Positions 1 through 64,000 of a stretch of DNA of 64,000 bases are shown in pieces. The stretch spans positions 1,952,001 through 2,016,000 of the forward strand of contig OZ245011.1 of NCBI GenBank assembly GCA_965223665.1, given 5' to 3'. Origin of the DNA: Nitrospinaceae bacterium (lineage in GTDB: Bacteria; Nitrospinota; Nitrospinia; Nitrospinales; Nitrospinaceae). The notes below the pieces were generated by a model. It searched no databases. It was not told where the DNA came from and saw nothing but the letters and a program-made list of their open reading frames with translations. How positions within the stretch are numbered: position 1 is the first letter of the stretch; every line of letters begins with the position of its first letter. Made by a program: the position numbers and the translations under genes.

Positions 1-1
1 G

Positions 2-1135
2 CATTGTAAAAATGCGCGCCCTTTCGTTAAAAAATTAAACTCTGAGTTTTCCTGGATTCAGGTTTTTTCCCATGACGTAAGCACCCTGTCTGAAAACTCA
101 AAAATTTTTGAAAAATTAGCAAAAGAACTTGGAGCAACAACGGTTGCTGTCCCTGCATTTTTCTTTTGTGAGAAAATGCATCTAGGATTCACATCCGAAG
201 CCTCTACCGGCAAAATGTTAAAAGAGCAATTGCAGCATTGCTATAAAGAATTGTTAATCTCAAAACAAACTTCAACGACTCCAAATAAAATACTTGAAAA
301 GAATGGGAAAATTCATATTCCATTATGGGGAGAATTAGAACCCTCTTCAGTTTCGTTACCCTTCTTTACCTTAATCTTAGCCGGTGTGGATGCATTTAAT
401 CCTTGCGCATTTTTCGTTTTGTTATTTTTGCTCAGTATTCTTGTACATACGAAAGATCGCAAACGAATGATTATTATTGGTGGGATTTTTGTGTTTTTTT
501 CCGGATTAATCTACTTTTTGTTTATGGCGGCGTGGTTAAATTTATTTTTACTTTTGGGGGAAATTCGTTGGGTAACTCTTGTGGCAGGCATATTTGCAGT
601 GATTTTTTCTTTAATAAATATAAAAGATTTTTTCTGGTTTAAAAAAGGAGTTTCTTTGTCAATTCCCGAAAGCGCTAAACCAGGTTTGTTTCAGCGAATG
701 CGCAACCTGACTTTTTCTTCAAATCTCCCCTCACTAATGATTGGGGCTATCCTATTAGCTTTAGCAGCTAATTCCTATGAACTGATTTGCACCTCAGGTT
801 TCCCCATGATTTTCACAAGGGTGCTTACGCTTAGCAATCTTTCAGTTGAAAAATATTATTTTTATTTGGCTTTTTATAATATTGTTTATGTTATTCCGTT
901 AATGATTATAGTATTTATTTTTGTTGTTACTTTAGGTTCGAGAAAATTAACTGAAAGGGAAGGAAGAATATCAAAGTTAATTTCAGGATTAATGATGTTG
1001 TCTCTTGGATTACTTTTAATAATTAATCCATCGTTATTAAATAATTTATTTGCGGCGATAGGCCTGTTGTTTTTTGCTTTGGTTCTTACCTTTATAATTG
1101 TCAAAATCATGAAGTTCAGGAACGAATCATTTTGA
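2..1135 (+). CDS. 5'-truncated glutaredoxin/thioredoxin-domain membrane protein with DsbD/CcdA-like TM domain
   Basis: Frame is open from base 2 (HCKNARPF..VAVPAFF, end of a CxxC plus cis-Pro motif) into the ORF at 176; DAFNPCAF and ELICTSGFP motifs; many TM helices. Confidence 0.75.
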   Translation, partial: HCKNARPFVKKLNSEFSWIQVFSHDVSTLSENSKIFEKLAKELGATTVAVPAFFFCEKMHLGFTSEASTGKMLKEQLQHCYKELLISKQTSTTPNKILEKNGKIHIPLWGELEPSSVSLPFFTLILAGVDAFNPCAFFVLLFLLSILVHTKDRKRMIIIGGIFVFFSGLIYFLFMAAWLNLFLLLGEIRWVTLVAGIFAVIFSLINIKDFFWFKKGVSLSIPESAKPGLFQRMRNLTFSSNLPSLMIGAILLALAANSYELICTSGFPMIFTRVLTLSNLSVEKYYFYLAFYNIVYVIPLMIIVFIFVVTLGSRKLTEREGRISKLISGLMMLSLGLLLIINPSLLNNLFAAIGLLFFALVLTFIIVKIMKFRNESF

Positions 1136-1247
1136 AATATTTAAAGAGCAACTGACCCAACCCCGGAGTTGAGTCCACTTTTACGAACGCATGTTTGACA
1201 GGTGGGTGTATTCCTGTTTCGGCACTTTGCCCCTGTCTCCAAATAAC

Positions 1248-1871
1248 TTAAGGAGTGGGATTCAGTTTTGAACTGTGAAAAGCATCAATCAATTCATTGT
1301 AACCTTCCCGAGTAGTTGCGTTGGCATTAACATTCATCAATTGATCGCCCACCACCCCGAAATAAAAGGATTGGTGAAATAAGATTTTTCGTTTTTTTGG
1401 AGTTTGATAAATAAGAAATTCAAACGCCTCAAAATTTACTGACCCGATTTGTTGTTGATATTTTCTCTTTTCAAAGTTCACATTTTGGTGGGTAAATGTT
1501 TGTTCAATCATGTCCTCATTACGTTGGGTAAACTCTACCAGGTTTCCATCGTATTCAGGATCGTAATCTTGAAGGGAAGAAGCAAACAGATTAAATTTAT
1601 CTTTTTTCAGGTTAAGAAGTAACTCATAAGAAGGAATCCTGATCTTTTGATCATTGGCCGTTTCCATCATTTCTATTCCTGTTTTGGACAGCTTTTTTAC
1701 CTCACTGGCTGAGTTTGTTTTCCAACCCGGAGGAAGCGTCATTTCCCACCCAATTCCACTATGGGTGTACACTCCGCTTTCAATCTTCGACTCATTAAGC
1801 CAATCGCACCCCGAATAAAGGAAAATAAAGAATAAAAGTAAAAATGTAAAACCCTTTTTAAACGATAACAT
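1248..1871 (-). CDS. Putative lipoprotein, paralog 1 of a tandem triplet
   Basis: Start moved to ATG 1871 (AAGGAG RBS, aligns with paralogs); lipobox LYSGC; ends NSKLNPTP-like as its neighbours do. Confidence 0.8.
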   Translation of the reverse strand: MLSFKKGFTFLLLFFIFLYSGCDWLNESKIESGVYTHSGIGWEMTLPPGWKTNSASEVKKLSKTGIEMMETANDQKIRIPSYELLLNLKKDKFNLFASSLQDYDPEYDGNLVEFTQRNEDMIEQTFTHQNVNFEKRKYQQQIGSVNFEAFEFLIYQTPKKRKILFHQSFYFGVVGDQLMNVNANATTREGYNELIDAFHSSKLNPTP

Positions 1872-2159
1872 TGGAATCTTCTCCTTCGGTCCAGGGTCCA
1901 CCCTTCCCCGAGTCTGGAGCATTACAGCAAATAGCGTTGGAGATGAATGGATTCTTATTAGAAGGGGCTTAATAAAAAAGGGTAACGGAATCAGGTGTGT
2001 TTTTCATTATTTAAAAAATAAAATTTTGTATCGAGGCCAAATTCAATGTGAGAAATTTACCTGAAATGACAATCACCTGACTTTGACCGGAAATATTTTC
2101 GACGCTCTCTTTGGAAGTGTCTCTATATATAGAACAAACTCGACTTTTGGGGAAAGTCT

Positions 2160-2786
2160 TTAAGGAGTGGGATTCAGTTTCGAGTTGTAGAAAGCATTCA
2201 TCAATGCATCATAGTTTGCTGGAGAGTTCGCGTTTATGTTCACACTCATCATTCGGTTCCCGGCCTGGCCAAAAAAATATGATTGATATAAAATAACCGA
2301 TTCCTTGCTGGGGCTTCGATAAAGGATAAACTCGAAAACTTCAAAATTCACCGCTCCAATTTGTTTTTGAAAACTTTTCTTGTCAAAGGTTATTCCCTTG
2401 TGGGTGAACGTTCGGGAAATCATGTCTGCATTCGTCTTGGTAAAATTCTTGAGTGCGTCATCTTTGCTCAGGTCAAAGTCCTGAACTGTAGAAACAAATT
2501 GGTTCAGTTGATCTTTTTTGAAAATAAGAAGAATCTCATAAGGCAACACTTTGACCTCACCTTCGTGCGCATCTTCCATATCCTTTTTTCCTGCGTCTAT
2601 TAACTTTTTAATGTCCTCGGTTTTACTCACTTGCCATCCCTGGGGAATTGTCATCTCCCAACCTAATTTTTCATGGGAATACGCATTATTGGCAACAGCG
2701 GTCTCACTTGCCAGAGTGGATACCGGGGCGATAATTAACAATACAAGTATGACTAATAAAGTGAATGACTTTTTAATCGATATCAT
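2160..2786 (-). CDS. Secreted hypothetical protein, paralog 2
   Basis: Signal peptide; GWEMTIPQGW and FYNSKLNPTP shared with neighbours; AGGAG RBS. Confidence 0.85.
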   Translation of the reverse strand: MISIKKSFTLLVILVLLIIAPVSTLASETAVANNAYSHEKLGWEMTIPQGWQVSKTEDIKKLIDAGKKDMEDAHEGEVKVLPYEILLIFKKDQLNQFVSTVQDFDLSKDDALKNFTKTNADMISRTFTHKGITFDKKSFQKQIGAVNFEVFEFILYRSPSKESVILYQSYFFGQAGNRMMSVNINANSPANYDALMNAFYNSKLNPTP

Positions 2787-2956
2787 GGGTGAGGTCTCCT
2801 ATGATCCTGGGTCAAACTTTTCTAAAGTTCAGGTCGGGTTAACGTCCAGTGCACAGAGCCTGGAATTCTTTATAAAGTAGCACATAAAAAAAGAGTAACG
2901 CAATCATAAGAATTTATCACTCTTAAAAAAGCGAATCGCAACTCAAAGTAATATTT

Positions 2957-3580
2957 TTATTGAGGTGGATTCAGCCGGGAATTGTAGAAGGCATTGAGAA
3001 GGGCATTATAGTTCGCCTGAGTTTTTGCGTTGGCGTTCACTACCATCAACTGTTCTCCTATTTGACCAAAGAAAAGGGACTGATATAAAATCACTTGTTC
3101 CTTTTTCTCAGACAAATACAGAATAAATTCAAACGCCGCAAACTCCACCTCCCCAACTTTCTTTTCAAAACTTCTCTTATCAAAGCTATATTTTTTGTGA
3201 GCAAAGGTCTTTGCCATTATATTTTGATTTTGTCTGGCATAGTCTTTATGAGATCCCACATTTTCTGTGTCAATCTTCTGAATAGTGGAAACAAACTGAT
3301 TGAGCAAATCCATTTTAAAATTGAGAATAATTTCGTAAGGAGGGAATTCGACTTGTTGTTGATGAGCCTCCTCAATATCTTTTTTCCCTTTCTCCGCAAA
3401 CGCCTTGATATCTTCAGACCGAGTCACCTTCCATCCTGGGGGAATGGTTATCTGCCATCCAATTCTTTCGTTGGTATAAACCCCGTTATCAATCCCCGTT
3501 CCTTTGGCCATCGCCGAGAAGGGCAAAAGGAACAATATCATTATGAAGCTTATAACAAATCGCTTTTTAATCGAGTGCAT
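2957..3580 (-). CDS. Secreted hypothetical protein, paralog 3
   Basis: Signal peptide; GWQITIPPGW, FYNSRLNPPQ; AAGGAG RBS. Confidence 0.85.
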   Translation of the reverse strand: MHSIKKRFVISFIMILFLLPFSAMAKGTGIDNGVYTNERIGWQITIPPGWKVTRSEDIKAFAEKGKKDIEEAHQQQVEFPPYEIILNFKMDLLNQFVSTIQKIDTENVGSHKDYARQNQNIMAKTFAHKKYSFDKRSFEKKVGEVEFAAFEFILYLSEKKEQVILYQSLFFGQIGEQLMVVNANAKTQANYNALLNAFYNSRLNPPQ

Positions 3581-3770
3581 GGGTGGATTCTCCTTTGGCC
3601 CAAGGGCCTTGCTTTCCTAAATAATCAGGTACCACGTGACTCATGCGTCGACGGTGATCGGAAAACTTTTCTCCCTCTTTGGATTGAGTCGCTACACCGT
3701 TCACCTTCCACGGTTTGCACATCAAACACCCCGCCCGCTGATTTTTAGATTTTTTTCGTTTGTGATGCAT
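3567..3770 (-). CDS. Small basic CxxC protein
   Basis: MHHKRKKSKNQRAGCLMCKPWK; overlaps the start of paralog 3 by 14 nt. Confidence 0.5.
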   Translation of the reverse strand: MHHKRKKSKNQRAGCLMCKPWKVNGVATQSKEGEKFSDHRRRMSHVVPDYLGKQGPWAKGESTHALD

Positions 3771-3961
3771 AGATCTCTTTTCAGGAAATAATCACTCAGT
3801 TTTGCGCAGTAAAAAGATTATCGTAAATTCATCCTTTTTTCATCTATTATATATAGAAGAAACTCCCTTGTTGGAACGAATGGGCTTAGGTCATTGATTC
3901 TATTTGACGGATTTTTTACTAGGATAAAGGCTCATTCTATATATTTCCTTTAAAGTCGCCC

Positions 3962-4708
3962 ATGAAGCATATTAAAAACTCAATTTCATTGAAAATTCTG
4001 ACAGTTCTCCTCCTCCTGGGATTTTTCTTTGGGTGCACTTCCACACCAACAACTCAGGAAGAGAAAACAACCAATGCTTCGAAAGGCCCCAAAGAAAAAG
4101 AAATTTATATCCCGAAAGATTTAGAAGACGCGCATCGAGAATTGGAAAAATTATTTCCTAAGGTAGAACTGGAAAAGATTAAAGCTTCCGAAGATGAGAG
4201 CGTAATGAACCCATACCATTTAGGATTTGGCACCTGGCTGCGAAATAACTGGGGACTTTGGAATGGTTCCAGGTTAAGAGACTATTTTAATGAAATGGGG
4301 ATATATCATCCGGAGGATATGTCAGGAATTCTTTTTGATACGTTCTGGCGCAAATTGCATAATCAACCGCTGCAACTTGAAGAACAAGTTCAACTCTACA
4401 AAGGGTTTTGGAGAAAACGCAGTAAACCAGATGCTAAAAGCCCTAAAGATGGAGCTGAAATTATCTGGTTTACTCTTCACACCTACCCAAATACAGATCG
4501 GGAAGATCCCTTATACATTTTTAAACAAGGAGTCGTTTTATACGGTGTCAGTACTTCAGACAAATCGATTTGGCGGTATGACCACGACTCCGGAAAAGGA
4601 ATCGAACCCGCTACTGCAGAAGACAAAGAGATCATTAGAGAACAATACCGAGATTGCATAAACTGTAACCTTGAAGAAATTGGCCTGTCTCCTACAGAGG
4701 GAAAATAA
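3962..4708 (+). CDS. Lipoprotein, DUF6794-like
   Basis: Lipobox FFGC; IPKDLED..GTWLRNNWGLW..GIYHPEDMS motif. Confidence 0.7.
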   Translation: MKHIKNSISLKILTVLLLLGFFFGCTSTPTTQEEKTTNASKGPKEKEIYIPKDLEDAHRELEKLFPKVELEKIKASEDESVMNPYHLGFGTWLRNNWGLWNGSRLRDYFNEMGIYHPEDMSGILFDTFWRKLHNQPLQLEEQVQLYKGFWRKRSKPDAKSPKDGAEIIWFTLHTYPNTDREDPLYIFKQGVVLYGVSTSDKSIWRYDHDSGKGIEPATAEDKEIIREQYRDCINCNLEEIGLSPTEGK

Positions 4709-4821
4709 AACTCGCTTTCTTTAATTTACCCCGAATATACCCCCATCCGAATTTGACAATTTTGTCTATAAATAATATTGTTTTGAATCACACCATATTT
4801 TTCAAAATCAAGGAGAAGATC

Positions 4822-5844
4822 ATGAAGAAATCTCTAATCATTCCAGCACTTACAGGTTTTTTATTGTTCCTCGGCACTTCCAGTTACGCGATCACGGACA
4901 CTTTCATGAATCCGGAGGACAGTTACGTCCGCCAGTCTTCACCGTCCACCAATTACGGATCGGAGACCACCTTAATCGCCGATGGAGTCAATCAAGATCC
5001 CGATAATGGAACTTTTGGGGAAGTCGCGACTTTAATTAAATGGGACGTTTCCTCTATCCCCTCGAATGCGACGATAGTTTCCGCGGCAATTACCCTGGAA
5101 CTTTTTAATGCCAGTACAGGAACCTATTCCGTGCGCCAGCAAAATGGGAGCTGGGCAGAAGGGACCGTTTCCTGGAATGATTTATCCACTACAGCCACCC
5201 CTTTGGGAACGATTCCGGTTTTAAAAAATGGTTTAACGATTATTCCTCTTAATAGCGACGGTTTAAATATGATTCAAGGTTGGGTGGATGGCTCTATTGA
5301 TAATGATGGAATTGCCATTCGAACCGATGGAACCAATGACGGTATTCTTATCTACTCCAAAGAATCTTCAAATGTAAAACCCAAACTGGAAATCAACTAT
5401 TCTGTAGGGGAAACTCAATTCATTTCTCTGGATCAGTTAGATAGAGGGCCAGGCACAAATTTTATCATAGAGATTCCTGTTAACATTCCTCACGGATCTG
5501 TTTTCCAGGGGATGACTTATTACTACACTAGCTTTGAACCGGACCCTGTCCGTGAAAACCATGAAACTTATGTCGTTCTTTATAAAAGGGACCTTGGTGA
5601 AGAGTTGGACAGTAATTTCCCGGATTTTACCTTTATAGAAATAGGTAGAATCATAGCCACACAAGAAACCGGAAACAGCCTTGTCTCAACCTCTTTATCG
5701 GAACCTGTGGATAATGCGAATTTCAAATATTTGGTAAAAGTATTCGGATTGGAACCCGGAGGGGACCCCAATAATCGATTTGATCAAGATCCTCCCGTTA
5801 CCACCACTAAAGGAATCGTAATTGAATACACCCCACCCAATTAG
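4822..5844 (+). CDS. Secreted DNRLRE/CBM96-like domain protein
   Basis: AGGAG RBS then ATG 4822; signal peptide; EDSYVR..NYG..LIKWDVSSIP..SKE..KPKLEINY. Confidence 0.8.
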   Translation: MKKSLIIPALTGFLLFLGTSSYAITDTFMNPEDSYVRQSSPSTNYGSETTLIADGVNQDPDNGTFGEVATLIKWDVSSIPSNATIVSAAITLELFNASTGTYSVRQQNGSWAEGTVSWNDLSTTATPLGTIPVLKNGLTIIPLNSDGLNMIQGWVDGSIDNDGIAIRTDGTNDGILIYSKESSNVKPKLEINYSVGETQFISLDQLDRGPGTNFIIEIPVNIPHGSVFQGMTYYYTSFEPDPVRENHETYVVLYKRDLGEELDSNFPDFTFIEIGRIIATQETGNSLVSTSLSEPVDNANFKYLVKVFGLEPGGDPNNRFDQDPPVTTTKGIVIEYTPPN

Positions 5845-5864
5845 TTGTTTAGATATCTATAATT

Positions 5865-5893
5865 ACCCCCGAGGACTTTTGGCCTCGGGGGTT
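5865..5893 (+). terminator. Hairpin terminator
   Basis: CCCCCGAGG-loop-CCTCGGGGG followed by a T-rich tract, just after stop 5844. Confidence 0.75.
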
Positions 5894-6204
5894 ATATTTA
5901 GTTTTAAATAAAAACTAACTTAAAATATCCATCCTTCTTTCGCTCCTGTTATTTCCCCCATTTCTAGAAGACCTGATTGACCCTCAACCACCCTGACCCA
6001 AAGACCAGCAGAATATTCGACACCCTTAAATATTTTGTCTAAGTTAAAAATTAGAAAATTAAGGGGTTTTTGTCGAGATTTTTGCGGATTTTTGAGAGTT
6101 TTTTGAATAATTTTTTTCCTGAAATCGACGAAATCTAAAATTTATCCTTATTTTTCAAATATTTATAATAATTAAAAAAATTATAAAAATATCTAGATTT
6201 TTTG

Positions 6205-6244
6205 TTGACAAATTTCAATAATTGTCTAATATTATACCTAGACA
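6205..6244 (+). promoter_or_regulatory. Sigma70 promoter with overlapping TGTCTA-N10-TAGACA operator (candidate CarH site)
   Basis: TTGACA at 6205, TAATAT/TATTAT at 6227-6235, inverted repeat at 6223-6244 upstream of the carH-like operon. Confidence 0.5.
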
Positions 6245-6292
6245 GTTTGTTAAGTTTTTTATCACTTTTAATTCATCTCAAGGAGATTCAAA

Positions 6293-6979
6293 ATGAAAAC
6301 CACAACAAAAATTATCCAAACTTTGACAGCCGTTTCCGCATCTTTAATTCTTTCTACTGGCCTCGCTGCGGCTCATGGCTCTCACGACCATTCCAAACTT
6401 CCTTTGAAATGGAAATTCTCCAAAAAAGTCGAATCTAAAATCCAAAAACGTGGTGGACTTCAAGATAGCGGTTACTACATTGGATTGACTTCTCACAAAC
6501 AAAAAGTTTTAGAAAAATATGGAATCAAGGACGGAAACATTTTTTCTACGGAAATTAATGGAGTGAATGCTTATGTCAAACGTACCTCCGCCGGTATTCA
6601 AATCGTTGACAGTGGAATCACCAATATCGACGCCAAAATGGTATTGCCGATTCGTCCGAAAAATGGAATCTCTTTAGTTTCTACCGCGGCGATGAATCAT
6701 CCTGGCCACGATCACTCCGTTGTGAATTATGAATGGTCTTTTGCTCCTGATACGCAAAATCGTATTGCCAAACGTTTGGGTAACCAGGCTGCCGTTTATG
6801 TGGGTCTCACTCATTTTGAACAAGCCCTGTTGAACGATTACAACATAAAAGTCGGCAACAAGTTTCATACTGTGATCCATGGCGACACGATGATCGCAGA
6901 ACGCACCAGTGGTGGGTTGAAAGTGATGACCGAACCCAGTGAAGTGGCGCAACTGAATGCTGACAATGGCGCAATGTAA
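6293..6979 (+). CDS. Secreted protein with two internal repeats, each starting with a His-rich motif
   Basis: AAGGAG RBS; signal peptide; HGSHDHS..WKFS..IGLT..YGIKDGN versus HPGHDHS..WSFA..VGLT..YNIKVGN. Confidence 0.85.
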   Translation: MKTTTKIIQTLTAVSASLILSTGLAAAHGSHDHSKLPLKWKFSKKVESKIQKRGGLQDSGYYIGLTSHKQKVLEKYGIKDGNIFSTEINGVNAYVKRTSAGIQIVDSGITNIDAKMVLPIRPKNGISLVSTAAMNHPGHDHSVVNYEWSFAPDTQNRIAKRLGNQAAVYVGLTHFEQALLNDYNIKVGNKFHTVIHGDTMIAERTSGGLKVMTEPSEVAQLNADNGAM

Positions 6980-7012
6980 TAAGGCAACTGACGAGTCAAC
7001 TTTTAACTGGAA

Positions 7013-7933
7013 ATGATCATGCTAACCAAAACGACACAAATGAACGATCAGCTGCTCACCATCGGGGAACTGGCAAAAAGAACTGGCATCACCACACACA
7101 CGCTCCGCAAGTGGGAAAAACGATACCAGGCCCCGAAGTCGATCCGCCTTCCTTCCGGACACCGGCGTTACCGTCCTGAAGAGGCGGATCGACTGAAAGC
7201 CGTAGCCAAGGCGTTGGAACTGGGTTTTCGGGCTGGAAGAATTGCGGGCGGTACTTTGGATGAGCTGAAGGAACTGATGGGGTTGGAAAAGTCCATCCAG
7301 GTACCGTCTCAGGCAAAACTGTCTGAGAGTTCACACATTGTTAAAAATTGGTTGCAGTGGGTCAAAGATTTCGATGAAGAACCGCTGGTTAGAGATATGC
7401 ATTGTCAATGGGGACGTCTCGGTCCGTTACGTTTCGTGACCGACCTGGCAGCGCCATGGGTAATGCAGATTGGGGAACATTGGCAACATGGGCATCTTAC
7501 AGTAGCGCATGAACATTTTGCCACCTCACTGCTCAGCGACTTTTTATCAAATCGGTGGCGTGGACTGAACGAACATAAGGAAGGACAACGTACGGCTCTG
7601 CTCACCACGCTGCCGGGAGAGAAACATATTTTAGGACTGCTGATGTGCGCGGTGGTCACGGCGGTGACTCACTGGAAAGTCATCTTCCTGGGACTGGACA
7701 CTCCGGAAGAAGAAATCGTTACCACCATGCGCAACTGTAATGCCGAGGTCTTATGCGTCAGTGTGACTGGTTGGTTTGGCGTTTCCCGAGCCCGACCGAT
7801 CTTGTGGCGCATTCGTAAACAGTTGAGCAAGGGCGTCGATATCTTTGTCGGGGGCAGTGGTGCTCCTGAGGATATCAAGGGCGTGCATAAAGTGGAAGAT
7901 TTTAACCAGTATCATAAATTTTTAACTCAATAG
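7013..7933 (+). CDS. carH: MerR-family cobalamin-binding regulator (CarH/LitR-like photoreceptor)
   Basis: MerR HTH (IGELAKRTGITTHTLRKWEKRY); W-x9-EH-type motif (WQHGHLTVAHEH); B12-binding GEKHILG; Rossmann C-terminus. Confidence 0.85.
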   Translation: MIMLTKTTQMNDQLLTIGELAKRTGITTHTLRKWEKRYQAPKSIRLPSGHRRYRPEEADRLKAVAKALELGFRAGRIAGGTLDELKELMGLEKSIQVPSQAKLSESSHIVKNWLQWVKDFDEEPLVRDMHCQWGRLGPLRFVTDLAAPWVMQIGEHWQHGHLTVAHEHFATSLLSDFLSNRWRGLNEHKEGQRTALLTTLPGEKHILGLLMCAVVTAVTHWKVIFLGLDTPEEEIVTTMRNCNAEVLCVSVTGWFGVSRARPILWRIRKQLSKGVDIFVGGSGAPEDIKGVHKVEDFNQYHKFLTQ

Positions 7934-7967
7934 AAAGATAACCATTCCAATTTAAGGAGAGAGGACC

Positions 7968-8168
7968 GTGGACTATCAAGTAACTATTTTTAAAACAAAG
8001 GAAGATCTGTTTCCCCAAATGGAGAATGGCAAAATCGAAACTAGTTACTCTCCTCTAAACTGGAATGATTTTTCAACTTATGAATCCGGGGAATCGGTAT
8101 CTCAAAATGAACCATTAAATACACAATATCCCCTGATAAAATTTATTTCAAAACTGAGGAGGCGGTAA
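7968..8168 (+). CDS. Small hypothetical protein
   Basis: AAGGAG RBS, GTG start; stop overlaps the next ATG (TAATG). Confidence 0.55.
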   Translation: MDYQVTIFKTKEDLFPQMENGKIETSYSPLNWNDFSTYESGESVSQNEPLNTQYPLIKFISKLRRR

Positions 8169-8332
8169 TGTTTTACGATGTGAAAATTTTTAATGCAAAG
8201 GGTAAACTTAAAAAAACCATCACGAGAGAACAATTAAGCCAAAGACACTGGCAGTTTTTTGAGAAACAACATACATTAAGAAAGAGAATTAAAAATCTTC
8301 TCCCAAATATGCCTGCACCCGTAGATGTGTAG
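8168..8332 (+). CDS. 54-aa hypothetical protein missing from the ORF track
   Basis: GAGGAGG RBS; TAATG coupling; MFYDVKIFNAKGKLKKTITREQLSQRHWQFF.. Confidence 0.7.
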   Translation: MFYDVKIFNAKGKLKKTITREQLSQRHWQFFEKQHTLRKRIKNLLPNMPAPVDV

Positions 8333-8382
8333 GAATTCAGGGTGTTTACTATTTTTAAAGCAGACTATCAAGGAGTGAAGTC

Positions 8383-8643
8383 ATGAGAACTATAATCCTG
8401 TTAATATCATTAGTCCTATTGGTGGGTTGTAATACGACCCCCGTCCAACAACAATTTGAACGAATAGAAGGCCCTACGGCTCGATCCCATAATTCATTGG
8501 TCATGGACCGAGCTATATGCATAGCGGAACATAATAATCAAGTAGCCATTTTCAGCGATTGTATGAAATTTCGAGGATGGAAAATGCTGGATCCTGTAGC
8601 CGTTTCCGGTGAAATAGATTCCTATGACCCGGGCATTCAATAG
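8383..8643 (+). CDS. Small lipoprotein
   Basis: AAGGAG RBS; lipobox LVGC; DRAIC..CMKFRGW. Confidence 0.75.
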   Translation: MRTIILLISLVLLVGCNTTPVQQQFERIEGPTARSHNSLVMDRAICIAEHNNQVAIFSDCMKFRGWKMLDPVAVSGEIDSYDPGIQ

Positions 8644-8774
8644 GGATTAGGTTATTTTACGGTTTAATCAATCTACCCTATACTTTGGGGAGCCATGTGG
8701 ATCTGAATCCCCCTCAAAAAATTCAGTTTCTTAACGTGGCTCCCCTTCTGTATTTGAAATTATAAGATAAAGAC

Positions 8775-9728
8775 ATGAAGCAAAAAATCAAAATTGGGGT
8801 CAGTAGCTGTCTGATTGGAGAAAAAGTCAGGTGGAATGGGGATCATAAGCAGAACCATTATGTCCGGGAAGTATTGGGCCATTATTTTGAATACGTCCCG
8901 GTTTGTCCGGAGGTGGAAGTGGGAATGGGAACTCCCCGAGAAACTGTGGCTCTTTATGGACCGCGGGAAAACCCCAAAATGATCAGCCGGAAAAGTCATA
9001 TCGATTGGACTTCACCAATGCGACACTACATTAAAAATCGAATTCCTGAATTAAACAAGGAGGATCTTTGCGGATACATTTTTAAAAGCAAATCTCCCTC
9101 CTGTGGTTTAGCTAGAATTCCCGTCTACTCGGATTTTACCCACCAGAAAGCCAGGCATGGGGCCGGTTTGTTCGCCGATGCCTTTAAAACAAAATATCCC
9201 TGGGTTCCCACGGAAGACGAAGGTCGGTTAAACGATTTCAAAATTCGAGAAAATTTTCTGGTCCGCGTGTTTTGCTTTCACAGATGGCAGCGTTTATTAA
9301 AGGAAGGATTTTCCATAAAGACACTCGTGGACTTTCACACTCGTCACAAATTTTTACTTTTGTCTCATAGTCGAAAATATTATGACGCTCTGGGGAAACT
9401 GGTGGCAAACGCAAAGTCTTTTAAAAAGCGTGAACTCCAGGATCAATACGTCAGTTTATTTATGGAAGCTCTCACGTATAAATCCACTCCCAAAAAAAAT
9501 ACCGATGTGCTGCTTCATATGCTGGGCTTCTTCAAGAAACAACTGCAAAAAAATGAAAAAGAAAATATTTTGAAGGTCATAGAAGATTACCGAAACGAAC
9601 TCATCCCTTTAATTGTTCCCGTTTCCTTAATGCGTCACATGGTAACCATTCACAATATTAAATATTTGCAGGACCAGGTTTATCTAAACCCACATCCGAA
9701 AGAACTTATGTTACGAAATCATGTTTAA
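8775..9728 (+). CDS. DUF523 (2-thiouracil desulfurase-like) + DUF1722/YbgA fusion
   Basis: GVSSCLIGEKVRWNG, PVCPEV, KSKSPSCG, EDEGRL, FHTRHK, YLNPHPKELMLRNHV. Confidence 0.9.
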   Translation: MKQKIKIGVSSCLIGEKVRWNGDHKQNHYVREVLGHYFEYVPVCPEVEVGMGTPRETVALYGPRENPKMISRKSHIDWTSPMRHYIKNRIPELNKEDLCGYIFKSKSPSCGLARIPVYSDFTHQKARHGAGLFADAFKTKYPWVPTEDEGRLNDFKIRENFLVRVFCFHRWQRLLKEGFSIKTLVDFHTRHKFLLLSHSRKYYDALGKLVANAKSFKKRELQDQYVSLFMEALTYKSTPKKNTDVLLHMLGFFKKQLQKNEKENILKVIEDYRNELIPLIVPVSLMRHMVTIHNIKYLQDQVYLNPHPKELMLRNHV

Positions 9729-9860
9729 AGCTTTTAAACAACCTTTTTCTAATGCGCCAGGAATTTGAAAACAGGTTCATAAATTAGATTGGATTTAAAA
9801 AATGAAAATTTCCGAAGCGATTTCATTTGCACTGAAATCGAATTCATAACCTTCTTCAAC

Positions 9861-9900
9861 AAAAAAAAGAAAACCCAAAACGTGAGTTTTAGGTTTTCTC
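9861..9900 (-). terminator. Rho-independent terminator of precursor P4
   Basis: A-run followed by AGAAAACC..GGTTTTCT hairpin on the + strand. Confidence 0.65.
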
Positions 9901-9994
9901 ATTTACCCGGCGGGGTTCTTTAATCTAGAATTATCCTGTTTGCCTTGAGGAAAGTTTATGGAATCTTAGAAACTCAAGGTGAAGCATGGGGGAA

Positions 9995-10186
9995 TTAATC
10001 ACTACAAGAAAAACAAAGTGGCCGCTGATCCGAACAACCCGAACCATAGGGTGTAATGCCACCGAACTCTGAGGGAACGGTAGCCGTGTGCTTATCAGGT
10101 TTTACTGATTTTTCTTGAATGCTCCACTGAAAAAAATTGGAGCGGGTGTGGGGGTTTAAATTTTTGTCATAGTTTCTTTCGATCAT
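9995..10186 (-). CDS. Putative RiPP precursor peptide P4
   Basis: GAGG RBS; leader FQWSIQE; core ITPYGSGCSDQRPLCFSCSD. Confidence 0.85.
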   Translation of the reverse strand: MIERNYDKNLNPHTRSNFFQWSIQEKSVKPDKHTATVPSEFGGITPYGSGCSDQRPLCFSCSD

Positions 10187-10322
10187 AGAGTTTCCTCAAG
10201 AAAAGGGATGGAGAAATAAAATTTTTGAATGTCTTCATAATTTCATTTCCTAGTTTGAGAAAGGTGATGAGCATCACCGTTTCTATGAGAGCCAAAATCA
10301 AATTAACAGAGCCCTCTCTTCA

Positions 10323-10351
10323 AAGTTAAGGGCATGAAAGCATTAGGTCAA
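10323..10351 (-). promoter_or_regulatory. Sigma70-like promoter for P4
   Basis: TTGACC-17 nt-TAACTT on the minus strand. Confidence 0.45.
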
Positions 10352-10495
10352 GAAAAATTTACAAATTTTTTTGCTTTTTGAAGCGGTTTTTCAAAGGCTT
10401 GTGGTAACAACCTTTGACGGGGGGAGATAGTATGGATTGAATCCAAAAGTAAAGATGCAGTTTAAAAAGTAAAAGTCAGGTGGTATTTTCCAATG

Positions 10496-10560
10496 AAAAA
10501 GGTGGGCGGAAGAAGAGGGAACCACCGTTTACCCGAATGGGTTCTCTTCCTCTTCCGCCC
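10496..10560 (-). terminator. Hairpin terminator after the diguanylate cyclase
   Basis: GGGCGGAAGA..TCTTCCGCCC long stem preceded by an A-run. Confidence 0.6.
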
Positions 10561-10603
10561 GAGGGGCCTGAAGATTAGAAAGATCTTTATTGCAAAATCT
10601 ATT

Positions 10604-11602
10604 TTACTCTTTAAGGCGAATCTCCAATCGATTGCGACCATTTTTTTTAGCAAGGTACATGGCCTGATCCGCCCTTTCAAAAAAGGATTCCTCGGAATCT
10701 TGTTCATGAAGAGACGTCAGACCCAAACTGATCGTTACTGAAATGGTTTCATTTTTATAAATCAGATAATCTTTTTCTATACTCGCTCGAATTTTTTCTC
10801 CAATGCGGGTTCCAACTTTCAGAGGACACCCCTTGAGCAAAACAACAAATTCTTCTCCACCATAACGAAAAATAAAATCTGATTGTCTAATCCCATTTCG
10901 AATCGAAGAAGCCACAAGGCTTAGAACTTTATCACCCAGTTTATGTCCATGCGTATCATTGATTTTCTTAAAATGATCAATGTCACATACCATGAGAATA
11001 TTTGAATTTTTCAAACTTTTAAATTCCCGGATGGTTTGCGCTACCTTTAAATTATAGGCGGCTCTATTCAAAGTTTTTGTGAGCGGGTCTATCATCCTTT
11101 CACTTTTAGTTTCTTCAAGTTTTTGGACAAGGTTATTGATAATATCCTGTCTGGTTTCCAATTCTTTTTTTAAATCCTGCGTGGTGGTTTTTATTTCTTG
11201 AAGATCATTAATCAGCTCATCCTTTACCCTGAGAATGTCTTTCAGGTCTTTGGATGTATGGATTTTGCTAAGGTATCCTTCAAAGTTCTGATCGAAATTC
11301 CCCAGGTTTCCCACTGCATCTTTAAGAGCCGTTACCATACTCAAGACAATAACTTTAGCTTCTTCTTTTTCGGATTCTTCAAATTCATTGAGGAGAGTGA
11401 TGCTCTTAAAAAATTCCTCGATACTTTTTCCAAGATCGGTAACAGGCTTAACGTGCACCGCCTTTCTGACCACATCTTCTAACTGGTTTAATTTTAAATT
11501 CAATGGATCGTCACTGGTGAGTTGCCCTCTCGTTCCTTTAATAAAAACTAAAAGAATGTTGCACACTCTATCGGTGAATTCTGCCGGAATAATTCTAGTC
11601 AA
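10604..11602 (-). CDS. Diguanylate cyclase (coiled coil + GGDEF)
   Basis: DPLT..NR, DIDHFKKINDTHGH, RYGGEEF, RADQAMYLAKKNGRN. Confidence 0.92.
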   Translation of the reverse strand: MTRIIPAEFTDRVCNILLVFIKGTRGQLTSDDPLNLKLNQLEDVVRKAVHVKPVTDLGKSIEEFFKSITLLNEFEESEKEEAKVIVLSMVTALKDAVGNLGNFDQNFEGYLSKIHTSKDLKDILRVKDELINDLQEIKTTTQDLKKELETRQDIINNLVQKLEETKSERMIDPLTKTLNRAAYNLKVAQTIREFKSLKNSNILMVCDIDHFKKINDTHGHKLGDKVLSLVASSIRNGIRQSDFIFRYGGEEFVVLLKGCPLKVGTRIGEKIRASIEKDYLIYKNETISVTISLGLTSLHEQDSEESFFERADQAMYLAKKNGRNRLEIRLKE

Positions 11603-11674
11603 GTTTTTAAGCCTAAAAATTAAAGTTGATTAAGGACCAAAGTAATTATTAATCGACTACTAATTACTTTTAAT

Positions 11675-12547
11675 TTACAAATTATCTTTGGTTTGCGAAG
11701 GAGGGTATCCAAAGTATCGTTTATATTCCCGACTAAATTGAGAGGCACTGGAAAATCCCACTTCGTCCGCTACGACATTGGCATTGATTCCTCTATTGGA
11801 CAGCAAGTCTCTTGCTTTATTGAGACGCACTTTCTTTATATATTGAATTGGAGATTCAGAGGTTATTTCGCGAAAAGATTTATGAAATGCGGAGACACTC
11901 ATAGTCGCTATCTTGGCTAATTCTTTTATTTCCAGTGGCGAGGAAATATTGTCCTGGATAAATCTTAGAACCCTGGCTATTCTTTCAAAACTTGTATTGT
12001 GCTCCACACAATCAAACAGGGCCGATCCATAGGGGCCATTTAAAGCACAATAAATTACCTCACGTAAATGGCAATGGCCTAGTACCCGTGTGTCGTTTGG
12101 ATTTAACAGACATTTTAATAACCTCTCCACAGATTCCGCCATATCTTTATCCAGCGGTACAGAACCGATTCCTCTAAGAGGATTAAATTCCATATAACTT
12201 TTTATGTTTGGCTGCTTTTCTATTTTTGTGACAATATCATGGAGTGTAGTTAAGTTAATATTTATAGAAATTCCCAACACCGGGTACTTGGCAGATCCAT
12301 AGGTTTCACATTCAAAAGGTAACGGCTGGGAAAGGACCAAATAATAGCCTTCATCAAAAGGATAGGTCTCCTTATCCAAAAATCCCATGTTCATTCCCTG
12401 CCCAATCACAATAATACAAGGACGAAGCAGGTTGGGAGCACGTTGTAAACGTTTTGAAACACGAAAAATATTTATGCCGGGAAGTAAGGGATGAATGAAC
12501 TCTTTCCCTCTAGAAAGTTTTTCTAACAAAGCGGCTAGTCTTGGCAT
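11675..12547 (-). CDS. AraC-family regulator (AraC_N, YqhC-like)
   Basis: MSVSAFHKSF..SPIQYIKKVRL..VGFSSASQFSREYKRYFGYPP. Confidence 0.92.
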   Translation of the reverse strand: MPRLAALLEKLSRGKEFIHPLLPGINIFRVSKRLQRAPNLLRPCIIVIGQGMNMGFLDKETYPFDEGYYLVLSQPLPFECETYGSAKYPVLGISININLTTLHDIVTKIEKQPNIKSYMEFNPLRGIGSVPLDKDMAESVERLLKCLLNPNDTRVLGHCHLREVIYCALNGPYGSALFDCVEHNTSFERIARVLRFIQDNISSPLEIKELAKIATMSVSAFHKSFREITSESPIQYIKKVRLNKARDLLSNRGINANVVADEVGFSSASQFSREYKRYFGYPPSQTKDNL

Positions 12548-13580
12548 GTAGCACTCAAAAAATATTAGTCGGACAAGAGTTATAGACTATTTCAATTTTC
12601 AATTCCAGCCAAACTTACAAAATATGAAGGATTAGGCAAACAATTTAGAGATTTGTGCAATTTATTTTTATCAATTTTATATCCTCATTTATTTTAAAGT
12701 TCTTCTTAATATAATTTTAAAAACTACTGTGTAGGTAGGTTCGGGTAATCACAGTAGCAATTTATTGGATTCGGACCAAAATCCAAATCTTAAGGTCACC
12801 AAATAGTAACCCACACATTTTTTATCTATCAAAATATTTTTCAATTATTTAAGAAAAGAAATCGTTTTAAAGTTTGTTCAATTACCATTCCCCATAGCTA
12901 AATTTTTTTTTATTCCAAAATTGGCACAACCTTAAATTAGGAAAGCATAGAGATGCACCCAAAAAGAAGTGAAAGCTTAAGCCAATATGGAGTCAAAGCA
13001 CTTATGCAAAATATATATAGTGTTTCTTCTAATAAATATTCACTCACAAACATAAATAATTTCGAAAACTATATTCAGTTTTAATAAAGGTCTCTATTAA
13101 CTTCACCAGGCTCTAACATCAATGTCATTAAAGTAAATTTGAAGCGAGGTAGGAATTTTCCTACATCCCAAAACCCTTAAGGAAAGAACTATTTTTGTAG
13201 TTTTTAAAATTTAAATTCTGGGGCGTACCGTGAACCACTTAGACAAAAATTTTTTAACGAAGAATTTAAAATGAGTTTTCCAGCCCAATGATCAGGAAAT
13301 CATTAGGACCCGATATCTTAAATCATCAAGGCCAAAGAGATTTTTACTTTAAATTCTTTCAGTGGCTGCAAATTGTTTTTTTACAGGAAAAGCTTTTGTC
13401 TTAAGAATAAAATTTACATGGTGGGATTTATTACTTAATGTCTAAAAAAAAAAGCAGAAGAAGAGTGGACCCCAAATACCTGTGGGTTTTCTCCTTCTAC
13501 TTATGATTGATGAATCTTTGAATGATCGGTTAAAAAGCCAAAATGTTTTTTAACTACAAACGGAACCGAAATTTCCAAAC

Positions 13581-13781
13581 TTAACAATTACACGAAAAAG
13601 ACGGCTGATTGAAGCACGACAATGCCTGGGGTCCGGCAGAACCACAACCGTATGCCAGAGGTCCGGTAATACAACCTGTTGGTGAGGACCTATGGGTTTT
13701 AACAGTTTCCGAAGATTCCTCTTGAACGCTCCATTCAAAACCTTTTCGGTTAATAATTTTACTTTTTCTATTTTTAAGCAT
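13581..13781 (-). CDS. Putative RiPP precursor peptide P3
   Basis: GGAGG RBS; leader GFEWSVQEE; core SPTGCITGPLAYGCGS..FSCNC. Confidence 0.88.
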   Translation of the reverse strand: MLKNRKSKIINRKGFEWSVQEESSETVKTHRSSPTGCITGPLAYGCGSAGPQALSCFNQPSFSCNC

Positions 13782-13908
13782 GATGCCTCCACTTGAATTG
13801 GACTAATTGTTCCAAAACTTAACCCCGTCAAAGGAAAAGGGAAGTGATCGTTAAATAATACACAAAAGCGGTTTTTGATTTTTTATAATCTCAATCATAC
13901 TACCCTCG

Positions 13909-13962
13909 AAAAAAGAAAAGGGGAAAAGTATAAAGCATTTATACTTTCCCCCTTAATTTTTT
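13909..13962. terminator. Bidirectional terminator between P2 and P3
   Basis: GGGGAAAAGTATAAA..TTTATACTTTCCCC stem flanked by A- and T-runs. Confidence 0.75.
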
Positions 13963-13983
13963 GTATCCAAAGATCTTTAAATA

Positions 13984-14169
13984 TTAATTACATTCACAAC
14001 CATATGGAAGTGGTGTAATTGCATTTCGTGGAACACGGTTACATTCACAACCTAATGGAACCATTGGAGGGGTGCAACCTGTTGGCGAAGGAATATTAGA
14101 TTTTCTATTATTCTGCGCCTGTTCTTGAATGCTCCAATCAAAGCCTTTGGAATTTTTTCTGTTTTCCAT
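13984..14169 (-). CDS. Putative RiPP precursor peptide P2
   Basis: GGGAG RBS; leader GFDWSIQEQ; core SPTGC..PLGCECN..PLPYGCECN. Confidence 0.9.
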   Translation of the reverse strand: MENRKNSKGFDWSIQEQAQNNRKSNIPSPTGCTPPMVPLGCECNRVPRNAITPLPYGCECN

Positions 14170-14214
14170 AATGTTTTCGCTCCCGGAAAAAAAATACTAA
14201 TACATTATATATAG

Positions 14215-14412
14215 TTAACAGCTACCGCACCCATAAGGAAGCGGCCGTTGAATCGTGTACGATTGAGGTTGCGGCGAAAAAAAACAATCCCAACTCTGTA
14301 CCATTTGAGTATTGGGTTTATCCCCATTCACAGTTTCTTCTTGAATACTCCAGTTAAAGCTTTTGGGGTCTTCCATTGTTCTTAAAGCTTTATTATTTTT
14401 GGTTTGAATCAT
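14215..14412 (-). CDS. Putative RiPP precursor peptide P1 (65 aa)
   Basis: Start set at ATG 14412, 10 nt after the YcaO stop, with GGGGGAG RBS; leader SFNWSIQEE; core ..WDCFFS..PLPYGCGSC. Confidence 0.88.
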   Translation of the reverse strand: MIQTKNNKALRTMEDPKSFNWSIQEETVNGDKPNTQMVQSWDCFFSPQPQSYTIQRPLPYGCGSC

Positions 14413-14422
14413 TTCTCCCCCC

Positions 14423-16660
14423 TCAAGGAAAAGGATGTGGAAACAATATGCCCTTCCTGGGTTTGGTTCCACGGTTTTTAACCTCCGGTAATATTGGTTC
14501 CAGACCATAACCAAATGATATTGGAACCATCCCCTCAATTAAAGCTCGAACAACTTTAATAGTTGACCCGCCACTTAAAGTTAGACAGATCGCCGGAGTA
14601 ATGTCGAGATAATAGCTATTTCTTGCCCGTTCTGTCAACCAATTTTTAAGACTATTTAATTTCTCACAATGGCTCTTCACCCCTGAAAAATCAATAACAT
14701 CGGATCCCCGTAATAAATGGTCTGCCCTTTTGTAGTAACGCCTTTGACTATAAAGGTTTACATGATCCTCTGGAGTCGACGCATTTTCCGGCGAAATTGG
14801 TATCGGATTTCCGATCTGATCGGTCAGGGTCACCATCGACTCCAATTCACTGATTCCATGCTCTAAGGCCGAAAAAGGATCATACCCCGCCGCGGCCGTC
14901 ACTCGCGTCATTTTCTTCGGGGTATTTTGCGAAAACAGTAAAAAACTGGTTATAGGTTCCTGTGACATGACCAAAACCTGTGCCTCCCAGCCAATTTTGT
15001 TGAGTCCACGGATCCTGTTTTGGAGTTCACTCGGAATGGAAGAAAGAATTACTTTAGGAAGGGAAATTTTTCCCAACCAGGTTCGCATGAACTGATCGCG
15101 CTCAATCAATTCCACTATGGCACGGTCCAGCGCTCCTTCAAAGGTGGGGTAAGCCGCCACTCCGGATGTGGAAGTGAACGTATAAGGCAGTTCACTTTTC
15201 TTTCTTCGCTTTTCCATATAATAACTTTTGGGTTTTGAAGAAAAATACACCTGGTCCGCCAAAACCCAATGCGGTTCATCGGTGACCAAATGTTTAACCC
15301 GAACCCATTCATATTTCCTCCGCTTACTAAAAGGAGACAGAGGAAATTCCGGCCGTTCATATTGTTCCTTTGAATATTGAACAAACTTTTCGGGATCCAC
15401 AAAACGATCCAACTCTCCGGCAGTGGCCTTTTTAATATCCCTGGGCATCTGACAGGACAGACGTTCCACCGATTCGGCAATGGCTTTATCATAAGCCAAT
15501 AATGGATCCGCGTCTCGCCCCCAACACCATCCAGAAGATAACTTATCTAAAAATAAATTTGTGCGTGCAAAATAAAATGGTGGTTGATAAGAATTGCTGT
15601 CAAAGTCTACCCAGGAAAATGAAAGATCATAATCTTTATTTATTTTAGACTTTTCCTTTGGAGACAACTGATTCCCGACAACCATTACCAAATACGGGTC
15701 ATGATTCGGAAGCTCCGTGATGGGTTTAATACGTTCATCCATGTAACCGCCCAAAAGATAAACACCGACTCCCATTTCCAGAGCGCACAGTTGAATATTT
15801 TGAGCGGCGTGCCCCGTTTCAATCAAACAATACGAAACTGATCGATTTCCATACTTGGCTCCGGAGTGCGCAAAATTTCCACTGATAACGATAGCACCAT
15901 GGCCGGAAGCCACTCCCGTTGGATCGAGCAAAGCTCTAAATAATTTGTCAGGAGGGCTGGAAAGTTTCTTAAAACCAATCTTACGAGATTTGCCAAAACT
16001 GACATGATACACTCCCGCGTCCAGCTTGTTGGTCTTCCTCCATTGAATCCAGGTAAACTCCAAAGGATAAACACCTCCACCGGAAGGAACTGTTCGCCCG
16101 GCTCTTTGATCATACTTCCCCAGTTTTTTGGTGGCGTCCAACACTCCGTAACCGGCATACAGCAACGCCGTTATTTGATCCATTGACATGGCCGTGCGGT
16201 CAAATTCGCGATCGGTTCCCCTGTTCTGCAGCGATTCTATAAATTTGGTTTTAGGAGGACGAAAGGTTTTTGCTTTGGGATCCAGTTTTTGGACACGGTC
16301 ACTGGCCGCTTTCGCCAATTCAAAGGGCAACTCCGGAGGAACGTCCGAAGGGTAAGGTTGCGGGTTATGCACCCACGACCATTGATGAGAAATCCAATAC
16401 TTGGTAGGAACCAGAATTCCCCGGGAAACCAGATCATTCAAAAAACTAACGATCGTCTCTCGGTCAAAACTCTTGGAAAGACCGTCCACAATCGTTTTAA
16501 AATCACGTTTGCCATCGACGGTTTCAAAAAGGTCCTTCAATAAACTTTTGGGAGCGCGAATAGTAAAACTTTTACTACTTTTCATTACGGTTAATCTGTC
16601 ACCGGCTAATTTGACAGAAGAGGCAAAATTCAGGGGAGTATTATTTTCGATTTTTGACAT
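14423..16660 (-). CDS. Fused RiPP recognition element + SagB/ThcOx FMN dehydrogenase + YcaO cyclodehydratase
   Basis: N-terminal wHTH-like DGKRDFKTIV..FLNDLVSRGILV; RTVPSGGGVYPLE, KYGNRS, ETGHAAQN; YcaO AIAESVER, TSGVAA..VELIERD; C-terminal PHPFP. Confidence 0.92.
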   Translation of the reverse strand: MSKIENNTPLNFASSVKLAGDRLTVMKSSKSFTIRAPKSLLKDLFETVDGKRDFKTIVDGLSKSFDRETIVSFLNDLVSRGILVPTKYWISHQWSWVHNPQPYPSDVPPELPFELAKAASDRVQKLDPKAKTFRPPKTKFIESLQNRGTDREFDRTAMSMDQITALLYAGYGVLDATKKLGKYDQRAGRTVPSGGGVYPLEFTWIQWRKTNKLDAGVYHVSFGKSRKIGFKKLSSPPDKLFRALLDPTGVASGHGAIVISGNFAHSGAKYGNRSVSYCLIETGHAAQNIQLCALEMGVGVYLLGGYMDERIKPITELPNHDPYLVMVVGNQLSPKEKSKINKDYDLSFSWVDFDSNSYQPPFYFARTNLFLDKLSSGWCWGRDADPLLAYDKAIAESVERLSCQMPRDIKKATAGELDRFVDPEKFVQYSKEQYERPEFPLSPFSKRRKYEWVRVKHLVTDEPHWVLADQVYFSSKPKSYYMEKRRKKSELPYTFTSTSGVAAYPTFEGALDRAIVELIERDQFMRTWLGKISLPKVILSSIPSELQNRIRGLNKIGWEAQVLVMSQEPITSFLLFSQNTPKKMTRVTAAAGYDPFSALEHGISELESMVTLTDQIGNPIPISPENASTPEDHVNLYSQRRYYKRADHLLRGSDVIDFSGVKSHCEKLNSLKNWLTERARNSYYLDITPAICLTLSGGSTIKVVRALIEGMVPISFGYGLEPILPEVKNRGTKPRKGILFPHPFP

Positions 16661-16847
16661 ACTTTTTTTAATTTTTAATTCAAGTTTTTGTTAAAGGAGT
16701 TAATATAGAACAACAGGATAGTTTTCATTCCTGTTTATAACAAATGGAAAATAATCAGGGAAGTAAAACTTTTTGATTAATAGACCCTTGACCGAAAGTT
16801 TATTTTGAAAAAAAAATAAACAATCTTAAAAAGGAATTCCATGTGCT

Positions 16848-17030
16848 CCCTCTTTTTAAAGAGAACTTTGCATAACCAGGGATTATTGAATAAACAAGTT
16901 CAACAAAAGAGCGGAGACCGATGTTCGCCCTCTTTCCTAAAGAGGGTCGGGGTGATTCACCTCCAGGGGGTTTATATTTTCTGACTAATGCAGGGAGGTC
17001 TCCTCTTTAAAGAGGGCTGGGGTGATTTAC
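16848..17030. repeat. Cluster of REP-like palindromes CCCTCTTT..AAAGAGGG-n-GGGGTGATT
   Basis: Copies near 16848, 16928 and 17001; another at 35515. Confidence 0.65.
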
Positions 17031-17109
17031 ATTTAAGGGCTTTATTCCAATTTTATATTTGAGTGTAATTCTTTTTGAGAAACCAACGAGTGATTAGATA
17101 ACTTTTTAA

Positions 17110-17928
17110 ATGGAAAACTCAAAAGAAGAAACCAACAATCCAAAAAAGAGTACTCCCATAAATCTATTGTGGACTGGAGGATGGGATTCTACATTTCGAC
17201 TGCTGGAGCTTTTAATTATAGAAAAAAAAAGCGTCCAACCTTATTACATTGTGGATCATGAAAGAGCATCCACACTCTATGAAATGAAAGCCATGCAAAC
17301 CATCAAGGAAATTCTCTTCATTAAATTTCCGGAAACTCAAGAGCTGTTATTCCCCACCATCACCCAACGCCGGAATCAGATCAAACCCAATAAAGAAATT
17401 ACTCAAAAATGGAAACAATTTTATAAGGAAATAAAATTAGGCAGCCAATACGATTGGATTCCTAGGTTTGCCGAGGAACAGGGTCTTTATGATCTGGAAC
17501 TGGGCCATGAAAAACCCTACAAGCCACGTCCCCTGGATGAAATCATTGATCCCAATATTATTGGTGAAGGGCACGAATGCCGAGTGACGAGCAACCCCAC
17601 CCGACCCATGGTCACTCTGTTTAAATATTTTCGTTTCCCAATTTATTTTGTCACAAAAGCAAAAATGGAGAGGATCTCTCGCGAAAACGATTTCTTTGAT
17701 ATCATGCAAAACGTCTGGTTTTGCCATCGCCCCAGAAGCAACGGCACCCCCTGCGAATTTTGCCGACCCTGCAGAGTGGCAAAGAAATCCGGGTTTTCCC
17801 ATGGCCTGCCCCCCTCGAACTGGTTGCGCGACCAATACTTAAAACTCTGTTACAAAGTTTCCTCTGCTTGGGACCAGTGCCTGCACATCCTTAAACGCAT
17901 TTCCCGTAAACTGAAAAACTTTTCCTGA
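17110..17928 (+). CDS. PP-loop (QueC-like) nucleotide-binding protein
   Basis: LLWTGGWDST PP-loop; WFCHRP..PCEFCRPC Zn-type Cys cluster. Confidence 0.75.
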   Translation: MENSKEETNNPKKSTPINLLWTGGWDSTFRLLELLIIEKKSVQPYYIVDHERASTLYEMKAMQTIKEILFIKFPETQELLFPTITQRRNQIKPNKEITQKWKQFYKEIKLGSQYDWIPRFAEEQGLYDLELGHEKPYKPRPLDEIIDPNIIGEGHECRVTSNPTRPMVTLFKYFRFPIYFVTKAKMERISRENDFFDIMQNVWFCHRPRSNGTPCEFCRPCRVAKKSGFSHGLPPSNWLRDQYLKLCYKVSSAWDQCLHILKRISRKLKNFS

Positions 17929-18017
17929 GTAATTCCAAAATTCAGAAATTGATTTAGAATAGGCCTAAAATGTAAAACCAAAAATTTTTGCCTTGATCTA
18001 TGGTAGGAGGAAAACCC

Positions 18018-19286
18018 ATGCCTAATAAAATAAAATTACTATTAATGGTATTTTTTGTCTCTTTGTTTTTTAACGGTTGCTCCAGTTTTGGAAAAGGGGT
18101 CGTCGAGGGACTCCTTGAGAATTCAGAAAAAGAAGATAAAAGAGCTTGTCAAATTTGGAGTAAAGGATTTGAAGGTATTGGAGCAAGCATTGAAAAAACT
18201 CAAGGTAAGACTAAGGTCTTAATGGTCCATGGAGTTGGAAGTCACATTCCCGGATACTCTACGATTCTATTAGAAAAATTATCTCAAAAACTAGATCTTC
18301 CTTTAATTGATATTCCTTTTAAGGAATTAACCATATCTGAAATCAATGATCCCTCAAAAAATTTGGGTAATTTGCGACTAAATAGATTAATCAGTAGAGA
18401 CAAAGAGAGGGAACTTTTATTTTATGAGCTAACTTGGTCTAGAATTAGTCAATCTGAAAAAGAAGTTTTAAATTATGATAATTCCGGTCTGTATTCCTTT
18501 CGACGTGCTAATGTTAATAACGCTTTGAAAAAGTTTTCGAATGACTCAATTTCGGACCCAATGATTTATTTAGGGGAAAAACAGGAGGATATTCAAAAAT
18601 CTGTAATACAAAGTGTTTGTTGGATGATTTCTTATGGGTGGAATACATTTCCTTCTGGTGAACATAAACTCTGCCAATTCAACAGCCCCGGGATATTAGA
18701 AAACGCAAAAAAAGATGATTATATTTTTATTTCACATAGTTTAGGCAGCAGAATTACCATTGACGCTCTTCAAAAAGTCGTAGGGTTGGTAAATAACAAA
18801 AATGTTCAAAAGAAGTTCCCCGAAGTAGAAAAACTTCACCACGAAATTCAAAATAGAGTTGTTACTATTTTTATGTTTTCTAATCAATTACCTTTATTGC
18901 AATTGGGCCGCCCATTACCAGAGATTTTGAATGAGAATGATAAATATTGTTTACCAAATGGAAGTCACTTTTCCGATCGATTTGCCAATCAAACTCATAT
19001 TATTGCATTTAGCGATCCCAATGATTTATTAAGTTACTCTATTCCCGCGGGATTCGAAAATAATTATCTTGATTCACGAATGTGTACTAAAGTAAGCAAT
19101 GTTAGTATCAATGTAGCTCATGTGGTAGATGTTTTCGGTGTCAGTGAAGTTGCCAATCCCATAGAAGCGCATGTGGGTTATGACAGTGATGATCGAGTGG
19201 TGGAATTAGTTGCTCATGGATTAAATAATCAAAATATTACTCCCATTATTAAAGAAAGATGTAAATGGATGGAGTTAGTGAAATGA
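18018..19286 (+). CDS. Lipoprotein with alpha/beta-hydrolase-like motifs
   Basis: AGGAGG RBS; lipobox FNGC; VHGVG, SHSLGS, SDPNDLL, AHVGY. Confidence 0.75.
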   Translation: MPNKIKLLLMVFFVSLFFNGCSSFGKGVVEGLLENSEKEDKRACQIWSKGFEGIGASIEKTQGKTKVLMVHGVGSHIPGYSTILLEKLSQKLDLPLIDIPFKELTISEINDPSKNLGNLRLNRLISRDKERELLFYELTWSRISQSEKEVLNYDNSGLYSFRRANVNNALKKFSNDSISDPMIYLGEKQEDIQKSVIQSVCWMISYGWNTFPSGEHKLCQFNSPGILENAKKDDYIFISHSLGSRITIDALQKVVGLVNNKNVQKKFPEVEKLHHEIQNRVVTIFMFSNQLPLLQLGRPLPEILNENDKYCLPNGSHFSDRFANQTHIIAFSDPNDLLSYSIPAGFENNYLDSRMCTKVSNVSINVAHVVDVFGVSEVANPIEAHVGYDSDDRVVELVAHGLNNQNITPIIKERCKWMELVK

Positions 19287-19296
19287 ATAAATTTCA

Positions 19297-20601
19297 ATGG
19301 AGGATCAAAGAATGAAATTCGCCAAGTTAATCATCTGGAAACCAGAAAGAAATATTTTATTTAATTTTTTTATTTTCGCCTTGAGTCTTACCATTCCCTC
19401 CCTATCATTTTCTAATAATTCATTTACAACACCAGCCTCCTCATCTACAAAAATATCCGAATATGAAACTCCTCCCATACTAAAAGCAAGCCAATATTTA
19501 CCTTCGAAATTACTTAAGAGTAAATACCATAAGGTAGAAGAAGATATTGACACCTTTGGGTTTACCAATTCATATCGAATTAATTCAAAGTTTTTTATTT
19601 CGGAAGTTAGAGGAGATGATTTGCTTCGTGAGAGGATTCAAGAAGTACATGCCCTGGCAACACTATTAAAAATGAAAAAGACAAACAAGTTTATTGATGC
19701 TGCCACACGGTCCGCTCTCTCTCCTGTATCTTTTGCAAAAAATCTTATTCTTCGACCGGTAGATACTATCTCTGGAATTCCTCAAGGTATTTGGAGGTTT
19801 TTTTCCCGAGTGGGAGAAATGACTGGAGGAAAGCGAGGACAAGCAGAGGATGGCATTTCCAAAGAATTAATTGGGTTCTCGGCGGTAAAAAGAAAAATTG
19901 CTCATCAGTTAGGTGTTGATGTTTATTCCACAAATCGCACTCTTCAGAAAGAATTAAATAGTGTTTCCTGGGCTTCTTTTTCGGGTGGTTTTGTAGTGAG
20001 CATGGCCATAACTCCACTTAGAGTTTTAAAGCTTACAAAAACAGCAAATAAAATGACAAAAATTTTGAGAGACAAAGCTCCAGAAGATTTGAGAAAATTG
20101 AACCGAGCCAAACTCAAAAAATTTATATCTAATGATAAACTTGTCGAAAAGTTTTTAGAACACCCCTATTTTTCTCCACGACATGAAACTTTTCTTGTAG
20201 CCGCATTAGAAAATATGCAGGGAACTCAAAATTTGGATAAATTCGTCTATCGAGCTTATAAAGCTCAATCTTTTGAGGATGCTTTTATTTTCCAACGTAT
20301 CGCAGAGATATTAGATAAATATCATAATGAAGTTTCACCAATTCAGAAAATAGCAATTGAACCTTCAAGAAATTTTCCGGTAGCAATTACAAAAGATAAC
20401 AAATTAGTCATCGCGTTATTAGTAGACTATGCTGTTTGGTCCAAAATTGCTGCCAAGTGGGCCCAGGACTTAACCCGAGCAAATAATAGAGTGAACCCAA
20501 ATCGAAAAATAGAACTATTGATTACTGGCACATTGTCTCCAAGAGCCAGAAACGAATTAAAATCCTTAGGGATATCCGTCAAGGAAAAAGTTTTAGATTA
20601 A
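19297..20601 (+). CDS. Exported hypothetical protein
   Basis: 434-aa ORF with N-terminal hydrophobic segment, in operon with the upstream gene. Confidence 0.75.
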   Translation: MEDQRMKFAKLIIWKPERNILFNFFIFALSLTIPSLSFSNNSFTTPASSSTKISEYETPPILKASQYLPSKLLKSKYHKVEEDIDTFGFTNSYRINSKFFISEVRGDDLLRERIQEVHALATLLKMKKTNKFIDAATRSALSPVSFAKNLILRPVDTISGIPQGIWRFFSRVGEMTGGKRGQAEDGISKELIGFSAVKRKIAHQLGVDVYSTNRTLQKELNSVSWASFSGGFVVSMAITPLRVLKLTKTANKMTKILRDKAPEDLRKLNRAKLKKFISNDKLVEKFLEHPYFSPRHETFLVAALENMQGTQNLDKFVYRAYKAQSFEDAFIFQRIAEILDKYHNEVSPIQKIAIEPSRNFPVAITKDNKLVIALLVDYAVWSKIAAKWAQDLTRANNRVNPNRKIELLITGTLSPRARNELKSLGISVKEKVLD

Positions 20602-20678
20602 AAACAAAGCTCTATTCTGTTTTTAATTTGTCGAGTTGTTTCTATATTATATAGAGAATTCCAAATCTGAAGTTCTTC

Positions 20679-21725
20679 CTAGGATATTTCTTCCGAGTGC
20701 TGAGTAAAACTTTTAAAGGTGTTTTTAATCTGTTTGAAAATAACAGTAACTAAAACGATAATTATTCCTAAAACCAGCAATCCCATCAAAACAAACTGCA
20801 TCATAAGATTTTCTTTGGCGGCAAAAGCACTTTCCGTATCCTGCAAAATCAATAGAGACCAGTTTAAACTGTCGAGAGTCCCTTTGAGTTTGGATCCGGC
20901 GAACCCAATCAAATACTCGTTGCCAAAAGGACCGGTTTCAATTTGATACCCTCGATTCTCTAATTGGGCCAACTGTGCTGCACGATAATTCTGAATTGGA
21001 AATTTATAATCCCACTCTTTCAGGAAATTCTGATTCGTTTTAAATTTTAAGATAAATTCAGGTGCCGCAATGATTTTGCCTTTTTTATTTATTAACAAGG
21101 CGTATTGAGTTTTGTTTTGAGGTTCACCATCGATTTTGATGGCGTTGATCATTTTAATAAGTCCTTTCCAACTTAATTGTAGAAACAAGTGGCCTATTAT
21201 TTGGTTCGGGTTGTGGTCCCGATAAATAGGAATCGAAAATGTTAAATTCAGACCACCGGTCCTTCCAAAAAAGCTTAAATCCTGTACCATAAAATCTCGA
21301 ACCAACGACCCATTTTGATACCAGGGTTCCCGGCCCACATTGACATGAGTCAAACTTTGCTGGGAGGAGGCCAGTATATTCCCTCCCGGCTGAATAACCG
21401 AAATCACCCAGTGGGGAGACACACTGTCTTTTATCTGATTTAAAAAGTGGGCCGCTTTTTCTTTTCCCTGCCTCGTGTTGATTTGTTGCAAAGCACTATG
21501 AGAAGACCAAAGAATCAAATCCCGACGCACTTCCTTGATCATCACGAACAGTTCTTCCATGGATTGGGTGGCCATGGCCTGCGATTTGATCCCTGCGCTT
21601 TTTTCCAGAGCCACTCGACTGTTATCATAAGTGATATAGTACAAAGACCCCAGCGGTAGCAAAGCCACCACCATAAAACAAAGCACCAGTTTAAATTTAA
21701 ACGATTTAAAAAAGCTCATTTTCAA
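20679..21725 (-). CDS. Membrane protein with periplasmic dCache-like domain and no cytoplasmic output domain
   Basis: TM1, REPWY, LTFSIPIY, YALLINKKGKIIAAP, WSLLILQD..AFA, TM2, then about 20 aa to stop. Confidence 0.75.
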   Translation of the reverse strand: MKMSFFKSFKFKLVLCFMVVALLPLGSLYYITYDNSRVALEKSAGIKSQAMATQSMEELFVMIKEVRRDLILWSSHSALQQINTRQGKEKAAHFLNQIKDSVSPHWVISVIQPGGNILASSQQSLTHVNVGREPWYQNGSLVRDFMVQDLSFFGRTGGLNLTFSIPIYRDHNPNQIIGHLFLQLSWKGLIKMINAIKIDGEPQNKTQYALLINKKGKIIAAPEFILKFKTNQNFLKEWDYKFPIQNYRAAQLAQLENRGYQIETGPFGNEYLIGFAGSKLKGTLDSLNWSLLILQDTESAFAAKENLMMQFVLMGLLVLGIIIVLVTVIFKQIKNTFKSFTQHSEEIS

Positions 21726-21727
21726 CT

Positions 21728-22921
21728 CTACTGCACTCGTTTCCAGGAAATAGTTTGAAAGGTATTTTCGGTTACGTTGTATAAATTATCTAAAGCCGAA
21801 CAGCTGTAATTAATTTGTGCATTAGAATCTAATTGCAAAATAGCCTTTTGAGTATTTTTACTCGAAATAATTATGCCGCCATAAACATGAGGACTTCCAT
21901 TTCCATTGTGTAATTTTCCCTGGCAGTTTTCACATCCGCCAACAATGATAAGTCCATTCCATTCAAAATCATCCTTCATCATGAACTGATTATTCACCAC
22001 TAAAATTCCATAACCTACCAGGTTACCTTCCCCGGTGAACGCCCCTTCTCTATAAAACACTCCTGGTTCATCTTCCGATCCGAGCACGCCTCCGTTTAAG
22101 ACTTCAGGAATCATTTGAACATCGGGAACCGACAATATCCTTTCTCTAAGTTCTCTCAAATCCTGTAAAGTAATCGAGTTATTACCTGAATCAATACTGC
22201 CTGTTCCATCGACCCCGGAAAATAGACTTTGTTGAGCCGTATCTACACCGGACATGTCAAAATCCATTCCTGTGGCACTTGCCGCTAAAGCATAAATGGA
22301 GGGACAATCTGAATCAATTTCGGGTCCTAAAGATCCACGTTTCGTGCCATTTCCATTGACCTTGAAACTTGAACCTGGGGTAGCAACTTCTGACTGGCCG
22401 CTAACCAGGGTTACAGCACCCGGCAGGTCAGGAATATTTAAATTCAACTTTCGCACTCTGGCCTCTAAGTGTTCTGAATGCCCTTCTGAACTCACACCAA
22501 TAGAATCGATTAAAATCACATTATCTGAGTCCTGCCACATATCTCCATCGTCGCTGTTATCGAGAACTCTCGTATAATATTGGCCGGATTGAAAATCTAT
22601 CCGGGTAAAATTACTGCCTTTGTAGTTTTGTATGGATCCTTGAGTGGGAAACTGTCCATTGTCGACCTGAACTAATTTATCTCCATCCGGACCGGCCAAC
22701 ACCTCATTAAAATCCTGATCCCGCACGATGGACTTGGTATGCTCTAATCCCGCTTCCGCAAAATAAAAAGCTTCTTTATTTTGTGCGCTCACATTGGTTT
22801 GGTTGATTTCATTAGTGGTTTGCATCACTAACATGGGAACCATAATGGACACTACTAATAGTAGAAGCAACACCACAACCAGTACCGACCCTTGTTCTTT
22901 TTTTAATGTTTGAGTATTCAT
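21728..22921 (-). CDS. PilX N-terminal domain (type IV minor pilin-like) protein
   Basis: EQGSVLVVVLLLLLV prepilin-like leader; AFYFAEAGLE; C-terminal ISWKRV. Confidence 0.8.
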   Translation of the reverse strand: MNTQTLKKEQGSVLVVVLLLLLVVSIMVPMLVMQTTNEINQTNVSAQNKEAFYFAEAGLEHTKSIVRDQDFNEVLAGPDGDKLVQVDNGQFPTQGSIQNYKGSNFTRIDFQSGQYYTRVLDNSDDGDMWQDSDNVILIDSIGVSSEGHSEHLEARVRKLNLNIPDLPGAVTLVSGQSEVATPGSSFKVNGNGTKRGSLGPEIDSDCPSIYALAASATGMDFDMSGVDTAQQSLFSGVDGTGSIDSGNNSITLQDLRELRERILSVPDVQMIPEVLNGGVLGSEDEPGVFYREGAFTGEGNLVGYGILVVNNQFMMKDDFEWNGLIIVGGCENCQGKLHNGNGSPHVYGGIIISSKNTQKAILQLDSNAQINYSCSALDNLYNVTENTFQTISWKRVQ

Positions 22922-23175
22922 TTTGAAACGCCTTAAATATTTCTAAAAATATTCATCCTTAATTGTTATTTTTTATAGAGTCCAAAATGCTCACGGAATT
23001 TTTTGTCACAGGGTTTTCAGAACCGTATAGCGCCGTATTAGTTTCAACAGTTTGAACTTCAGCAGGATCAGTCGTTTCTGTATCCGTGGCATAATTAAAA
23101 AAGTTTTTGTTTTGAGTTTTCATAATTTTCTTAAAAACGTTGCATTATCATTTTTCAAATTCACTTCTAAACAAA

Positions 23176-23192
23176 AGCAATGCCGGTACCAA
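23176..23192 (-). promoter_or_regulatory. Sigma54 -24/-12 promoter
   Basis: TTGGTAC-CGGCA-TTGCT on the minus strand upstream of the PilX-like gene; matches TGGCAC-N5-TTGC with one mismatch. Confidence 0.55.
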
Positions 23193-23604
23193 ACAGCCGG
23201 AAAAGAAAAGGTTTGGAAGATAGATTTCCCTAAATGGCGGTTTTTGATAGGAAGTTATTACTAGATGGGCATTAATTGTAAATACCCAAAAACAAGGGTT
23301 TTGCAGGGATTAATTTCCCTCAGGGCCCAAAATTGTCAGTAGGTAGACCCCATATTGTTACACTGACTCTCCCATACCCTTAATTTGCGTAAATCTATTA
23401 GAAGTGGGCGGAACTATGAATCCCCCGATATGCACCAATATTAAATGAGATTATTCAAACAAACTCAATTCCCCTTTTGCTGTTGTATAATGCTTCGCTT
23501 GGAAAAGAATTGGGTGAAACGAGTAAAGAACAAAAATTTTTTTAAATCCTAAGAAAATCAGGGCAACAGGTTTAATCATTTAAAAAGTAAAATATGACTT
23601 TGAG

Positions 23605-24672
23605 GTGCGGAAGATGAAAAAGATATTTTATTTAGTGACTCTGGGTTGTTGTTTAGCGTTTCTTCCTGTTATTGCCGCGGCAAAAACAATTCACTTAAAT
23701 GATTGCTCCGGAACTAAACTTTCTTTTAAAACCGCCAAGGCCGCGTGCAAATCCGGCAAACATCCCGGCCAGACTATAGTTAAATGCAATAAAAAAGGAG
23801 ATATAAAGAACACCAGACGTTGCAGTACCGATGGACAAAAAAAAGGGATTTACGAAGACAGTTGCACCGGAACCCCAACAGGATTTAAAGATTTAGTCAA
23901 GGCCTGCAAATCGGGAAACCATTTCGGTCAGTTGCTCGTTAAATGCAAAAACGGAAAGGAAAAGAAACGGATGCAGTGCGAATCCGCCGGAATGACTTTA
24001 AAGAAAACGGTCATTTTTAAGAATCGATGTGGCGGTGATCCCATTTCCGGAAAGAATTTAAAAAAGGCGTGCAAAAATAATACAGGGGAAACCCTGGTGA
24101 AGTGCGTGCGCAAAAATAATATTTGGAAACCCAAAAAATCCATGCTTTGTCATGGAAACCGGGACCGGTTTAAATTTAAATTTTGTTCACCCAATGAGCG
24201 GCAAACGCTCATTGATGATTATGAATGGGCCGAAAACCGAGTGGATATTGTTCTCAATGATTTAAATAACTGGTTTGCTTCTAATCCCTCAGTAGACAAA
24301 AAACTGCGGAAAAAAATGGAAAAAGTGCAAAAGAAATTAAGAAAAATTCAAACGGCCATGGACCGCCCCCGGACCTATGTTTGCCGGGCCAACAAAAATC
24401 GATGTGGCCGCGCCAACGCCCATACCATGTGGACCGGACACAAGGTTAAAATTTGCGATCGTTATTTTTTCAAATCCGGAGCCGCAAATCAACCGGAGCG
24501 TGGGTCCATTCTCGTACACGAAATTTCTCATCATAAAGTAGAAACCAATGATAAAGGCACCGAGCATGGAGGATGTGCCAGTCCCAGCCTGGCCTCGGCG
24601 AGTAGTAACTTTCATAAGCAAGCCGAGTATTATGAACACCTTATAGAATGCGGGCTTTATATTCCCAATTAA
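23605..24672 (+). CDS. Secreted M35-like (aspzincin) metallopeptidase with N-terminal Cys-rich repeats
   Basis: Signal peptide (likely ATG 23614); 3 repeats C..KACK..VKC..C; KICDRYF, ILVHEISHH..TND, AEYYE. Confidence 0.75.
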   Translation: MRKMKKIFYLVTLGCCLAFLPVIAAAKTIHLNDCSGTKLSFKTAKAACKSGKHPGQTIVKCNKKGDIKNTRRCSTDGQKKGIYEDSCTGTPTGFKDLVKACKSGNHFGQLLVKCKNGKEKKRMQCESAGMTLKKTVIFKNRCGGDPISGKNLKKACKNNTGETLVKCVRKNNIWKPKKSMLCHGNRDRFKFKFCSPNERQTLIDDYEWAENRVDIVLNDLNNWFASNPSVDKKLRKKMEKVQKKLRKIQTAMDRPRTYVCRANKNRCGRANAHTMWTGHKVKICDRYFFKSGAANQPERGSILVHEISHHKVETNDKGTEHGGCASPSLASASSNFHKQAEYYEHLIECGLYIPN

Positions 24673-24689
24673 TTCAGGGATAATTTATT

Positions 24690-25463
24690 ATGTTCCAAAT
24701 CCTATCGATTAGTTTCATATATATAACGATACTTTGTGGCACCGCCACAGCCAGTCCAACTGATAATTCCACTGCTCCTCCTGAAGCAATGGTTTTAATT
24801 CCGGCGGGAGAGTTCCAAATGGGAAGTCCCCGGGACATAGGAGAGGATGATGAACACCCGCAGCACTCCGTTTATGTAAATTCGTTTTTTATAGATATCA
24901 CGGAGGTGACTCAGGCGAACTATGAAAGGGTGATGGGAAAAAATCCTTCTCATTTTAAAGGAACGAATTTACCCGTAGAAAAAGTGACCTGGAGTGAAGC
25001 CCAGGCGTACTGCCAGGCCCTGGGCAAGCGATTGCCGACCGAAGCAGAATGGGAAAAAGCGGCAAGAGGAAAAAATAATTCGGTTTTTAGCTGGGGCAAT
25101 GAAGTGACGTCACAGGGCGGCAACTACTGCGATAAACAATGTGAAAAAAAGTGGAAGTCGGACCGGTTTGACGACGGTCACAGCAATACAGCGCCAGTAA
25201 AAAGTTATGCTCCGAATGATTATGGATTGTTTGACATGGGGGGCAATGTGTATGAGTGGGTGAAGGATTGGTACCACAAGGACACTTATAAAAAAAGTCC
25301 CTACGAAAATCCAAAAGGCCCCGAGAGCGGAAAATTTAAAGTGATGCGAGGCGGATCCTGGGATGTCAGCCCCGCCGTGTTACGCAACGCGTATCGTTCC
25401 GGCCTGGCGCCGGATTTTCGCAGCTACTCCGTCGGGTTTCGCTGTGCCAAATCCACCCAATAA
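24690..25463 (+). CDS. Formylglycine-generating enzyme (SUMF1/FGE-sulfatase) family protein
   Basis: IPAGEFQMGS, RLPTEAEWEKAARG, NDYGLFDMGGNVYEW, RGGSW, GFRC. Confidence 0.92.
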   Translation: MFQILSISFIYITILCGTATASPTDNSTAPPEAMVLIPAGEFQMGSPRDIGEDDEHPQHSVYVNSFFIDITEVTQANYERVMGKNPSHFKGTNLPVEKVTWSEAQAYCQALGKRLPTEAEWEKAARGKNNSVFSWGNEVTSQGGNYCDKQCEKKWKSDRFDDGHSNTAPVKSYAPNDYGLFDMGGNVYEWVKDWYHKDTYKKSPYENPKGPESGKFKVMRGGSWDVSPAVLRNAYRSGLAPDFRSYSVGFRCAKSTQ

Positions 25464-25479
25464 TTTTTTCTTATCTCCT

Positions 25480-25842
25480 TCAGGGATTTTTACGTTTCGC
25501 TTCCAAATATTCCGTTAAAACCACAGCGTTGTTAAACTGTTCTTCCCGGGCTCCATAGAGCAAAGTAATCACCTGCCCCTGGTTATCCATTAATGTTGAA
25601 ATTAAATCTTCCTTTTCATCCAGTTCCCGGAAATATCTTTCTTTAAACTCCTCCCACTTCGAGGGCGTGTGGTCAAACCATTTTCGCAGCGAATCACTGG
25701 GCGCGATCTCTTTCAGCCAAAGATCGACCCTGGCTTTTTCTTTGCTTAAACCTCTGGGCCAAAGTCGATCTACCAGGATTCGGATTCCATCCTTCTCCGT
25801 GGGTTTGTCATAAACTCTTTTGATTCCGATCTTATCTTTCAT
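25480..25842 (-). CDS. DUF488 (YeaO-like) protein
   Basis: [32 protein letters not shown]. Confidence 0.9.
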
Positions 25843-25847
25843 CCATT

Positions 25848-26174
25848 CTAATGATTCATCATGGCGTCTTTCTTCATCATATCGCCTTTATGCCTCATTT
25901 CGTCTTTCTTCATAGACCCTTCTTCTTTCATCGCTTCGCCCTTCCCCATCATGGAATCCTTTTTCATCATTCCTTCTTTCTTCATTGTATCGCCTTTATG
26001 CATCATTTCATCTTTCTTCATAGATCCTTCTTCCTTCATCATTTCACCTTTTTTCATCATCTTGTCACCTTTCGTCATGTGATCAGGATCGGCTGAAGCA
26101 GTCACTGGTGCAAACGACATCATAAAAGCGGTAACGGCAAAAAAGAAGATGCTGGAAACTAAATTGGTTTTCAT
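25848..26174 (-). CDS. Secreted Met-rich pentapeptide (MXKDX-like) repeat protein
   Basis: AAGGA RBS before ATG 26174; signal peptide; MKKDE/MHKGD/MKEEG repeats. Confidence 0.85.
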
Positions 26175-26583
26175 GATTTTTTTCCTTTTTTTGGATTTAA
26201 TGGATTGGCTCTTCATTAATTTTTAAAGTTGCTGCTTAGTTGGTCTAAACCGGCGGGAATTCATTACGAAAAATATCTTATAAAAGTGAAAATACTTTAA
26301 TTAAAAAAAAACCACAGACTTAAAGCTTATAAATTAAACAGTTAAGAAACCCATCTCCCGCACCACAAGATCTGTCAAATAGTTTGGAAATAGGCCCAAC
26401 TGGTTGGAAAGAGGTCAGGCTTAGCCATGTCGATAGTTGATTTCAACGTCGCAAAATGAGACTATTGAGCCCAATTCATCAGAAAATATTTTCATTTAAA
26501 ATGAATCGTGCCCGGATTTTGCAACCGGTCATTATAAAAACGCGAGGGCCATTTCGTCATACTGTGACTATGGAGGGGAAACA

Positions 26584-28218
26584 ATGAGGGAGTATGAGTT
26601 GAGTGGAAAAATAAAAACATGGGTAACTCTAATAAGCCTATTACTTTGTTTCGGTTTCGCCGGATCGGTCTGGGGAGAAAAAGCAGCCGACAAAACAATA
26701 GATGCCGTTAATTATGATTTGGATCGAGTCGCCAAGCAATTACCGGGACTGACGCCAAGTCGTAAAGCCAACATCAAGCGTCTCTTACGAAGCCTTAAAT
26801 TAGCCGAACAACGGTTGGGCGGTTCTCGCAATAAAGAACACGCCTCATGGAAAGCTGCGAAACAACGACTGGACGATTACCGAAATCAACTCAACAATTT
26901 AATGGCTGGAGGAGCTCCCGCTCCGACCAAACAAAGTTCAGCTCCAGCGTCACCCGCCGCACCGGCTGCACCCGCTCCGTCTCAATCAAAAACCACTGCG
27001 GCTCCGGGCAATCCAAAACCCTCGACAAACCCACAAATGACTTCCCATGATATTTCAAAATTCAAGCGAGTATATGGAAATTATCAGTCCATGGTTCCTC
27101 AGCTGCAAAAACTGGATCCGAAAACTCTGCACAACACAAGAGAGCTCAATAACTGGCGCGGTCGATTCAACCGCATGAAACAGGATGTCGCCAGGTTTGC
27201 TCCTTTTAAATCGGAACCCAAAGTGGCGGAATTAGAGAAGCTGGTCAACGAAGCCGCAGCGCATTACGCTCAAGTGGAAAAACAATCTTTAGCCGCTCTG
27301 GCGAGTTTGGGCGACATTCCTGCGCAGCTAAAAGTTTTGCTTGCGCGTTATGATCGCAGTAAATTGCCGAAACCTTTAGACCCGCCTTATACCAAAGAAC
27401 GGGCACAAGCCTGGGGGAAATATATTCAGGCCTTCGCTGCGCAGTCCAATAAGGATGCAGCCTGGTTACAAATGGTTCGAAACACCACAGACCAATATAA
27501 ATTTGATGTTAAAAATGCATTGAATGGCACCATTGGTCATTCCGCAAACAATAGTGTTAAAGATGCGGTGACTAAAACACGGCAGAATATTTATCAACCG
27601 CTGCAAGTCTTAAACGATGGACGCATCGCTCACTTGTTAAAGCTTACGCCCAAAGACACCCAGAAAATTAAAAACAATTTATTGGGTGAAGGAAAGTTTG
27701 AAGGGTTCATGGAAATTTTTCGCAACGCTCTTGGGGCTATCGAAACCGGAAAAATCGTGGACCAGTCGTTAGGACAAAAACCCGATCCCAACATCGGTCA
27801 ACTGGTTCAAAAAATCAATAGTCAACGCACCGCCGTTGAAAACTTATTTGTAACCGTGTTAGCCGATGTGCGGATGCCAAAAACTCGTTCCGAAGACAAA
27901 AAGTTGTTAGCCGCCGCGGCTGAAGTTCTCAAGCGTCCTTACAACGGATATAGCTGGGAACGCATGCTGATCAATTACGCGCTCGCTTCGAAAAAAGAAA
28001 CACGCGCCTGGTGGTCCGGCAGCACCGCCATCGCCGCTACATATATCTGGGATGAGTTTGAAGCCGCTACCGCTGAAAAAGTGGGAGATAAATTTTTTAT
28101 CTTTTTCAATGAGTTCCATTATTACACGTCCGGCGACAGTAAAACGATCCTCAACAAATGGATTTTAAAAAAGCGGTTCCAATCCAGCCAAATCCTGAAA
28201 GAAAATATAAATAAATAG
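26584..28218 (+). CDS. Secreted helical hypothetical protein with Pro/Ala linker
   Basis: GGAGG RBS; signal peptide; APAPTKQSSAPASPAAPA linker; 544-aa ORF. Confidence 0.8.
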   Translation: MREYELSGKIKTWVTLISLLLCFGFAGSVWGEKAADKTIDAVNYDLDRVAKQLPGLTPSRKANIKRLLRSLKLAEQRLGGSRNKEHASWKAAKQRLDDYRNQLNNLMAGGAPAPTKQSSAPASPAAPAAPAPSQSKTTAAPGNPKPSTNPQMTSHDISKFKRVYGNYQSMVPQLQKLDPKTLHNTRELNNWRGRFNRMKQDVARFAPFKSEPKVAELEKLVNEAAAHYAQVEKQSLAALASLGDIPAQLKVLLARYDRSKLPKPLDPPYTKERAQAWGKYIQAFAAQSNKDAAWLQMVRNTTDQYKFDVKNALNGTIGHSANNSVKDAVTKTRQNIYQPLQVLNDGRIAHLLKLTPKDTQKIKNNLLGEGKFEGFMEIFRNALGAIETGKIVDQSLGQKPDPNIGQLVQKINSQRTAVENLFVTVLADVRMPKTRSEDKKLLAAAAEVLKRPYNGYSWERMLINYALASKKETRAWWSGSTAIAATYIWDEFEAATAEKVGDKFFIFFNEFHYYTSGDSKTILNKWILKKRFQSSQILKENINK

Positions 28219-28572
28219 GGCCGTTGGTTCCAAAACTGTTACCTGCTTAAAAATTAATGCAGTCGGGTTTCGTTGCGCAGTATTGCCTTATAGATTTTCA
28301 TCTTCTCTTTGCAAAGGCCTGCTGTACCATTCCATCTTCACTTTTTCTTTGAAGACAAAACCCTTTTCGCTTCTGCAATCACTATTTTAAGTTTCAAAAT
28401 AAAACACACTCCCTTCATAAAAACCAAATTCTTTGTTTTTTACCTGGTTAGCTGGAAACGGGATCTCCAGGCCGTTTTACACCCTATTTAGATTGAATTT
28501 TTAGTCTAAAAATAGTAATTTTTGCGAATCGCTCTTTTTTTAAATAACGAATCATCATCAAGGGAGGAAACC

Positions 28573-29418
28573 ATGAGAAACCTTATTTATTCTTTTCTAT
28601 TTATTATCGCAACATTAATTGCGAGTTCACCTGCTTTGGCGGTGACGGATATATTAAATGCCTCGGAAGACAGTTATGTTCGAGAAACTTCACCCACAAA
28701 AAACTATGGCTCCGAAACCAGACTCATTGCCGATGGGGTGGCGCAGGATCCGGATAATGGGATTTATGGGGAAGTGAAAGCTGTAATCAAATGGGACCTT
28801 TCATCCATTCCTGCCGATGCCACCGTCACTGATGTGAAACTCCGAATGAATTTCACCGATGCCAGTTCCGGCTTCTATAATATTTTAACGGTGGCGGATT
28901 CGAGCCCATGGTCGGAAGGGACCGTCACCTGGGACGACATCACTCCGGGTCCGATCGTAATCGGAACCATTTCTCCCCTTACTTTTGGGGAAGCTCCTGC
29001 AACCTTGAATCCCATTGCAGTCGCCACCGTTCAGAGATGGATTGAGGGAACCACTCCCAATAACGGAATCGTTATTCAATCTGCAGGAACCAATAACGGA
29101 ATTATCATAGGCTCCAGAGAATCGACCGGTTTAAAGCCTACATTGGAAGTGACTTATACACCGCGCGGAGTTATCCCCGGTTGGCAAATCGTTCAATCAG
29201 AACGTGTATCAGTTGCTCCTGATAGGACTGGGTCTGAAAGTGCGTCTTGTCCTTCAGGAAAAGTGGTAACCGGAGGAGGATTTGAAAGTGAAAACACTCT
29301 AATAACTCTTCGCAGTTATCCAAGTTCCCCAAGCTCATGGTCAGTTATAGTAAAAAACACTTCACCTACTGAAAATGGAGGGTTCCGGGTGTACGCCGTT
29401 TGTGCCAACGGACCCTAA
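28573..29418 (+). CDS. Secreted DNRLRE/CBM96-like domain protein, paralog of 4822
   Basis: GGAGG RBS; EDSYVRETSP..LIADGVAQDPDNG; C-terminal ASCPSGKVVTGGG..VYAVCA domain. Confidence 0.85.
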   Translation: MRNLIYSFLFIIATLIASSPALAVTDILNASEDSYVRETSPTKNYGSETRLIADGVAQDPDNGIYGEVKAVIKWDLSSIPADATVTDVKLRMNFTDASSGFYNILTVADSSPWSEGTVTWDDITPGPIVIGTISPLTFGEAPATLNPIAVATVQRWIEGTTPNNGIVIQSAGTNNGIIIGSRESTGLKPTLEVTYTPRGVIPGWQIVQSERVSVAPDRTGSESASCPSGKVVTGGGFESENTLITLRSYPSSPSSWSVIVKNTSPTENGGFRVYAVCANGP

Positions 29419-30084
29419 ATGCGAGACATGGTGGAATGATATAAAGCTGTCTATTTTTAAGTAAAACTAAAGTTCTATTTTTAGTTTGGTTTTTTTATAT
29501 TTCTTTTTCTGAAACTGAACCATTTTATATCATTAAGAAAACTTAATTTCGGCACCTTATTCCAGGAAAATGATTCCGCTGAAGCGGAACCAACTTACGG
29601 ACGAACTTGAAAGTTATTCACGATGTATTTTTTGTACCTCCACCCCTCATAACTTTGGAGAAAATTGGGTGGCCTCGCTGGGTTCAAAAATCGCCAAAAG
29701 CGAAACAGGCTGGAATAAAATTTACAATGATACTTAATGAAAATATTATATTTAAATCATTGAGACATAAATTGCAAGGAACAGGTTCCGCAAGAAAGAC
29801 CCTCCCTTTCCTTATCAAGGTCCCTCCCCCGTTTTGGCCAAAAGGATTGCTATATAAATAGAACCAACTCAATACTAAATTGCCACACTTCCTCGACTTT
29901 GGACAAAACTCCCCCCTTTGTATCATTCAGCAAGGTAGTTTTGACAAAATAAAAACGAAAACTCTTCAAATACTCAGAATTTTCCGGATAAAAAAACCAG
30001 TAACTTTTTACAAACTTGCCTCAATTCCTTGCAAAGATACATTTAAATAATGATAAAATATGCCAACTTATTGTTGAGGTTCTA

Positions 30085-32337
30085 ATGTCCAACTACAAAG
30101 TTGATCAGGAATTTGAAAAGTCCAAGCTCAGGCAAACTGAGGAAATGCTCTATGGGCAGCATGAAATCCTCGAAATGCTGGCCGTGGGAATTCCTCTGGA
30201 TGATTGCATAAAAACCTTAATTTTGAACATGGAATCCCAGGTAGAAGGAATTGTGGGAGCCGTGTTTAAGTTGGACGAAACCCGCAGATATTTTAACACC
30301 CTGGCCGCTCCCAGCTTACCCAAGGAAGTTCGTCTCGCGTTCGACGGTTTTGAAGTGAATGAAAAAGTCGGCTCCTGTGGTCCGGCGGTGATATTGAATA
30401 AAGCCGTGGTTGTTGAAAATATTCAAACCGATCCGAAATGGGAAGGTTATAGAGATTTCGCCGAAGCCAATGAGTTTAGAGGATGTTGGTCCACTCCAAT
30501 CAGAGATGTTAAAGGACAACCCGTAGGAACGGTATGTTGTTTCTTTAACAAACCTCGAAAGCCCACCGAACAAGAAATTGATATTGTCAATATAGCGACC
30601 TACCTGGCCGGCATTGCCATTCAAATGAAAGAATTGGAAACGGTCAAAAGCAAGGCGGAAGAACAAAAACGAAAAAGCCTGGAACAAATGCGCTCCATAA
30701 TGGAAGGCACTTCCGCCCATACCGGAGAAGATTTTTTCAAATCTCTGGTTTATCAATTATCGGTTTCGTTAAATGTAAAATATACCCTGGTGACCCAGAA
30801 CCATGGAAAACTGAATAAAGCTTTGGCTTTCTGGAAGGGGGACCATTTTGTTTCCAACCTGGTATACGATACTTCGGATTGCCCCTGCAGAGATGTCATT
30901 GCACAAAAAACTCCTCAGGTCATTCCTTCCAATTTTCAAAAACTATATCCTAAAAAGACACCGCTGAATGAACTGGGAGTTGAGAGCTATTTGGGAATTC
31001 CTTTAGTCAACTCTGCCGGGCAAGTCATGGGAAATATCATAGTTATGGATACAAAACCTTTGACCGACCCTTCGCAGGCGCAAATGATCATGAACATTTT
31101 TGCATCTCGCGCCGAGGCGGAAATCATTCGCATTCAGATAGAAGAAGCTTTGGTGAGCGGTAAACAAAAATTAGAAAAAGCAAACCTGGCCAAATCCCAA
31201 TTCTTAGCGCGCATGAGCCACGAATTGAGAACCCCCATGAATTCTATTCTTGGGTTTTCGCAAATGCTGCAGCTTAATACCAGCAGCAATTTAAGCCCCA
31301 TGGAGTCGGAAAATATCAGGAAAATAAATAAAGCCGGCCAACACCTCTTGTCACTGATCAATGATATTTTGGATTTAAATCAAATTGAAGCCGACAAATT
31401 ACTGGTTGTCCCAAAATCGATTCAATTACATAAGCTGGTTCATGATGCTATCGACCTTATGCAGCCTGTGGCCGAGGACCACAAAATAGAACTGGTGTGC
31501 CAAGGCAGTTCGATGGATAGCGATGAGATTTTTGTGCTGGCGGATCCCTTGCGGTTAAAACAGGTTTTATTAAACCTGATTTCTAATGCAATCAAATTCA
31601 GCCCTGCAGGAAGCTCGGTGAATATTTCTTTTGAAAATGACCCGGATCAAAGAATCCATATTCAGGTCAAAGACTATGGAAAAGGAATCCCACAGGAATT
31701 TAAAAATAAATTGTTTGATCCATTTGAACGGGTTAATGATGACTCCCCGACAACAGAAGGTGCCGGCATTGGATTGACCATTACGAAAAAATTATTAGGC
31801 TTGATGAATGGTGAAATCGATTTTGAAAGCGAACTGAACCGGGGAACTACGTTCCACGTTTTTCTACCGAAAGGTGAAAACAATTCAGAAGAATCCGATG
31901 CAGAGACCGAAACCCAACAGGCTCCCAAAAACAACGAAACACAGGCACTCATCCTTTATATTGAAGATAACGCAACCAACTTAAGCTTAATGGAAGGTAT
32001 TTTTTCGTACAGAAAAAATATTCATTTAATAACCGCATCGGAAGCATTAAAAGGATTAAAAATGGCTCAGGAACATCAGCCTGATTTAATCCTGCTGGAC
32101 ATTAACTTACCCGGAATGAATGGAATTTCCGCAATGCGGGAACTGAAAAAATTTGAACAAACAAGAGACATCCCGGTTATCGCCGTAAGCGCGAACTCAA
32201 ACCAGTCCGACATTGATCGGACCCTTAAAGAAGGGTTCCAAACTTACATTTCCAAACCTTTCGAAGTGCAATCCTTCCTCGAAATCATTGATAACATCCT
32301 CGAAAAAACCAAGCCTCCGGAAAAAGCCATCGCTTAG
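30085..32337 (+). CDS. Hybrid sensor histidine kinase (GAF-GAF-HisKA-HATPase-REC)
   Basis: GSCG/CWSTPI GAF; ESYLGIPL GAF; MSHELRTPMN; NLISNAIKF; GAGIGL; LLDINLPGMNG. Confidence 0.93.
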   Translation: MSNYKVDQEFEKSKLRQTEEMLYGQHEILEMLAVGIPLDDCIKTLILNMESQVEGIVGAVFKLDETRRYFNTLAAPSLPKEVRLAFDGFEVNEKVGSCGPAVILNKAVVVENIQTDPKWEGYRDFAEANEFRGCWSTPIRDVKGQPVGTVCCFFNKPRKPTEQEIDIVNIATYLAGIAIQMKELETVKSKAEEQKRKSLEQMRSIMEGTSAHTGEDFFKSLVYQLSVSLNVKYTLVTQNHGKLNKALAFWKGDHFVSNLVYDTSDCPCRDVIAQKTPQVIPSNFQKLYPKKTPLNELGVESYLGIPLVNSAGQVMGNIIVMDTKPLTDPSQAQMIMNIFASRAEAEIIRIQIEEALVSGKQKLEKANLAKSQFLARMSHELRTPMNSILGFSQMLQLNTSSNLSPMESENIRKINKAGQHLLSLINDILDLNQIEADKLLVVPKSIQLHKLVHDAIDLMQPVAEDHKIELVCQGSSMDSDEIFVLADPLRLKQVLLNLISNAIKFSPAGSSVNISFENDPDQRIHIQVKDYGKGIPQEFKNKLFDPFERVNDDSPTTEGAGIGLTITKKLLGLMNGEIDFESELNRGTTFHVFLPKGENNSEESDAETETQQAPKNNETQALILYIEDNATNLSLMEGIFSYRKNIHLITASEALKGLKMAQEHQPDLILLDINLPGMNGISAMRELKKFEQTRDIPVIAVSANSNQSDIDRTLKEGFQTYISKPFEVQSFLEIIDNILEKTKPPEKAIA

Positions 32338-32382
32338 TGAGAGGGTAATTCATTCCTGTTCGTTAAACTTCACTAGGTTTAA

Positions 32383-33237
32383 TCAAACAGCTTCCTGTTT
32401 TTCTTCTACCCGATTCTCTGTGAGGAATTTGTAGGAAAGAGAAAGCGCGACGATGGTCACCGCCAAAAAGACAAAATTAAAAGCGGTTACTAAAGTTAAT
32501 TTAATAATACTAAAGTTTGGATTAAATATAATATCTCCTGGTTCGGGCTGAAGAAACGGAAGAATACCCATTATAAGAGACGGAAGAAAGGGAAGAATTC
32601 CTACAACAATAAATAATCGCCATCCATTCTTTTTAGACACTGTCCAGGCCCATTCAATGTTTCTATCTTCATCCACAGCCGTAGCGGGAAACAATAAGCT
32701 AAAGCGAGAAAAAAAATACGTAGATGGAATATGACACAATATCATAGTTAGAAAAATCCCACTTAAGCTACCCTCGCCTCCTGAAAAATCTGATAAAGAT
32801 ATTTTTAACTCAGATAAAAGACCCATTAAGAACATTATTATGAAAAAACTTAAAATATAGACCAAAGGTAAAGCAATGGCTAAACCGGTAAACCTGAATT
32901 CTCTTTTTCCCCAACCCAGCATTCCAAATTTTGGCACTGCTTCATCCGGTAAAATAACTAACCGGTGGCAAGTGATGGCAAATAAAATATATAGCATCAT
33001 ACTAATTAACGAAATCAATATTCCTGGTAAAATCATGGAAGGTCCGGGTATATCTCCGGGTTCTAGTTCTACATCTATAAAAAAGAGGGGAAACACGGAA
33101 AACATAACAAGAACCAAAAACGGAACCAATAAAGCCAGCCCAAACCGTGACCGTCTTTCCCAAACCGTTTGAAACGCTTGAATCACGATTTCAAATGCAG
33201 GAAGTTTGGGATACTCTTTCATATTAGTTTCTGTCAT
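32383..33237 (-). CDS. Multi-pass membrane protein
   Basis: About 6 TM helices; AITCHRLVIL, RFSLLFPATAVD. Confidence 0.8.
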   Translation of the reverse strand: MTETNMKEYPKLPAFEIVIQAFQTVWERRSRFGLALLVPFLVLVMFSVFPLFFIDVELEPGDIPGPSMILPGILISLISMMLYILFAITCHRLVILPDEAVPKFGMLGWGKREFRFTGLAIALPLVYILSFFIIMFLMGLLSELKISLSDFSGGEGSLSGIFLTMILCHIPSTYFFSRFSLLFPATAVDEDRNIEWAWTVSKKNGWRLFIVVGILPFLPSLIMGILPFLQPEPGDIIFNPNFSIIKLTLVTAFNFVFLAVTIVALSLSYKFLTENRVEEKQEAV

Positions 33238-33893
33238 TCTTCAATGTCCTATTTATAATTCAGTGGATTGTACCTACTAACTACTTTTAAATCAAAATTA
33301 CTTTGGGTGAAGAATATTTTAGAATCTCTATTACCAGAAGTTTTAACAAAGTGAAGTTCCTCCAAATTCAATAATGTCAGGTAGAAAAGGCTCGCTTTCT
33401 TTCTATATCCTCCACGAGTTTGACCCGAATAAATTTCTAAAATTTGGGCCAAATCGCTGGGAAAATGCTCTAAAATCTCCATAAGATTCCCTGGAATTTT
33501 GTCAATTTTTAGGTACTTTTCCCATTTTTGACACGAGTTTGTTCCTTATATATATAGGCAAACTAAACCCATAAATTTTCTCTATTTTTTCGCCATTAAA
33601 AAACTTCTCTCCCAATTAAGATTTTCCCGGACTAAACTCCCAAAACATCTGAATAACGCCACTCTACGCATTCCCGATAAAATCGAATTAGAACTATCTG
33701 AGATACCTGTTTAAATATGCCCTTTTGAGCCAATTGTAAATCCTTAATTTTTCCTGACTTAATGCTCAAAATAGCATTACTTTCAAATAGTTATATAATT
33801 ATTCCGAAATTTATATTATGTTTAAGTTTCTTTAAGTACGTTCCCACCGTGAAATGAAATCTCAAAACGCAATATTAATTCATGGAGGGTAAT

Positions 33894-35438
33894 ATGAAGA
33901 TAAAGGTCCAAACAGCTTTACTCAGTGGTTTGTGGTTGCTGGCACTAGTTTCCATGGCCCAGGCGCAGTTGACCGACATTATCAACACGCCAAACACTGC
34001 CAACGAAGGAATCAAAAAATCCTACAGTGAACAAATTGGAGTGGGACGTGGCGATCCCAACGTTGCAGAAAACTCTTCCGCGTGTCTCATCGCCCACGAT
34101 CCCTTTCGGGCCATCGCGCGCGGACGTCAATTATTCCAAAGAAAATTCAATGTCGCACAAGGTTTCGGTCCGCTCACAAATGACGGAGTCGGAGATATCG
34201 AAACCGGCGGCTCTCATGGAGCCGGGCTGGTGGACAGTTGCGCCGGATGCCACGGACGCCCCAGAGGATCCGCAGGCTTTGGCGGTAACGTATTCACCCG
34301 ACCCGACAGCCGCGACGCACCTCACTTATTTGGTTTGGGACTCGTTGAGCAAATCGCTGATGAAATCACCACCGATCTGCGCAATATTCGACGCGCCGCA
34401 CTTGCCCGCGCCGCCAGCGAGGGGAACCCTGTACGAGTGCGACTGCGTTCCAAAGGAACACGCTACGGTCACCTGACCGCGTTTCCTGACGGCACCGTCG
34501 ACATTTCCGAAGTGAACGGCGTCAATCCCGACTTACGCGTCCGACCGTTCTTCGCAGAAGGGTCCACCATTTCCATTCGCGAGTTTGTCGTCGGAGCGCT
34601 GAATGCCGAAATGGGTATGGAATCATTCGATCCGGATCTCGTCAACGCGCAAACCGGTCAAGTCACCACTCCTTCCGGCATGGTACTCGATGGCACCACC
34701 GACAGTATCGAAAAAACGATTGCCACATCAGAAACCGATGATCCCGATGGCGACGGCACCCTGCATGAAGTTCCACAGGCGGCAGTCGATTATCTGGAGT
34801 TTTATCTGCTCAACTATTTCAAACCGGGCACCTATAAACAAAATTCCAAAACCGAAGCCGGTCGTCGTCTGTTCCGGGAAATGCGTTGCACTCAGTGCCA
34901 CACTCCGAACATGACCGTTCAGAAAGATCGCCGCGTCGCGGATGTGGAAACTCAATACGATGCCGCCAACGGCAATCCGTTCAGTGGACTGTTTGCCACC
35001 GCGGAAGCGTTGACCGAGGACCGGTTCGTGGTGCGCGGAATTTATGCAGACTTTAAACGCCACGACCTCGGCCCCAACTTTTGGGAACGAAATTTTGACG
35101 GCACCCTGCAAAAAGAGTTCATGACCGAACCGCTTTGGGGCGTAGGGTCAACACCGCCTTACGGTCATGATGGACGAAGTCAAAACCTGCGCGAAGTGAT
35201 CCTGCGTCACGGCGGCGAAGCGAGGAACTCTCGCAACCGTTATGCCAACGCAGGCACCACCAACCAGGATCTGATCATCCATTTCCTGAACTCGCTAGTC
35301 CTGTTCGGTCCCCCGGACACGCCTTCGAACCTGGACCCGAAGGCACCGTCCACCGCGGGCTATCCACAATTCGGCCACGGCAGTATCGACCTCAGCGTCC
35401 TGTTCACCGATGCGTGCCAGGTCACCGGAGCGGAATAA
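33894..35438 (+). CDS. Di-heme oxidoreductase (DHOR-like) family protein
   Basis: GGAGG RBS; signal peptide; CAGCH and CTQCH heme motifs; PHLFGLG, TEPLWGVG, YGHDGR. Confidence 0.88.
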   Translation: MKIKVQTALLSGLWLLALVSMAQAQLTDIINTPNTANEGIKKSYSEQIGVGRGDPNVAENSSACLIAHDPFRAIARGRQLFQRKFNVAQGFGPLTNDGVGDIETGGSHGAGLVDSCAGCHGRPRGSAGFGGNVFTRPDSRDAPHLFGLGLVEQIADEITTDLRNIRRAALARAASEGNPVRVRLRSKGTRYGHLTAFPDGTVDISEVNGVNPDLRVRPFFAEGSTISIREFVVGALNAEMGMESFDPDLVNAQTGQVTTPSGMVLDGTTDSIEKTIATSETDDPDGDGTLHEVPQAAVDYLEFYLLNYFKPGTYKQNSKTEAGRRLFREMRCTQCHTPNMTVQKDRRVADVETQYDAANGNPFSGLFATAEALTEDRFVVRGIYADFKRHDLGPNFWERNFDGTLQKEFMTEPLWGVGSTPPYGHDGRSQNLREVILRHGGEARNSRNRYANAGTTNQDLIIHFLNSLVLFGPPDTPSNLDPKAPSTAGYPQFGHGSIDLSVLFTDACQVTGAE

Positions 35439-35463
35439 AAAAGTTCCATTCCACCGTTTCTTC

Positions 35464-35496
35464 AACCCGGGAGTCCATTGGGCTCCCGGGTTTTTT
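35464..35496 (+). terminator. Rho-independent terminator
   Basis: AACCCGGGAG..CTCCCGGGTT followed by TTTT. Confidence 0.85.
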
Positions 35497-35514
35497 ATTG
35501 AATATAACGATTTA

Positions 35515-35548
35515 CCCCCTCTTTCCTAAAGAGGGCTGGGGTGATTGA
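35515..35548. repeat. REP-like element copy
   Basis: CCCTCTTTCCTAAAGAGGGCTGGGGTGATT, near-identical to 16928. Confidence 0.7.
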
Positions 35549-35943
35549 CCGCCTGGGGTTTCCGGTCCCGGCCAAAGGCAACAGTTCCCCTCCAATAAAA
35601 TCCCCAACACGATACAACTTTCCACAAATTATTTCTCTTCCGATACCTTCTAAAAACCCAAAGGTTGAAAAAGGTTTCGAAACCATATCGGCTAAGCCAT
35701 ATCTTTTTTTCAGAACTCCATCAAAATCAACTACTTAAAAAATAGTATTTGACATGATTTGGATTATAGAATAATTTGCAAAAGACTAAAATAGTTTTGA
35801 TTTGATAGTAATACACAGCGAACACAAACTGGTTTGAGGTGAGAGATCTCTAAGGCAGCATATCGCTCAAAATTGCTCACGCCCAAGTCTCGCCTTCCAG
35901 CCATTCATTTTAACGGTGGTTTTTCTCGAACTCGGTGGTTCTT

Positions 35944-38900
35944 ATGAAAACGAAACATGTCAGCTTAGCAATCAGTTTTATTCTTTCTCTATTCTTATTC
36001 ACTTCCATCGCCTTGGGCGCAACCGTAACGACCGAACTGCGCAACGGCGAAAACGGCTATACCGGAACGCAGGACACTTACGTCCGCGAAGCCCTGCCCA
36101 ATGATAATTTTGGCGGCGAATCCGGCTTCCGCGCTGACGGAGACAATGGAGGTGAAGACCTCGCATTCATTTCATGGGATCTGTCCTCCATCCCCACCGA
36201 TGCTGTTTTGCAATCGGCGGTGATCCGTTTCGATGTGTTCGATACCACCACCGGCAGTTATGAATTGCTGGAGATGTCCGGGTCCTGGGATGAAGACACC
36301 CTCACCTGGAACACGCTTAACACCGGCGACATTGGCACCACCGCTTTGGCCACCATCACCAGTCCACCGACCGGTACTTTGGATGTCACACTCAACGCCA
36401 CCGCGTTAACTTTAATCACTGAATGGATCGACGGAACAACCACTAATAACGGCTTTGCTTTGCAAAGCACCGGCACCACCGACGGAATCGTGATGTCCTC
36501 CAGTGAGAAAAGCACCGGAACCAAAAGGCCCCGACTCTCTTTAACGTACACCACCAACACCACCACCGATACCTTTCAGGAAGGCGTGGCCGGATACACC
36601 GGCACCGAAGATACTTATGTGCATGAGTCCGATCCCACGTCCACCCATGGCAGTGAATCCGGTTTTCGTGCGGATGGCCAGAAAACTGTCGGCGGCGGCG
36701 TGGGAGAAGACATCGGGTTCGTCACGTGGGATATCTCTTCCATTCCCTCGAACGCGACGGTGTTATGGGCCAAGATTGATTTTGAAATTTACGACGGCAG
36801 CGCCGGCACTTATGACCTTTTCGAAATGCAGGAAACCTGGGACGAAGCAACCCTGAACTGGAACAACTTGAACACGGCGAATATCGGCTCAACTTCTTTG
36901 GCGGGAATTCCCAGCACCACACCCGGGCCTATAGAAATCGTTCTCAACAGCACCGGGTTGAACGTTCTGCAAGACTGGATCGATGGCACCGCCACCAACT
37001 ACGGCTTCGCCATTCGCAGTGCCGGAACGTATGACGGTATCACTTTCAACTCCAGTGAAAAATCCATAGTCGACACCCGACCGCGACTGACCGTACGCTA
37101 CAACACCCAGGCCCAACAGGTCGCCCCGGTCACATTCAATCCGAACGGCGGCACCTTTGTCGGCAATGTCTCGGTGACGTTATCCACCACCACCGCAGGA
37201 GCGGATATTTATTATACGTTGGATGGGTCCACTCCCACCACCAGCTCCACCCTGTACACCGGAGCGATTTCCCTAGGCGCAGCAACCGAAGTGAACGCGT
37301 TCGCGGTGAAATCCGGGCTCACCGACAGCGACGTAACCAGCGCCGAGTTTATCCGAATTCCGGAGGACCCTGCATTGGTGGCCAATGATATAGACAACAC
37401 TCTGCTTTACGACGTGGGCAAGAACAGTGAATTTTTATATACCGGTAGCGACCCGATTCAAACGGGAGTGGATCCCATGGACATCGACGCAGTACGCGCC
37501 TCCGTCATTCGCGGGCAGGTGTTGCAGCTCGACATGAATGCCGCCGACCCGGCCAACGCACCACCGATTCCATTAGGCGGTGCCACGGTGACAATCCTCG
37601 GTCATGACGACCCGGCAGACCCGGAGTACTACGGGCAGACCGTCACCCGCGCCGACGGGTTTTACGACATGGCCGTGAACGGTGGCGGACAACTGACAGT
37701 CAATGTGAAACGATCCGGCTACCTACCCTCCCAGCGCAAAGTCGAAGTCCCCTGGCATGATTTTGCAGTGGTGGAGAATATGTTGTTAATGGAAAAAGAT
37801 CCGAATGCAACTGTAATTAATCTTTCTACGATTACTGAGGCTACCGAAGCACGAGGCAGCGTGGTTACGGACGTTGACGGTACACGTCAGGCGACGGTGT
37901 TATTTTTACCCGGTACCACAGCAGAACGGGTGTACGAAGACGGAACTAAGGAAGATATTTCCAGTCAAATCACGGTTCATGCAACCGAATACACCGTAGG
38001 CGATAATGGGCCGATGGCGATGCCGGCCTTACTGCCCGGCACTTCCGCTTATACGTACATGGTTAATTTTACGGTAGACGAAGCCGAGAGTGTCGGTGCC
38101 CCTTTTGTGGAGTTTAGCCAGCCGGTGTACGGTTACGTTGAAAACTTTTTGGACGTGAAAGCGGGACAAGTAGTTCCGAACGGTTACTATGATCGGGTGC
38201 AAGGAAAATGGATTCCGGAGGACAATGGTCTCGTGGTCAAAATTATGAGTATTGATACTACGGGAACCACTCCTATTGCTGAGTTGGATTTGGATGGTGA
38301 TAATGACCACGATAATGATGATGATACCCTTGAAACAACTTATAACTTTTCCACTGAAGAACTTGAAAAACTGGCATCCCTCTACCAGGCCGGTGACAGT
38401 ATGTGGCGTGTTCCGATGGAACACTTTTCTGATTGGAATTATCCCATCGCGGTTGTCATAGATGCCATTCTTGATGTTTCGGCAGAAGAGGGAAAAACGG
38501 TGAATGAAAATGTCTCTGCCGTTTGTGACATTTGCAAAAGATCCACTATCCAGGTGCAAGGCCAAATCTATGGTGAAGAAGTCGCCATTCCCGGAACACC
38601 GTTCACCTTGCATTACAACAGTGATCGGGTGCGGGGTACCAAAACAGGCGCTACGCTAGATATTCCCCTCATCGACTCCCGATTAAATTTAGGCTCCAGC
38701 AGTATTGTAAAAATTCACTTAACAGTAGACGTAGCTGGAGTTCGAAAAACGGAGGTCTTTGATCGTGTTTCCGGAAATAGCATTCCGGATATCACACCGA
38801 CCCTGGTACACCGGTTCGAATGGGATGGATTAGACGCTTATGGTCGTGATGTGGTGGGAGTAGCCGGGGCAAAAATCACTATTGGTTACGAGTACCCCAC

Positions 38901-39960
38901 GGCTGAATATGGTGCGCCCGCTCAGTTTGCTACCCCTTCACCGAGTGTGAAATTGGAAGCTTCTGATGGCGTAAGCAATGTGTTATCACGGACCAATGTT
39001 ATTTTCAGCCAGTCTTATATCAAACAAGTCAACGTCAATGATTTCCGTCCCCTCGGTTTAGGCGGTTGGACCGTAGACGCCAACCACGTTTATGAATTTT
39101 TCAGTCCGGGTCTGCATCTCGGTCCCGGTCCCAGAAGAACAACTAAAACTCTAAATACGGCGGCCAGCATCTTTGCAGACACGCAAAGTGGAGGAGTAAC
39201 TTTTCCGGATTGGCTAGATGTTGATTCTGTAGGAAACGTTTTTTTTGCAACCAACTGTCATATTTGGAAAGCTGATCTTTCTGGGAACATTACCGACATC
39301 ATGGGATTGAACGGACCGAATTGTACCGGCCCCCCTCCGTTGAGTGGTGATGGCCAATTGGCCAGAAATCAGCCACTAATCAATGTTAGAGGTTTGGATG
39401 TAGATGACGAAGGTAATATATATTTTTATGATGCCGATAATACCCTCCCTCTCCAACCTGTTATTGGAAAAATAGACACCAGTGGAATTCTTCATATTAT
39501 TTTAGGAGGAAATGATCGCGGATTTTCCGGGGAGGGTGGTCCGTCCATTAACGCCCAGGTAAATGCTCTAGGCGAAATGGTAGTGGACAAGGAGGGAAAT
39601 ATTTACCTCGCCGATTCTGAAAACAATCGAATCCGCAAAATAGATACCGCAGGAATCATCACCACAGTCGCAGGGAATGGAAACCAGGGTAGTTCCGGAA
39701 TGACCAATACTCAATTAGGGCATGAAGGACCCGCTACGGATTTCACGCTTGGAAAACCCAATTATTTAACAATTGATAGTAAAGGAAATCTCTATGCAGC
39801 TTCAAGTCATTTGAAGAGAATCATTAAAATTGATACAAATGGAATTGCTACTGTTCTTGTGGGTAGCCATCACCCCTTAACGGATCCATTTTTGGAAGGA
39901 GTGGAAGGGAGTGGAAGGGACCAGTTTCTCATTCCATTCAATTTCTGCTCTCACCATTGA
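35944..39960 (+). CDS. Teneurin-like/RHS protein, N-terminal part (signal peptide, 2x DNRLRE, Fn3/chitobiase-like, carboxypeptidase-regulatory-like, NHL repeats); frameshifted
   Basis: DTYV..WDLSSIP twice; IYYTLDGSTPT; TRADGFYDMAVNGGG; WDGLDAYGR; GLGGWT; NHL GNIYLADSENNRIRKI. Confidence 0.85.
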   Translation: MKTKHVSLAISFILSLFLFTSIALGATVTTELRNGENGYTGTQDTYVREALPNDNFGGESGFRADGDNGGEDLAFISWDLSSIPTDAVLQSAVIRFDVFDTTTGSYELLEMSGSWDEDTLTWNTLNTGDIGTTALATITSPPTGTLDVTLNATALTLITEWIDGTTTNNGFALQSTGTTDGIVMSSSEKSTGTKRPRLSLTYTTNTTTDTFQEGVAGYTGTEDTYVHESDPTSTHGSESGFRADGQKTVGGGVGEDIGFVTWDISSIPSNATVLWAKIDFEIYDGSAGTYDLFEMQETWDEATLNWNNLNTANIGSTSLAGIPSTTPGPIEIVLNSTGLNVLQDWIDGTATNYGFAIRSAGTYDGITFNSSEKSIVDTRPRLTVRYNTQAQQVAPVTFNPNGGTFVGNVSVTLSTTTAGADIYYTLDGSTPTTSSTLYTGAISLGAATEVNAFAVKSGLTDSDVTSAEFIRIPEDPALVANDIDNTLLYDVGKNSEFLYTGSDPIQTGVDPMDIDAVRASVIRGQVLQLDMNAADPANAPPIPLGGATVTILGHDDPADPEYYGQTVTRADGFYDMAVNGGGQLTVNVKRSGYLPSQRKVEVPWHDFAVVENMLLMEKDPNATVINLSTITEATEARGSVVTDVDGTRQATVLFLPGTTAERVYEDGTKEDISSQITVHATEYTVGDNGPMAMPALLPGTSAYTYMVNFTVDEAESVGAPFVEFSQPVYGYVENFLDVKAGQVVPNGYYDRVQGKWIPEDNGLVVKIMSIDTTGTTPIAELDLDGDNDHDNDDDTLETTYNFSTEELEKLASLYQAGDSMWRVPMEHFSDWNYPIAVVIDAILDVSAEEGKTVNENVSAVCDICKRSTIQVQGQIYGEEVAIPGTPFTLHYNSDRVRGTKTGATLDIPLIDSRLNLGSSSIVKIHLTVDVAGVRKTEVFDRVSGNSIPDITPTLVHRFEWDGLDAYGRDVVGVAGAKITIGYEYPTAEYGAPAQFATPSPSVKLEASDGVSNVLSRTNVIFSQSYIKQVNVNDFRPLGLGGWTVDANHVYEFFSPGLHLGPGPRRTTKTLNTAASIFADTQSGGVTFPDWLDVDSVGNVFFATNCHIWKADLSGNITDIMGLNGPNCTGPPPLSGDGQLARNQPLINVRGLDVDDEGNIYFYDADNTLPLQPVIGKIDTSGILHIILGGNDRGFSGEGGPSINAQVNALGEMVVDKEGNIYLADSENNRIRKIDTAGIITTVAGNGNQGSSGMTNTQLGHEGPATDFTLGKPNYLTIDSKGNLYAASSHLKRIIKIDTNGIATVLVGSHHPLTDPFLEGVEGSGRDQFLIPFNFCSHH
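39901..39920 (+). repeat. Perfect 10-bp tandem duplication (GTGGAAGGGA)x2 causing the frameshift
   Basis: Removing one copy fuses both ORFs: FLEGVEGTSFSFHSISALTIDKDDNIYF. Confidence 0.9.
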
Positions 39961-42900
39961 TAAAGACGACAACATATATTTTGCAAATAGGGCTGAAAGT
40001 ATTGGCCAAACAATTCAGTTTAGAAAAATGAATAAGCAGGGTATTGTGACTCTATTAAATTCCAGAAGTGAAGGCTGTGACCAGGGAAGTGAAGCTCCTT
40101 TTACGAATAACGAACCCCTCGGCAATACCTGCATAGAGAACTGGGATTTAGCAGTGGGCCCGGATGGAAATGTTTACTCTACCGCCCGGCATATACATAA
40201 AATTTTGAAGTATTCTTCTTCTCTTCCGGAATTCACGGCTGGAGAACTGGCTCTGCCCTCAGAGGACGGGACGCAGATTTTTAAATTCGATGCCACCGGT
40301 CGGCATATCGAAACCCGTAACGCTCTCACCGGTGCGACCATTTTCACGTTCAACTACGATGCGTCCGGTCGCTTAATCCAAATCACCGACGGCGATGGCG
40401 ATGTCACCGATTTCGTTCGCAACACCGAGGGCGACCTGACCAAAATCGTCGCCGAAGACGGACAGGAAACTCTGATCGAATACGATGCCAACGGCTACCT
40501 GAACAAAGTCACTCTGCCTGAAACGGCCGAAATCTACCAAATGCAGTACACCGCCGAAGGTTTAATGACCCAGTTCACCAACCCGCGCGGGTTGTCTTCG
40601 GATATCATTTACAACGCCCTCGGGCAAATGGAAAAAGAAACTGAGGCCGCTCCCGATGGCGGGTTCCTCGAAACTATCCGCACAGACGATGCCGACGGTT
40701 ACGAAGTCTCGGCTAAAACCGAACTCAACCGCGAATCCATCTTCCGTGTGGAAACCGATGTCGCCGGGAACACCGTGCGCATCAACACCGACCCCAGCGG
40801 TCTCGTCACCACCACCACGGAACTGACCGACGATAGCGTCGAAACCGTCACTCCCGATGGAACCATGGTCACCGTTACGAAAACTCCCGATGAGCGATTC
40901 GGCATGCTCGCTCCACTCACCAGTTTAAATGTAGATACACCGGGTGGGCTTTCCTCGGAAATCATTGCTGATCGCAACGTAACCCTTGATGGAAATAATA
41001 ATGTATTAACTCAAATAGATACTTTAACAATAAATAACCGTCCTCTTACAAGTACTTTTGATAAGAATCAATTAAAAGTTACAAATCTATCACCTGAGGG
41101 GAGACAAACCGAAAACGCAATAGATTCTCAAGGAAGAATAACAAAAGAAATTGTTCCGGGTTTTGAAGACAGAAATTTTACTTACGATGCATCCGGTAGG
41201 CTGGCTTCAATATCTCAAGGAACAGGAGCAGATGAACGTCTCACCACTTTTACATATAATTTGGATGGTTTTTTAGAATCAATTAATGAGCCTATGTCAC
41301 GAACATTCAGTTTCGAATATGATTCTAATGGCCGCGTCACCAAGCAAATCCTACCAGGTTCTCGAGATGTGGTCATTAACTATGACCTAAATGGTAATGT
41401 TACCTCAATCACACCGCCCGGACAATTGGCTCACTTATTTAATTATTCGTCGGTTGACTTGGAAGCTGGTTATTCCGCTCCTGCGGTTGTGGGTGGAGGA
41501 ACAAACTCAACGATGGTTACTTATAACTTTGACAAACAACCGGTTCTGATTACCCGTCCCGACAGTCAGACAATTTCTTTTAATTATGATGGCGGCGGTC
41601 GGTTACAAAACACTTTGATTCCCAGAGGCACATTCACTTACAACTATTCTCCTTTGACAGGACAGCTCGATCAAATAACAGCCCCGGACGGTGGAACTTT
41701 AGGTTTTTCCTATGATGGTCAATTGCGTTTGAGCTCGACCTGGGGAGGCCCCTCGGGTTCAGTTTCGGGAAGTGTTTCACAAATCTATAACAGTGATGGA
41801 CTTGTCACATCAAGAAGTGTGAATGGGGGAAATACAATTAGTTTTCAGTACGATCAAGATCTTTTGGTAACGCAAGCAGGAGACCTGACATTACAATACA
41901 GTTCCAACAATAACATGCTTCAAGGCACAACATTGGGTATTACAAACGATTCTCTTACATACAACTTATTTGGAGAAGTTTCTTCATATACCGCCGATAT
42001 AAATTCAAGCACTGTATTTTCAATGCAGTTCATTAGGGATAAAGTGGGTCGCATCATAAAAAAAACAGAAACTGTCAGCGGTGTCACCCATGTATATGAT
42101 TATGCTTACGATTCTGCAGATAGGCTATTGTCTGTTTCCCAGGATGGTCTTATACTAAATACATATACATACGACCTAAATGGAAATCGAAATAATGGTA
42201 TTTATGACGAACAAGATCGTTTAACAAGCATGAATGGAATTGATTATACATATACCGCCAACGGAGAGCTTTTGTCTAGAACTGAGGCAGGACAAACTAC
42301 AGATTACGACTATGATGTTTTCGGGAATTTACTTTCTGTGAATTTACCAGGAGGCACATTAATCGAATATGTTTACGATGGACAAAATAGACGGATAGGG
42401 AAAAAAGTCAGCGGTACTTTAGAAAGAGCCTGGTTATATAAAGATGGATTTAATCCTGTCGCAGAATTGGACGGCTCAGGGAATTTAGTTTCACGTTTTG
42501 TTTATGGAAACCGCAATAATATTCCGGCCTATCTGATTAAAAATGGAACTACCTACCGAATTATCAGCGACGATTTAGGAAGTCCACGATTGGTTATAGA
42601 TAAAGATACAGGAACTATAGCTCAAGAAATGCATTATGATGAATGGGGAAATGTCTTAACAGATACCAATCCGGAATTTCAGCCTTTTGGATATGCTGGC
42701 GGACTTTATGATCCGGATACCAACCTGGTTCAATTTGGTTTCCGTGACTATGACCCGGAAGTTGGTCGTTTCACCAATAAAGATCCTATCCGGTTTGCTG
42801 GCCAAGACACCAATCTCTATGGCTACGTCCTCAATGACCCCATCAATTTTACGGATCAGTTAGGGTTATATGGAACTAATTCGTGCGGTTTTTATGATGA

Positions 42901-43246
42901 TATTTGTTCTCGTTATGGAGAAGGTTATTGCAGTTTAGCAAGACCTATTTGTAAGGTGACAAATAAAATCGAAGATTTGTCTGAAGGAGGTCCTTTTGAT
43001 CCCTTTGATAAACCTAGAAATAGATTTCAATGTATGCGCCAATGCCTCCAAGAAAAAATTGAAAATCGATTATCAAGGGGTATTTGCAATGTAGACCAAG
43101 AAGACATTTCTGGCACTGGCACAGAAATTATTACTGATCATTATGATTGCCATAAAGGTTGTTTAATGAATCCCGAGAACCCATTTAATCCTGATGGGCC
43201 TGATTTGCCAGATCGGGATCCTAGATTACCACCAAGTCCGTTTTAA
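39911..43246 (+). CDS. Teneurin-like/RHS protein, C-terminal part (YD shell, RHS core, Cys-rich toxin tip)
   Basis: YD repeats; PFGYAGGLYD..RDYDPEVGRF..DPI..NLYGYVLNDPINFTDQLGL followed by a variable tip. Confidence 0.9.
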   Translation: MEGTSFSFHSISALTIDKDDNIYFANRAESIGQTIQFRKMNKQGIVTLLNSRSEGCDQGSEAPFTNNEPLGNTCIENWDLAVGPDGNVYSTARHIHKILKYSSSLPEFTAGELALPSEDGTQIFKFDATGRHIETRNALTGATIFTFNYDASGRLIQITDGDGDVTDFVRNTEGDLTKIVAEDGQETLIEYDANGYLNKVTLPETAEIYQMQYTAEGLMTQFTNPRGLSSDIIYNALGQMEKETEAAPDGGFLETIRTDDADGYEVSAKTELNRESIFRVETDVAGNTVRINTDPSGLVTTTTELTDDSVETVTPDGTMVTVTKTPDERFGMLAPLTSLNVDTPGGLSSEIIADRNVTLDGNNNVLTQIDTLTINNRPLTSTFDKNQLKVTNLSPEGRQTENAIDSQGRITKEIVPGFEDRNFTYDASGRLASISQGTGADERLTTFTYNLDGFLESINEPMSRTFSFEYDSNGRVTKQILPGSRDVVINYDLNGNVTSITPPGQLAHLFNYSSVDLEAGYSAPAVVGGGTNSTMVTYNFDKQPVLITRPDSQTISFNYDGGGRLQNTLIPRGTFTYNYSPLTGQLDQITAPDGGTLGFSYDGQLRLSSTWGGPSGSVSGSVSQIYNSDGLVTSRSVNGGNTISFQYDQDLLVTQAGDLTLQYSSNNNMLQGTTLGITNDSLTYNLFGEVSSYTADINSSTVFSMQFIRDKVGRIIKKTETVSGVTHVYDYAYDSADRLLSVSQDGLILNTYTYDLNGNRNNGIYDEQDRLTSMNGIDYTYTANGELLSRTEAGQTTDYDYDVFGNLLSVNLPGGTLIEYVYDGQNRRIGKKVSGTLERAWLYKDGFNPVAELDGSGNLVSRFVYGNRNNIPAYLIKNGTTYRIISDDLGSPRLVIDKDTGTIAQEMHYDEWGNVLTDTNPEFQPFGYAGGLYDPDTNLVQFGFRDYDPEVGRFTNKDPIRFAGQDTNLYGYVLNDPINFTDQLGLYGTNSCGFYDDICSRYGEGYCSLARPICKVTNKIEDLSEGGPFDPFDKPRNRFQCMRQCLQEKIENRLSRGICNVDQEDISGTGTEIITDHYDCHKGCLMNPENPFNPDGPDLPDRDPRLPPSPF

Positions 43247-43248
43247 AA

Positions 43249-43716
43249 ATGCTTTATATTCTTTGCAATAAAATTGTTTATTTATCTCTCCTATTAATTA
43301 ATCTATATTTTTTAGCTTTTGATATAACCAAAGGAAGCTACAAATTCAATGAATACATATTCTTTCTCTCTCCAATTTTAATTGCTCTAAACACATATCA
43401 TCTTGCTTTAGTAATAAAACGAAAATTAAAACCTTGGAATTATAAAGCAGAAATAATAATTTCTCTTTGCCGGATGATAATGATCTTTTTTGCTGGCACG
43501 CCTCTTGTTTTAGCATTTGTAATTTTAAGCCCTGTGGCAAACAGTTTTTGGTTTCCTCTTTTAGATTTATTGGATTTCCTCCTTAAAACATTTCCAAATT
43601 CCAGTTTAAGTCTATTAATTATGTATTCATTAGGATTTTTCTTTTTACTTATTGAGTTTTATAATCTTTATCTATTGCGAAGGAATCGGGATGAACTGAG
43701 AAGAAATTTAGAATAA
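43249..43716 (+). CDS. Putative membrane immunity protein
   Basis: Starts 2 nt after the RHS stop; AT-rich; about 4 TM. Confidence 0.7.
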   Translation: MLYILCNKIVYLSLLLINLYFLAFDITKGSYKFNEYIFFLSPILIALNTYHLALVIKRKLKPWNYKAEIIISLCRMIMIFFAGTPLVLAFVILSPVANSFWFPLLDLLDFLLKTFPNSSLSLLIMYSLGFFFLLIEFYNLYLLRRNRDELRRNLE

Positions 43717-43731
43717 TCACTGCGAACTTAA

Positions 43732-46359
43732 GGTAAACCCACTTCAAACCCTCTTACGCTAAGCATCTCCGCCACACGGGCGACCACGGTGGATGCGAAC
43801 GACGTCCTCACCGCGCAAACCGATACGCTGGACATCAACGGTCGCACGTTCACCAGTGCGTTCACTCGAACCACCGGCGGTACGCCGACAGAGTTTAAGT
43901 TTGTCGACACGTCTCCGGAAACTCGCACCTCGACTTCGTTCATCGACGCGCAGGGGCGCATTGTCGAACAGCAGATTCCGGGAATATTCGATACGGAATT
44001 CAATTACGATTTCCGCGGTAGACTGTCCACCGTCACTCAAGGAACAGGAACTGATGAACGCATAAGCACTATCGAATATTACGATGCAACCGAACCAACC
44101 ATGAAGGGATTCATCAAATCCATCACCGATCCGCTGAATCGCAAAGTTTCTTTTAAGTATGATGCTAATGGTCGGGTTAAAGAACAAACGCTGCCTGATA
44201 TGCGCATTATCAAGTTCGAATATGATCTCAACGGCAACGTGGAAAAAATTATCACTCCCAATCTGGACGAACATGACTTCATGTACACCTCCGTCGATCA
44301 GGAGAATCGGTACGATCCGCCAAACATCGGCTTGACCAAACATCACACGGTATTCGCCTACAACAAGGACAAGCAGCTCGACCTGATCACCCGTCCGGAC
44401 GATGCACAGATCGACCTCGAATACGATACCGGCGGACGGTTGGATAAAATAGAAATTACCAGCACGGGCTGGGACTGTACGGCTCCCTGCGAATTTGTCT
44501 ATGATTACTATCCCAACAACGCAACGACACAGGCAGGAAATCTCCAATCCATCACCACACCCGCGGGAGATAAACTAACCTTTGAATATGACGGGTCCTT
44601 GCTGAAGAAATCTATTTGGGACGGAATCGTTACCAACTCATTAGATATTGAAAAAGTTTACGATAATAACTTTCGTATAAAGTCGCGAACCGTAAACAAC
44701 GGATCGCAAAAAGTGGATTTCATGTATGATAAGGATTCATTACTTATTTCTGCTGAAGCAATCAATGAAAATCGAAAACTCACTTTAGATTACGACAGTG
44801 AAGATCCGAATAATCCCGGAACTTATTTCGAAAACGGTCTCCTGCGTGGAACCACTATGCGGGATGATACAACGGATGACGGAGTTGTAGATAGTTACGT
44901 GTACAACGAGTTCGGCGAAGTAAAAAGTTATAAGGCCGAATACCATCCCGGTGGCGGAGCCCCGGCAACGCCTCTACTCGAAATAGAATATGTCCGCGAT
45001 AAGTTGGGTCGTATTGAGGAAAAAAAGGATATCGTTTTGGGAAACACCAATTCCTCTCCACGGCTTGGGTACGAATACGATCAGGCGGGTCAGCTACACA
45101 TCATCAACGATATCAGCACAACTCCCGGAACCCCAATTGAGCTTAAAAATTATGGTTACGATGACAATGGGAATCGGGAATGGGAGGACGGTGGCCCAAC
45201 TAAAATTGGCATTTATGATAAACAGGACCGGTTAGAAGAATATAACGGGACGACCTATACCTACACTGATAATGGGGAGTTATATACAAAAACGGTTGGA
45301 TCAGATGTCACAACCTACACTTATGATGTTCTTGGAAATTTAACACAAGTAGAATTGCCCAATGGCACCATGATCGATTATATAATCGATGGCCGTAACC
45401 GACGTGTTGGCAAGAAAGTAAATAACACATTAGAAAAAGTTTGGCTTTATAAAGATGGTTTGAACCCAATAGCAGAGTTAGATGGAAATGGCGCGGTAGT
45501 GAAACGGTTTATCTATGCCAGCAAACCTAACGTGCCGGACTTCATGATTATTCCTTCAGGGGTGACCAATGCCGGAACCTACAGAATCATCTCTGACCAT
45601 TTGGGCTCGCCACGGCTTATCATCAACTTAAACGACGGATTACCAGCATCTCAGCTGTATTACGATGAATGGGGGAATATCGATACGATAAAATCGACCA
45701 ATATCGACTTCCAACCATTTGCATTTGCCGGCGGATTGTACGATACTGATACCAAGCTCCTTCGTTTCGGAGCACGGGATTATGACCCAGCCATCGGACG
45801 GTGGACCAGCAAAGATCCAATTCGGCTCAGAGAGGGTCAAAACTTTTACGTTTATAGCCGCAATAACCCTATAAACTTTGTTGATTTTAACGGATTAAAA
45901 ACTACTGTGATCATAGCATATAGTACTTTTGGACCTTTTGGAACATTCGCCGATCATGCTGGAGTTTATGTCGAAAATGGTGGAAACCCAATTTTATATG
46001 ATCCTTCAGGAAGCTATGAAGCCCTAGATCGCAAACAAAATAAACCTTATAGACCTCACGGAGAGGCTTTTTTTAAGGAGGATGAGGTTAATTTACAAGA
46101 TTATATAAATTTTCATAGCAAGGCAGAAGGAACTTCTGTAAAAACATTTACTTTCGATACCACCAAAGAGCAAGAAGAAATATTTGCAAGGAGAATAGAA
46201 AGTTTTGGAAATGCTGGTGGTTTCGGTTGCGCTAAATTTGTCAGTAATGTTTTGACGGGAATAGGCCCATTTAAGGATCTAGGCACTTTTACATTTCCAG
46301 GTTCTTTGGCTAATGAATTAGAAAGAATTAAAAAGCAAATAGAAGAAAAATCGAAATAA
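43732..46359 (+). pseudogene. Orphan RHS module (5'-truncated core + papain-like toxin tip)
   Basis: Frame opens after TAA 43729 in mid-YD shell with no signal peptide; ends NPINFVDFNGL + DHAGV..LYDPSG..GFGCA. Confidence 0.8.
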
Positions 46360-46363
46360 TCCT

Positions 46364-46816
46364 ATGTCCAATTTATATTTTAACAAAAAAATTTTTTTGC
46401 TATATATGGGGTTTTCGGGATTATCGCATTTGCTTTTGAATGTATTTTTTCCATCCTGGGGACCAGTAGCATTGAATAAAAAGAATATACTCCTTTCACA
46501 CACAGTAATATTTATAATAGTTTTCGGACTTTTTTTTATTTATTGGGTTTTTCCCATCCTTTCAAAAAGGAATTTCAAGCTTGCAGTCTTGACAGGATTA
46601 ATTGTAGGGCATTGTTCTGGAATAATCTCAGGAATTCTAAATAATTTTTATTATTCTTTACGAATAGGCTTAGAACATTTTTTACTCCTACACAAAAATT
46701 TAGAAAGAATATTAGAGGCTTTATTCTTTAATCCCTTTATTTTATTAGGATGGGCTCACGGGCTTTTGATAACAGTTTTTTTTTATTGGACTCGAAAGTA
46801 CTGGCTAAAAAATTAA
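46364..46816 (+). CDS. Putative membrane immunity protein
   Basis: Directly follows the orphan RHS; PFILLGWAHG..FYWTRKYWLK. Confidence 0.75.
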   Translation: MSNLYFNKKIFLLYMGFSGLSHLLLNVFFPSWGPVALNKKNILLSHTVIFIIVFGLFFIYWVFPILSKRNFKLAVLTGLIVGHCSGIISGILNNFYYSLRIGLEHFLLLHKNLERILEALFFNPFILLGWAHGLLITVFFYWTRKYWLKN

Positions 46817-46884
46817 TTAGTTCCAAAATAAATATACCTCTTACCAAAAATAGTTTTCAAACATTCTGCCCATTTCCCTTATGA

Positions 46885-47259
46885 GATTACTCCGCTGTTC
46901 ATGTAGATAACGGTGGCGAGGCTTTCTTATACGACCCCGGTGGAAGTTATATGACCACCGATGAATACGATGAAACGTATAGACCCTCAGGTGAATTTTT
47001 TACAAAAAACGAGGCAAATTTGCAGGACTTTTTGGAATATCTCAGAAAATCCAATTCCTCGGTGAAAACCATTACCTTCGATACTACCCCGGAGGAAGAG
47101 GCTAAAATTGCCGCTAATATAGAAGAATCAGGTAGGACTACAGGTGGATTTTGTGCATTCTCAATTAGTTCTGTTTTAAAGGGCACAGGACCCTTTAAAG
47201 ATCTGGGTACCTTTTTTTCACCTGGTTCATTGGCAGATGAGTTAGAAAAACTTGAGTGA
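46885..47259 (+). pseudogene. Orphan toxin tip, paralog of the 46359 tip
   Basis: In frame from 46885: DYSAVHVDNGGEAFLYDPGGSY..TFDTTPEEE..GGFCA..GPFKDLGTF. Confidence 0.8.
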
Positions 47260-47708
47260 TGAAAAAAAACCAAAAATTATTCAAAGATTTAACTTTATAT
47301 ATATTTATTAGCAGTATTTCCTTTTATTGCTTTAATTTTTTATTAAAGAACCCAGGGACCAAAAAATTAATTGAGCATAATTTATTTATTCCTTATTACA
47401 TTCAATTTTATATTTTTTTAGGATTATTTCTTATATTTTGGCTCTCAAGAAAATTATCTAAAAAGAATTTTATCATTTTTATTTTATTAGGATGCTTAGG
47501 AGCATATTTTTCATCCATAATTTCTTATTTAATTACCACTGGAGTCTTTTACAGAAATGGTGTAGAGAGTTTGCTGAATACGTTTGATAATTTTAATGCA
47601 ATTTTGGCATTATTTTCATTTATACCATTTTTCCTATTAGGCTGGCTCCACGGTATTTTTATTACAGGTCTTTTTTATTGGACAAAGAAATTTTGGCTTA
47701 AACCATAA
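47256..47708 (+). CDS. Putative immunity protein, paralog of 46364
   Basis: PFFLLGWLHG..FYWTKKFWLK; overlaps the toxin-tip stop. Confidence 0.8.
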   Translation: MMKKNQKLFKDLTLYIFISSISFYCFNFLLKNPGTKKLIEHNLFIPYYIQFYIFLGLFLIFWLSRKLSKKNFIIFILLGCLGAYFSSIISYLITTGVFYRNGVESLLNTFDNFNAILALFSFIPFFLLGWLHGIFITGLFYWTKKFWLKP

Positions 47709-47749
47709 AAATCTCATATACCTCACCCAATTTCTAAATTGACCTTTAA

Positions 47750-48052
47750 GGTCTACCAGCGCTTTCTGGGCCGTGTGGGAATGGACAACTGCCGCCAGGT
47801 GATTACACTTTAACAGGCTTGCCTTTTACTGTACCGCCAAGCCACAAAAATCTAGCTTCCTATTGTGATGCTTTAGGCAATTGCTGGTTCCAACGGATAA
47901 CGCCAGACTTTTCAACTAATAGAACAGGGTTAGGCATTCACCCCGGTGGAAATGTCCCTGGCACAGTGGGGTGTATTGGTTCCACTGATAATGACACAAG
48001 CAGTTTACGCAATGCCCTTACAAAAGATCGAGGCCCTTTGAAAGTGAGGTGA
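47750..48052 (+). pseudogene. Orphan toxin tip, Tlde1/L,D-transpeptidase-like
   Basis: In frame from 47750: SGPCGNGQLPPGDY..RTGLGIHPGGNVPGTVGCIG. Confidence 0.65.
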
Positions 48053-48058
48053 ATAAAC

Positions 48059-48589
48059 ATGTTACAGTTCTTTCAAGCTACTTTATGGTTAACAATTTTT
48101 CTTCTGGGTGCTTGTGTTGAATCTCAGAAGAAATTACACCTAAATGAAAAACTTAATCCAGATGTGACAGGTTTTATACAATTGTTGGTAAATCCAGAAA
48201 AACCGACTTTGGCCGAGGCTGCAAAATTTGGTGGCGAATGCGGAGGTGAATCCGAGTTGGAATTTATTTTTGAAGAGTGTCGATCCAAGGGATGGTATAT
48301 TCACTCTCAGTCTTGCGTCAATTTTTCTCGGCAACAGTGCAAGAGGGCTGACCAAGTAATTTCTCTTGAACTTAATTGGCTGAGGGAGCGATTTTCTACG
48401 GTCGGGAAAAGTTATCGTCTAATCAGCATTCACTCGGAGACCGAGGGGTTTAAGCATGATTTGGTCGAAGTGGAAATAGGTATAAATAAATTTTTGCTGT
48501 TCCACAACACTGCTCAAGGCACACCAACAGGTTTACTTGTTGGCGTAACCAAAGTGAATGGTAAAAATTTAAGGGATTTCAGAGAGTAA
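48059..48589 (+). CDS. Putative lipoprotein immunity protein
   Basis: GAGG RBS; lipobox LGAC; follows the Tlde1-like tip. Confidence 0.7.
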   Translation: MLQFFQATLWLTIFLLGACVESQKKLHLNEKLNPDVTGFIQLLVNPEKPTLAEAAKFGGECGGESELEFIFEECRSKGWYIHSQSCVNFSRQQCKRADQVISLELNWLRERFSTVGKSYRLISIHSETEGFKHDLVEVEIGINKFLLFHNTAQGTPTGLLVGVTKVNGKNLRDFRE

Positions 48590-48704
48590 AAATCCAAAGT
48601 AGGTACAATTTGGGAGCCTTCAACCAACAAAGCAAAGTGATCTTATTTTTAAAGTAATAATATGTGTTCCACCGGTTCATTGCCAGTGGAACAAGTACTT
48701 CACG

Positions 48705-48953
48705 ATGACTAGAATAACTGGAATTTTGGCCTACATTTTTTTATTAATTGGCTCCTTTTTTTGGAATGCTAGCGGACCTAGTTATATAAACTTAATGTGG
48801 GCTTCTATTATTTTTGAAATTATTGCAATAATATTTTTTATTATTTGTTTAAAACAATGTCGTGGCTTTTACAAGAAATTAATTATTTTGGGAATAATCT
48901 TAGCAATGATCCAGTTATTCTTTTCTACCGCACTATTAATAGAACTTTTATAG
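48705..48953 (+). CDS. Small membrane protein, probable orphan immunity
   Basis: 3 TM; start overlaps a short upstream remnant ending ..EQVLHDD* at 48712. Confidence 0.6.
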   Translation: MTRITGILAYIFLLIGSFFWNASGPSYINLMWASIIFEIIAIIFFIICLKQCRGFYKKLIILGIILAMIQLFFSTALLIELL

Positions 48954-49095
48954 GTGATAAACTTCTTTATTATTTGACCCAAAATTTTCAATAAATTATT
49001 TTTTTAAATTTACTGATCGCCTTTCCTTAACATCCCGCCTAAAGAATATTTTCTAAAATTTTCTTTACAAATCAATTTTTTGTTATGAAATCCCC

Positions 49096-49276
49096 ACTAA
49101 TTCTATTGCATTTGATTATGATGATGACGGGTTATTGGAGCTTGCCGGTGGGAAACGTTGGTAAAGAATTCATCCAATGGTTTATTGGATAGCACCACTC
49201 TCGGTGTGGTTAACGATTCATATCTTTACAACGATTTTGGCGAAAAAGAAGATTACGATGCGAGGATCAATACCCC
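49096..49276 (+). pseudogene. Degraded RHS core fragment
   Basis: NSIAFDYDDDGLLELAG / SNGLLDSTTLGVVNDSYLYNDFGE aligns with NTISFQYDQDLLVTQAG / NNMLQGTTLGITNDSLTYNLFGE of the main RHS; frameshifted. Confidence 0.75.
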
Positions 49277-49279
49277 GCT

Positions 49280-49729
49280 TTATTTGGCATTACATTTTGC
49301 GCAGACTCCAAAAAACTCTAACGAGTGCGTGATATCTGAATAACCCATATCGCGAATCATTTGTTCAATTTCAGAGATAAAACAATATTTCACTTTATCT
49401 ATGCTTTTGCACATGCGGCAAATTATGTGGTGGTGATGACTTTCCCTGTCTTTGAATTCATACCGGAGGACTTCGTTACCTAAATAGTGTCTTTCCACAA
49501 GTTTGGAATTTTCGAATTGAACAATGCACCGGTAGACGGTGGCCAAATCGCAAGCGTTATTTCCCAATCCATTATGAATCTCTTCCACTGAAAACGGTCC
49601 GTGATTCTTAAGCAAAAAGCCCAATATATTTTTCCTGGGCTCGGTTACGCTTAAGTTATTTTCCTTAATCAGCTTTTCAGCTTTTTGGATTATTTTTTTA
49701 GAAACGGCTGCCTTCATCATTCCCTTCAT
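49280..49729 (-). CDS. zur: Fur-family regulator, probably Zur
   Basis: TEPR, SVEEI, LATVYR, HHHHIICRMC, FFGVCAKC; zinc-starvation gene context. Confidence 0.75.
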   Translation of the reverse strand: MKGMMKAAVSKKIIQKAEKLIKENNLSVTEPRKNILGFLLKNHGPFSVEEIHNGLGNNACDLATVYRCIVQFENSKLVERHYLGNEVLRYEFKDRESHHHHIICRMCKSIDKVKYCFISEIEQMIRDMGYSDITHSLEFFGVCAKCNAK

Positions 49730-49783
49730 CCCGGCGATTCAAAGTATTTCAAAAACAAGGACATAAGAATTCCCATGCAATTT

Positions 49784-49864
49784 TTGCAAAATATTTGCAA
49801 AATATTTGCAAATTAATTCAAACAATACTATTATAGACCTTAGAATTTCGCAAGCTATTCGCAA
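49784..49864. promoter_or_regulatory. Candidate Zur boxes
   Basis: TTGCAAAATATTTGCAAAATATTTGCAA (two overlapping TTGCAA-N5-TTGCAA) and TCGCAAGCTATTCGCAA at 49848. Confidence 0.65.
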
Positions 49865-50072
49865 AAATTTTTGGCTATTTATTTTTGAAAAAAGTGAAAA
49901 GTCAAAAAGCTGGAATAAGGGATAACAAGACGACTGAGGGTTGCGCATCACAGTCTCCCCAGGCTTCAGGTCCCAATCCAAACACAACACCTGGGCTCAG
50001 TCTCGAGCCAGGTCTTTTTCCACAGGGAAGGATTTCCTCCACCCGCGGCTAAAAAAACAGGAAACGTATTTC

Positions 50073-50495
50073 ATGAAAACTGCACAAGCGTTAACCGACA
50101 AATTGTCCATAGGCTTATCCGTGATGTGTGTCATCCATTGTCTGGGGCTAACATTCCTGTTGGCATTGCTGCCCAGCATGGCGGCATTGCAACTGGATAA
50201 CGAGGCTTTTCATCTCTGGATGCTTGTGGTGGTGCTCCCCACCAGTTTTTATGCCTTAACCCTGGGATGCAAAGAACACAAACGCTACCGTTTGCTCCTT
50301 TTGGGTTCCATCGGATTAGCACTACTTGTTTTGGCATTAGTTTTGGGTGAAGAACGTATTGGCGAGGCAGGCGAAAAATTACTTACGGTTTTAGGAGCCT
50401 GTTTCGTTGCGGTGGGGCACTGGTTTAATTTTCGTCTGTGTCAGGAGCAAAAAAATAGAGACTGCGCCTGCCCAACCGAAAAGCACGCGACCTAA
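50073..50495 (+). CDS. MerC-domain membrane protein
   Basis: DKLSIGLSVMCVIHC, LGCKEH, GHWFNFRLC; start ATG 50073. Confidence 0.85.
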   Translation: MKTAQALTDKLSIGLSVMCVIHCLGLTFLLALLPSMAALQLDNEAFHLWMLVVVLPTSFYALTLGCKEHKRYRLLLLGSIGLALLVLALVLGEERIGEAGEKLLTVLGACFVAVGHWFNFRLCQEQKNRDCACPTEKHAT

Positions 50496-50497
50496 AA

Positions 50498-50917
50498 ATG
50501 AAACGTGACTATTTCCTTGCCCTGGAGCAACTCAACAACGACAGCTCCCTGCCACTTAACGAAGTCATCGAGAAGCTTGCCTTCAATGAGCAAGGTTTAA
50601 TACCCGTAATCACTCAAGACGTCCAAACCAAAACTCTGCTGATGTTCGCCTGGATGAATAAAGAATCGCTTCAGATAACGCTGGCAACGCAACGCATGAC
50701 TTACTGGTCGCGCAGCCGGCAGCAACTGTGGGTCAAAGGTGAAACCAGCGGCCATGTGCAAAAGCTGGTCTCCATGTCATTCGATTGCGATGGCGACGCT
50801 GTACTCTGCCAGGTGGAACAGCAAGGCGCCCCCTGCCACACCGGCCGGCAATCCTGTTTTTATTTAAACGTCGATGCCGACAACCAAAAGGTTATTGTAA
50901 ACGGCAACCACGCGTAA
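50498..50917 (+). CDS. hisI: Phosphoribosyl-AMP cyclohydrolase (probable paralog)
   Basis: GLIPVITQD, YWSRSRQQLWVKGETSG, DCDGD, CHTGRQSCF. Confidence 0.95.
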   Translation: MKRDYFLALEQLNNDSSLPLNEVIEKLAFNEQGLIPVITQDVQTKTLLMFAWMNKESLQITLATQRMTYWSRSRQQLWVKGETSGHVQKLVSMSFDCDGDAVLCQVEQQGAPCHTGRQSCFYLNVDADNQKVIVNGNHA

Positions 50918-50919
50918 CC

Positions 50920-52254
50920 ATGTCCGCAACGCTCATCAAACATGCACTTGTGGTGAACGAAGGCAAAATCAAAGAAACTGATCTGCGGATTTTCGATTCT
51001 AAAATCGACAAAATAGAAACCGATATTAAAGCCCAGCCATCAGACCAAATCATTGAAGCGAACGGATGCTATCTGCTGCCCGGCATGATTGACGATCAAG
51101 TGCATTTTCGTGAGCCGGGTTTAACCCATAAGGGCACCATTGCCAGTGAATCCTTCGCAGCGGTGGCTGGGGGAATCACCAGTTTCATGGAAATGCCAAA
51201 TGTCAAGCCAGCTACGACAACCATCGAAGTGCTCGAACAAAAATACAACATTGCCGCGGAGCGATCCCATGCCAACTATGCTTTTTATCTGGGGGCCACC
51301 GAAGACAACCTTGACCAAATAAAGCGACTCGATCCTAAAAAGCACTGTGGAGTAAAAGTCTTTATGGGCGCATCGACCGGTGATTTACTCGTTGAGGCAC
51401 CGCATGCACTCGAGGCCATTTTTCGTGAATCCCCTGTGCTCATCGTTACTCACTGCGAGAGCGGCCCAATCATTAGACAAAATCGAGAGAGGCTCCATAA
51501 CTCGAAGCCGGTTTTAACTATTGAAGACCATCCCCTACTTCGCGATGCCAACGCCTGCTATGCGTCTTCTTCTTACGCTGTCAACTTGGCCAAAAAATAT
51601 CAAAGCCAATTGCATGTATTGCATATCACTACAGAAAAAGAACTTGGCTTATTTGAATCCGGGCCCACTGAAAAAAAGAATATTACCGCAGAAGCCTGCG
51701 TTCATCATTTATGGTTTAGCGACCGGGATTATAAAAATTTAGGTAATTTAATTAAATGCAATCCTTCAATAAAAAGGTCGAGTGACCGCCATGCGCTAAT
51801 TCAAGCATTGCACACCAATCAAATCGATATCATTGCCACCGACCATGCTCCCCATACCCTTGAAGAAAAGCGGGTTGATTACGAGCAGGCTCCTGCCGGA
51901 CTTCCACTGGTACAACATGCCCTATTGAGTTTATTTGAACATATGAAGCATGGACGTTTAAGCTTAACGCAGATAGTTGAAAAAACTGCACACAATCCAG
52001 CACTTCGATACGCCATCGCTGGACGAGGGTTTATTCGTGAAGGCTATTACGCAGATTTAGTCCTTATAGACAGTCAATCCTCCACTGCAGTTACTCACGA
52101 AAACAGTTTATATCACTGCGGTTGGACTCCCTTTGCCGGGCAGACGTTTTCCTGGAGCATTAAGGGTACCTGGGTCAATGGTCAGCAGGTGTATAGCAGT
52201 GAGGGCAGTGTCTCCGGAAAACCGTTAACGATGCCCCTTGCCTTTAATCCATGA
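50920..52254 (+). CDS. pyrC: Dihydroorotase (PyrC2-type)
   Basis: LPGMIDDQVHFREPG, EMPN, KVFMGASTG, KCNPSIK, IATDHAPH; start ATG 50920. Confidence 0.9.
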   Translation: MSATLIKHALVVNEGKIKETDLRIFDSKIDKIETDIKAQPSDQIIEANGCYLLPGMIDDQVHFREPGLTHKGTIASESFAAVAGGITSFMEMPNVKPATTTIEVLEQKYNIAAERSHANYAFYLGATEDNLDQIKRLDPKKHCGVKVFMGASTGDLLVEAPHALEAIFRESPVLIVTHCESGPIIRQNRERLHNSKPVLTIEDHPLLRDANACYASSSYAVNLAKKYQSQLHVLHITTEKELGLFESGPTEKKNITAEACVHHLWFSDRDYKNLGNLIKCNPSIKRSSDRHALIQALHTNQIDIIATDHAPHTLEEKRVDYEQAPAGLPLVQHALLSLFEHMKHGRLSLTQIVEKTAHNPALRYAIAGRGFIREGYYADLVLIDSQSSTAVTHENSLYHCGWTPFAGQTFSWSIKGTWVNGQQVYSSEGSVSGKPLTMPLAFNP

Positions 52255-52277
52255 TTGTTAAGCGGGTCTCTATAAAT

Positions 52278-52887
52278 TTAACGCAAAGCCAAAGAAGCTT
52301 CTCGAACGATTTCCAGGCTGGATCTAAAAATCAAAATAGAAATAAGCGTTCCCACCACTAAATCGGGCCAAAACGAATGAGTATAAGCAACTCCCCAAGC
52401 GGCGATTAAAATTCCCAAATTAGCCATTACATCGTTTCGCGTACATAACCAGGCTGATTTCATGTTTATGTCGTCGCTTCTATAACGGTAAACCAGGAAA
52501 GCGCAAACTAAATTGGCGGCTAGAGCCATGTCCACCCACCACTCCCATAGTAAACGGTTCAGGCAAGCCGGGAGAAAAAAATCTATACACTACCGAGGCA
52601 AGTATAAAAAAAGAAAAGGTTCCCATAATAACCCCTTTTATCATGGAAACCCAGGCCCGGCATTTCTCACTTCGTTGAATTACAAAAAGAGAACTCCCTA
52701 ACAAAAAAGCGTCACTTAACATATCAAGAGAATCGGCAAAAAGGGCTTTGGATTCCGACAGCCAGCCATAAATCGCTTCGATGAAAAACATCCCAATATT
52801 TATGAATAACGCCAAACCCAGAACCAGTCGATGATTCTTTGCGAGTTGACTCATTCCCTCTTCGCAGGTGGAAGCGCAATTGCTCAT
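52278..52887 (-). pseudogene. Cation diffusion facilitator (CzcD-like), frameshifted
   Basis: ALFADSLDMLSDA in one frame, MKSAWLCTRNDVMAN..WPDL in another; one extra base near 52530. Confidence 0.8.
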
Positions 52888-52952
52888 ATGAATTACCTCT
52901 TTGTATTATCCGTTGGGGTTGCGGTTGGCTCAATCCACCATTCTTTAAATTT

Positions 52953-52969
52953 TTGCAAGTGAATTGCAT
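52953..52969. promoter_or_regulatory. Candidate Zur box
   Basis: TTGCAAGTGAATTGCAT. Confidence 0.55.
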
Positions 52970-53176
52970 TTAGTTTTTGAGATAACTGAAAAATGACAAT
53001 AAATAACAAGCGGTTAATAGAAAAATTTTATCCAAGATTCATCTAGCCGACTAGAAATCTCTCTATATTTATAGGTAATTTTAGACATTCAAAAAACAAA
53101 AATCAAAGTTTTTTGAATAATCTCTTAAAAAATAATTGCAAACCATTTAAAAAATATTGTAGATTAGGTTATATAT

Positions 53177-53193
53177 TTGCGAATTATTTGCAA
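53177..53193. promoter_or_regulatory. Candidate Zur box
   Basis: TTGCGAATTATTTGCAA upstream of the COG0523 operon; weaker site at 53136. Confidence 0.6.
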
Positions 53194-53219
53194 AAATAGC
53201 ATTAAGGAACCCATCAATA

Positions 53220-53879
53220 ATGATCAGGCAAATTGTTTCCATGCTCAAGGATCCGTCTCTATTATCTTCCGGAACTTCCCGGTATTCAAAGGCTCTGATG
53301 AAGGTAAAAAGGTTTGCGGAGATTTTACTGCATCAACAATTGTGGTTTTTTGGTAAAGATATCACTAATGCCAAAAGCAACTTGCTCATCGATTTCGGTT
53401 TTAAAAGGATTCGTCCCCCAAAAGAAACAGACGGCAGCACAAATTACATTTGCCATATCAATGGTGAAAGCAGCCTGGTCCTTTGGGGTTTTGGAGTTTA
53501 CTATGTTCAGGGAAACAACCCGGGAGTCTACCTGGGTCGTTACAACGTTTATCCCAAACTAATCCACGGTGAACCGCTGAATCTTCCCATTTGGTCTCCT
53601 TCCAGCCTTCCTGAAATGAGCAATCCCAAAAGCATAGAAGAATGGGAATGCTCATTTAGATTGATGTCAGAATTATTTGATTGGATTGCCTGTTATGAAG
53701 GGTGGGTTAATTGGGTTATGGACCTTTCTTATCGGGAAAACTGTCTAAAAGATTTCAAGCAACCCATCGTTTCCTGCTATGAAGGAGCATGGGCTTGGAA
53801 CCGGATGGCGAATTTCTTTAGACAACAACTTGTTTCAGATGAAACTTCAAACAAAACATTATTCCTATCTCAGGATTAA
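53220..53879 (+). CDS. Hypothetical protein, first gene of the COG0523 operon
   Basis: AAGGA RBS; LLHQQLWFFGKDI, LWGFG, WIACYEGWV. Confidence 0.75.
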   Translation: MIRQIVSMLKDPSLLSSGTSRYSKALMKVKRFAEILLHQQLWFFGKDITNAKSNLLIDFGFKRIRPPKETDGSTNYICHINGESSLVLWGFGVYYVQGNNPGVYLGRYNVYPKLIHGEPLNLPIWSPSSLPEMSNPKSIEEWECSFRLMSELFDWIACYEGWVNWVMDLSYRENCLKDFKQPIVSCYEGAWAWNRMANFFRQQLVSDETSNKTLFLSQD

Positions 53880-53895
53880 AGGGAAAGCCTAACCG

Positions 53896-54156
53896 ATGCG
53901 AAATCTATTTGAAAAAAATCAAAAAAAAGATGTTGCCGCAATTTCGACCATCAAACATTGGATCAGTGAAATTTTTAATTTGACCAAAAACGACACCATA
54001 CTCGTAACAGAGTTGCAATGTCATGAAGAAGGGTGCCCGCCAATCGAAACGGTAATAGTTGTTATGAGAGAAGGCGCTAGAAAAGAACAATACAAATTTC
54101 ATAAACAAATTCATGAAATTAATATTGAGGATATTACTGATTTATCATCACGATAA
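53896..54156 (+). CDS. Small C-x4-C-PP protein
   Basis: IKHW..VTELQCHEEGCPPIETVI. Confidence 0.8.
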   Translation: MRNLFEKNQKKDVAAISTIKHWISEIFNLTKNDTILVTELQCHEEGCPPIETVIVVMREGARKEQYKFHKQIHEINIEDITDLSSR

Positions 54157-54174
54157 CAAAAGTAAAGGATTCTT

Positions 54175-55530
54175 ATGAGTACTGAACAAACAATTCAATC
54201 CGTACCCGTCACCGTGTTAACGGGATTTCTGGGTGCCGGTAAAACTACATTGCTGAATTATATATTGACTGAAAATCATGGAAAAAGAATTGCCGTTATT
54301 GAAAATGAATTTGGAGAACTCGGTATTGATAACGATCTGGTTATTAATGCAGAGGAAGAGATTTTCGAAATGAATAACGGTTGTATCTGTTGCACCGTCC
54401 GGGGCGACCTGATTCGAATCCTCGGAAATTTAATGAAACGCAGAGACAAGTTTGATTACATTTTACTTGAGACCACCGGTTTGGCGAATCCCGGTCCCGT
54501 GGCCCAAACGTTTTTCATGGATGATGAAATTGGAACCAAGCTATCGCTAGACGGCATCGTGACAGTCGTTGACGCCAAGCACATCAATGAAAGACTGGCG
54601 GACAGCAGTGAAACCCGGGAACAAATTGCCTTTGCTGATGTGATTCTTATCAATAAAACAGATTTGGTCAATCCTGAAGAACTCGTTGAATTAGAAGCAA
54701 GACTTCGAAAAATGAATGGAGCCGCTAAACTGTTTCGCACTCAAAAATCAAAAGTCAATTTGGAACATATATTGAATATCTCCGCTTTTGATTTGAACCG
54801 GTCCCTGGAAATCAACCCCAAGTTTTTGGAACCGGAATATCCTTTCGAATGGGGTGGGATCTTTGAACTCAACGAAGGGGAGCACGAATTCACTCTTCAG
54901 GAAGGCCCAGACCCCGGAATGAAAGTCTCTTTACGCCAGGTTTCGCAAGCAAGCTCAGAAGAATTAAACCAGGCTATAGAACCCACCGTTAAAATTTTTT
55001 CAGAAAATAAAGAAACTTTATTTTCTGGAGACGCTTTAAAGCCAAATGCAAAACTGTTCTATCTGGATCTTCAATCGAAGCAATCCCGATTTCCTATTCA
55101 AATCCCGGTAAAAGGTTCTTACATATTGTTTTCAGAACACATGCCAGAAGAATTTAACGCGACGTTAAAAAATGAAAGTGGAGAAATTATTCAACCTGGG
55201 GTCTCACAAATTTTTAATCCGGACCATGAGCACGACGATGAAATTTCTTCTGTGGGAATCACACTGGCGGGTGACTTAGATCATGAAAAGCTCAATCAAT
55301 GGTTAGGAGTCATTCTGCAAACCAAGGCTGTAGATATCTTCCGAATGAAAGGAATATTAAGCATTAAAGATCAACCCAATCGGTTTGTTTTCCAGGGGGT
55401 GCATATGCTTTTTGACGGATACCCGGAACAACCCTGGGGAGACAGAAAACGGGAAAATAACCTGATTTTCATTGGTCGAAATCTGGACCGTAGTTTTTTT
55501 GAAGATGGAGTTCGTTCGTGCCTAAGTTAA
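54175..55530 (+). CDS. COG0523 (CobW/ZigA-like) G3E GTPase metallochaperone
   Basis: [49 protein letters not shown]. Confidence 0.95.
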
Positions 55531-56564
55531 AAAAACCTAAAAATAAAAAGAACCGAAAAAAACTATCGCGATCTTGGACTCAGTCCATCGGAGACTATGT
55601 GATGGATCTTTCCTGGTCGCCTGACGGCTCCCTTTTGGCCGCGGTGGAAACCAGCGGACCCATTACAGTTTTCGATACTGAACAAGGAAATAAAGTATCT
55701 TTTGCTTCTGGTCACGAATTGGGAACTTCTCAAGTTGGATGGAGTCCCGCAGGAGACTGTTTCGCAAGCGCGGGTCTCGATGGAATAATTCGGTATTGGA
55801 ATTGGAAACATTCAGAACAAGAGATTCGTTCCATGAAAGGTGGCTCGACCTGGGTTGAAAATTTGGTTTGGCATCCCAGCAACGAATGTTTAGCCACCAG
55901 CGCTGGAAAACATTTGCGATTGTGGGATACCGATGGGGAGTTATTGGTGGATTGGACGAACTTTGAAAGCACCATTGCGGATATTGCGTGGTCTCCGTCT
56001 GGCGATTGTGTCGTGGCCGCAACTTACGGTGGGCTTACTTTCCAGTTCCCAAAGGAACCAGACAGACAACGAAAATTTAAATGGAAAGGATCTTCATTGA
56101 AAATCGCCTGGAGTCCTGATGGAAAATTCATTGCAACGGGCGATCAGGATTCAACGGTTCATTTTTGGGATGTCGAAACCGGCAAAGATTGTCAAATGTC
56201 TGGCTACCCGACTAAAGTACTTCCATTGGCCTGGAATTCTACCAGTAGATATTTAGCTACAGGGGGATGCGATAAAGTAATCCTCTGGGATTGTTCTGGT
56301 AAAGGCCCCCAGGATACCGACCCGATTCCACTGACCAAACATAAAGAATTACTTTCCGCAGTGGCTTTTCAAAATAATGGACCACTTCTAGCTTCCGCCG
56401 ATGAATCAGGATTAGTGGCAGTGTGGAATCACGAAGAGTCTAAAAAACCTTTGGCGACCGTAAACTTTGACTCTGAAGTCACGCAACTGATGTGGGCGCC
56501 CAACGATCAATCCATTGCCATTGGCGATAACCTGGGGAACATAAAACTTTTAACATTAAATTGA
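55518..56564 (+). CDS. WD40 repeat protein
   Basis: Repeated WSPDG..AT/AS..W-D. Confidence 0.9.
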   Translation: MPKLKKPKNKKNRKKLSRSWTQSIGDYVMDLSWSPDGSLLAAVETSGPITVFDTEQGNKVSFASGHELGTSQVGWSPAGDCFASAGLDGIIRYWNWKHSEQEIRSMKGGSTWVENLVWHPSNECLATSAGKHLRLWDTDGELLVDWTNFESTIADIAWSPSGDCVVAATYGGLTFQFPKEPDRQRKFKWKGSSLKIAWSPDGKFIATGDQDSTVHFWDVETGKDCQMSGYPTKVLPLAWNSTSRYLATGGCDKVILWDCSGKGPQDTDPIPLTKHKELLSAVAFQNNGPLLASADESGLVAVWNHEESKKPLATVNFDSEVTQLMWAPNDQSIAIGDNLGNIKLLTLN

Positions 56565-56599
56565 ATCTTTCCCATTCGCAAAATTATGAGCTTAAATTT

Positions 56600-57667
56600 A
56601 TGGTACTTATTCAAAACCTGATTCAACAAAATATATTAGACGAATACGTTATTGATATTGGCTGGTCTCCCAACGGTGAATATTTAGCCGCTATTACCGC
56701 TAATGGGCAGATCGCCCTATTTAATATGAAATCTGATTTCGCCTGGAAGGAACTTGGCCGGCATAAGCATGGTGCCCTTTCCATGCAATGGCATCCTTAC
56801 GAAAATTTATTGGCCAGTGGCGGCCAGGACGGAAAACTTACGTTATGGGACATTTCGTCCATGAGCGAAGCCTGGTGTCAGGATTTCGGAGGATGGATTG
56901 ACTGTTTAAGCTGGAGTTCTCTGGGTCAGTTTTTAGCTTCATCATCCGGAAAGAAATTAAGCATTTGGAACGTTTCAGGAAAACACGAAGAAACCTGGTC
57001 TGATCACAAAAGTTCTATTTCAGATATTGAATGGTCTCCCGATGGTCGGTTCATTGCGACGACCACCAAGGGGGGAATCACTATAAGAGGATATGGAGAT
57101 TTGGATACGACTCAATACCTGGAGTGGCACGGGTGTCCAATAAAAATGGCCTGGCAGCCTAATGGAAAACAAATTGCCATGGGAGACGAGGAAGCCATTC
57201 ATTTCTGGGAAGTCAAAACCAGCAAGCATCATCCCTTGTTCGGATACAACTCAAAGGTCTCTAAAATGTCCTGGAGTTCTGATGGCAGGTATTTAGCGAC
57301 TAACGATAAAGAGAACCTGGTGATCTGGGATTGCAACCCTCAACATTCAGCAAATGAACAATTATTTCCTTTGTTTTCTTTGGTTCCTGAATGCAGTCTG
57401 GTGGGGCCGAGCGGTTCGGCACCTATTTTACTTAAACAGCATGCAGGTGAAATCAATTCTCTGGTTTTCCAAAAGAATGGAGAACTCTTAGCTTCCGGAG
57501 ATGAGAATGGGGAGGTTCACATTTGGGATTTGCAAAAAACAAAAATACCCATTGGAAGCATCGCCATGGATTATCCTATTTCAAAAATTGCCTGGTCGCC
57601 CGATGGACAGAGCCTGGGCATAGGCGGGGCAGAGGGAACTGCCTCAATTTTTTCGTTTGATGCATAA
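56600..57667 (+). CDS. WD40 repeat protein, paralog
   Basis: WSPNG/WHP..LASGGQDGKLTLWD; start uncertain (56561 or 56600). Confidence 0.88.
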   Translation: MVLIQNLIQQNILDEYVIDIGWSPNGEYLAAITANGQIALFNMKSDFAWKELGRHKHGALSMQWHPYENLLASGGQDGKLTLWDISSMSEAWCQDFGGWIDCLSWSSLGQFLASSSGKKLSIWNVSGKHEETWSDHKSSISDIEWSPDGRFIATTTKGGITIRGYGDLDTTQYLEWHGCPIKMAWQPNGKQIAMGDEEAIHFWEVKTSKHHPLFGYNSKVSKMSWSSDGRYLATNDKENLVIWDCNPQHSANEQLFPLFSLVPECSLVGPSGSAPILLKQHAGEINSLVFQKNGELLASGDENGEVHIWDLQKTKIPIGSIAMDYPISKIAWSPDGQSLGIGGAEGTASIFSFDA

Positions 57668-57694
57668 TTTGCAATTTGTAAGGAATCTATAAAA

Positions 57695-58411
57695 TTGGAA
57701 ATGGCCGTACCTTATCCCATATTAGGATTTACCATTTTTGTAACCTTATTAGGAGGTTGTCTTCCAACTTTCAAATCATGGGCTCTCCACAAATTTGAAT
57801 TAATTATAAATTTTTCCGCAGGAATTTTTATTGGAGCCGTTTTATTTCACATGATTCCTGATGCAAAGCCTATCCTGGGTTTTGAAATGATTTACCCAAT
57901 ACTTATTGGATTCTTTTCTATTTACGGGATAGAAAAAGCTTTAGGTTCTAAAATCAACGCGACTCAGGAATTGGTTTTCCAACAAATAGGGATGTCCGCG
58001 TTAATAGGAGTTTCTTTCCATGCTTTAGTGGAAGGGTTTGCAATGGGCGCTGCAACTTTGATGAATTTTGGATTTGCCGTCATCGCAGCGATTATTTTTC
58101 ATAAGTTTCCCACCGCTATGTTATTAGCCGCTCTATTCGTAAAAGCAGGGAAATACGATAGAAAAACTATTGTTTCGATCATTTTTATTTTCGCTCTAAC
58201 CACGCCCCTTGGGGTTCTGCTTTCTTTTAGCGTTTTTGAGTTGGTTGATAAATATTGGCTGGGAATCGCCATTGCTCTTTCTGCCGGTACTTTTATTTAT
58301 TTAGCCTTTTTTGATTTGATGGCCCTCAACAACCAACAAAAGGGCAACAAAACCCTGAACATCATTTCCCTAGGGTTGGGGATGTTAGCCATGCTTTTCT
58401 TTCAAGGTTAG
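57695..58411 (+). CDS. ZIP-family (ZupT-like) metal permease
   Basis: FSAGIF..HMIPDA, HALVEG, HKFP, ALSAGTFIY. Confidence 0.9.
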   Translation: MEMAVPYPILGFTIFVTLLGGCLPTFKSWALHKFELIINFSAGIFIGAVLFHMIPDAKPILGFEMIYPILIGFFSIYGIEKALGSKINATQELVFQQIGMSALIGVSFHALVEGFAMGAATLMNFGFAVIAAIIFHKFPTAMLLAALFVKAGKYDRKTIVSIIFIFALTTPLGVLLSFSVFELVDKYWLGIAIALSAGTFIYLAFFDLMALNNQQKGNKTLNIISLGLGMLAMLFFQG

Positions 58412-58457
58412 TTATAGAATAATTGAGGTTAATCATTTGGAGGGATAAAGAGATTTT

Positions 58458-59597
58458 ATGAATGATGCGACTTCTTCAACACCGCTGCCCATTTCTGAAC
58501 CAGACACAGCTAAAGAGGACACAGAAAAACTGGTTTCCTTCTTTGAGCGTTCACTTGGTACCTGGGCACAAGATCAAGAAGTTACCCTGGCAGTCGGCAA
58601 CTGGCAGGATGGCGCCGTGATGGAACTCGTAGGAGTGACTCAGATGCTATCGGCTCGCTATGAAGGTTGCTTCAATGGTGTCCGAGAACTACGCACATCC
58701 GATAGCGAGCATCATGTACATATTGACCTGGCTCGTATCCATTCTATCGAGTATGTAATCGCACCAAGCGTTTGTCTCGAATTTCGTCCCTCACTCGAGA
58801 TCCGTTACCTTTGTATTGGGCCAGGAGGAGCTCGAACCGGCAGGGCGATGCTACGGGCTCTCTTTGCTTCACCTTACACTACCACAGGAGTCGACGGGCA
58901 AGCCGTTGCGAAATGGTATCAGAGATACAAACAGGACGTAACAGAAAAACCCGATCGAGTTCGTCTTATCTTCGATTCCAAGTTGGAAGAAGCCAAAGAG
59001 GGATGTGCAATATTAGAAGCTCTTGCAACTTCATCGCAAAAGGTGCTATCAAATTGGTCTTCCGCAACTAAAGAACTCACATTTTTAGAGCGACCCGCTA
59101 CGGTGCCGTCCGGTCCAGCATTCCATTCCCTCGTCGAGGAGGCCATTGCCATTCCGGAGGCCTCTTTGGTCATCTATCGGGATCGAACACTCGTGGAGTT
59201 CAAGACCGACCACCTTGGAGGTCTCTTTGAGTATCGTGAGGGTGACCATATCTCCTGGCAGTTCGGTCGGTTCGAGGGACATCACTGCCATCTGTCACTC
59301 AATGCCGTTACAGGGATCGAGTTCTCAGCCGAACCTGTTTCCTGCCAAAAAGGGCGACTGAATTATACAATTTGGTTCTTGATCGCCGGCGGCTGCGGCA
59401 ATCCTTTCCGAAGCGATGGCTATTTTTCAGTGACATTGAACCGACCCTACAAAGGGGATCACCCACGCTGGGAAGTCATCTGTCCGCTTGTCAATATTTA
59501 TGCTAAGTACCGCCATCAGGAATGGGTACGTGCTGATAATGGGTTCATCGCGGCACTCAGAGATGTGCCCCAGGGAAAAGGGTTAACCCTCGATTAA
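58458..59597 (+). CDS. Two-repeat protein, HemS/ChuX-like fold suspected
   Basis: EHHVHIDLARIHSIEY versus GHHCHLSLNAVTGIEF. Confidence 0.55.
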   Translation: MNDATSSTPLPISEPDTAKEDTEKLVSFFERSLGTWAQDQEVTLAVGNWQDGAVMELVGVTQMLSARYEGCFNGVRELRTSDSEHHVHIDLARIHSIEYVIAPSVCLEFRPSLEIRYLCIGPGGARTGRAMLRALFASPYTTTGVDGQAVAKWYQRYKQDVTEKPDRVRLIFDSKLEEAKEGCAILEALATSSQKVLSNWSSATKELTFLERPATVPSGPAFHSLVEEAIAIPEASLVIYRDRTLVEFKTDHLGGLFEYREGDHISWQFGRFEGHHCHLSLNAVTGIEFSAEPVSCQKGRLNYTIWFLIAGGCGNPFRSDGYFSVTLNRPYKGDHPRWEVICPLVNIYAKYRHQEWVRADNGFIAALRDVPQGKGLTLD

Positions 59598-59698
59598 ACA
59601 TTATGGGAGATGGACGGAGGATAGCATAAATTTCTCAAAGAAATTTTTCGACAAAACCAGAAACCCAAGCTCAGTTCTTGGAAGATATAAAAACGTAG

Positions 59699-60430
59699 TT
59701 ATTTTTTTTGAGTTAAATCGACGACGCCATCAAAGTTTCGATCCAGCTCTACTTTAGCCAATTTTCCGCTCTTAAAACTTTCCCATCGGTCGGCCTTACC
59801 GTCATCATTGGTATCATACTCGACTTTCTTCAAGGTGGTGCCACCGGATTCGTAATACTGCCATTGGTCCGGTTTCCCATTTCCATTGGTATCGAAAGCG
59901 GTATTATCGATTTGATTATTTCCTTTGAAATAGCTCCAACTATCAGGCTTTCCATCGCCGTTATTGTCTTTTTCCAAACGAACCAATTTTTCCTGATCAT
60001 TATAAAACTGAATCGTTTCAAATTTCCCATCTCCGTTATCGTCATATTCCGCGCGATCCAGTTTTTTATCAGCTCCAAACATTTCTCGGGAGTCAATTTT
60101 CCCGTTCATCTTGGTGGATTTTTCAATGCGGTCCACCTCTCCCTTTGAATTGTAGTATTGAAAGTGATCTATCGAGCCATCCTGGTTTTTATCAAACTCA
60201 ACACGAACCAGTTTTTTATCGCCCTCGTAGTATTCGGTTTGATCCACCTTACCATCGTGATTTCCGTCGTATTCTATCTTTATCAATTTACCATCGGCTC
60301 CTACGTGCTGCCATTGATCAATCTTTCCATCGAAATTGGAATCTATTTCATTGACTTCGGCAAAACACACGGCATTCCCAAACCAACCCATAAAAATTAA
60401 AAAAACCCAAAAACATTTTTTTGCAGACAT
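59699..60430 (-). CDS. Secreted DxNxDG repeat protein
   Basis: Signal peptide from ATG 60430; about 9 repeats of E-x-D-x-N-x-D-G-K-x-D-x-W. Confidence 0.8.
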   Translation of the reverse strand: MSAKKCFWVFLIFMGWFGNAVCFAEVNEIDSNFDGKIDQWQHVGADGKLIKIEYDGNHDGKVDQTEYYEGDKKLVRVEFDKNQDGSIDHFQYYNSKGEVDRIEKSTKMNGKIDSREMFGADKKLDRAEYDDNGDGKFETIQFYNDQEKLVRLEKDNNGDGKPDSWSYFKGNNQIDNTAFDTNGNGKPDQWQYYESGGTTLKKVEYDTNDDGKADRWESFKSGKLAKVELDRNFDGVVDLTQKK

Positions 60431-60473
60431 AGTTTTTGTTCTCGTTACATTAGAATGGATAATCAATTTTCAA

Positions 60474-61832
60474 TTATTTTAGTTCAAACTTGAACGGAAG
60501 TTCAAGCACCAAGTATTCCTGCCCAATTTCCGCCGGAAGACTCGTAAACGGGGCAGCCTCCCTTACAGCATTCAGTCCCGCCTCGTTTAATTCTTTAAAA
60601 GGAGTTTTTGCGACCAATATAAGATCTTTAATTTCCCCTGATTTTAAAACCGTGAATCGGACCGTCAACCGACCCTGTTTGCCTTGACGTTTTGCCCTTC
60701 TGGGATATTTTTTCCTGGCCGCAATTTTACTCTGAATCCCGTGACTGTAACTCTGCAACACTCTTGGGTCCACAATCGTAGGTACGGGCCTGGGTTCCAC
60801 CTTCGAGAAAGCGAAGGGTTCAGCACCCGAAGAATACGATGCGGTCTTTACGGTTCCCTTGATGAAATTCGATTTCACATTTTCCGGTTTTCTAGGACTG
60901 GAATGGGGAAACGACATTCTAAAGGATGCCGTTTCTTTCAAAAGATTTCCTTTATTAGAGGTCCCTTTTGGGGAGCCCTTATCAGATTGGAGCGCCTTCG
61001 GTTGAAACGATGCCGTACGCACTCTTTTCGCACGGTCACTGATCAATTGTCCTCTATGATTCACCGAGCTTTTTTGGGAACTCTTATCGGATTGGATTGC
61101 TTTTGGCTGCAAGGATGCGGTATTGATCCTTTTCGCACGGCCGTTGATTAATTGTCCTTCTTTTTTAAACGAATTTTTTGGGGAACCTTTATGAGATTCG
61201 ATTGCTTTTGGCTGAAACGATGCTGCACTTATCCTTTTAGCGCGGCCACTGATTAACCCTCCTCCTTTAGTAGCGGTTAAAAACGAGACTGACTGTTTGG
61301 TCTGTTGAAGAACTCTTCTTTTTGGTGCTGGTTGGGTCAACCGGCTCGCCCGGTTGTCAATCACTGTCGCCTTTGATGAGGAGATACTATTGGTTATTTG
61401 AACTTGTGGATCGCTTCTTGGGACAATGGAATCAGCGTGCGATGGTCGTGTAGAAACCGAAGTTTTTGCAAGAAGTTGTCTCGTTGGAACCGAGGGAGTT
61501 TGGACGGCATTTTGCTCCATCTTCTGGACTACAGGAGTCACAGGTTTCACGGGAGTAACCTCAAGAATACCCGTTGGTTTTTGGATTTGGGGCAGATTCT
61601 CCTGTTTCATTGGACTGGGGGTTTGAATTGGTGGCTTTGAAACTTCCTTTATAGAATTCTTCTCAGGCAAAGGAGTTTTTTTGACAATCTCCAATTTGAC
61701 GATCTTCTTTGGCGGATAAACAGGTCTGTCCTGAGACAAAAATAAATATCCTACAAAAACGACAAAGACAAAATGAGCACTAATGGAACCCAGAGCAGAA
61801 TAAACTGTTGTAGTTGTGTAGGAAGAACTCAT
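60474..61832 (-). CDS. tonB: Energy transducer TonB with long repeat linker
   Basis: N-terminal TM SISAH; Pro-rich; YPRRAKRQGKQGRLTVRF..LN..AVREAAPF. Confidence 0.88.
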   Translation of the reverse strand: MSSSYTTTTVYSALGSISAHFVFVVFVGYLFLSQDRPVYPPKKIVKLEIVKKTPLPEKNSIKEVSKPPIQTPSPMKQENLPQIQKPTGILEVTPVKPVTPVVQKMEQNAVQTPSVPTRQLLAKTSVSTRPSHADSIVPRSDPQVQITNSISSSKATVIDNRASRLTQPAPKRRVLQQTKQSVSFLTATKGGGLISGRAKRISAASFQPKAIESHKGSPKNSFKKEGQLINGRAKRINTASLQPKAIQSDKSSQKSSVNHRGQLISDRAKRVRTASFQPKALQSDKGSPKGTSNKGNLLKETASFRMSFPHSSPRKPENVKSNFIKGTVKTASYSSGAEPFAFSKVEPRPVPTIVDPRVLQSYSHGIQSKIAARKKYPRRAKRQGKQGRLTVRFTVLKSGEIKDLILVAKTPFKELNEAGLNAVREAAPFTSLPAEIGQEYLVLELPFKFELK

Positions 61833-61844
61833 TGGAAAATTTAT

Positions 61845-62279
61845 TTAGTTTGCGGGAGTTTTTGCGGTCTCTGTTGCCAGTACAAAATCTTCTGCACCCG
61901 CTTGTCTGGCCACCTCGATGACGTCACCGAAAAGCTCAAACGCAATATTTTTATCGGCCTCAATTTCAATGATTTTTTTCTCTCGATCGCCAAGCGCGGA
62001 TTGCAATACTGAACTCAACGCCTCCAGCGTATAAGGTTTTCCCTCATATTCTACCTGGCCCTTTGGCAGGATCGAAACAGTGAGATTACGTTCTTGTTTT
62101 GGCATTCCAGATTCCGCTTCCGGCAGTTCCACCTTATTCAACTGCGTGAAACTGGTCGAGGTTAGCATGAAGAATATTAATAAAAGAAACACAATATTGA
62201 TCATTGGAATTAAATCAAGCTGTAGAGGCGCCCGTTTTACGACGGGGACTATTAAGTTTTGTTTTTCTCTATTTAACAA
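61845..62279 (-). CDS. exbD: Biopolymer transport ExbD
   Basis: LDLIPMINIVFLLLIFFM; IEADK; TTG 62279 with GAAGGA RBS. Confidence 0.85.
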   Translation of the reverse strand: MLNREKQNLIVPVVKRAPLQLDLIPMINIVFLLLIFFMLTSTSFTQLNKVELPEAESGMPKQERNLTVSILPKGQVEYEGKPYTLEALSSVLQSALGDREKKIIEIEADKNIAFELFGDVIEVARQAGAEDFVLATETAKTPAN

Positions 62280-62655
62280 TGGAAAATCCTTCAGCACCCG
62301 CCAAACGAGACTTGTCGAGAACTTTGGTGAATATTTCGTAACGGGCTTTCTGGTTAGCCTCGATAACAACCGTTTTGTTAATTCGCCCGCTTAATTTTTT
62401 CTGGATCTCTTCTTGAAGCTTTTCAATAGCAATCGTTTCATTATTAATCATTATCTTTTGATCATTGCCGATTTTTATAATCAGGCTTTCTTCTTTTTGT
62501 GCTCCACCTGATGAACCCTTCGGAAGACTAATATCAATCCCTTGGCCCTGGATAGCGAATGTCAGCATGAAAAAAATCAACAGCAGAAAAACAACATCAA
62601 TCAAAGGGGCCATATCCAACCGGGAGAGTTTCCTGCGAGGTTTTATCAGTATCAT
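62269..62655 (-). CDS. exbD: Biopolymer transport ExbD
   Basis: LDMAPLIDVVFLLLIFFM; start ATG 62655. Confidence 0.88.
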   Translation of the reverse strand: MILIKPRRKLSRLDMAPLIDVVFLLLIFFMLTFAIQGQGIDISLPKGSSGGAQKEESLIIKIGNDQKIMINNETIAIEKLQEEIQKKLSGRINKTVVIEANQKARYEIFTKVLDKSRLAGAEGFSIVK

Positions 62656-62668
62656 CTGAATTGCTTCG

Positions 62669-63370
62669 TTAATTAGGATTAATGTAATCCGATTTTCCAA
62701 TCACTTCTTTAGATTGACTCTCTTTCTGATGTTGTTGCTCATCATCAAAGTGGTGAATCAGCAGTTGACCCAATTTAGTCATTTGAAACGACTTTTGTTC
62801 GATCTTTTTGTCGAAATAATGCAGCATAATGGTAACAGGAATAGCAACCGTTAACCCGGCGGCCGTGGTCAACAAGGCCTCCCAGATTCCACCGGCCAAA
62901 ATGCTTGGGTCCACCTGCCCTTTATATTCCGCAACGCGATTGAAGGCCTGGACCATTCCAACAACTGTTCCCAACAGTCCCATCAAAGGAGAAATAATAG
63001 CGATGACTTCCAGCGCTCTAATATTTTTATTTAAATGGTTAACTTCTTCCTGAGCGGTGACTGAAAGTATTTCGGAAAGTTTCCATGCAGATGCGGTTTT
63101 GTTGTGAACCCCTGCCTCCATGACCCGGCCCAAAGGTCCAGGTGAGTTTTTACAAAACTCCAGGACCTTGGAAGACTTTTCATCCTCTAAAAACTTTTTT
63201 AATCCATTAAAAAATTTATCCGGATCTTCCTGGCATTTTTTAAAATAAAGAAGACGTTCAATGATGATAGTTAACGCGATAACAGAACAAAGGACTATAG
63301 GAACCATTACGAACCCACCTTTGGTCAGCAAACTAAATGAAGATTCAACTACATCAAACATAAACGCCAT
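62669..63370 (-). CDS. exbB: MotA/TolQ/ExbB proton channel
   Basis: SPLMGLLGTVVGM, GIWEALLTTAAGL. Confidence 0.92.
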   Translation of the reverse strand: MAFMFDVVESSFSLLTKGGFVMVPIVLCSVIALTIIIERLLYFKKCQEDPDKFFNGLKKFLEDEKSSKVLEFCKNSPGPLGRVMEAGVHNKTASAWKLSEILSVTAQEEVNHLNKNIRALEVIAIISPLMGLLGTVVGMVQAFNRVAEYKGQVDPSILAGGIWEALLTTAAGLTVAIPVTIMLHYFDKKIEQKSFQMTKLGQLLIHHFDDEQQHQKESQSKEVIGKSDYINPN

Positions 63371-63690
63371 CCCTTAAAAAACTTAATTATTATTCTTCCC
63401 TCAGGCAACATTAAAATGTTGCCCAAAGGTGAAAATTTTAAAGAAAACACCTTTCCCGGGGATTACCCGGGAAACGGATACAATGTAAATTTACGAAAAT
63501 TATAACTTATTGATACCAATATTAAAAGCCACCCATTTGATGGTCATTGGCACCCTTTAAAGGGCGATTTTTAAATGAATTTCCCTCCATTTCCCCTCAT
63601 TCTAAAAAATATCCCACACTCCGAGGAGATGTATAGATGGTACCAAAGCCTCCAATATTAGACCAATTGCCATCAACTCCCATTGAGGAA

Positions 63691-64000
63691 TTAATAACTG
63701 ATCCGAACTCCGACTTCTCCCCCAATTCCGGGTTCCGGAGAAAAATTCCTTAAAAAAGAAGTCGCATTTCGAATGTTTGAATCCAATAAGTTATTTCCTC
63801 TTGCATAAACCAGAATATTCATTCCATGAAAATTCTTTACCTGATACTGCGTAGTGATCGTTAAAAGAAAATATCCAGGTGTTCTGGCTTCATTCAGTCC
63901 CGAATACTTCTGGCGTTCCGCTCGAGTCAAACGAAAATTAGAGCTCCAGTTTCCCAGAACATGGTCCACTTGAAATCCCCATCGCAATGGAGGAGTTTGA
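63691..64000 (-). CDS. C-terminus of a TonB-dependent receptor (ZnuD-like), truncated by the window edge
   Basis: Frame open to the edge; PPLR..RTPGY..NLLD..SFL..PG..VRISY beta-barrel terminus. Confidence 0.8.
   Translation of the reverse strand, partial: QTPPLRWGFQVDHVLGNWSSNFRLTRAERQKYSGLNEARTPGYFLLTITTQYQVKNFHGMNILVYARGNNLLDSNIRNATSFLRNFSPEPGIGGEVGVRISY

Follow-up and report, generated by a model that had tools for sequence, protein, structure and literature searches.

The locus

The window analysed here, a stretch of 64,000 nucleotides from the genome of a Nitrospinaceae bacterium, contains an ATG-started open reading frame on the minus strand (14423..16660, stop codon included) that encodes a single polypeptide of 745 residues (P0001). 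Pfam and NCBIfam searches together with an AlphaFold model place three domains in this one chain, as an earlier note on this DNA had supposed: a predicted RRE of the PqqD-like winged-helix type at the N-terminus (residues 1-92; 16385..16660), a SagB-type FMN dehydrogenase domain (residues 145-329; 15674..16228) and a YcaO cyclodehydratase domain (residues 381-745; 14426..15520), all encoded on the minus strand. The motifs quoted in that note are all present in the translation, namely PSGGGVYP (residues 192-199), AKYGNRS with its Lys-Tyr pair (268-274), ETGHAAQN (281-288) and, as the end of the YcaO domain, the proline-rich tail FPHPFP (740-745). Accompanying the enzyme gene are four small putative precursor genes, missed by the earlier note, whose products share a leader motif, [KR]-x-F-x-W-[STN]-[IV], and bear Gly-Cys-rich cores; three of these genes follow the enzyme gene directly downstream, and the fourth is 4 kb further on. 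No Rfam family is found in the window.

The full-length AlphaFold model of P0001 has a mean pLDDT of 94.2 and a pTM of 0.93, and its top Foldseek matches are TruD (3.9e-18), LynD, MusD, the Methanocaldococcus jannaschii YcaO, BmdC, ThcOx, McbC and McbD. Neither room nor signal is found in the chain for an E1/ocin-ThiF domain, the absence of which had already been remarked upon; the E1-like models TIGR03603 and TIGR03882 give no match to P0001 at E <= 1 in the NCBIfam scan. The fusion is not an artefact of assembly or of a frameshift, since an orthologue of 86% identity is found in a Nitrospinaceae MAG and, of 153 relatives, 134 extend over all three domains. That the B and D genes of this genome itself fused locally and recently can likewise be rejected because identity to their products is only 25-27% (25% between the fused YcaO domain and the discrete D protein, and 27% between the fused protein and B). 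Relative to the 86% identical orthologue, dN/dS lies between 0.015 and 0.139 in all five segments, and purifying selection acts on every one of them.

The predicted N-terminal RRE domain

The N-terminus of about 90 residues, described in the earlier note as winged-helix-like, is modelled as a three-stranded sheet (residues 15-19, 22-26 and 31-35, with a further strand at 9-12) that precedes three helices (38-47, 54-61 and 67-79), a predicted arrangement that superposes on solved RREs. Its probable relation to PqqD is seen at the level of profiles, where the profile of 24 family N-domains aligns with that of 14 bona fide PqqD domains over 47 columns with a probability of 96.4% and an E-value of 1.1e-9 (hhalign). 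The best PDB sequence matches of the N-domain profile are PqqD (3g2b at E 0.0038 and 5sxy at 0.0061), PqqCD and the RRE of PbtF (0.051). Taken individually, 11 of the 24 family N-domains match Pfam PqqD at E <= 1, with 6.7e-5 as the lowest value, and P0001 alone reaches 12-13 bits against PqqD PF05402, under the cut-off of 23.4, and an E-value of 0.04 against TIGR03859.

Modelled alone, the N-domain is predicted at a pLDDT of 91.3, and the model most closely resembles the leader-binding domains of LynD, TruD, ThcOx, MibB and PbtF. In VIA comparisons, where Z-scores of 7-9 fall in a range that the tool itself grades as middling, it superposes on LynD residues 6-97 with a Z of 8.6 and an rmsd of 2.5 A over 82 residues, with further scores of 9.3 for MibB, 8.3 for both ThcOx 1-100 and TbtB, 7.9 for BmdC 2-86, 7.6 for the PbtF RRE, 7.3 for MccB 1-86, 7.1 for NisB, 6.7 for TbiB1 and 6.0 for PqqD. 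Foldseek E-values for the 92-residue domain are weak (best 8.6e-3, none <= 1e-3), with TruD aligned at a TMq of 0.68 and an rmsd of 2.2 A. The profile-profile match to PqqD and the superposition on solved RREs thus point to an RRE-type fold, in agreement with the earlier assignment.

According to a passage in PMC7470986, RREs that cyanobactin, LAP and thiopeptide clusters carry on their dehydrogenases "may also be vestigial", and it is conceivable that the N-terminal domain of P0001 is such a remnant, with the leader recognised elsewhere on the enzyme or nowhere at all; the sub-threshold scores of P0001 itself against the PqqD models would fit such a loss. We nevertheless regard this as very improbable. 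Whereas the domains suspected in that passage include those of ThcOx/BmdC-type oxidases, the RRE of P0001 is the only one available at its locus, and 134 of 153 relatives retain it. Its residues are well conserved in the 128-member family alignment (G50 in 126/128 and P37 in 105/128), its dN/dS relative to the orthologue is 0.125, its isolated model is confident, and a conserved leader motif accompanies the enzyme in distantly related members of the family. A working RRE that would bind the leader is the more probable reading.

The dehydrogenase and YcaO domains

The assignment of a SagB-type domain to the middle of the chain is upheld by two models that exceed their cut-offs, Pfam Nitroreductase (PF00881; residues 145-329, E 2.3e-14, 54.4 bits against 23.5) and NCBIfam SagB (TIGR03605; residues 160-329, 82.5 bits against 78.4). 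Residues of this domain are conserved throughout the family (K269 in 111/128 members, Y270 in 127/128 and R147 in 126/128), these and all other residue counts being taken from the 128-member alignment, with smaller alignments used for the metagenome scan and the member-wise Pfam scan. The family profile matches 3eo7, BmdC, McbC and ThcOx/CyaGox. The Lys-Tyr pair represented here by K269-Y270 is termed catalytic in McbC in a passage of PMC8442711.

The C-terminal domain is matched by Pfam YcaO (PF02624) over residues 381-711 with an E-value of 2.3e-34 and 119.6 bits against a cut-off of 25.7, covering positions 2-324 of the 325 in the profile. NCBIfam SagD (TIGR03604) is the best-scoring NCBIfam model for P0001 and is covered from position 9 to 377 of 377 by residues 389-745, at 138.2 bits, which is under its trusted cut-off of 219.25. 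Against known structures, the family profile finds TruD (1.3e-32), LynD (1.1e-30), MusD (1.5e-29) and the thioamide-forming M. jannaschii YcaO (1e-26). Five residues, E396, E517, E520, R521 and H742, are invariant in 128/128 members, with E399 (127) and E605 (125) nearly so and E607 also invariant or nearly so. E396, E399, E517, E520, R521, E605 and E607 are candidate counterparts of the ATP/Mg2+ ligands of solved YcaOs. The proline-rich C-terminus is likewise retained (P741 in 116, H742 in 128 and P743 in 125 of the 128), an xHPx tail being present in 143 of 153 relatives, and such a terminus is termed characteristic of azoline-forming YcaOs in a passage of PMC8442711.

Putative precursor peptides and transcription signals

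The four precursors are 61-66 residues in length with 3-5 core Cys each, and none has a match among Pfam or NCBIfam models. Precursor 1 (65 residues, P0007; 14215..14412, minus strand) starts 10 nt past the stop codon of the enzyme gene and carries the leader KSFNWSIQEE and a core that ends in PLPYGCGSC (leader HMM E 1.4e-8). It is followed on the same strand by precursor 2 (61 residues, P0008; 13984..14169), with the leader KGFDWSIQEQ and the core GCTPP...LGCECN...PLPYGCECN (E 9.4e-8), and by precursor 3 (66 residues, P0009; 13581..13781), with KGFEWSVQEE and PTGC...AYGCGS...SFSCNC (E 2e-5). Precursor 4 (63 residues; 9995..10186, minus strand) has the leader NFFQWSIQEK and the core ...YGSGCSDQRPLCFSCSD (E 3.1e-7), and an orthologue of it is found at L008:9177-9383. 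The core cysteines are mostly presented in Gly-Cys contexts, namely PYGCGSC, PYGCECN, PTGC and LGCEC.

Leader residues F10 and W12 are invariant in 17/17 aligned precursors, drawn from this window and from loci with enzymes of 27-86% identity, and the leader HMM gives 25 matches at E <= 0.002, compared with 0.24 for the best reversed-sequence control. Across this 4.35-Mb genome, the 4 credible matches all lie inside the window. When 120 genomes of the phylum are searched, leaders of this family turn up in the 3 with the fused gene and in no other, and 8/8 matches adjoin that gene, the precursor of one of these genomes (G049) being absent from the search model; the motif also recurs next to distant members of the enzyme family. 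Enzyme and precursors thus co-occur exclusively and adjoin each other, and the four small cysteine-rich peptides are most likely the substrates that the fused enzyme modifies.

Operon signals include the 10-nt gap between the enzyme gene and precursor 1 and the strong hairpin terminators that follow precursors 2 and 4. The former is a terminator-like hairpin with a 17-bp stem and a T-run, located 3' of precursor 2 (13918..13954, minus strand), and the latter has a 15-bp stem (9867-9900). The best sigma-70-like match of the region (11/12; 14609..14638, minus strand) falls within the enzyme gene's 3' end, at a distance of about 200 nt upstream of precursor 1, and might possibly serve as an internal promoter for the precursors, a weak reading because promoter-like sites in the region are no more numerous than in shuffled sequence.

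Neighbouring genes and the probable chemistry of the enzyme

The earlier statement that no TfuA, protease or exporter is adjacent holds true, since TfuA is not found in the whole genome and a Pfam scan detects no protease or transporter family among 15 ORFs that neighbour the enzyme gene at distances of up to about 7 kb. The peptidase nearest to the locus is an M35 aspzincin at 23605-24672. With no leader peptidase or exporter nearby, the proposed cluster does not by itself explain a finished product that is secreted. A DUF2268 peptidase accompanies 6/9 of the closest metagenome loci and was considered for the role of leader peptidase, and it cannot fill that role here because it is absent from this genome.

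A GGDEF diguanylate cyclase (10604-11602) and an AraC-type regulator (11675-12547) are encoded on the minus strand between precursors 3 and 4 (10604..12547 together); both are absent from the corresponding position in the sister genome, and their membership in the cluster is uncertain. On the plus strand at 17110..17928 lies a divergent QueC-like PP-loop gene (272 residues, P0010) bearing a TGGWDS motif and a four-Cys cluster, with a Pfam QueC E-value of 0.017. It was also considered as part of a defence system, a reading set aside after PADLOC returned a weak match to QueC (E 0.004) and nothing for the adjacent ORFs. A QueC-like gene goes with the fused gene in each of the three Nitrospinota genomes where the fusion occurs, with 90% identity to P0010 in L008 and 58% in G049 (L137:4923-5753).

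This companion gene is one of several observations that could favour a chemistry other than azole formation, in which the YcaO domain yields thioamides, amidines or nothing beyond azolines, the nitroreductase-type domain performs some other dehydrogenation (such as that of an amino acid to its dehydro form) or acts as a scaffold, and the QueC-like protein takes part in backbone or C-terminal activation. Nitroreductase domains of RiPP enzymes can catalyse other reactions, that of PflD being described as forming dehydrophenylalanine (PMC12636437), and the dehydrogenase of the streptamidine pathway is described as essential without net oxidation in the product (PMC8442711). The thioamide-forming M. 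jannaschii YcaO is matched by the family profile, as noted above, and in some distant members of the family the precursor cores contain Ser only or are almost devoid of Cys. On the other side, the best YcaO matches are the azoline-forming heterocyclases TruD, LynD and MusD; the Pro-rich C-terminus of azoline formers, with its invariant H742, and the Lys-Tyr pair of azoline dehydrogenases are both kept; the genome has no TfuA; the precursor cores are rich in Gly-Cys; and the QueC-like gene that travels with the fusion in Nitrospinota is absent from all 80 metagenome loci. Such alternative chemistry is, in our estimation, quite improbable, and the formation of thiazoles remains the preferred reading.

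The E1-like partner and the canonical cluster

One passage of PMC4603692 defines the LAP/TOMM cyclodehydratase as an E1-like C protein and a YcaO D protein, separate or fused, and another has the C protein raising cyclodehydratase activity by orders of magnitude in canonical systems. The accepted scheme, as set out in part of PMC7136475, lists E1-like, ThiF-like and TfuA proteins as the partners of YcaO. The locus studied here falls outside the former definition, having no E1-like C protein beside the fused gene or in its chain. Pfam scans find no ThiF/E1-like family among the neighbouring ORFs, and the E1-like genes of this genome all lie elsewhere, the nearest about 607 kb from the fused gene. 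At metagenome loci, an E1-like gene is present within 6 kb of a fused homologue in 0/22 cases (180 flanking ORFs, with Pfam run on 68).

The distant E1-like gene belongs to a canonical A-C-D-B azole cluster in the same genome (G000:C1:1357927-1361448; C protein at G000:C1:1358196-1359227), and a canonical C-D-B cluster is also present in both other Nitrospinota genomes with the fusion. The fused enzyme could therefore require the C protein of that cluster in trans and serve as a second, substrate-specific D-B module. Such an arrangement would be in keeping with the potentiation of D proteins described above and with the presence of C-D-B clusters in 3/3 of the genomes with the fused gene, the more so since these clusters occur in a minority of the phylum (30/120 genomes give any family-profile match). 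The three genomes, however, represent only two independent lineages, and the canonical cluster encodes a precursor of its own (L136:2428-2661) whose leader is unrelated, just as its C protein has its own RRE; the fused protein, for its part, retains a conserved RRE of its own. In a quick tree, built without an outgroup and including two rows (L015 and L018) on a branch 3.8 long that are probably mis-extracted, the fused YcaO domain is set apart from the genome's discrete D, to which it is only 25% identical, by branches with 100% SH-aLRT support, and by this sequence tree it is not sister to that protein. Together with the metagenome loci that have no E1-like gene close by, these points make dependence on a partner in trans unlikely, and the fused enzyme is most likely a self-contained thiazole synthetase.

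Proposed mechanism and relation to known systems

The locus is probably a compact RiPP gene cluster of the azole-forming, LAP-like kind, in which the whole modification machinery resides in one polypeptide. The N-terminal RRE would bind the [KR]-x-F-x-W-[STN]-[IV] stretch of the four precursor leaders, and the alternation of the F/W/I pattern suggests docking as an added β-strand. The YcaO domain would then cyclodehydrate core cysteines to thiazolines with ATP/Mg2+, and the fused SagB/FMN domain would oxidise these to thiazoles. The dehydrogenase takes the position in the chain that an E1-like domain holds in RRE-E1-YcaO heterocyclases of the cyanobactin type, and may supply a dimerising scaffold in its stead.

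The closest relatives in overall plan are the cyanobactin heterocyclases TruD, LynD, PatD and MusD, single chains composed of an RRE, an E1-like domain and one of the YcaO type. P0001 shares with them the order of an N-terminal RRE, a middle domain and a C-terminal YcaO, and TruD, LynD and MusD match its YcaO domain best in both sequence and structure. Its middle domain is a SagB-type FMN dehydrogenase instead of an E1-like one, so that the chain has an oxidase of its own and lacks the E1-like body. Unlike those of cyanobactin systems, the precursors here are short and linear with a different leader, and PatA/PatG proteases are lacking.

Canonical LAP/TOMM synthetases, represented by McbBCD of microcin B17, SagBCD, BalhCD/BcerB and the genome's own A-C-D-B cluster, likewise combine ATP-dependent cyclodehydration of Cys/Ser with FMN-dependent oxidation, which by analogy would be expected here, and act on short precursors with Gly-Cys-rich cores like those of this locus. 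McbC and McbD are matched by both the family profile and the P0001 model, and the C-terminus PHPFP is common to P0001 and the discrete D protein of the genome. These synthetases consist of three distinct subunits, of which the E1-like scaffold (C/McbB) carries the RRE, whereas P0001 is one chain without an E1-like domain. The N-terminus of the C protein from the genome's own cluster and the N-domain of P0001 give a co-linear but weak alignment (25% identity, E 0.22).

In ThcOx/CyaGox of cyanobactin clusters and BmdC of the bacillamide NRPS, as in P0001, an RRE-like domain is followed by an oxidase of the nitroreductase fold, and the family profile aligns with BmdC over profile positions 51 to 321. 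ThcOx has two RRE-like domains. Both proteins end after the oxidase, whereas the chain of P0001 runs on into YcaO. The bottromycin YcaOs, which act on a follower-peptide substrate, are stand-alone enzymes without a fused RRE or dehydrogenase, in contrast to P0001, which has both. Those that form azolines or amidines are reported in parts of PMC8442711 and PMC4603692 to be active without an E1-like, ocin-ThiF or TfuA partner, the azoline-forming ones being said in the first of these to 'function without a partner protein'.

Distribution and significance

The fused gene is found in 3/120 Nitrospinota genomes, including this one. The three-domain architecture is not unique to this genome, and the family is known nearly exclusively from metagenomes and MAGs. 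Such names as sources give to a few of its members are all generic, namely 'YcaO-like family protein', 'S12 methylthiotransferase accessory factor' and 'SagD family component', and with such annotation and such a distribution the products of the family are unexplored. No description of an RRE-SagB-YcaO fusion was found in the papers searched. The enzyme is not a one-off but a member of a large and apparently unstudied family, the size of which, like the precursors, the QueC-like companion and the distant E1-like C protein, is new relative to the earlier note.

It is possible, if less than probable, that this family comprises widespread one-protein azole synthetases that are self-sufficient without any E1-like or ocin-ThiF domain, with the flavoprotein domain in the scaffold position of the E1-like one, an unnamed superfamily of precursors defined by a [KR]-x-F-x-W-x-[IV] leader and, in Nitrospinota, tailoring by the QueC-like protein through, for example, carboxylate or backbone carbonyl activation. 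Enzymes that form azoles in RiPPs are used to stiffen peptide backbones and protect them from proteases, and in practice they are multi-subunit or reliant on separate oxidases. A single chain of 745 residues that has a docking domain of its own and a short, defined recognition motif would be a simple biocatalyst, and the conservation of F and W in that motif suggests that the leader tag could be moved to other peptides. A family with a dehydrogenase in the place of the E1-like domain would also let the real contribution of that domain be tested, and since this genome has both the canonical and the fused architectures, a shared host background allows a direct comparison of the two.

Domain organization of the fused enzyme

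The fused RRE-SagB-YcaO enzyme (P0001) is encoded by a single ATG-started open reading frame of 745 residues on the minus strand of the window (14423-16660). The motifs that an earlier note had quoted from it are all found in the translation, namely PSGGGVYP (192-199), AKYGNRS (268-274), ETGHAAQN (281-288) and a C-terminal FPHPFP. Pfam places a Nitroreductase domain at residues 145-329 (E 2.3e-14) and a YcaO domain at 381-711 (E 2.3e-34), each far over its cut-off. From NCBIfam, the SagB model TIGR03605 passes with 82.5 bits (cut-off 78.4), and the SagD model TIGR03604 is the top YcaO-type match, covering the whole model length at 138.2 bits, below its trusted cut-off of 219.25. No E1-like NCBIfam model matches the protein at E ≤ 1. 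The chain outside of the assigned domains is confined to two linkers of approximately 50 residues each (93-144 and 330-380), therefore leaving no room for an E1-like domain of approximately 230 residues; the proposed lack of an E1/ocin-ThiF domain is thus upheld by both the model searches and the linker lengths.

Compared with PDB sequences, the family profile (128 full-length members) finds 3eo7 (3.3e-40), BmdC, McbC and ThcOx/CyaGox with its dehydrogenase part, and TruD (1.3e-32), LynD (1.1e-30), MusD (1.5e-29) and the M. jannaschii YcaO (1e-26) with its YcaO part, while McbD and E. coli YcaO are matched weakly. The same proteins lead the Foldseek ranking obtained with the full-length AlphaFold2 model (pLDDT 94.2, pTM 0.93; pLDDT ≥ 90 at 655 of 745 residues). 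In the family alignment, the dehydrogenase domain retains R147 (126/128), K269 (111/128) and Y270 (127/128); a Lys-Tyr pair is described as catalytic in McbC (PMC8442711). The YcaO domain bears E396, E517, E520, R521 and H742 in all 128 members, E399 in 127, and E605 and P743 in 125 each, and the same source gives a proline-rich C-terminus as characteristic of azoline-forming YcaOs (PMC8442711). Relative to an 86% identical orthologue, dN/dS is 0.125 for the N-domain, 0.055 and 0.015 for the linkers, 0.078 for SagB and 0.139 for YcaO, and these sequence comparisons indicate purifying selection on every part of the enzyme.

The N-terminal domain

The N-terminus had been described as winged-helix-like, and an RRE-type fold is now supported by a PqqD profile match, a predicted model and fold matches to leader-binding domains. 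Taken alone, P0001 gives only weak matches in this region, every one of which is to an RRE-type model (PaaA-like_N, E 0.068; PqqD PF05402, E 0.28; TIGR03859, E 0.04). A profile built over the N-terminal 82-100 residues of 24 members of the family has as its best three of 177,635 PDB sequences PqqD (3g2b; E 0.0038), the PqqD portion of PqqCD (5sxy; 0.0061) and the RRE protein PbtF (8t19; 0.051). Of the 24 N-domains individually, 11 match Pfam PqqD at E ≤ 1, with 6.7e-5 as the best value, and nine match PaaA-like_N. Aligned by hhalign to a profile of 14 PqqD domains, each passing the Pfam cut-off and drawn from genomes of the same phylum, the N-domain profile matched at E 1.1e-9 (probability 96.4%) across 47 columns (residues 40-86).

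Modeled separately by AlphaFold2, the N-domain (pLDDT 91.3) displays four strands (9-12, 15-19, 22-26 and 31-35) followed by three helices (38-47, 54-61 and 67-79), a topology identical to that in the full-length model. Foldseek returned nothing at E ≤ 0.001 with this short domain, and its top ten rows are all chains of RiPP enzymes with leader-binding domains, including TruD (TMq 0.68, rmsd 2.2 Å), ThcOx, MadB, TbtB, MibB, LynD, McbB and TbiB1. A second, Foldseek-independent search of 48,161 chains, for which Z of 7-8 is middling by the tool's own warning, recovered MibB (Z 9.3), LynD residues 6-97 (8.6; rmsd 2.5 Å, 82 aligned), ThcOx 1-100 (8.3), TbtB (8.3), BmdC 2-86 (7.9), the PbtF RRE (7.6), MccB 1-86 (7.3), NisB 134-232 (7.1), TbiB1 (6.7), PqqD (6.0) and McbB 12-92 (5.8). 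From the identity of the matched chains, rather than their Z scores, we conclude that the N-domain is a predicted RRE-type winged helix.

Precursor peptides

Four small open reading frames near the fused gene, missed in the earlier note, encode precursors that share a common leader stretch. The first (65 aa; KSFNWSIQEE) begins 10 nt past the enzyme stop codon and is followed by a second (61 aa; KGFDWSIQEQ) and a third (66 aa; KGFEWSVQEE), while the fourth (63 aa; NFFQWSIQEK) is found at 9995-10186, past AraC and GGDEF genes. Their cores contain 3-5 Cys each, mostly preceded by Gly (PLPYGCGSC, PLPYGCECN, PTGC, AYGCGS and SFSCNC), and strong hairpin terminators lie 3' of precursors 2 (17-bp stem) and 4 (15-bp stem). 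Three orthologous precursors lie behind the fused enzyme of the sister genome, a Nitrospinaceae MAG. In a third Nitrospinota genome (G049), of another family, the fused gene is divided between two contig ends and is directly followed by a precursor (contig C132; L135:1003-1278) whose KAFNWSIEE leader precedes six tandem [S/T/N]PVSC repeats; next comes a gene of the sodium:solute symporter family.

A precursor-alignment search of the 4.35-Mb source genome gave exactly these four window frames as credible matches and, across 120 Nitrospinota genomes, matches in exactly the three that carry the fused gene, all eight adjoining it; the search model took rows from two of those three, the third and the 117 negatives being independent. 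A simple pattern for the leader, combined with a Cys downstream of it, is present in 19 of 81 loci, compared with 5 of 81 reversed controls. A leader HMM gave 25 matches at E ≤ 0.002 (best reversed control 0.24), distributed over 17 metagenome loci, the window (4), the sister-genome locus (3) and L135, and including loci outside of its model, some with Ser-only cores such as AGSSGK tails. The leader Phe and Trp are invariant in 17 of 17 aligned precursors and leader matches lie beside enzymes only about 27-35% identical; the enzyme and precursor families therefore travel together.

Family distribution and gene neighborhoods

At E ≤ 0.001, an exhaustive HMMER search found 6182 proteins, of which 252 remain at E ≤ 1e-30. 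Re-alignment of 153 (148 of the best 150 matches listed and five from another search) showed coverage from the N-domain to the YcaO C-terminus in 134, SagB and YcaO alone in six, YcaO alone in three and other partial matches in ten, the last including an 881-residue protein matched up to residue 553 and five N-terminal fragments (469-591 residues). An xHPx C-terminal tail is present in 143. The nearest relatives outside of the genus among the matches listed are metagenomic proteins of 951-968 aa (P0011, P0013 and P0015; 37-38% identity) that join a GNAT acetyltransferase to RRE, SagB and YcaO. At source, the relatives carry generic names: 'ribosomal protein S12 methylthiotransferase accessory factor', 'YcaO-like family protein' or 'SagD family component'. 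Of 120 Nitrospinota genomes, three have the fused form and 27 others carry separate YcaO and/or SagB genes.

Eighty metagenome loci with family members were fetched. Within approximately 6 kb of 22 homologues, none of 180 open reading frames matched an E1-like or ocin-ThiF model (125 scanned at E ≤ 1e-3 and 55 at E ≤ 1e-5, with five very long frames excluded), and a Pfam search covering 68 of the 180 gave no ThiF. A DUF2268 zinc peptidase gene adjoins the fused gene in six of the nine closest metagenome loci (L044, L052, L057, L059, L061 and L089), and other branches have a 2OG-Fe(II) oxygenase downstream (L053, L064, L077 and L098) and a weakly ATP-grasp-like frame upstream (L053, L070 and L077), such that fused homologues occupy at least two cluster types besides that of the window. 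DUF2268 is absent from the source genome. The statement that no TfuA, protease or exporter is adjacent also stands: TfuA is missing genome-wide, and genes for leader removal and export were not found near P0001.

Divergent to the fused gene is a QueC-like PP-loop gene (P0010; 272 aa, 17110-17928, plus strand) with a TGGWDS motif, a four-Cys cluster and weak QueC matches at both ends. It adjoins the fused gene in all three Nitrospinota genomes despite their differing surroundings, and is missing from each of the 80 metagenome loci. Its family is multi-copy: the 4.24-Mb contig that carries P0010 also has a paralogue at 50% identity, and the sister genome has three at 45-47%. At E ≤ 0.001, the family has 376 mostly unnamed relatives in many phyla. 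Between the two genes, a 38-nt unit that contains a palindrome (..AAAGAGGG..) occurs twice (16938-16975 and 17008-17045; 79% identity between the copies) and resembles REP-type elements.

Proposed mode of action and relation to known systems

The source genome also has a canonical LAP cluster 607 kb from the fused gene (G000:C1:1357927-1361448; L136:2428-5949), comprised of a 77-aa precursor (core SSCVCICCTAS) with a leader unrelated to those of the window, a 343-aa E1-like C protein that bears an RRE at its own N-terminus, a 457-aa YcaO D protein with PHPFP at its C-terminus, and a 289-aa B protein of the SagB type. A C-D-B-type cluster is present in both other fused-gene genomes too, and this co-occurrence in three of three, representing two lineages, is suggestive of the canonical C protein serving the fused enzyme in trans, although a shared C protein is made less likely by the unlike leaders of the two systems, by the RRE that the fused enzyme carries itself, and by its identity of only 25-27% to the discrete D and B of the genome.

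In the working mode most likely for P0001 itself, the RRE would dock the leader stretch [KR]-x-F-x-W-x-[IV], the YcaO domain would use ATP to activate the amide preceding each target Cys for thiazoline closure, and the fused flavoprotein domain would then oxidize the thiazoline to thiazole. Because nitroreductase-fold proteins are dimers, the SagB-type dehydrogenase may also supply a dimer scaffold. The modified peptides may serve as an antibiotic, a signal or a metal ligand.

P0001 shares with TruD and LynD the order of RRE, middle domain and YcaO, but presents a dehydrogenase where those enzymes have an E1-like domain. Its system would work like the LAP/TOMM azole synthetases, yet falls outside of the formal cluster definition, which demands an E1-like C component. 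Reviews name E1-like, ThiF-like and TfuA proteins as YcaO partners, and describe C-D, oxidase-protease and RRE-oxidase fusions. In the main texts covered by a full-text literature search, no RRE-SagB-YcaO enzyme is described, and an earlier mention may exist elsewhere.

Other genes of the window

Beyond the QueC-like gene, 18000-19286 (plus strand) encodes a predicted 428-aa lipoprotein with a signal peptide ending FFNGC and a GxSxG-type HSLGS motif, for which Pfam, NCBIfam and PADLOC give weak matches only (E 0.007-0.17), none reaching a family threshold; the neighboring 434-aa frame (19297-20601) is also unassigned, its only match being from NCBIfam at E 0.01. A gene for an M35 aspzincin (lysine-specific metallopeptidase-like) and, immediately after it, one of the FGE-sulfatase/SUMF1 type occupy 23605-25463 (plus strand), approximately 7 kb from the fused enzyme. 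At 35935-43246 (plus strand), two frames of 1341 and 1111 aa overlapping by 50 nt together match a 'teneurin-like protein' of bacterial origin with a solved structure (PDB 9ifo/9pt5): its residues 357-933 are matched by the first frame (E 1e-163) and 1231-2145 by the second (E 1e-136), which also matches Rhs/T6SS shells. The G+C content is 0.52-0.55 where the 1341-aa frame starts and approximately 0.40 elsewhere, and the pair may represent one gene that has been split or frameshifted, or an island gained by horizontal transfer.
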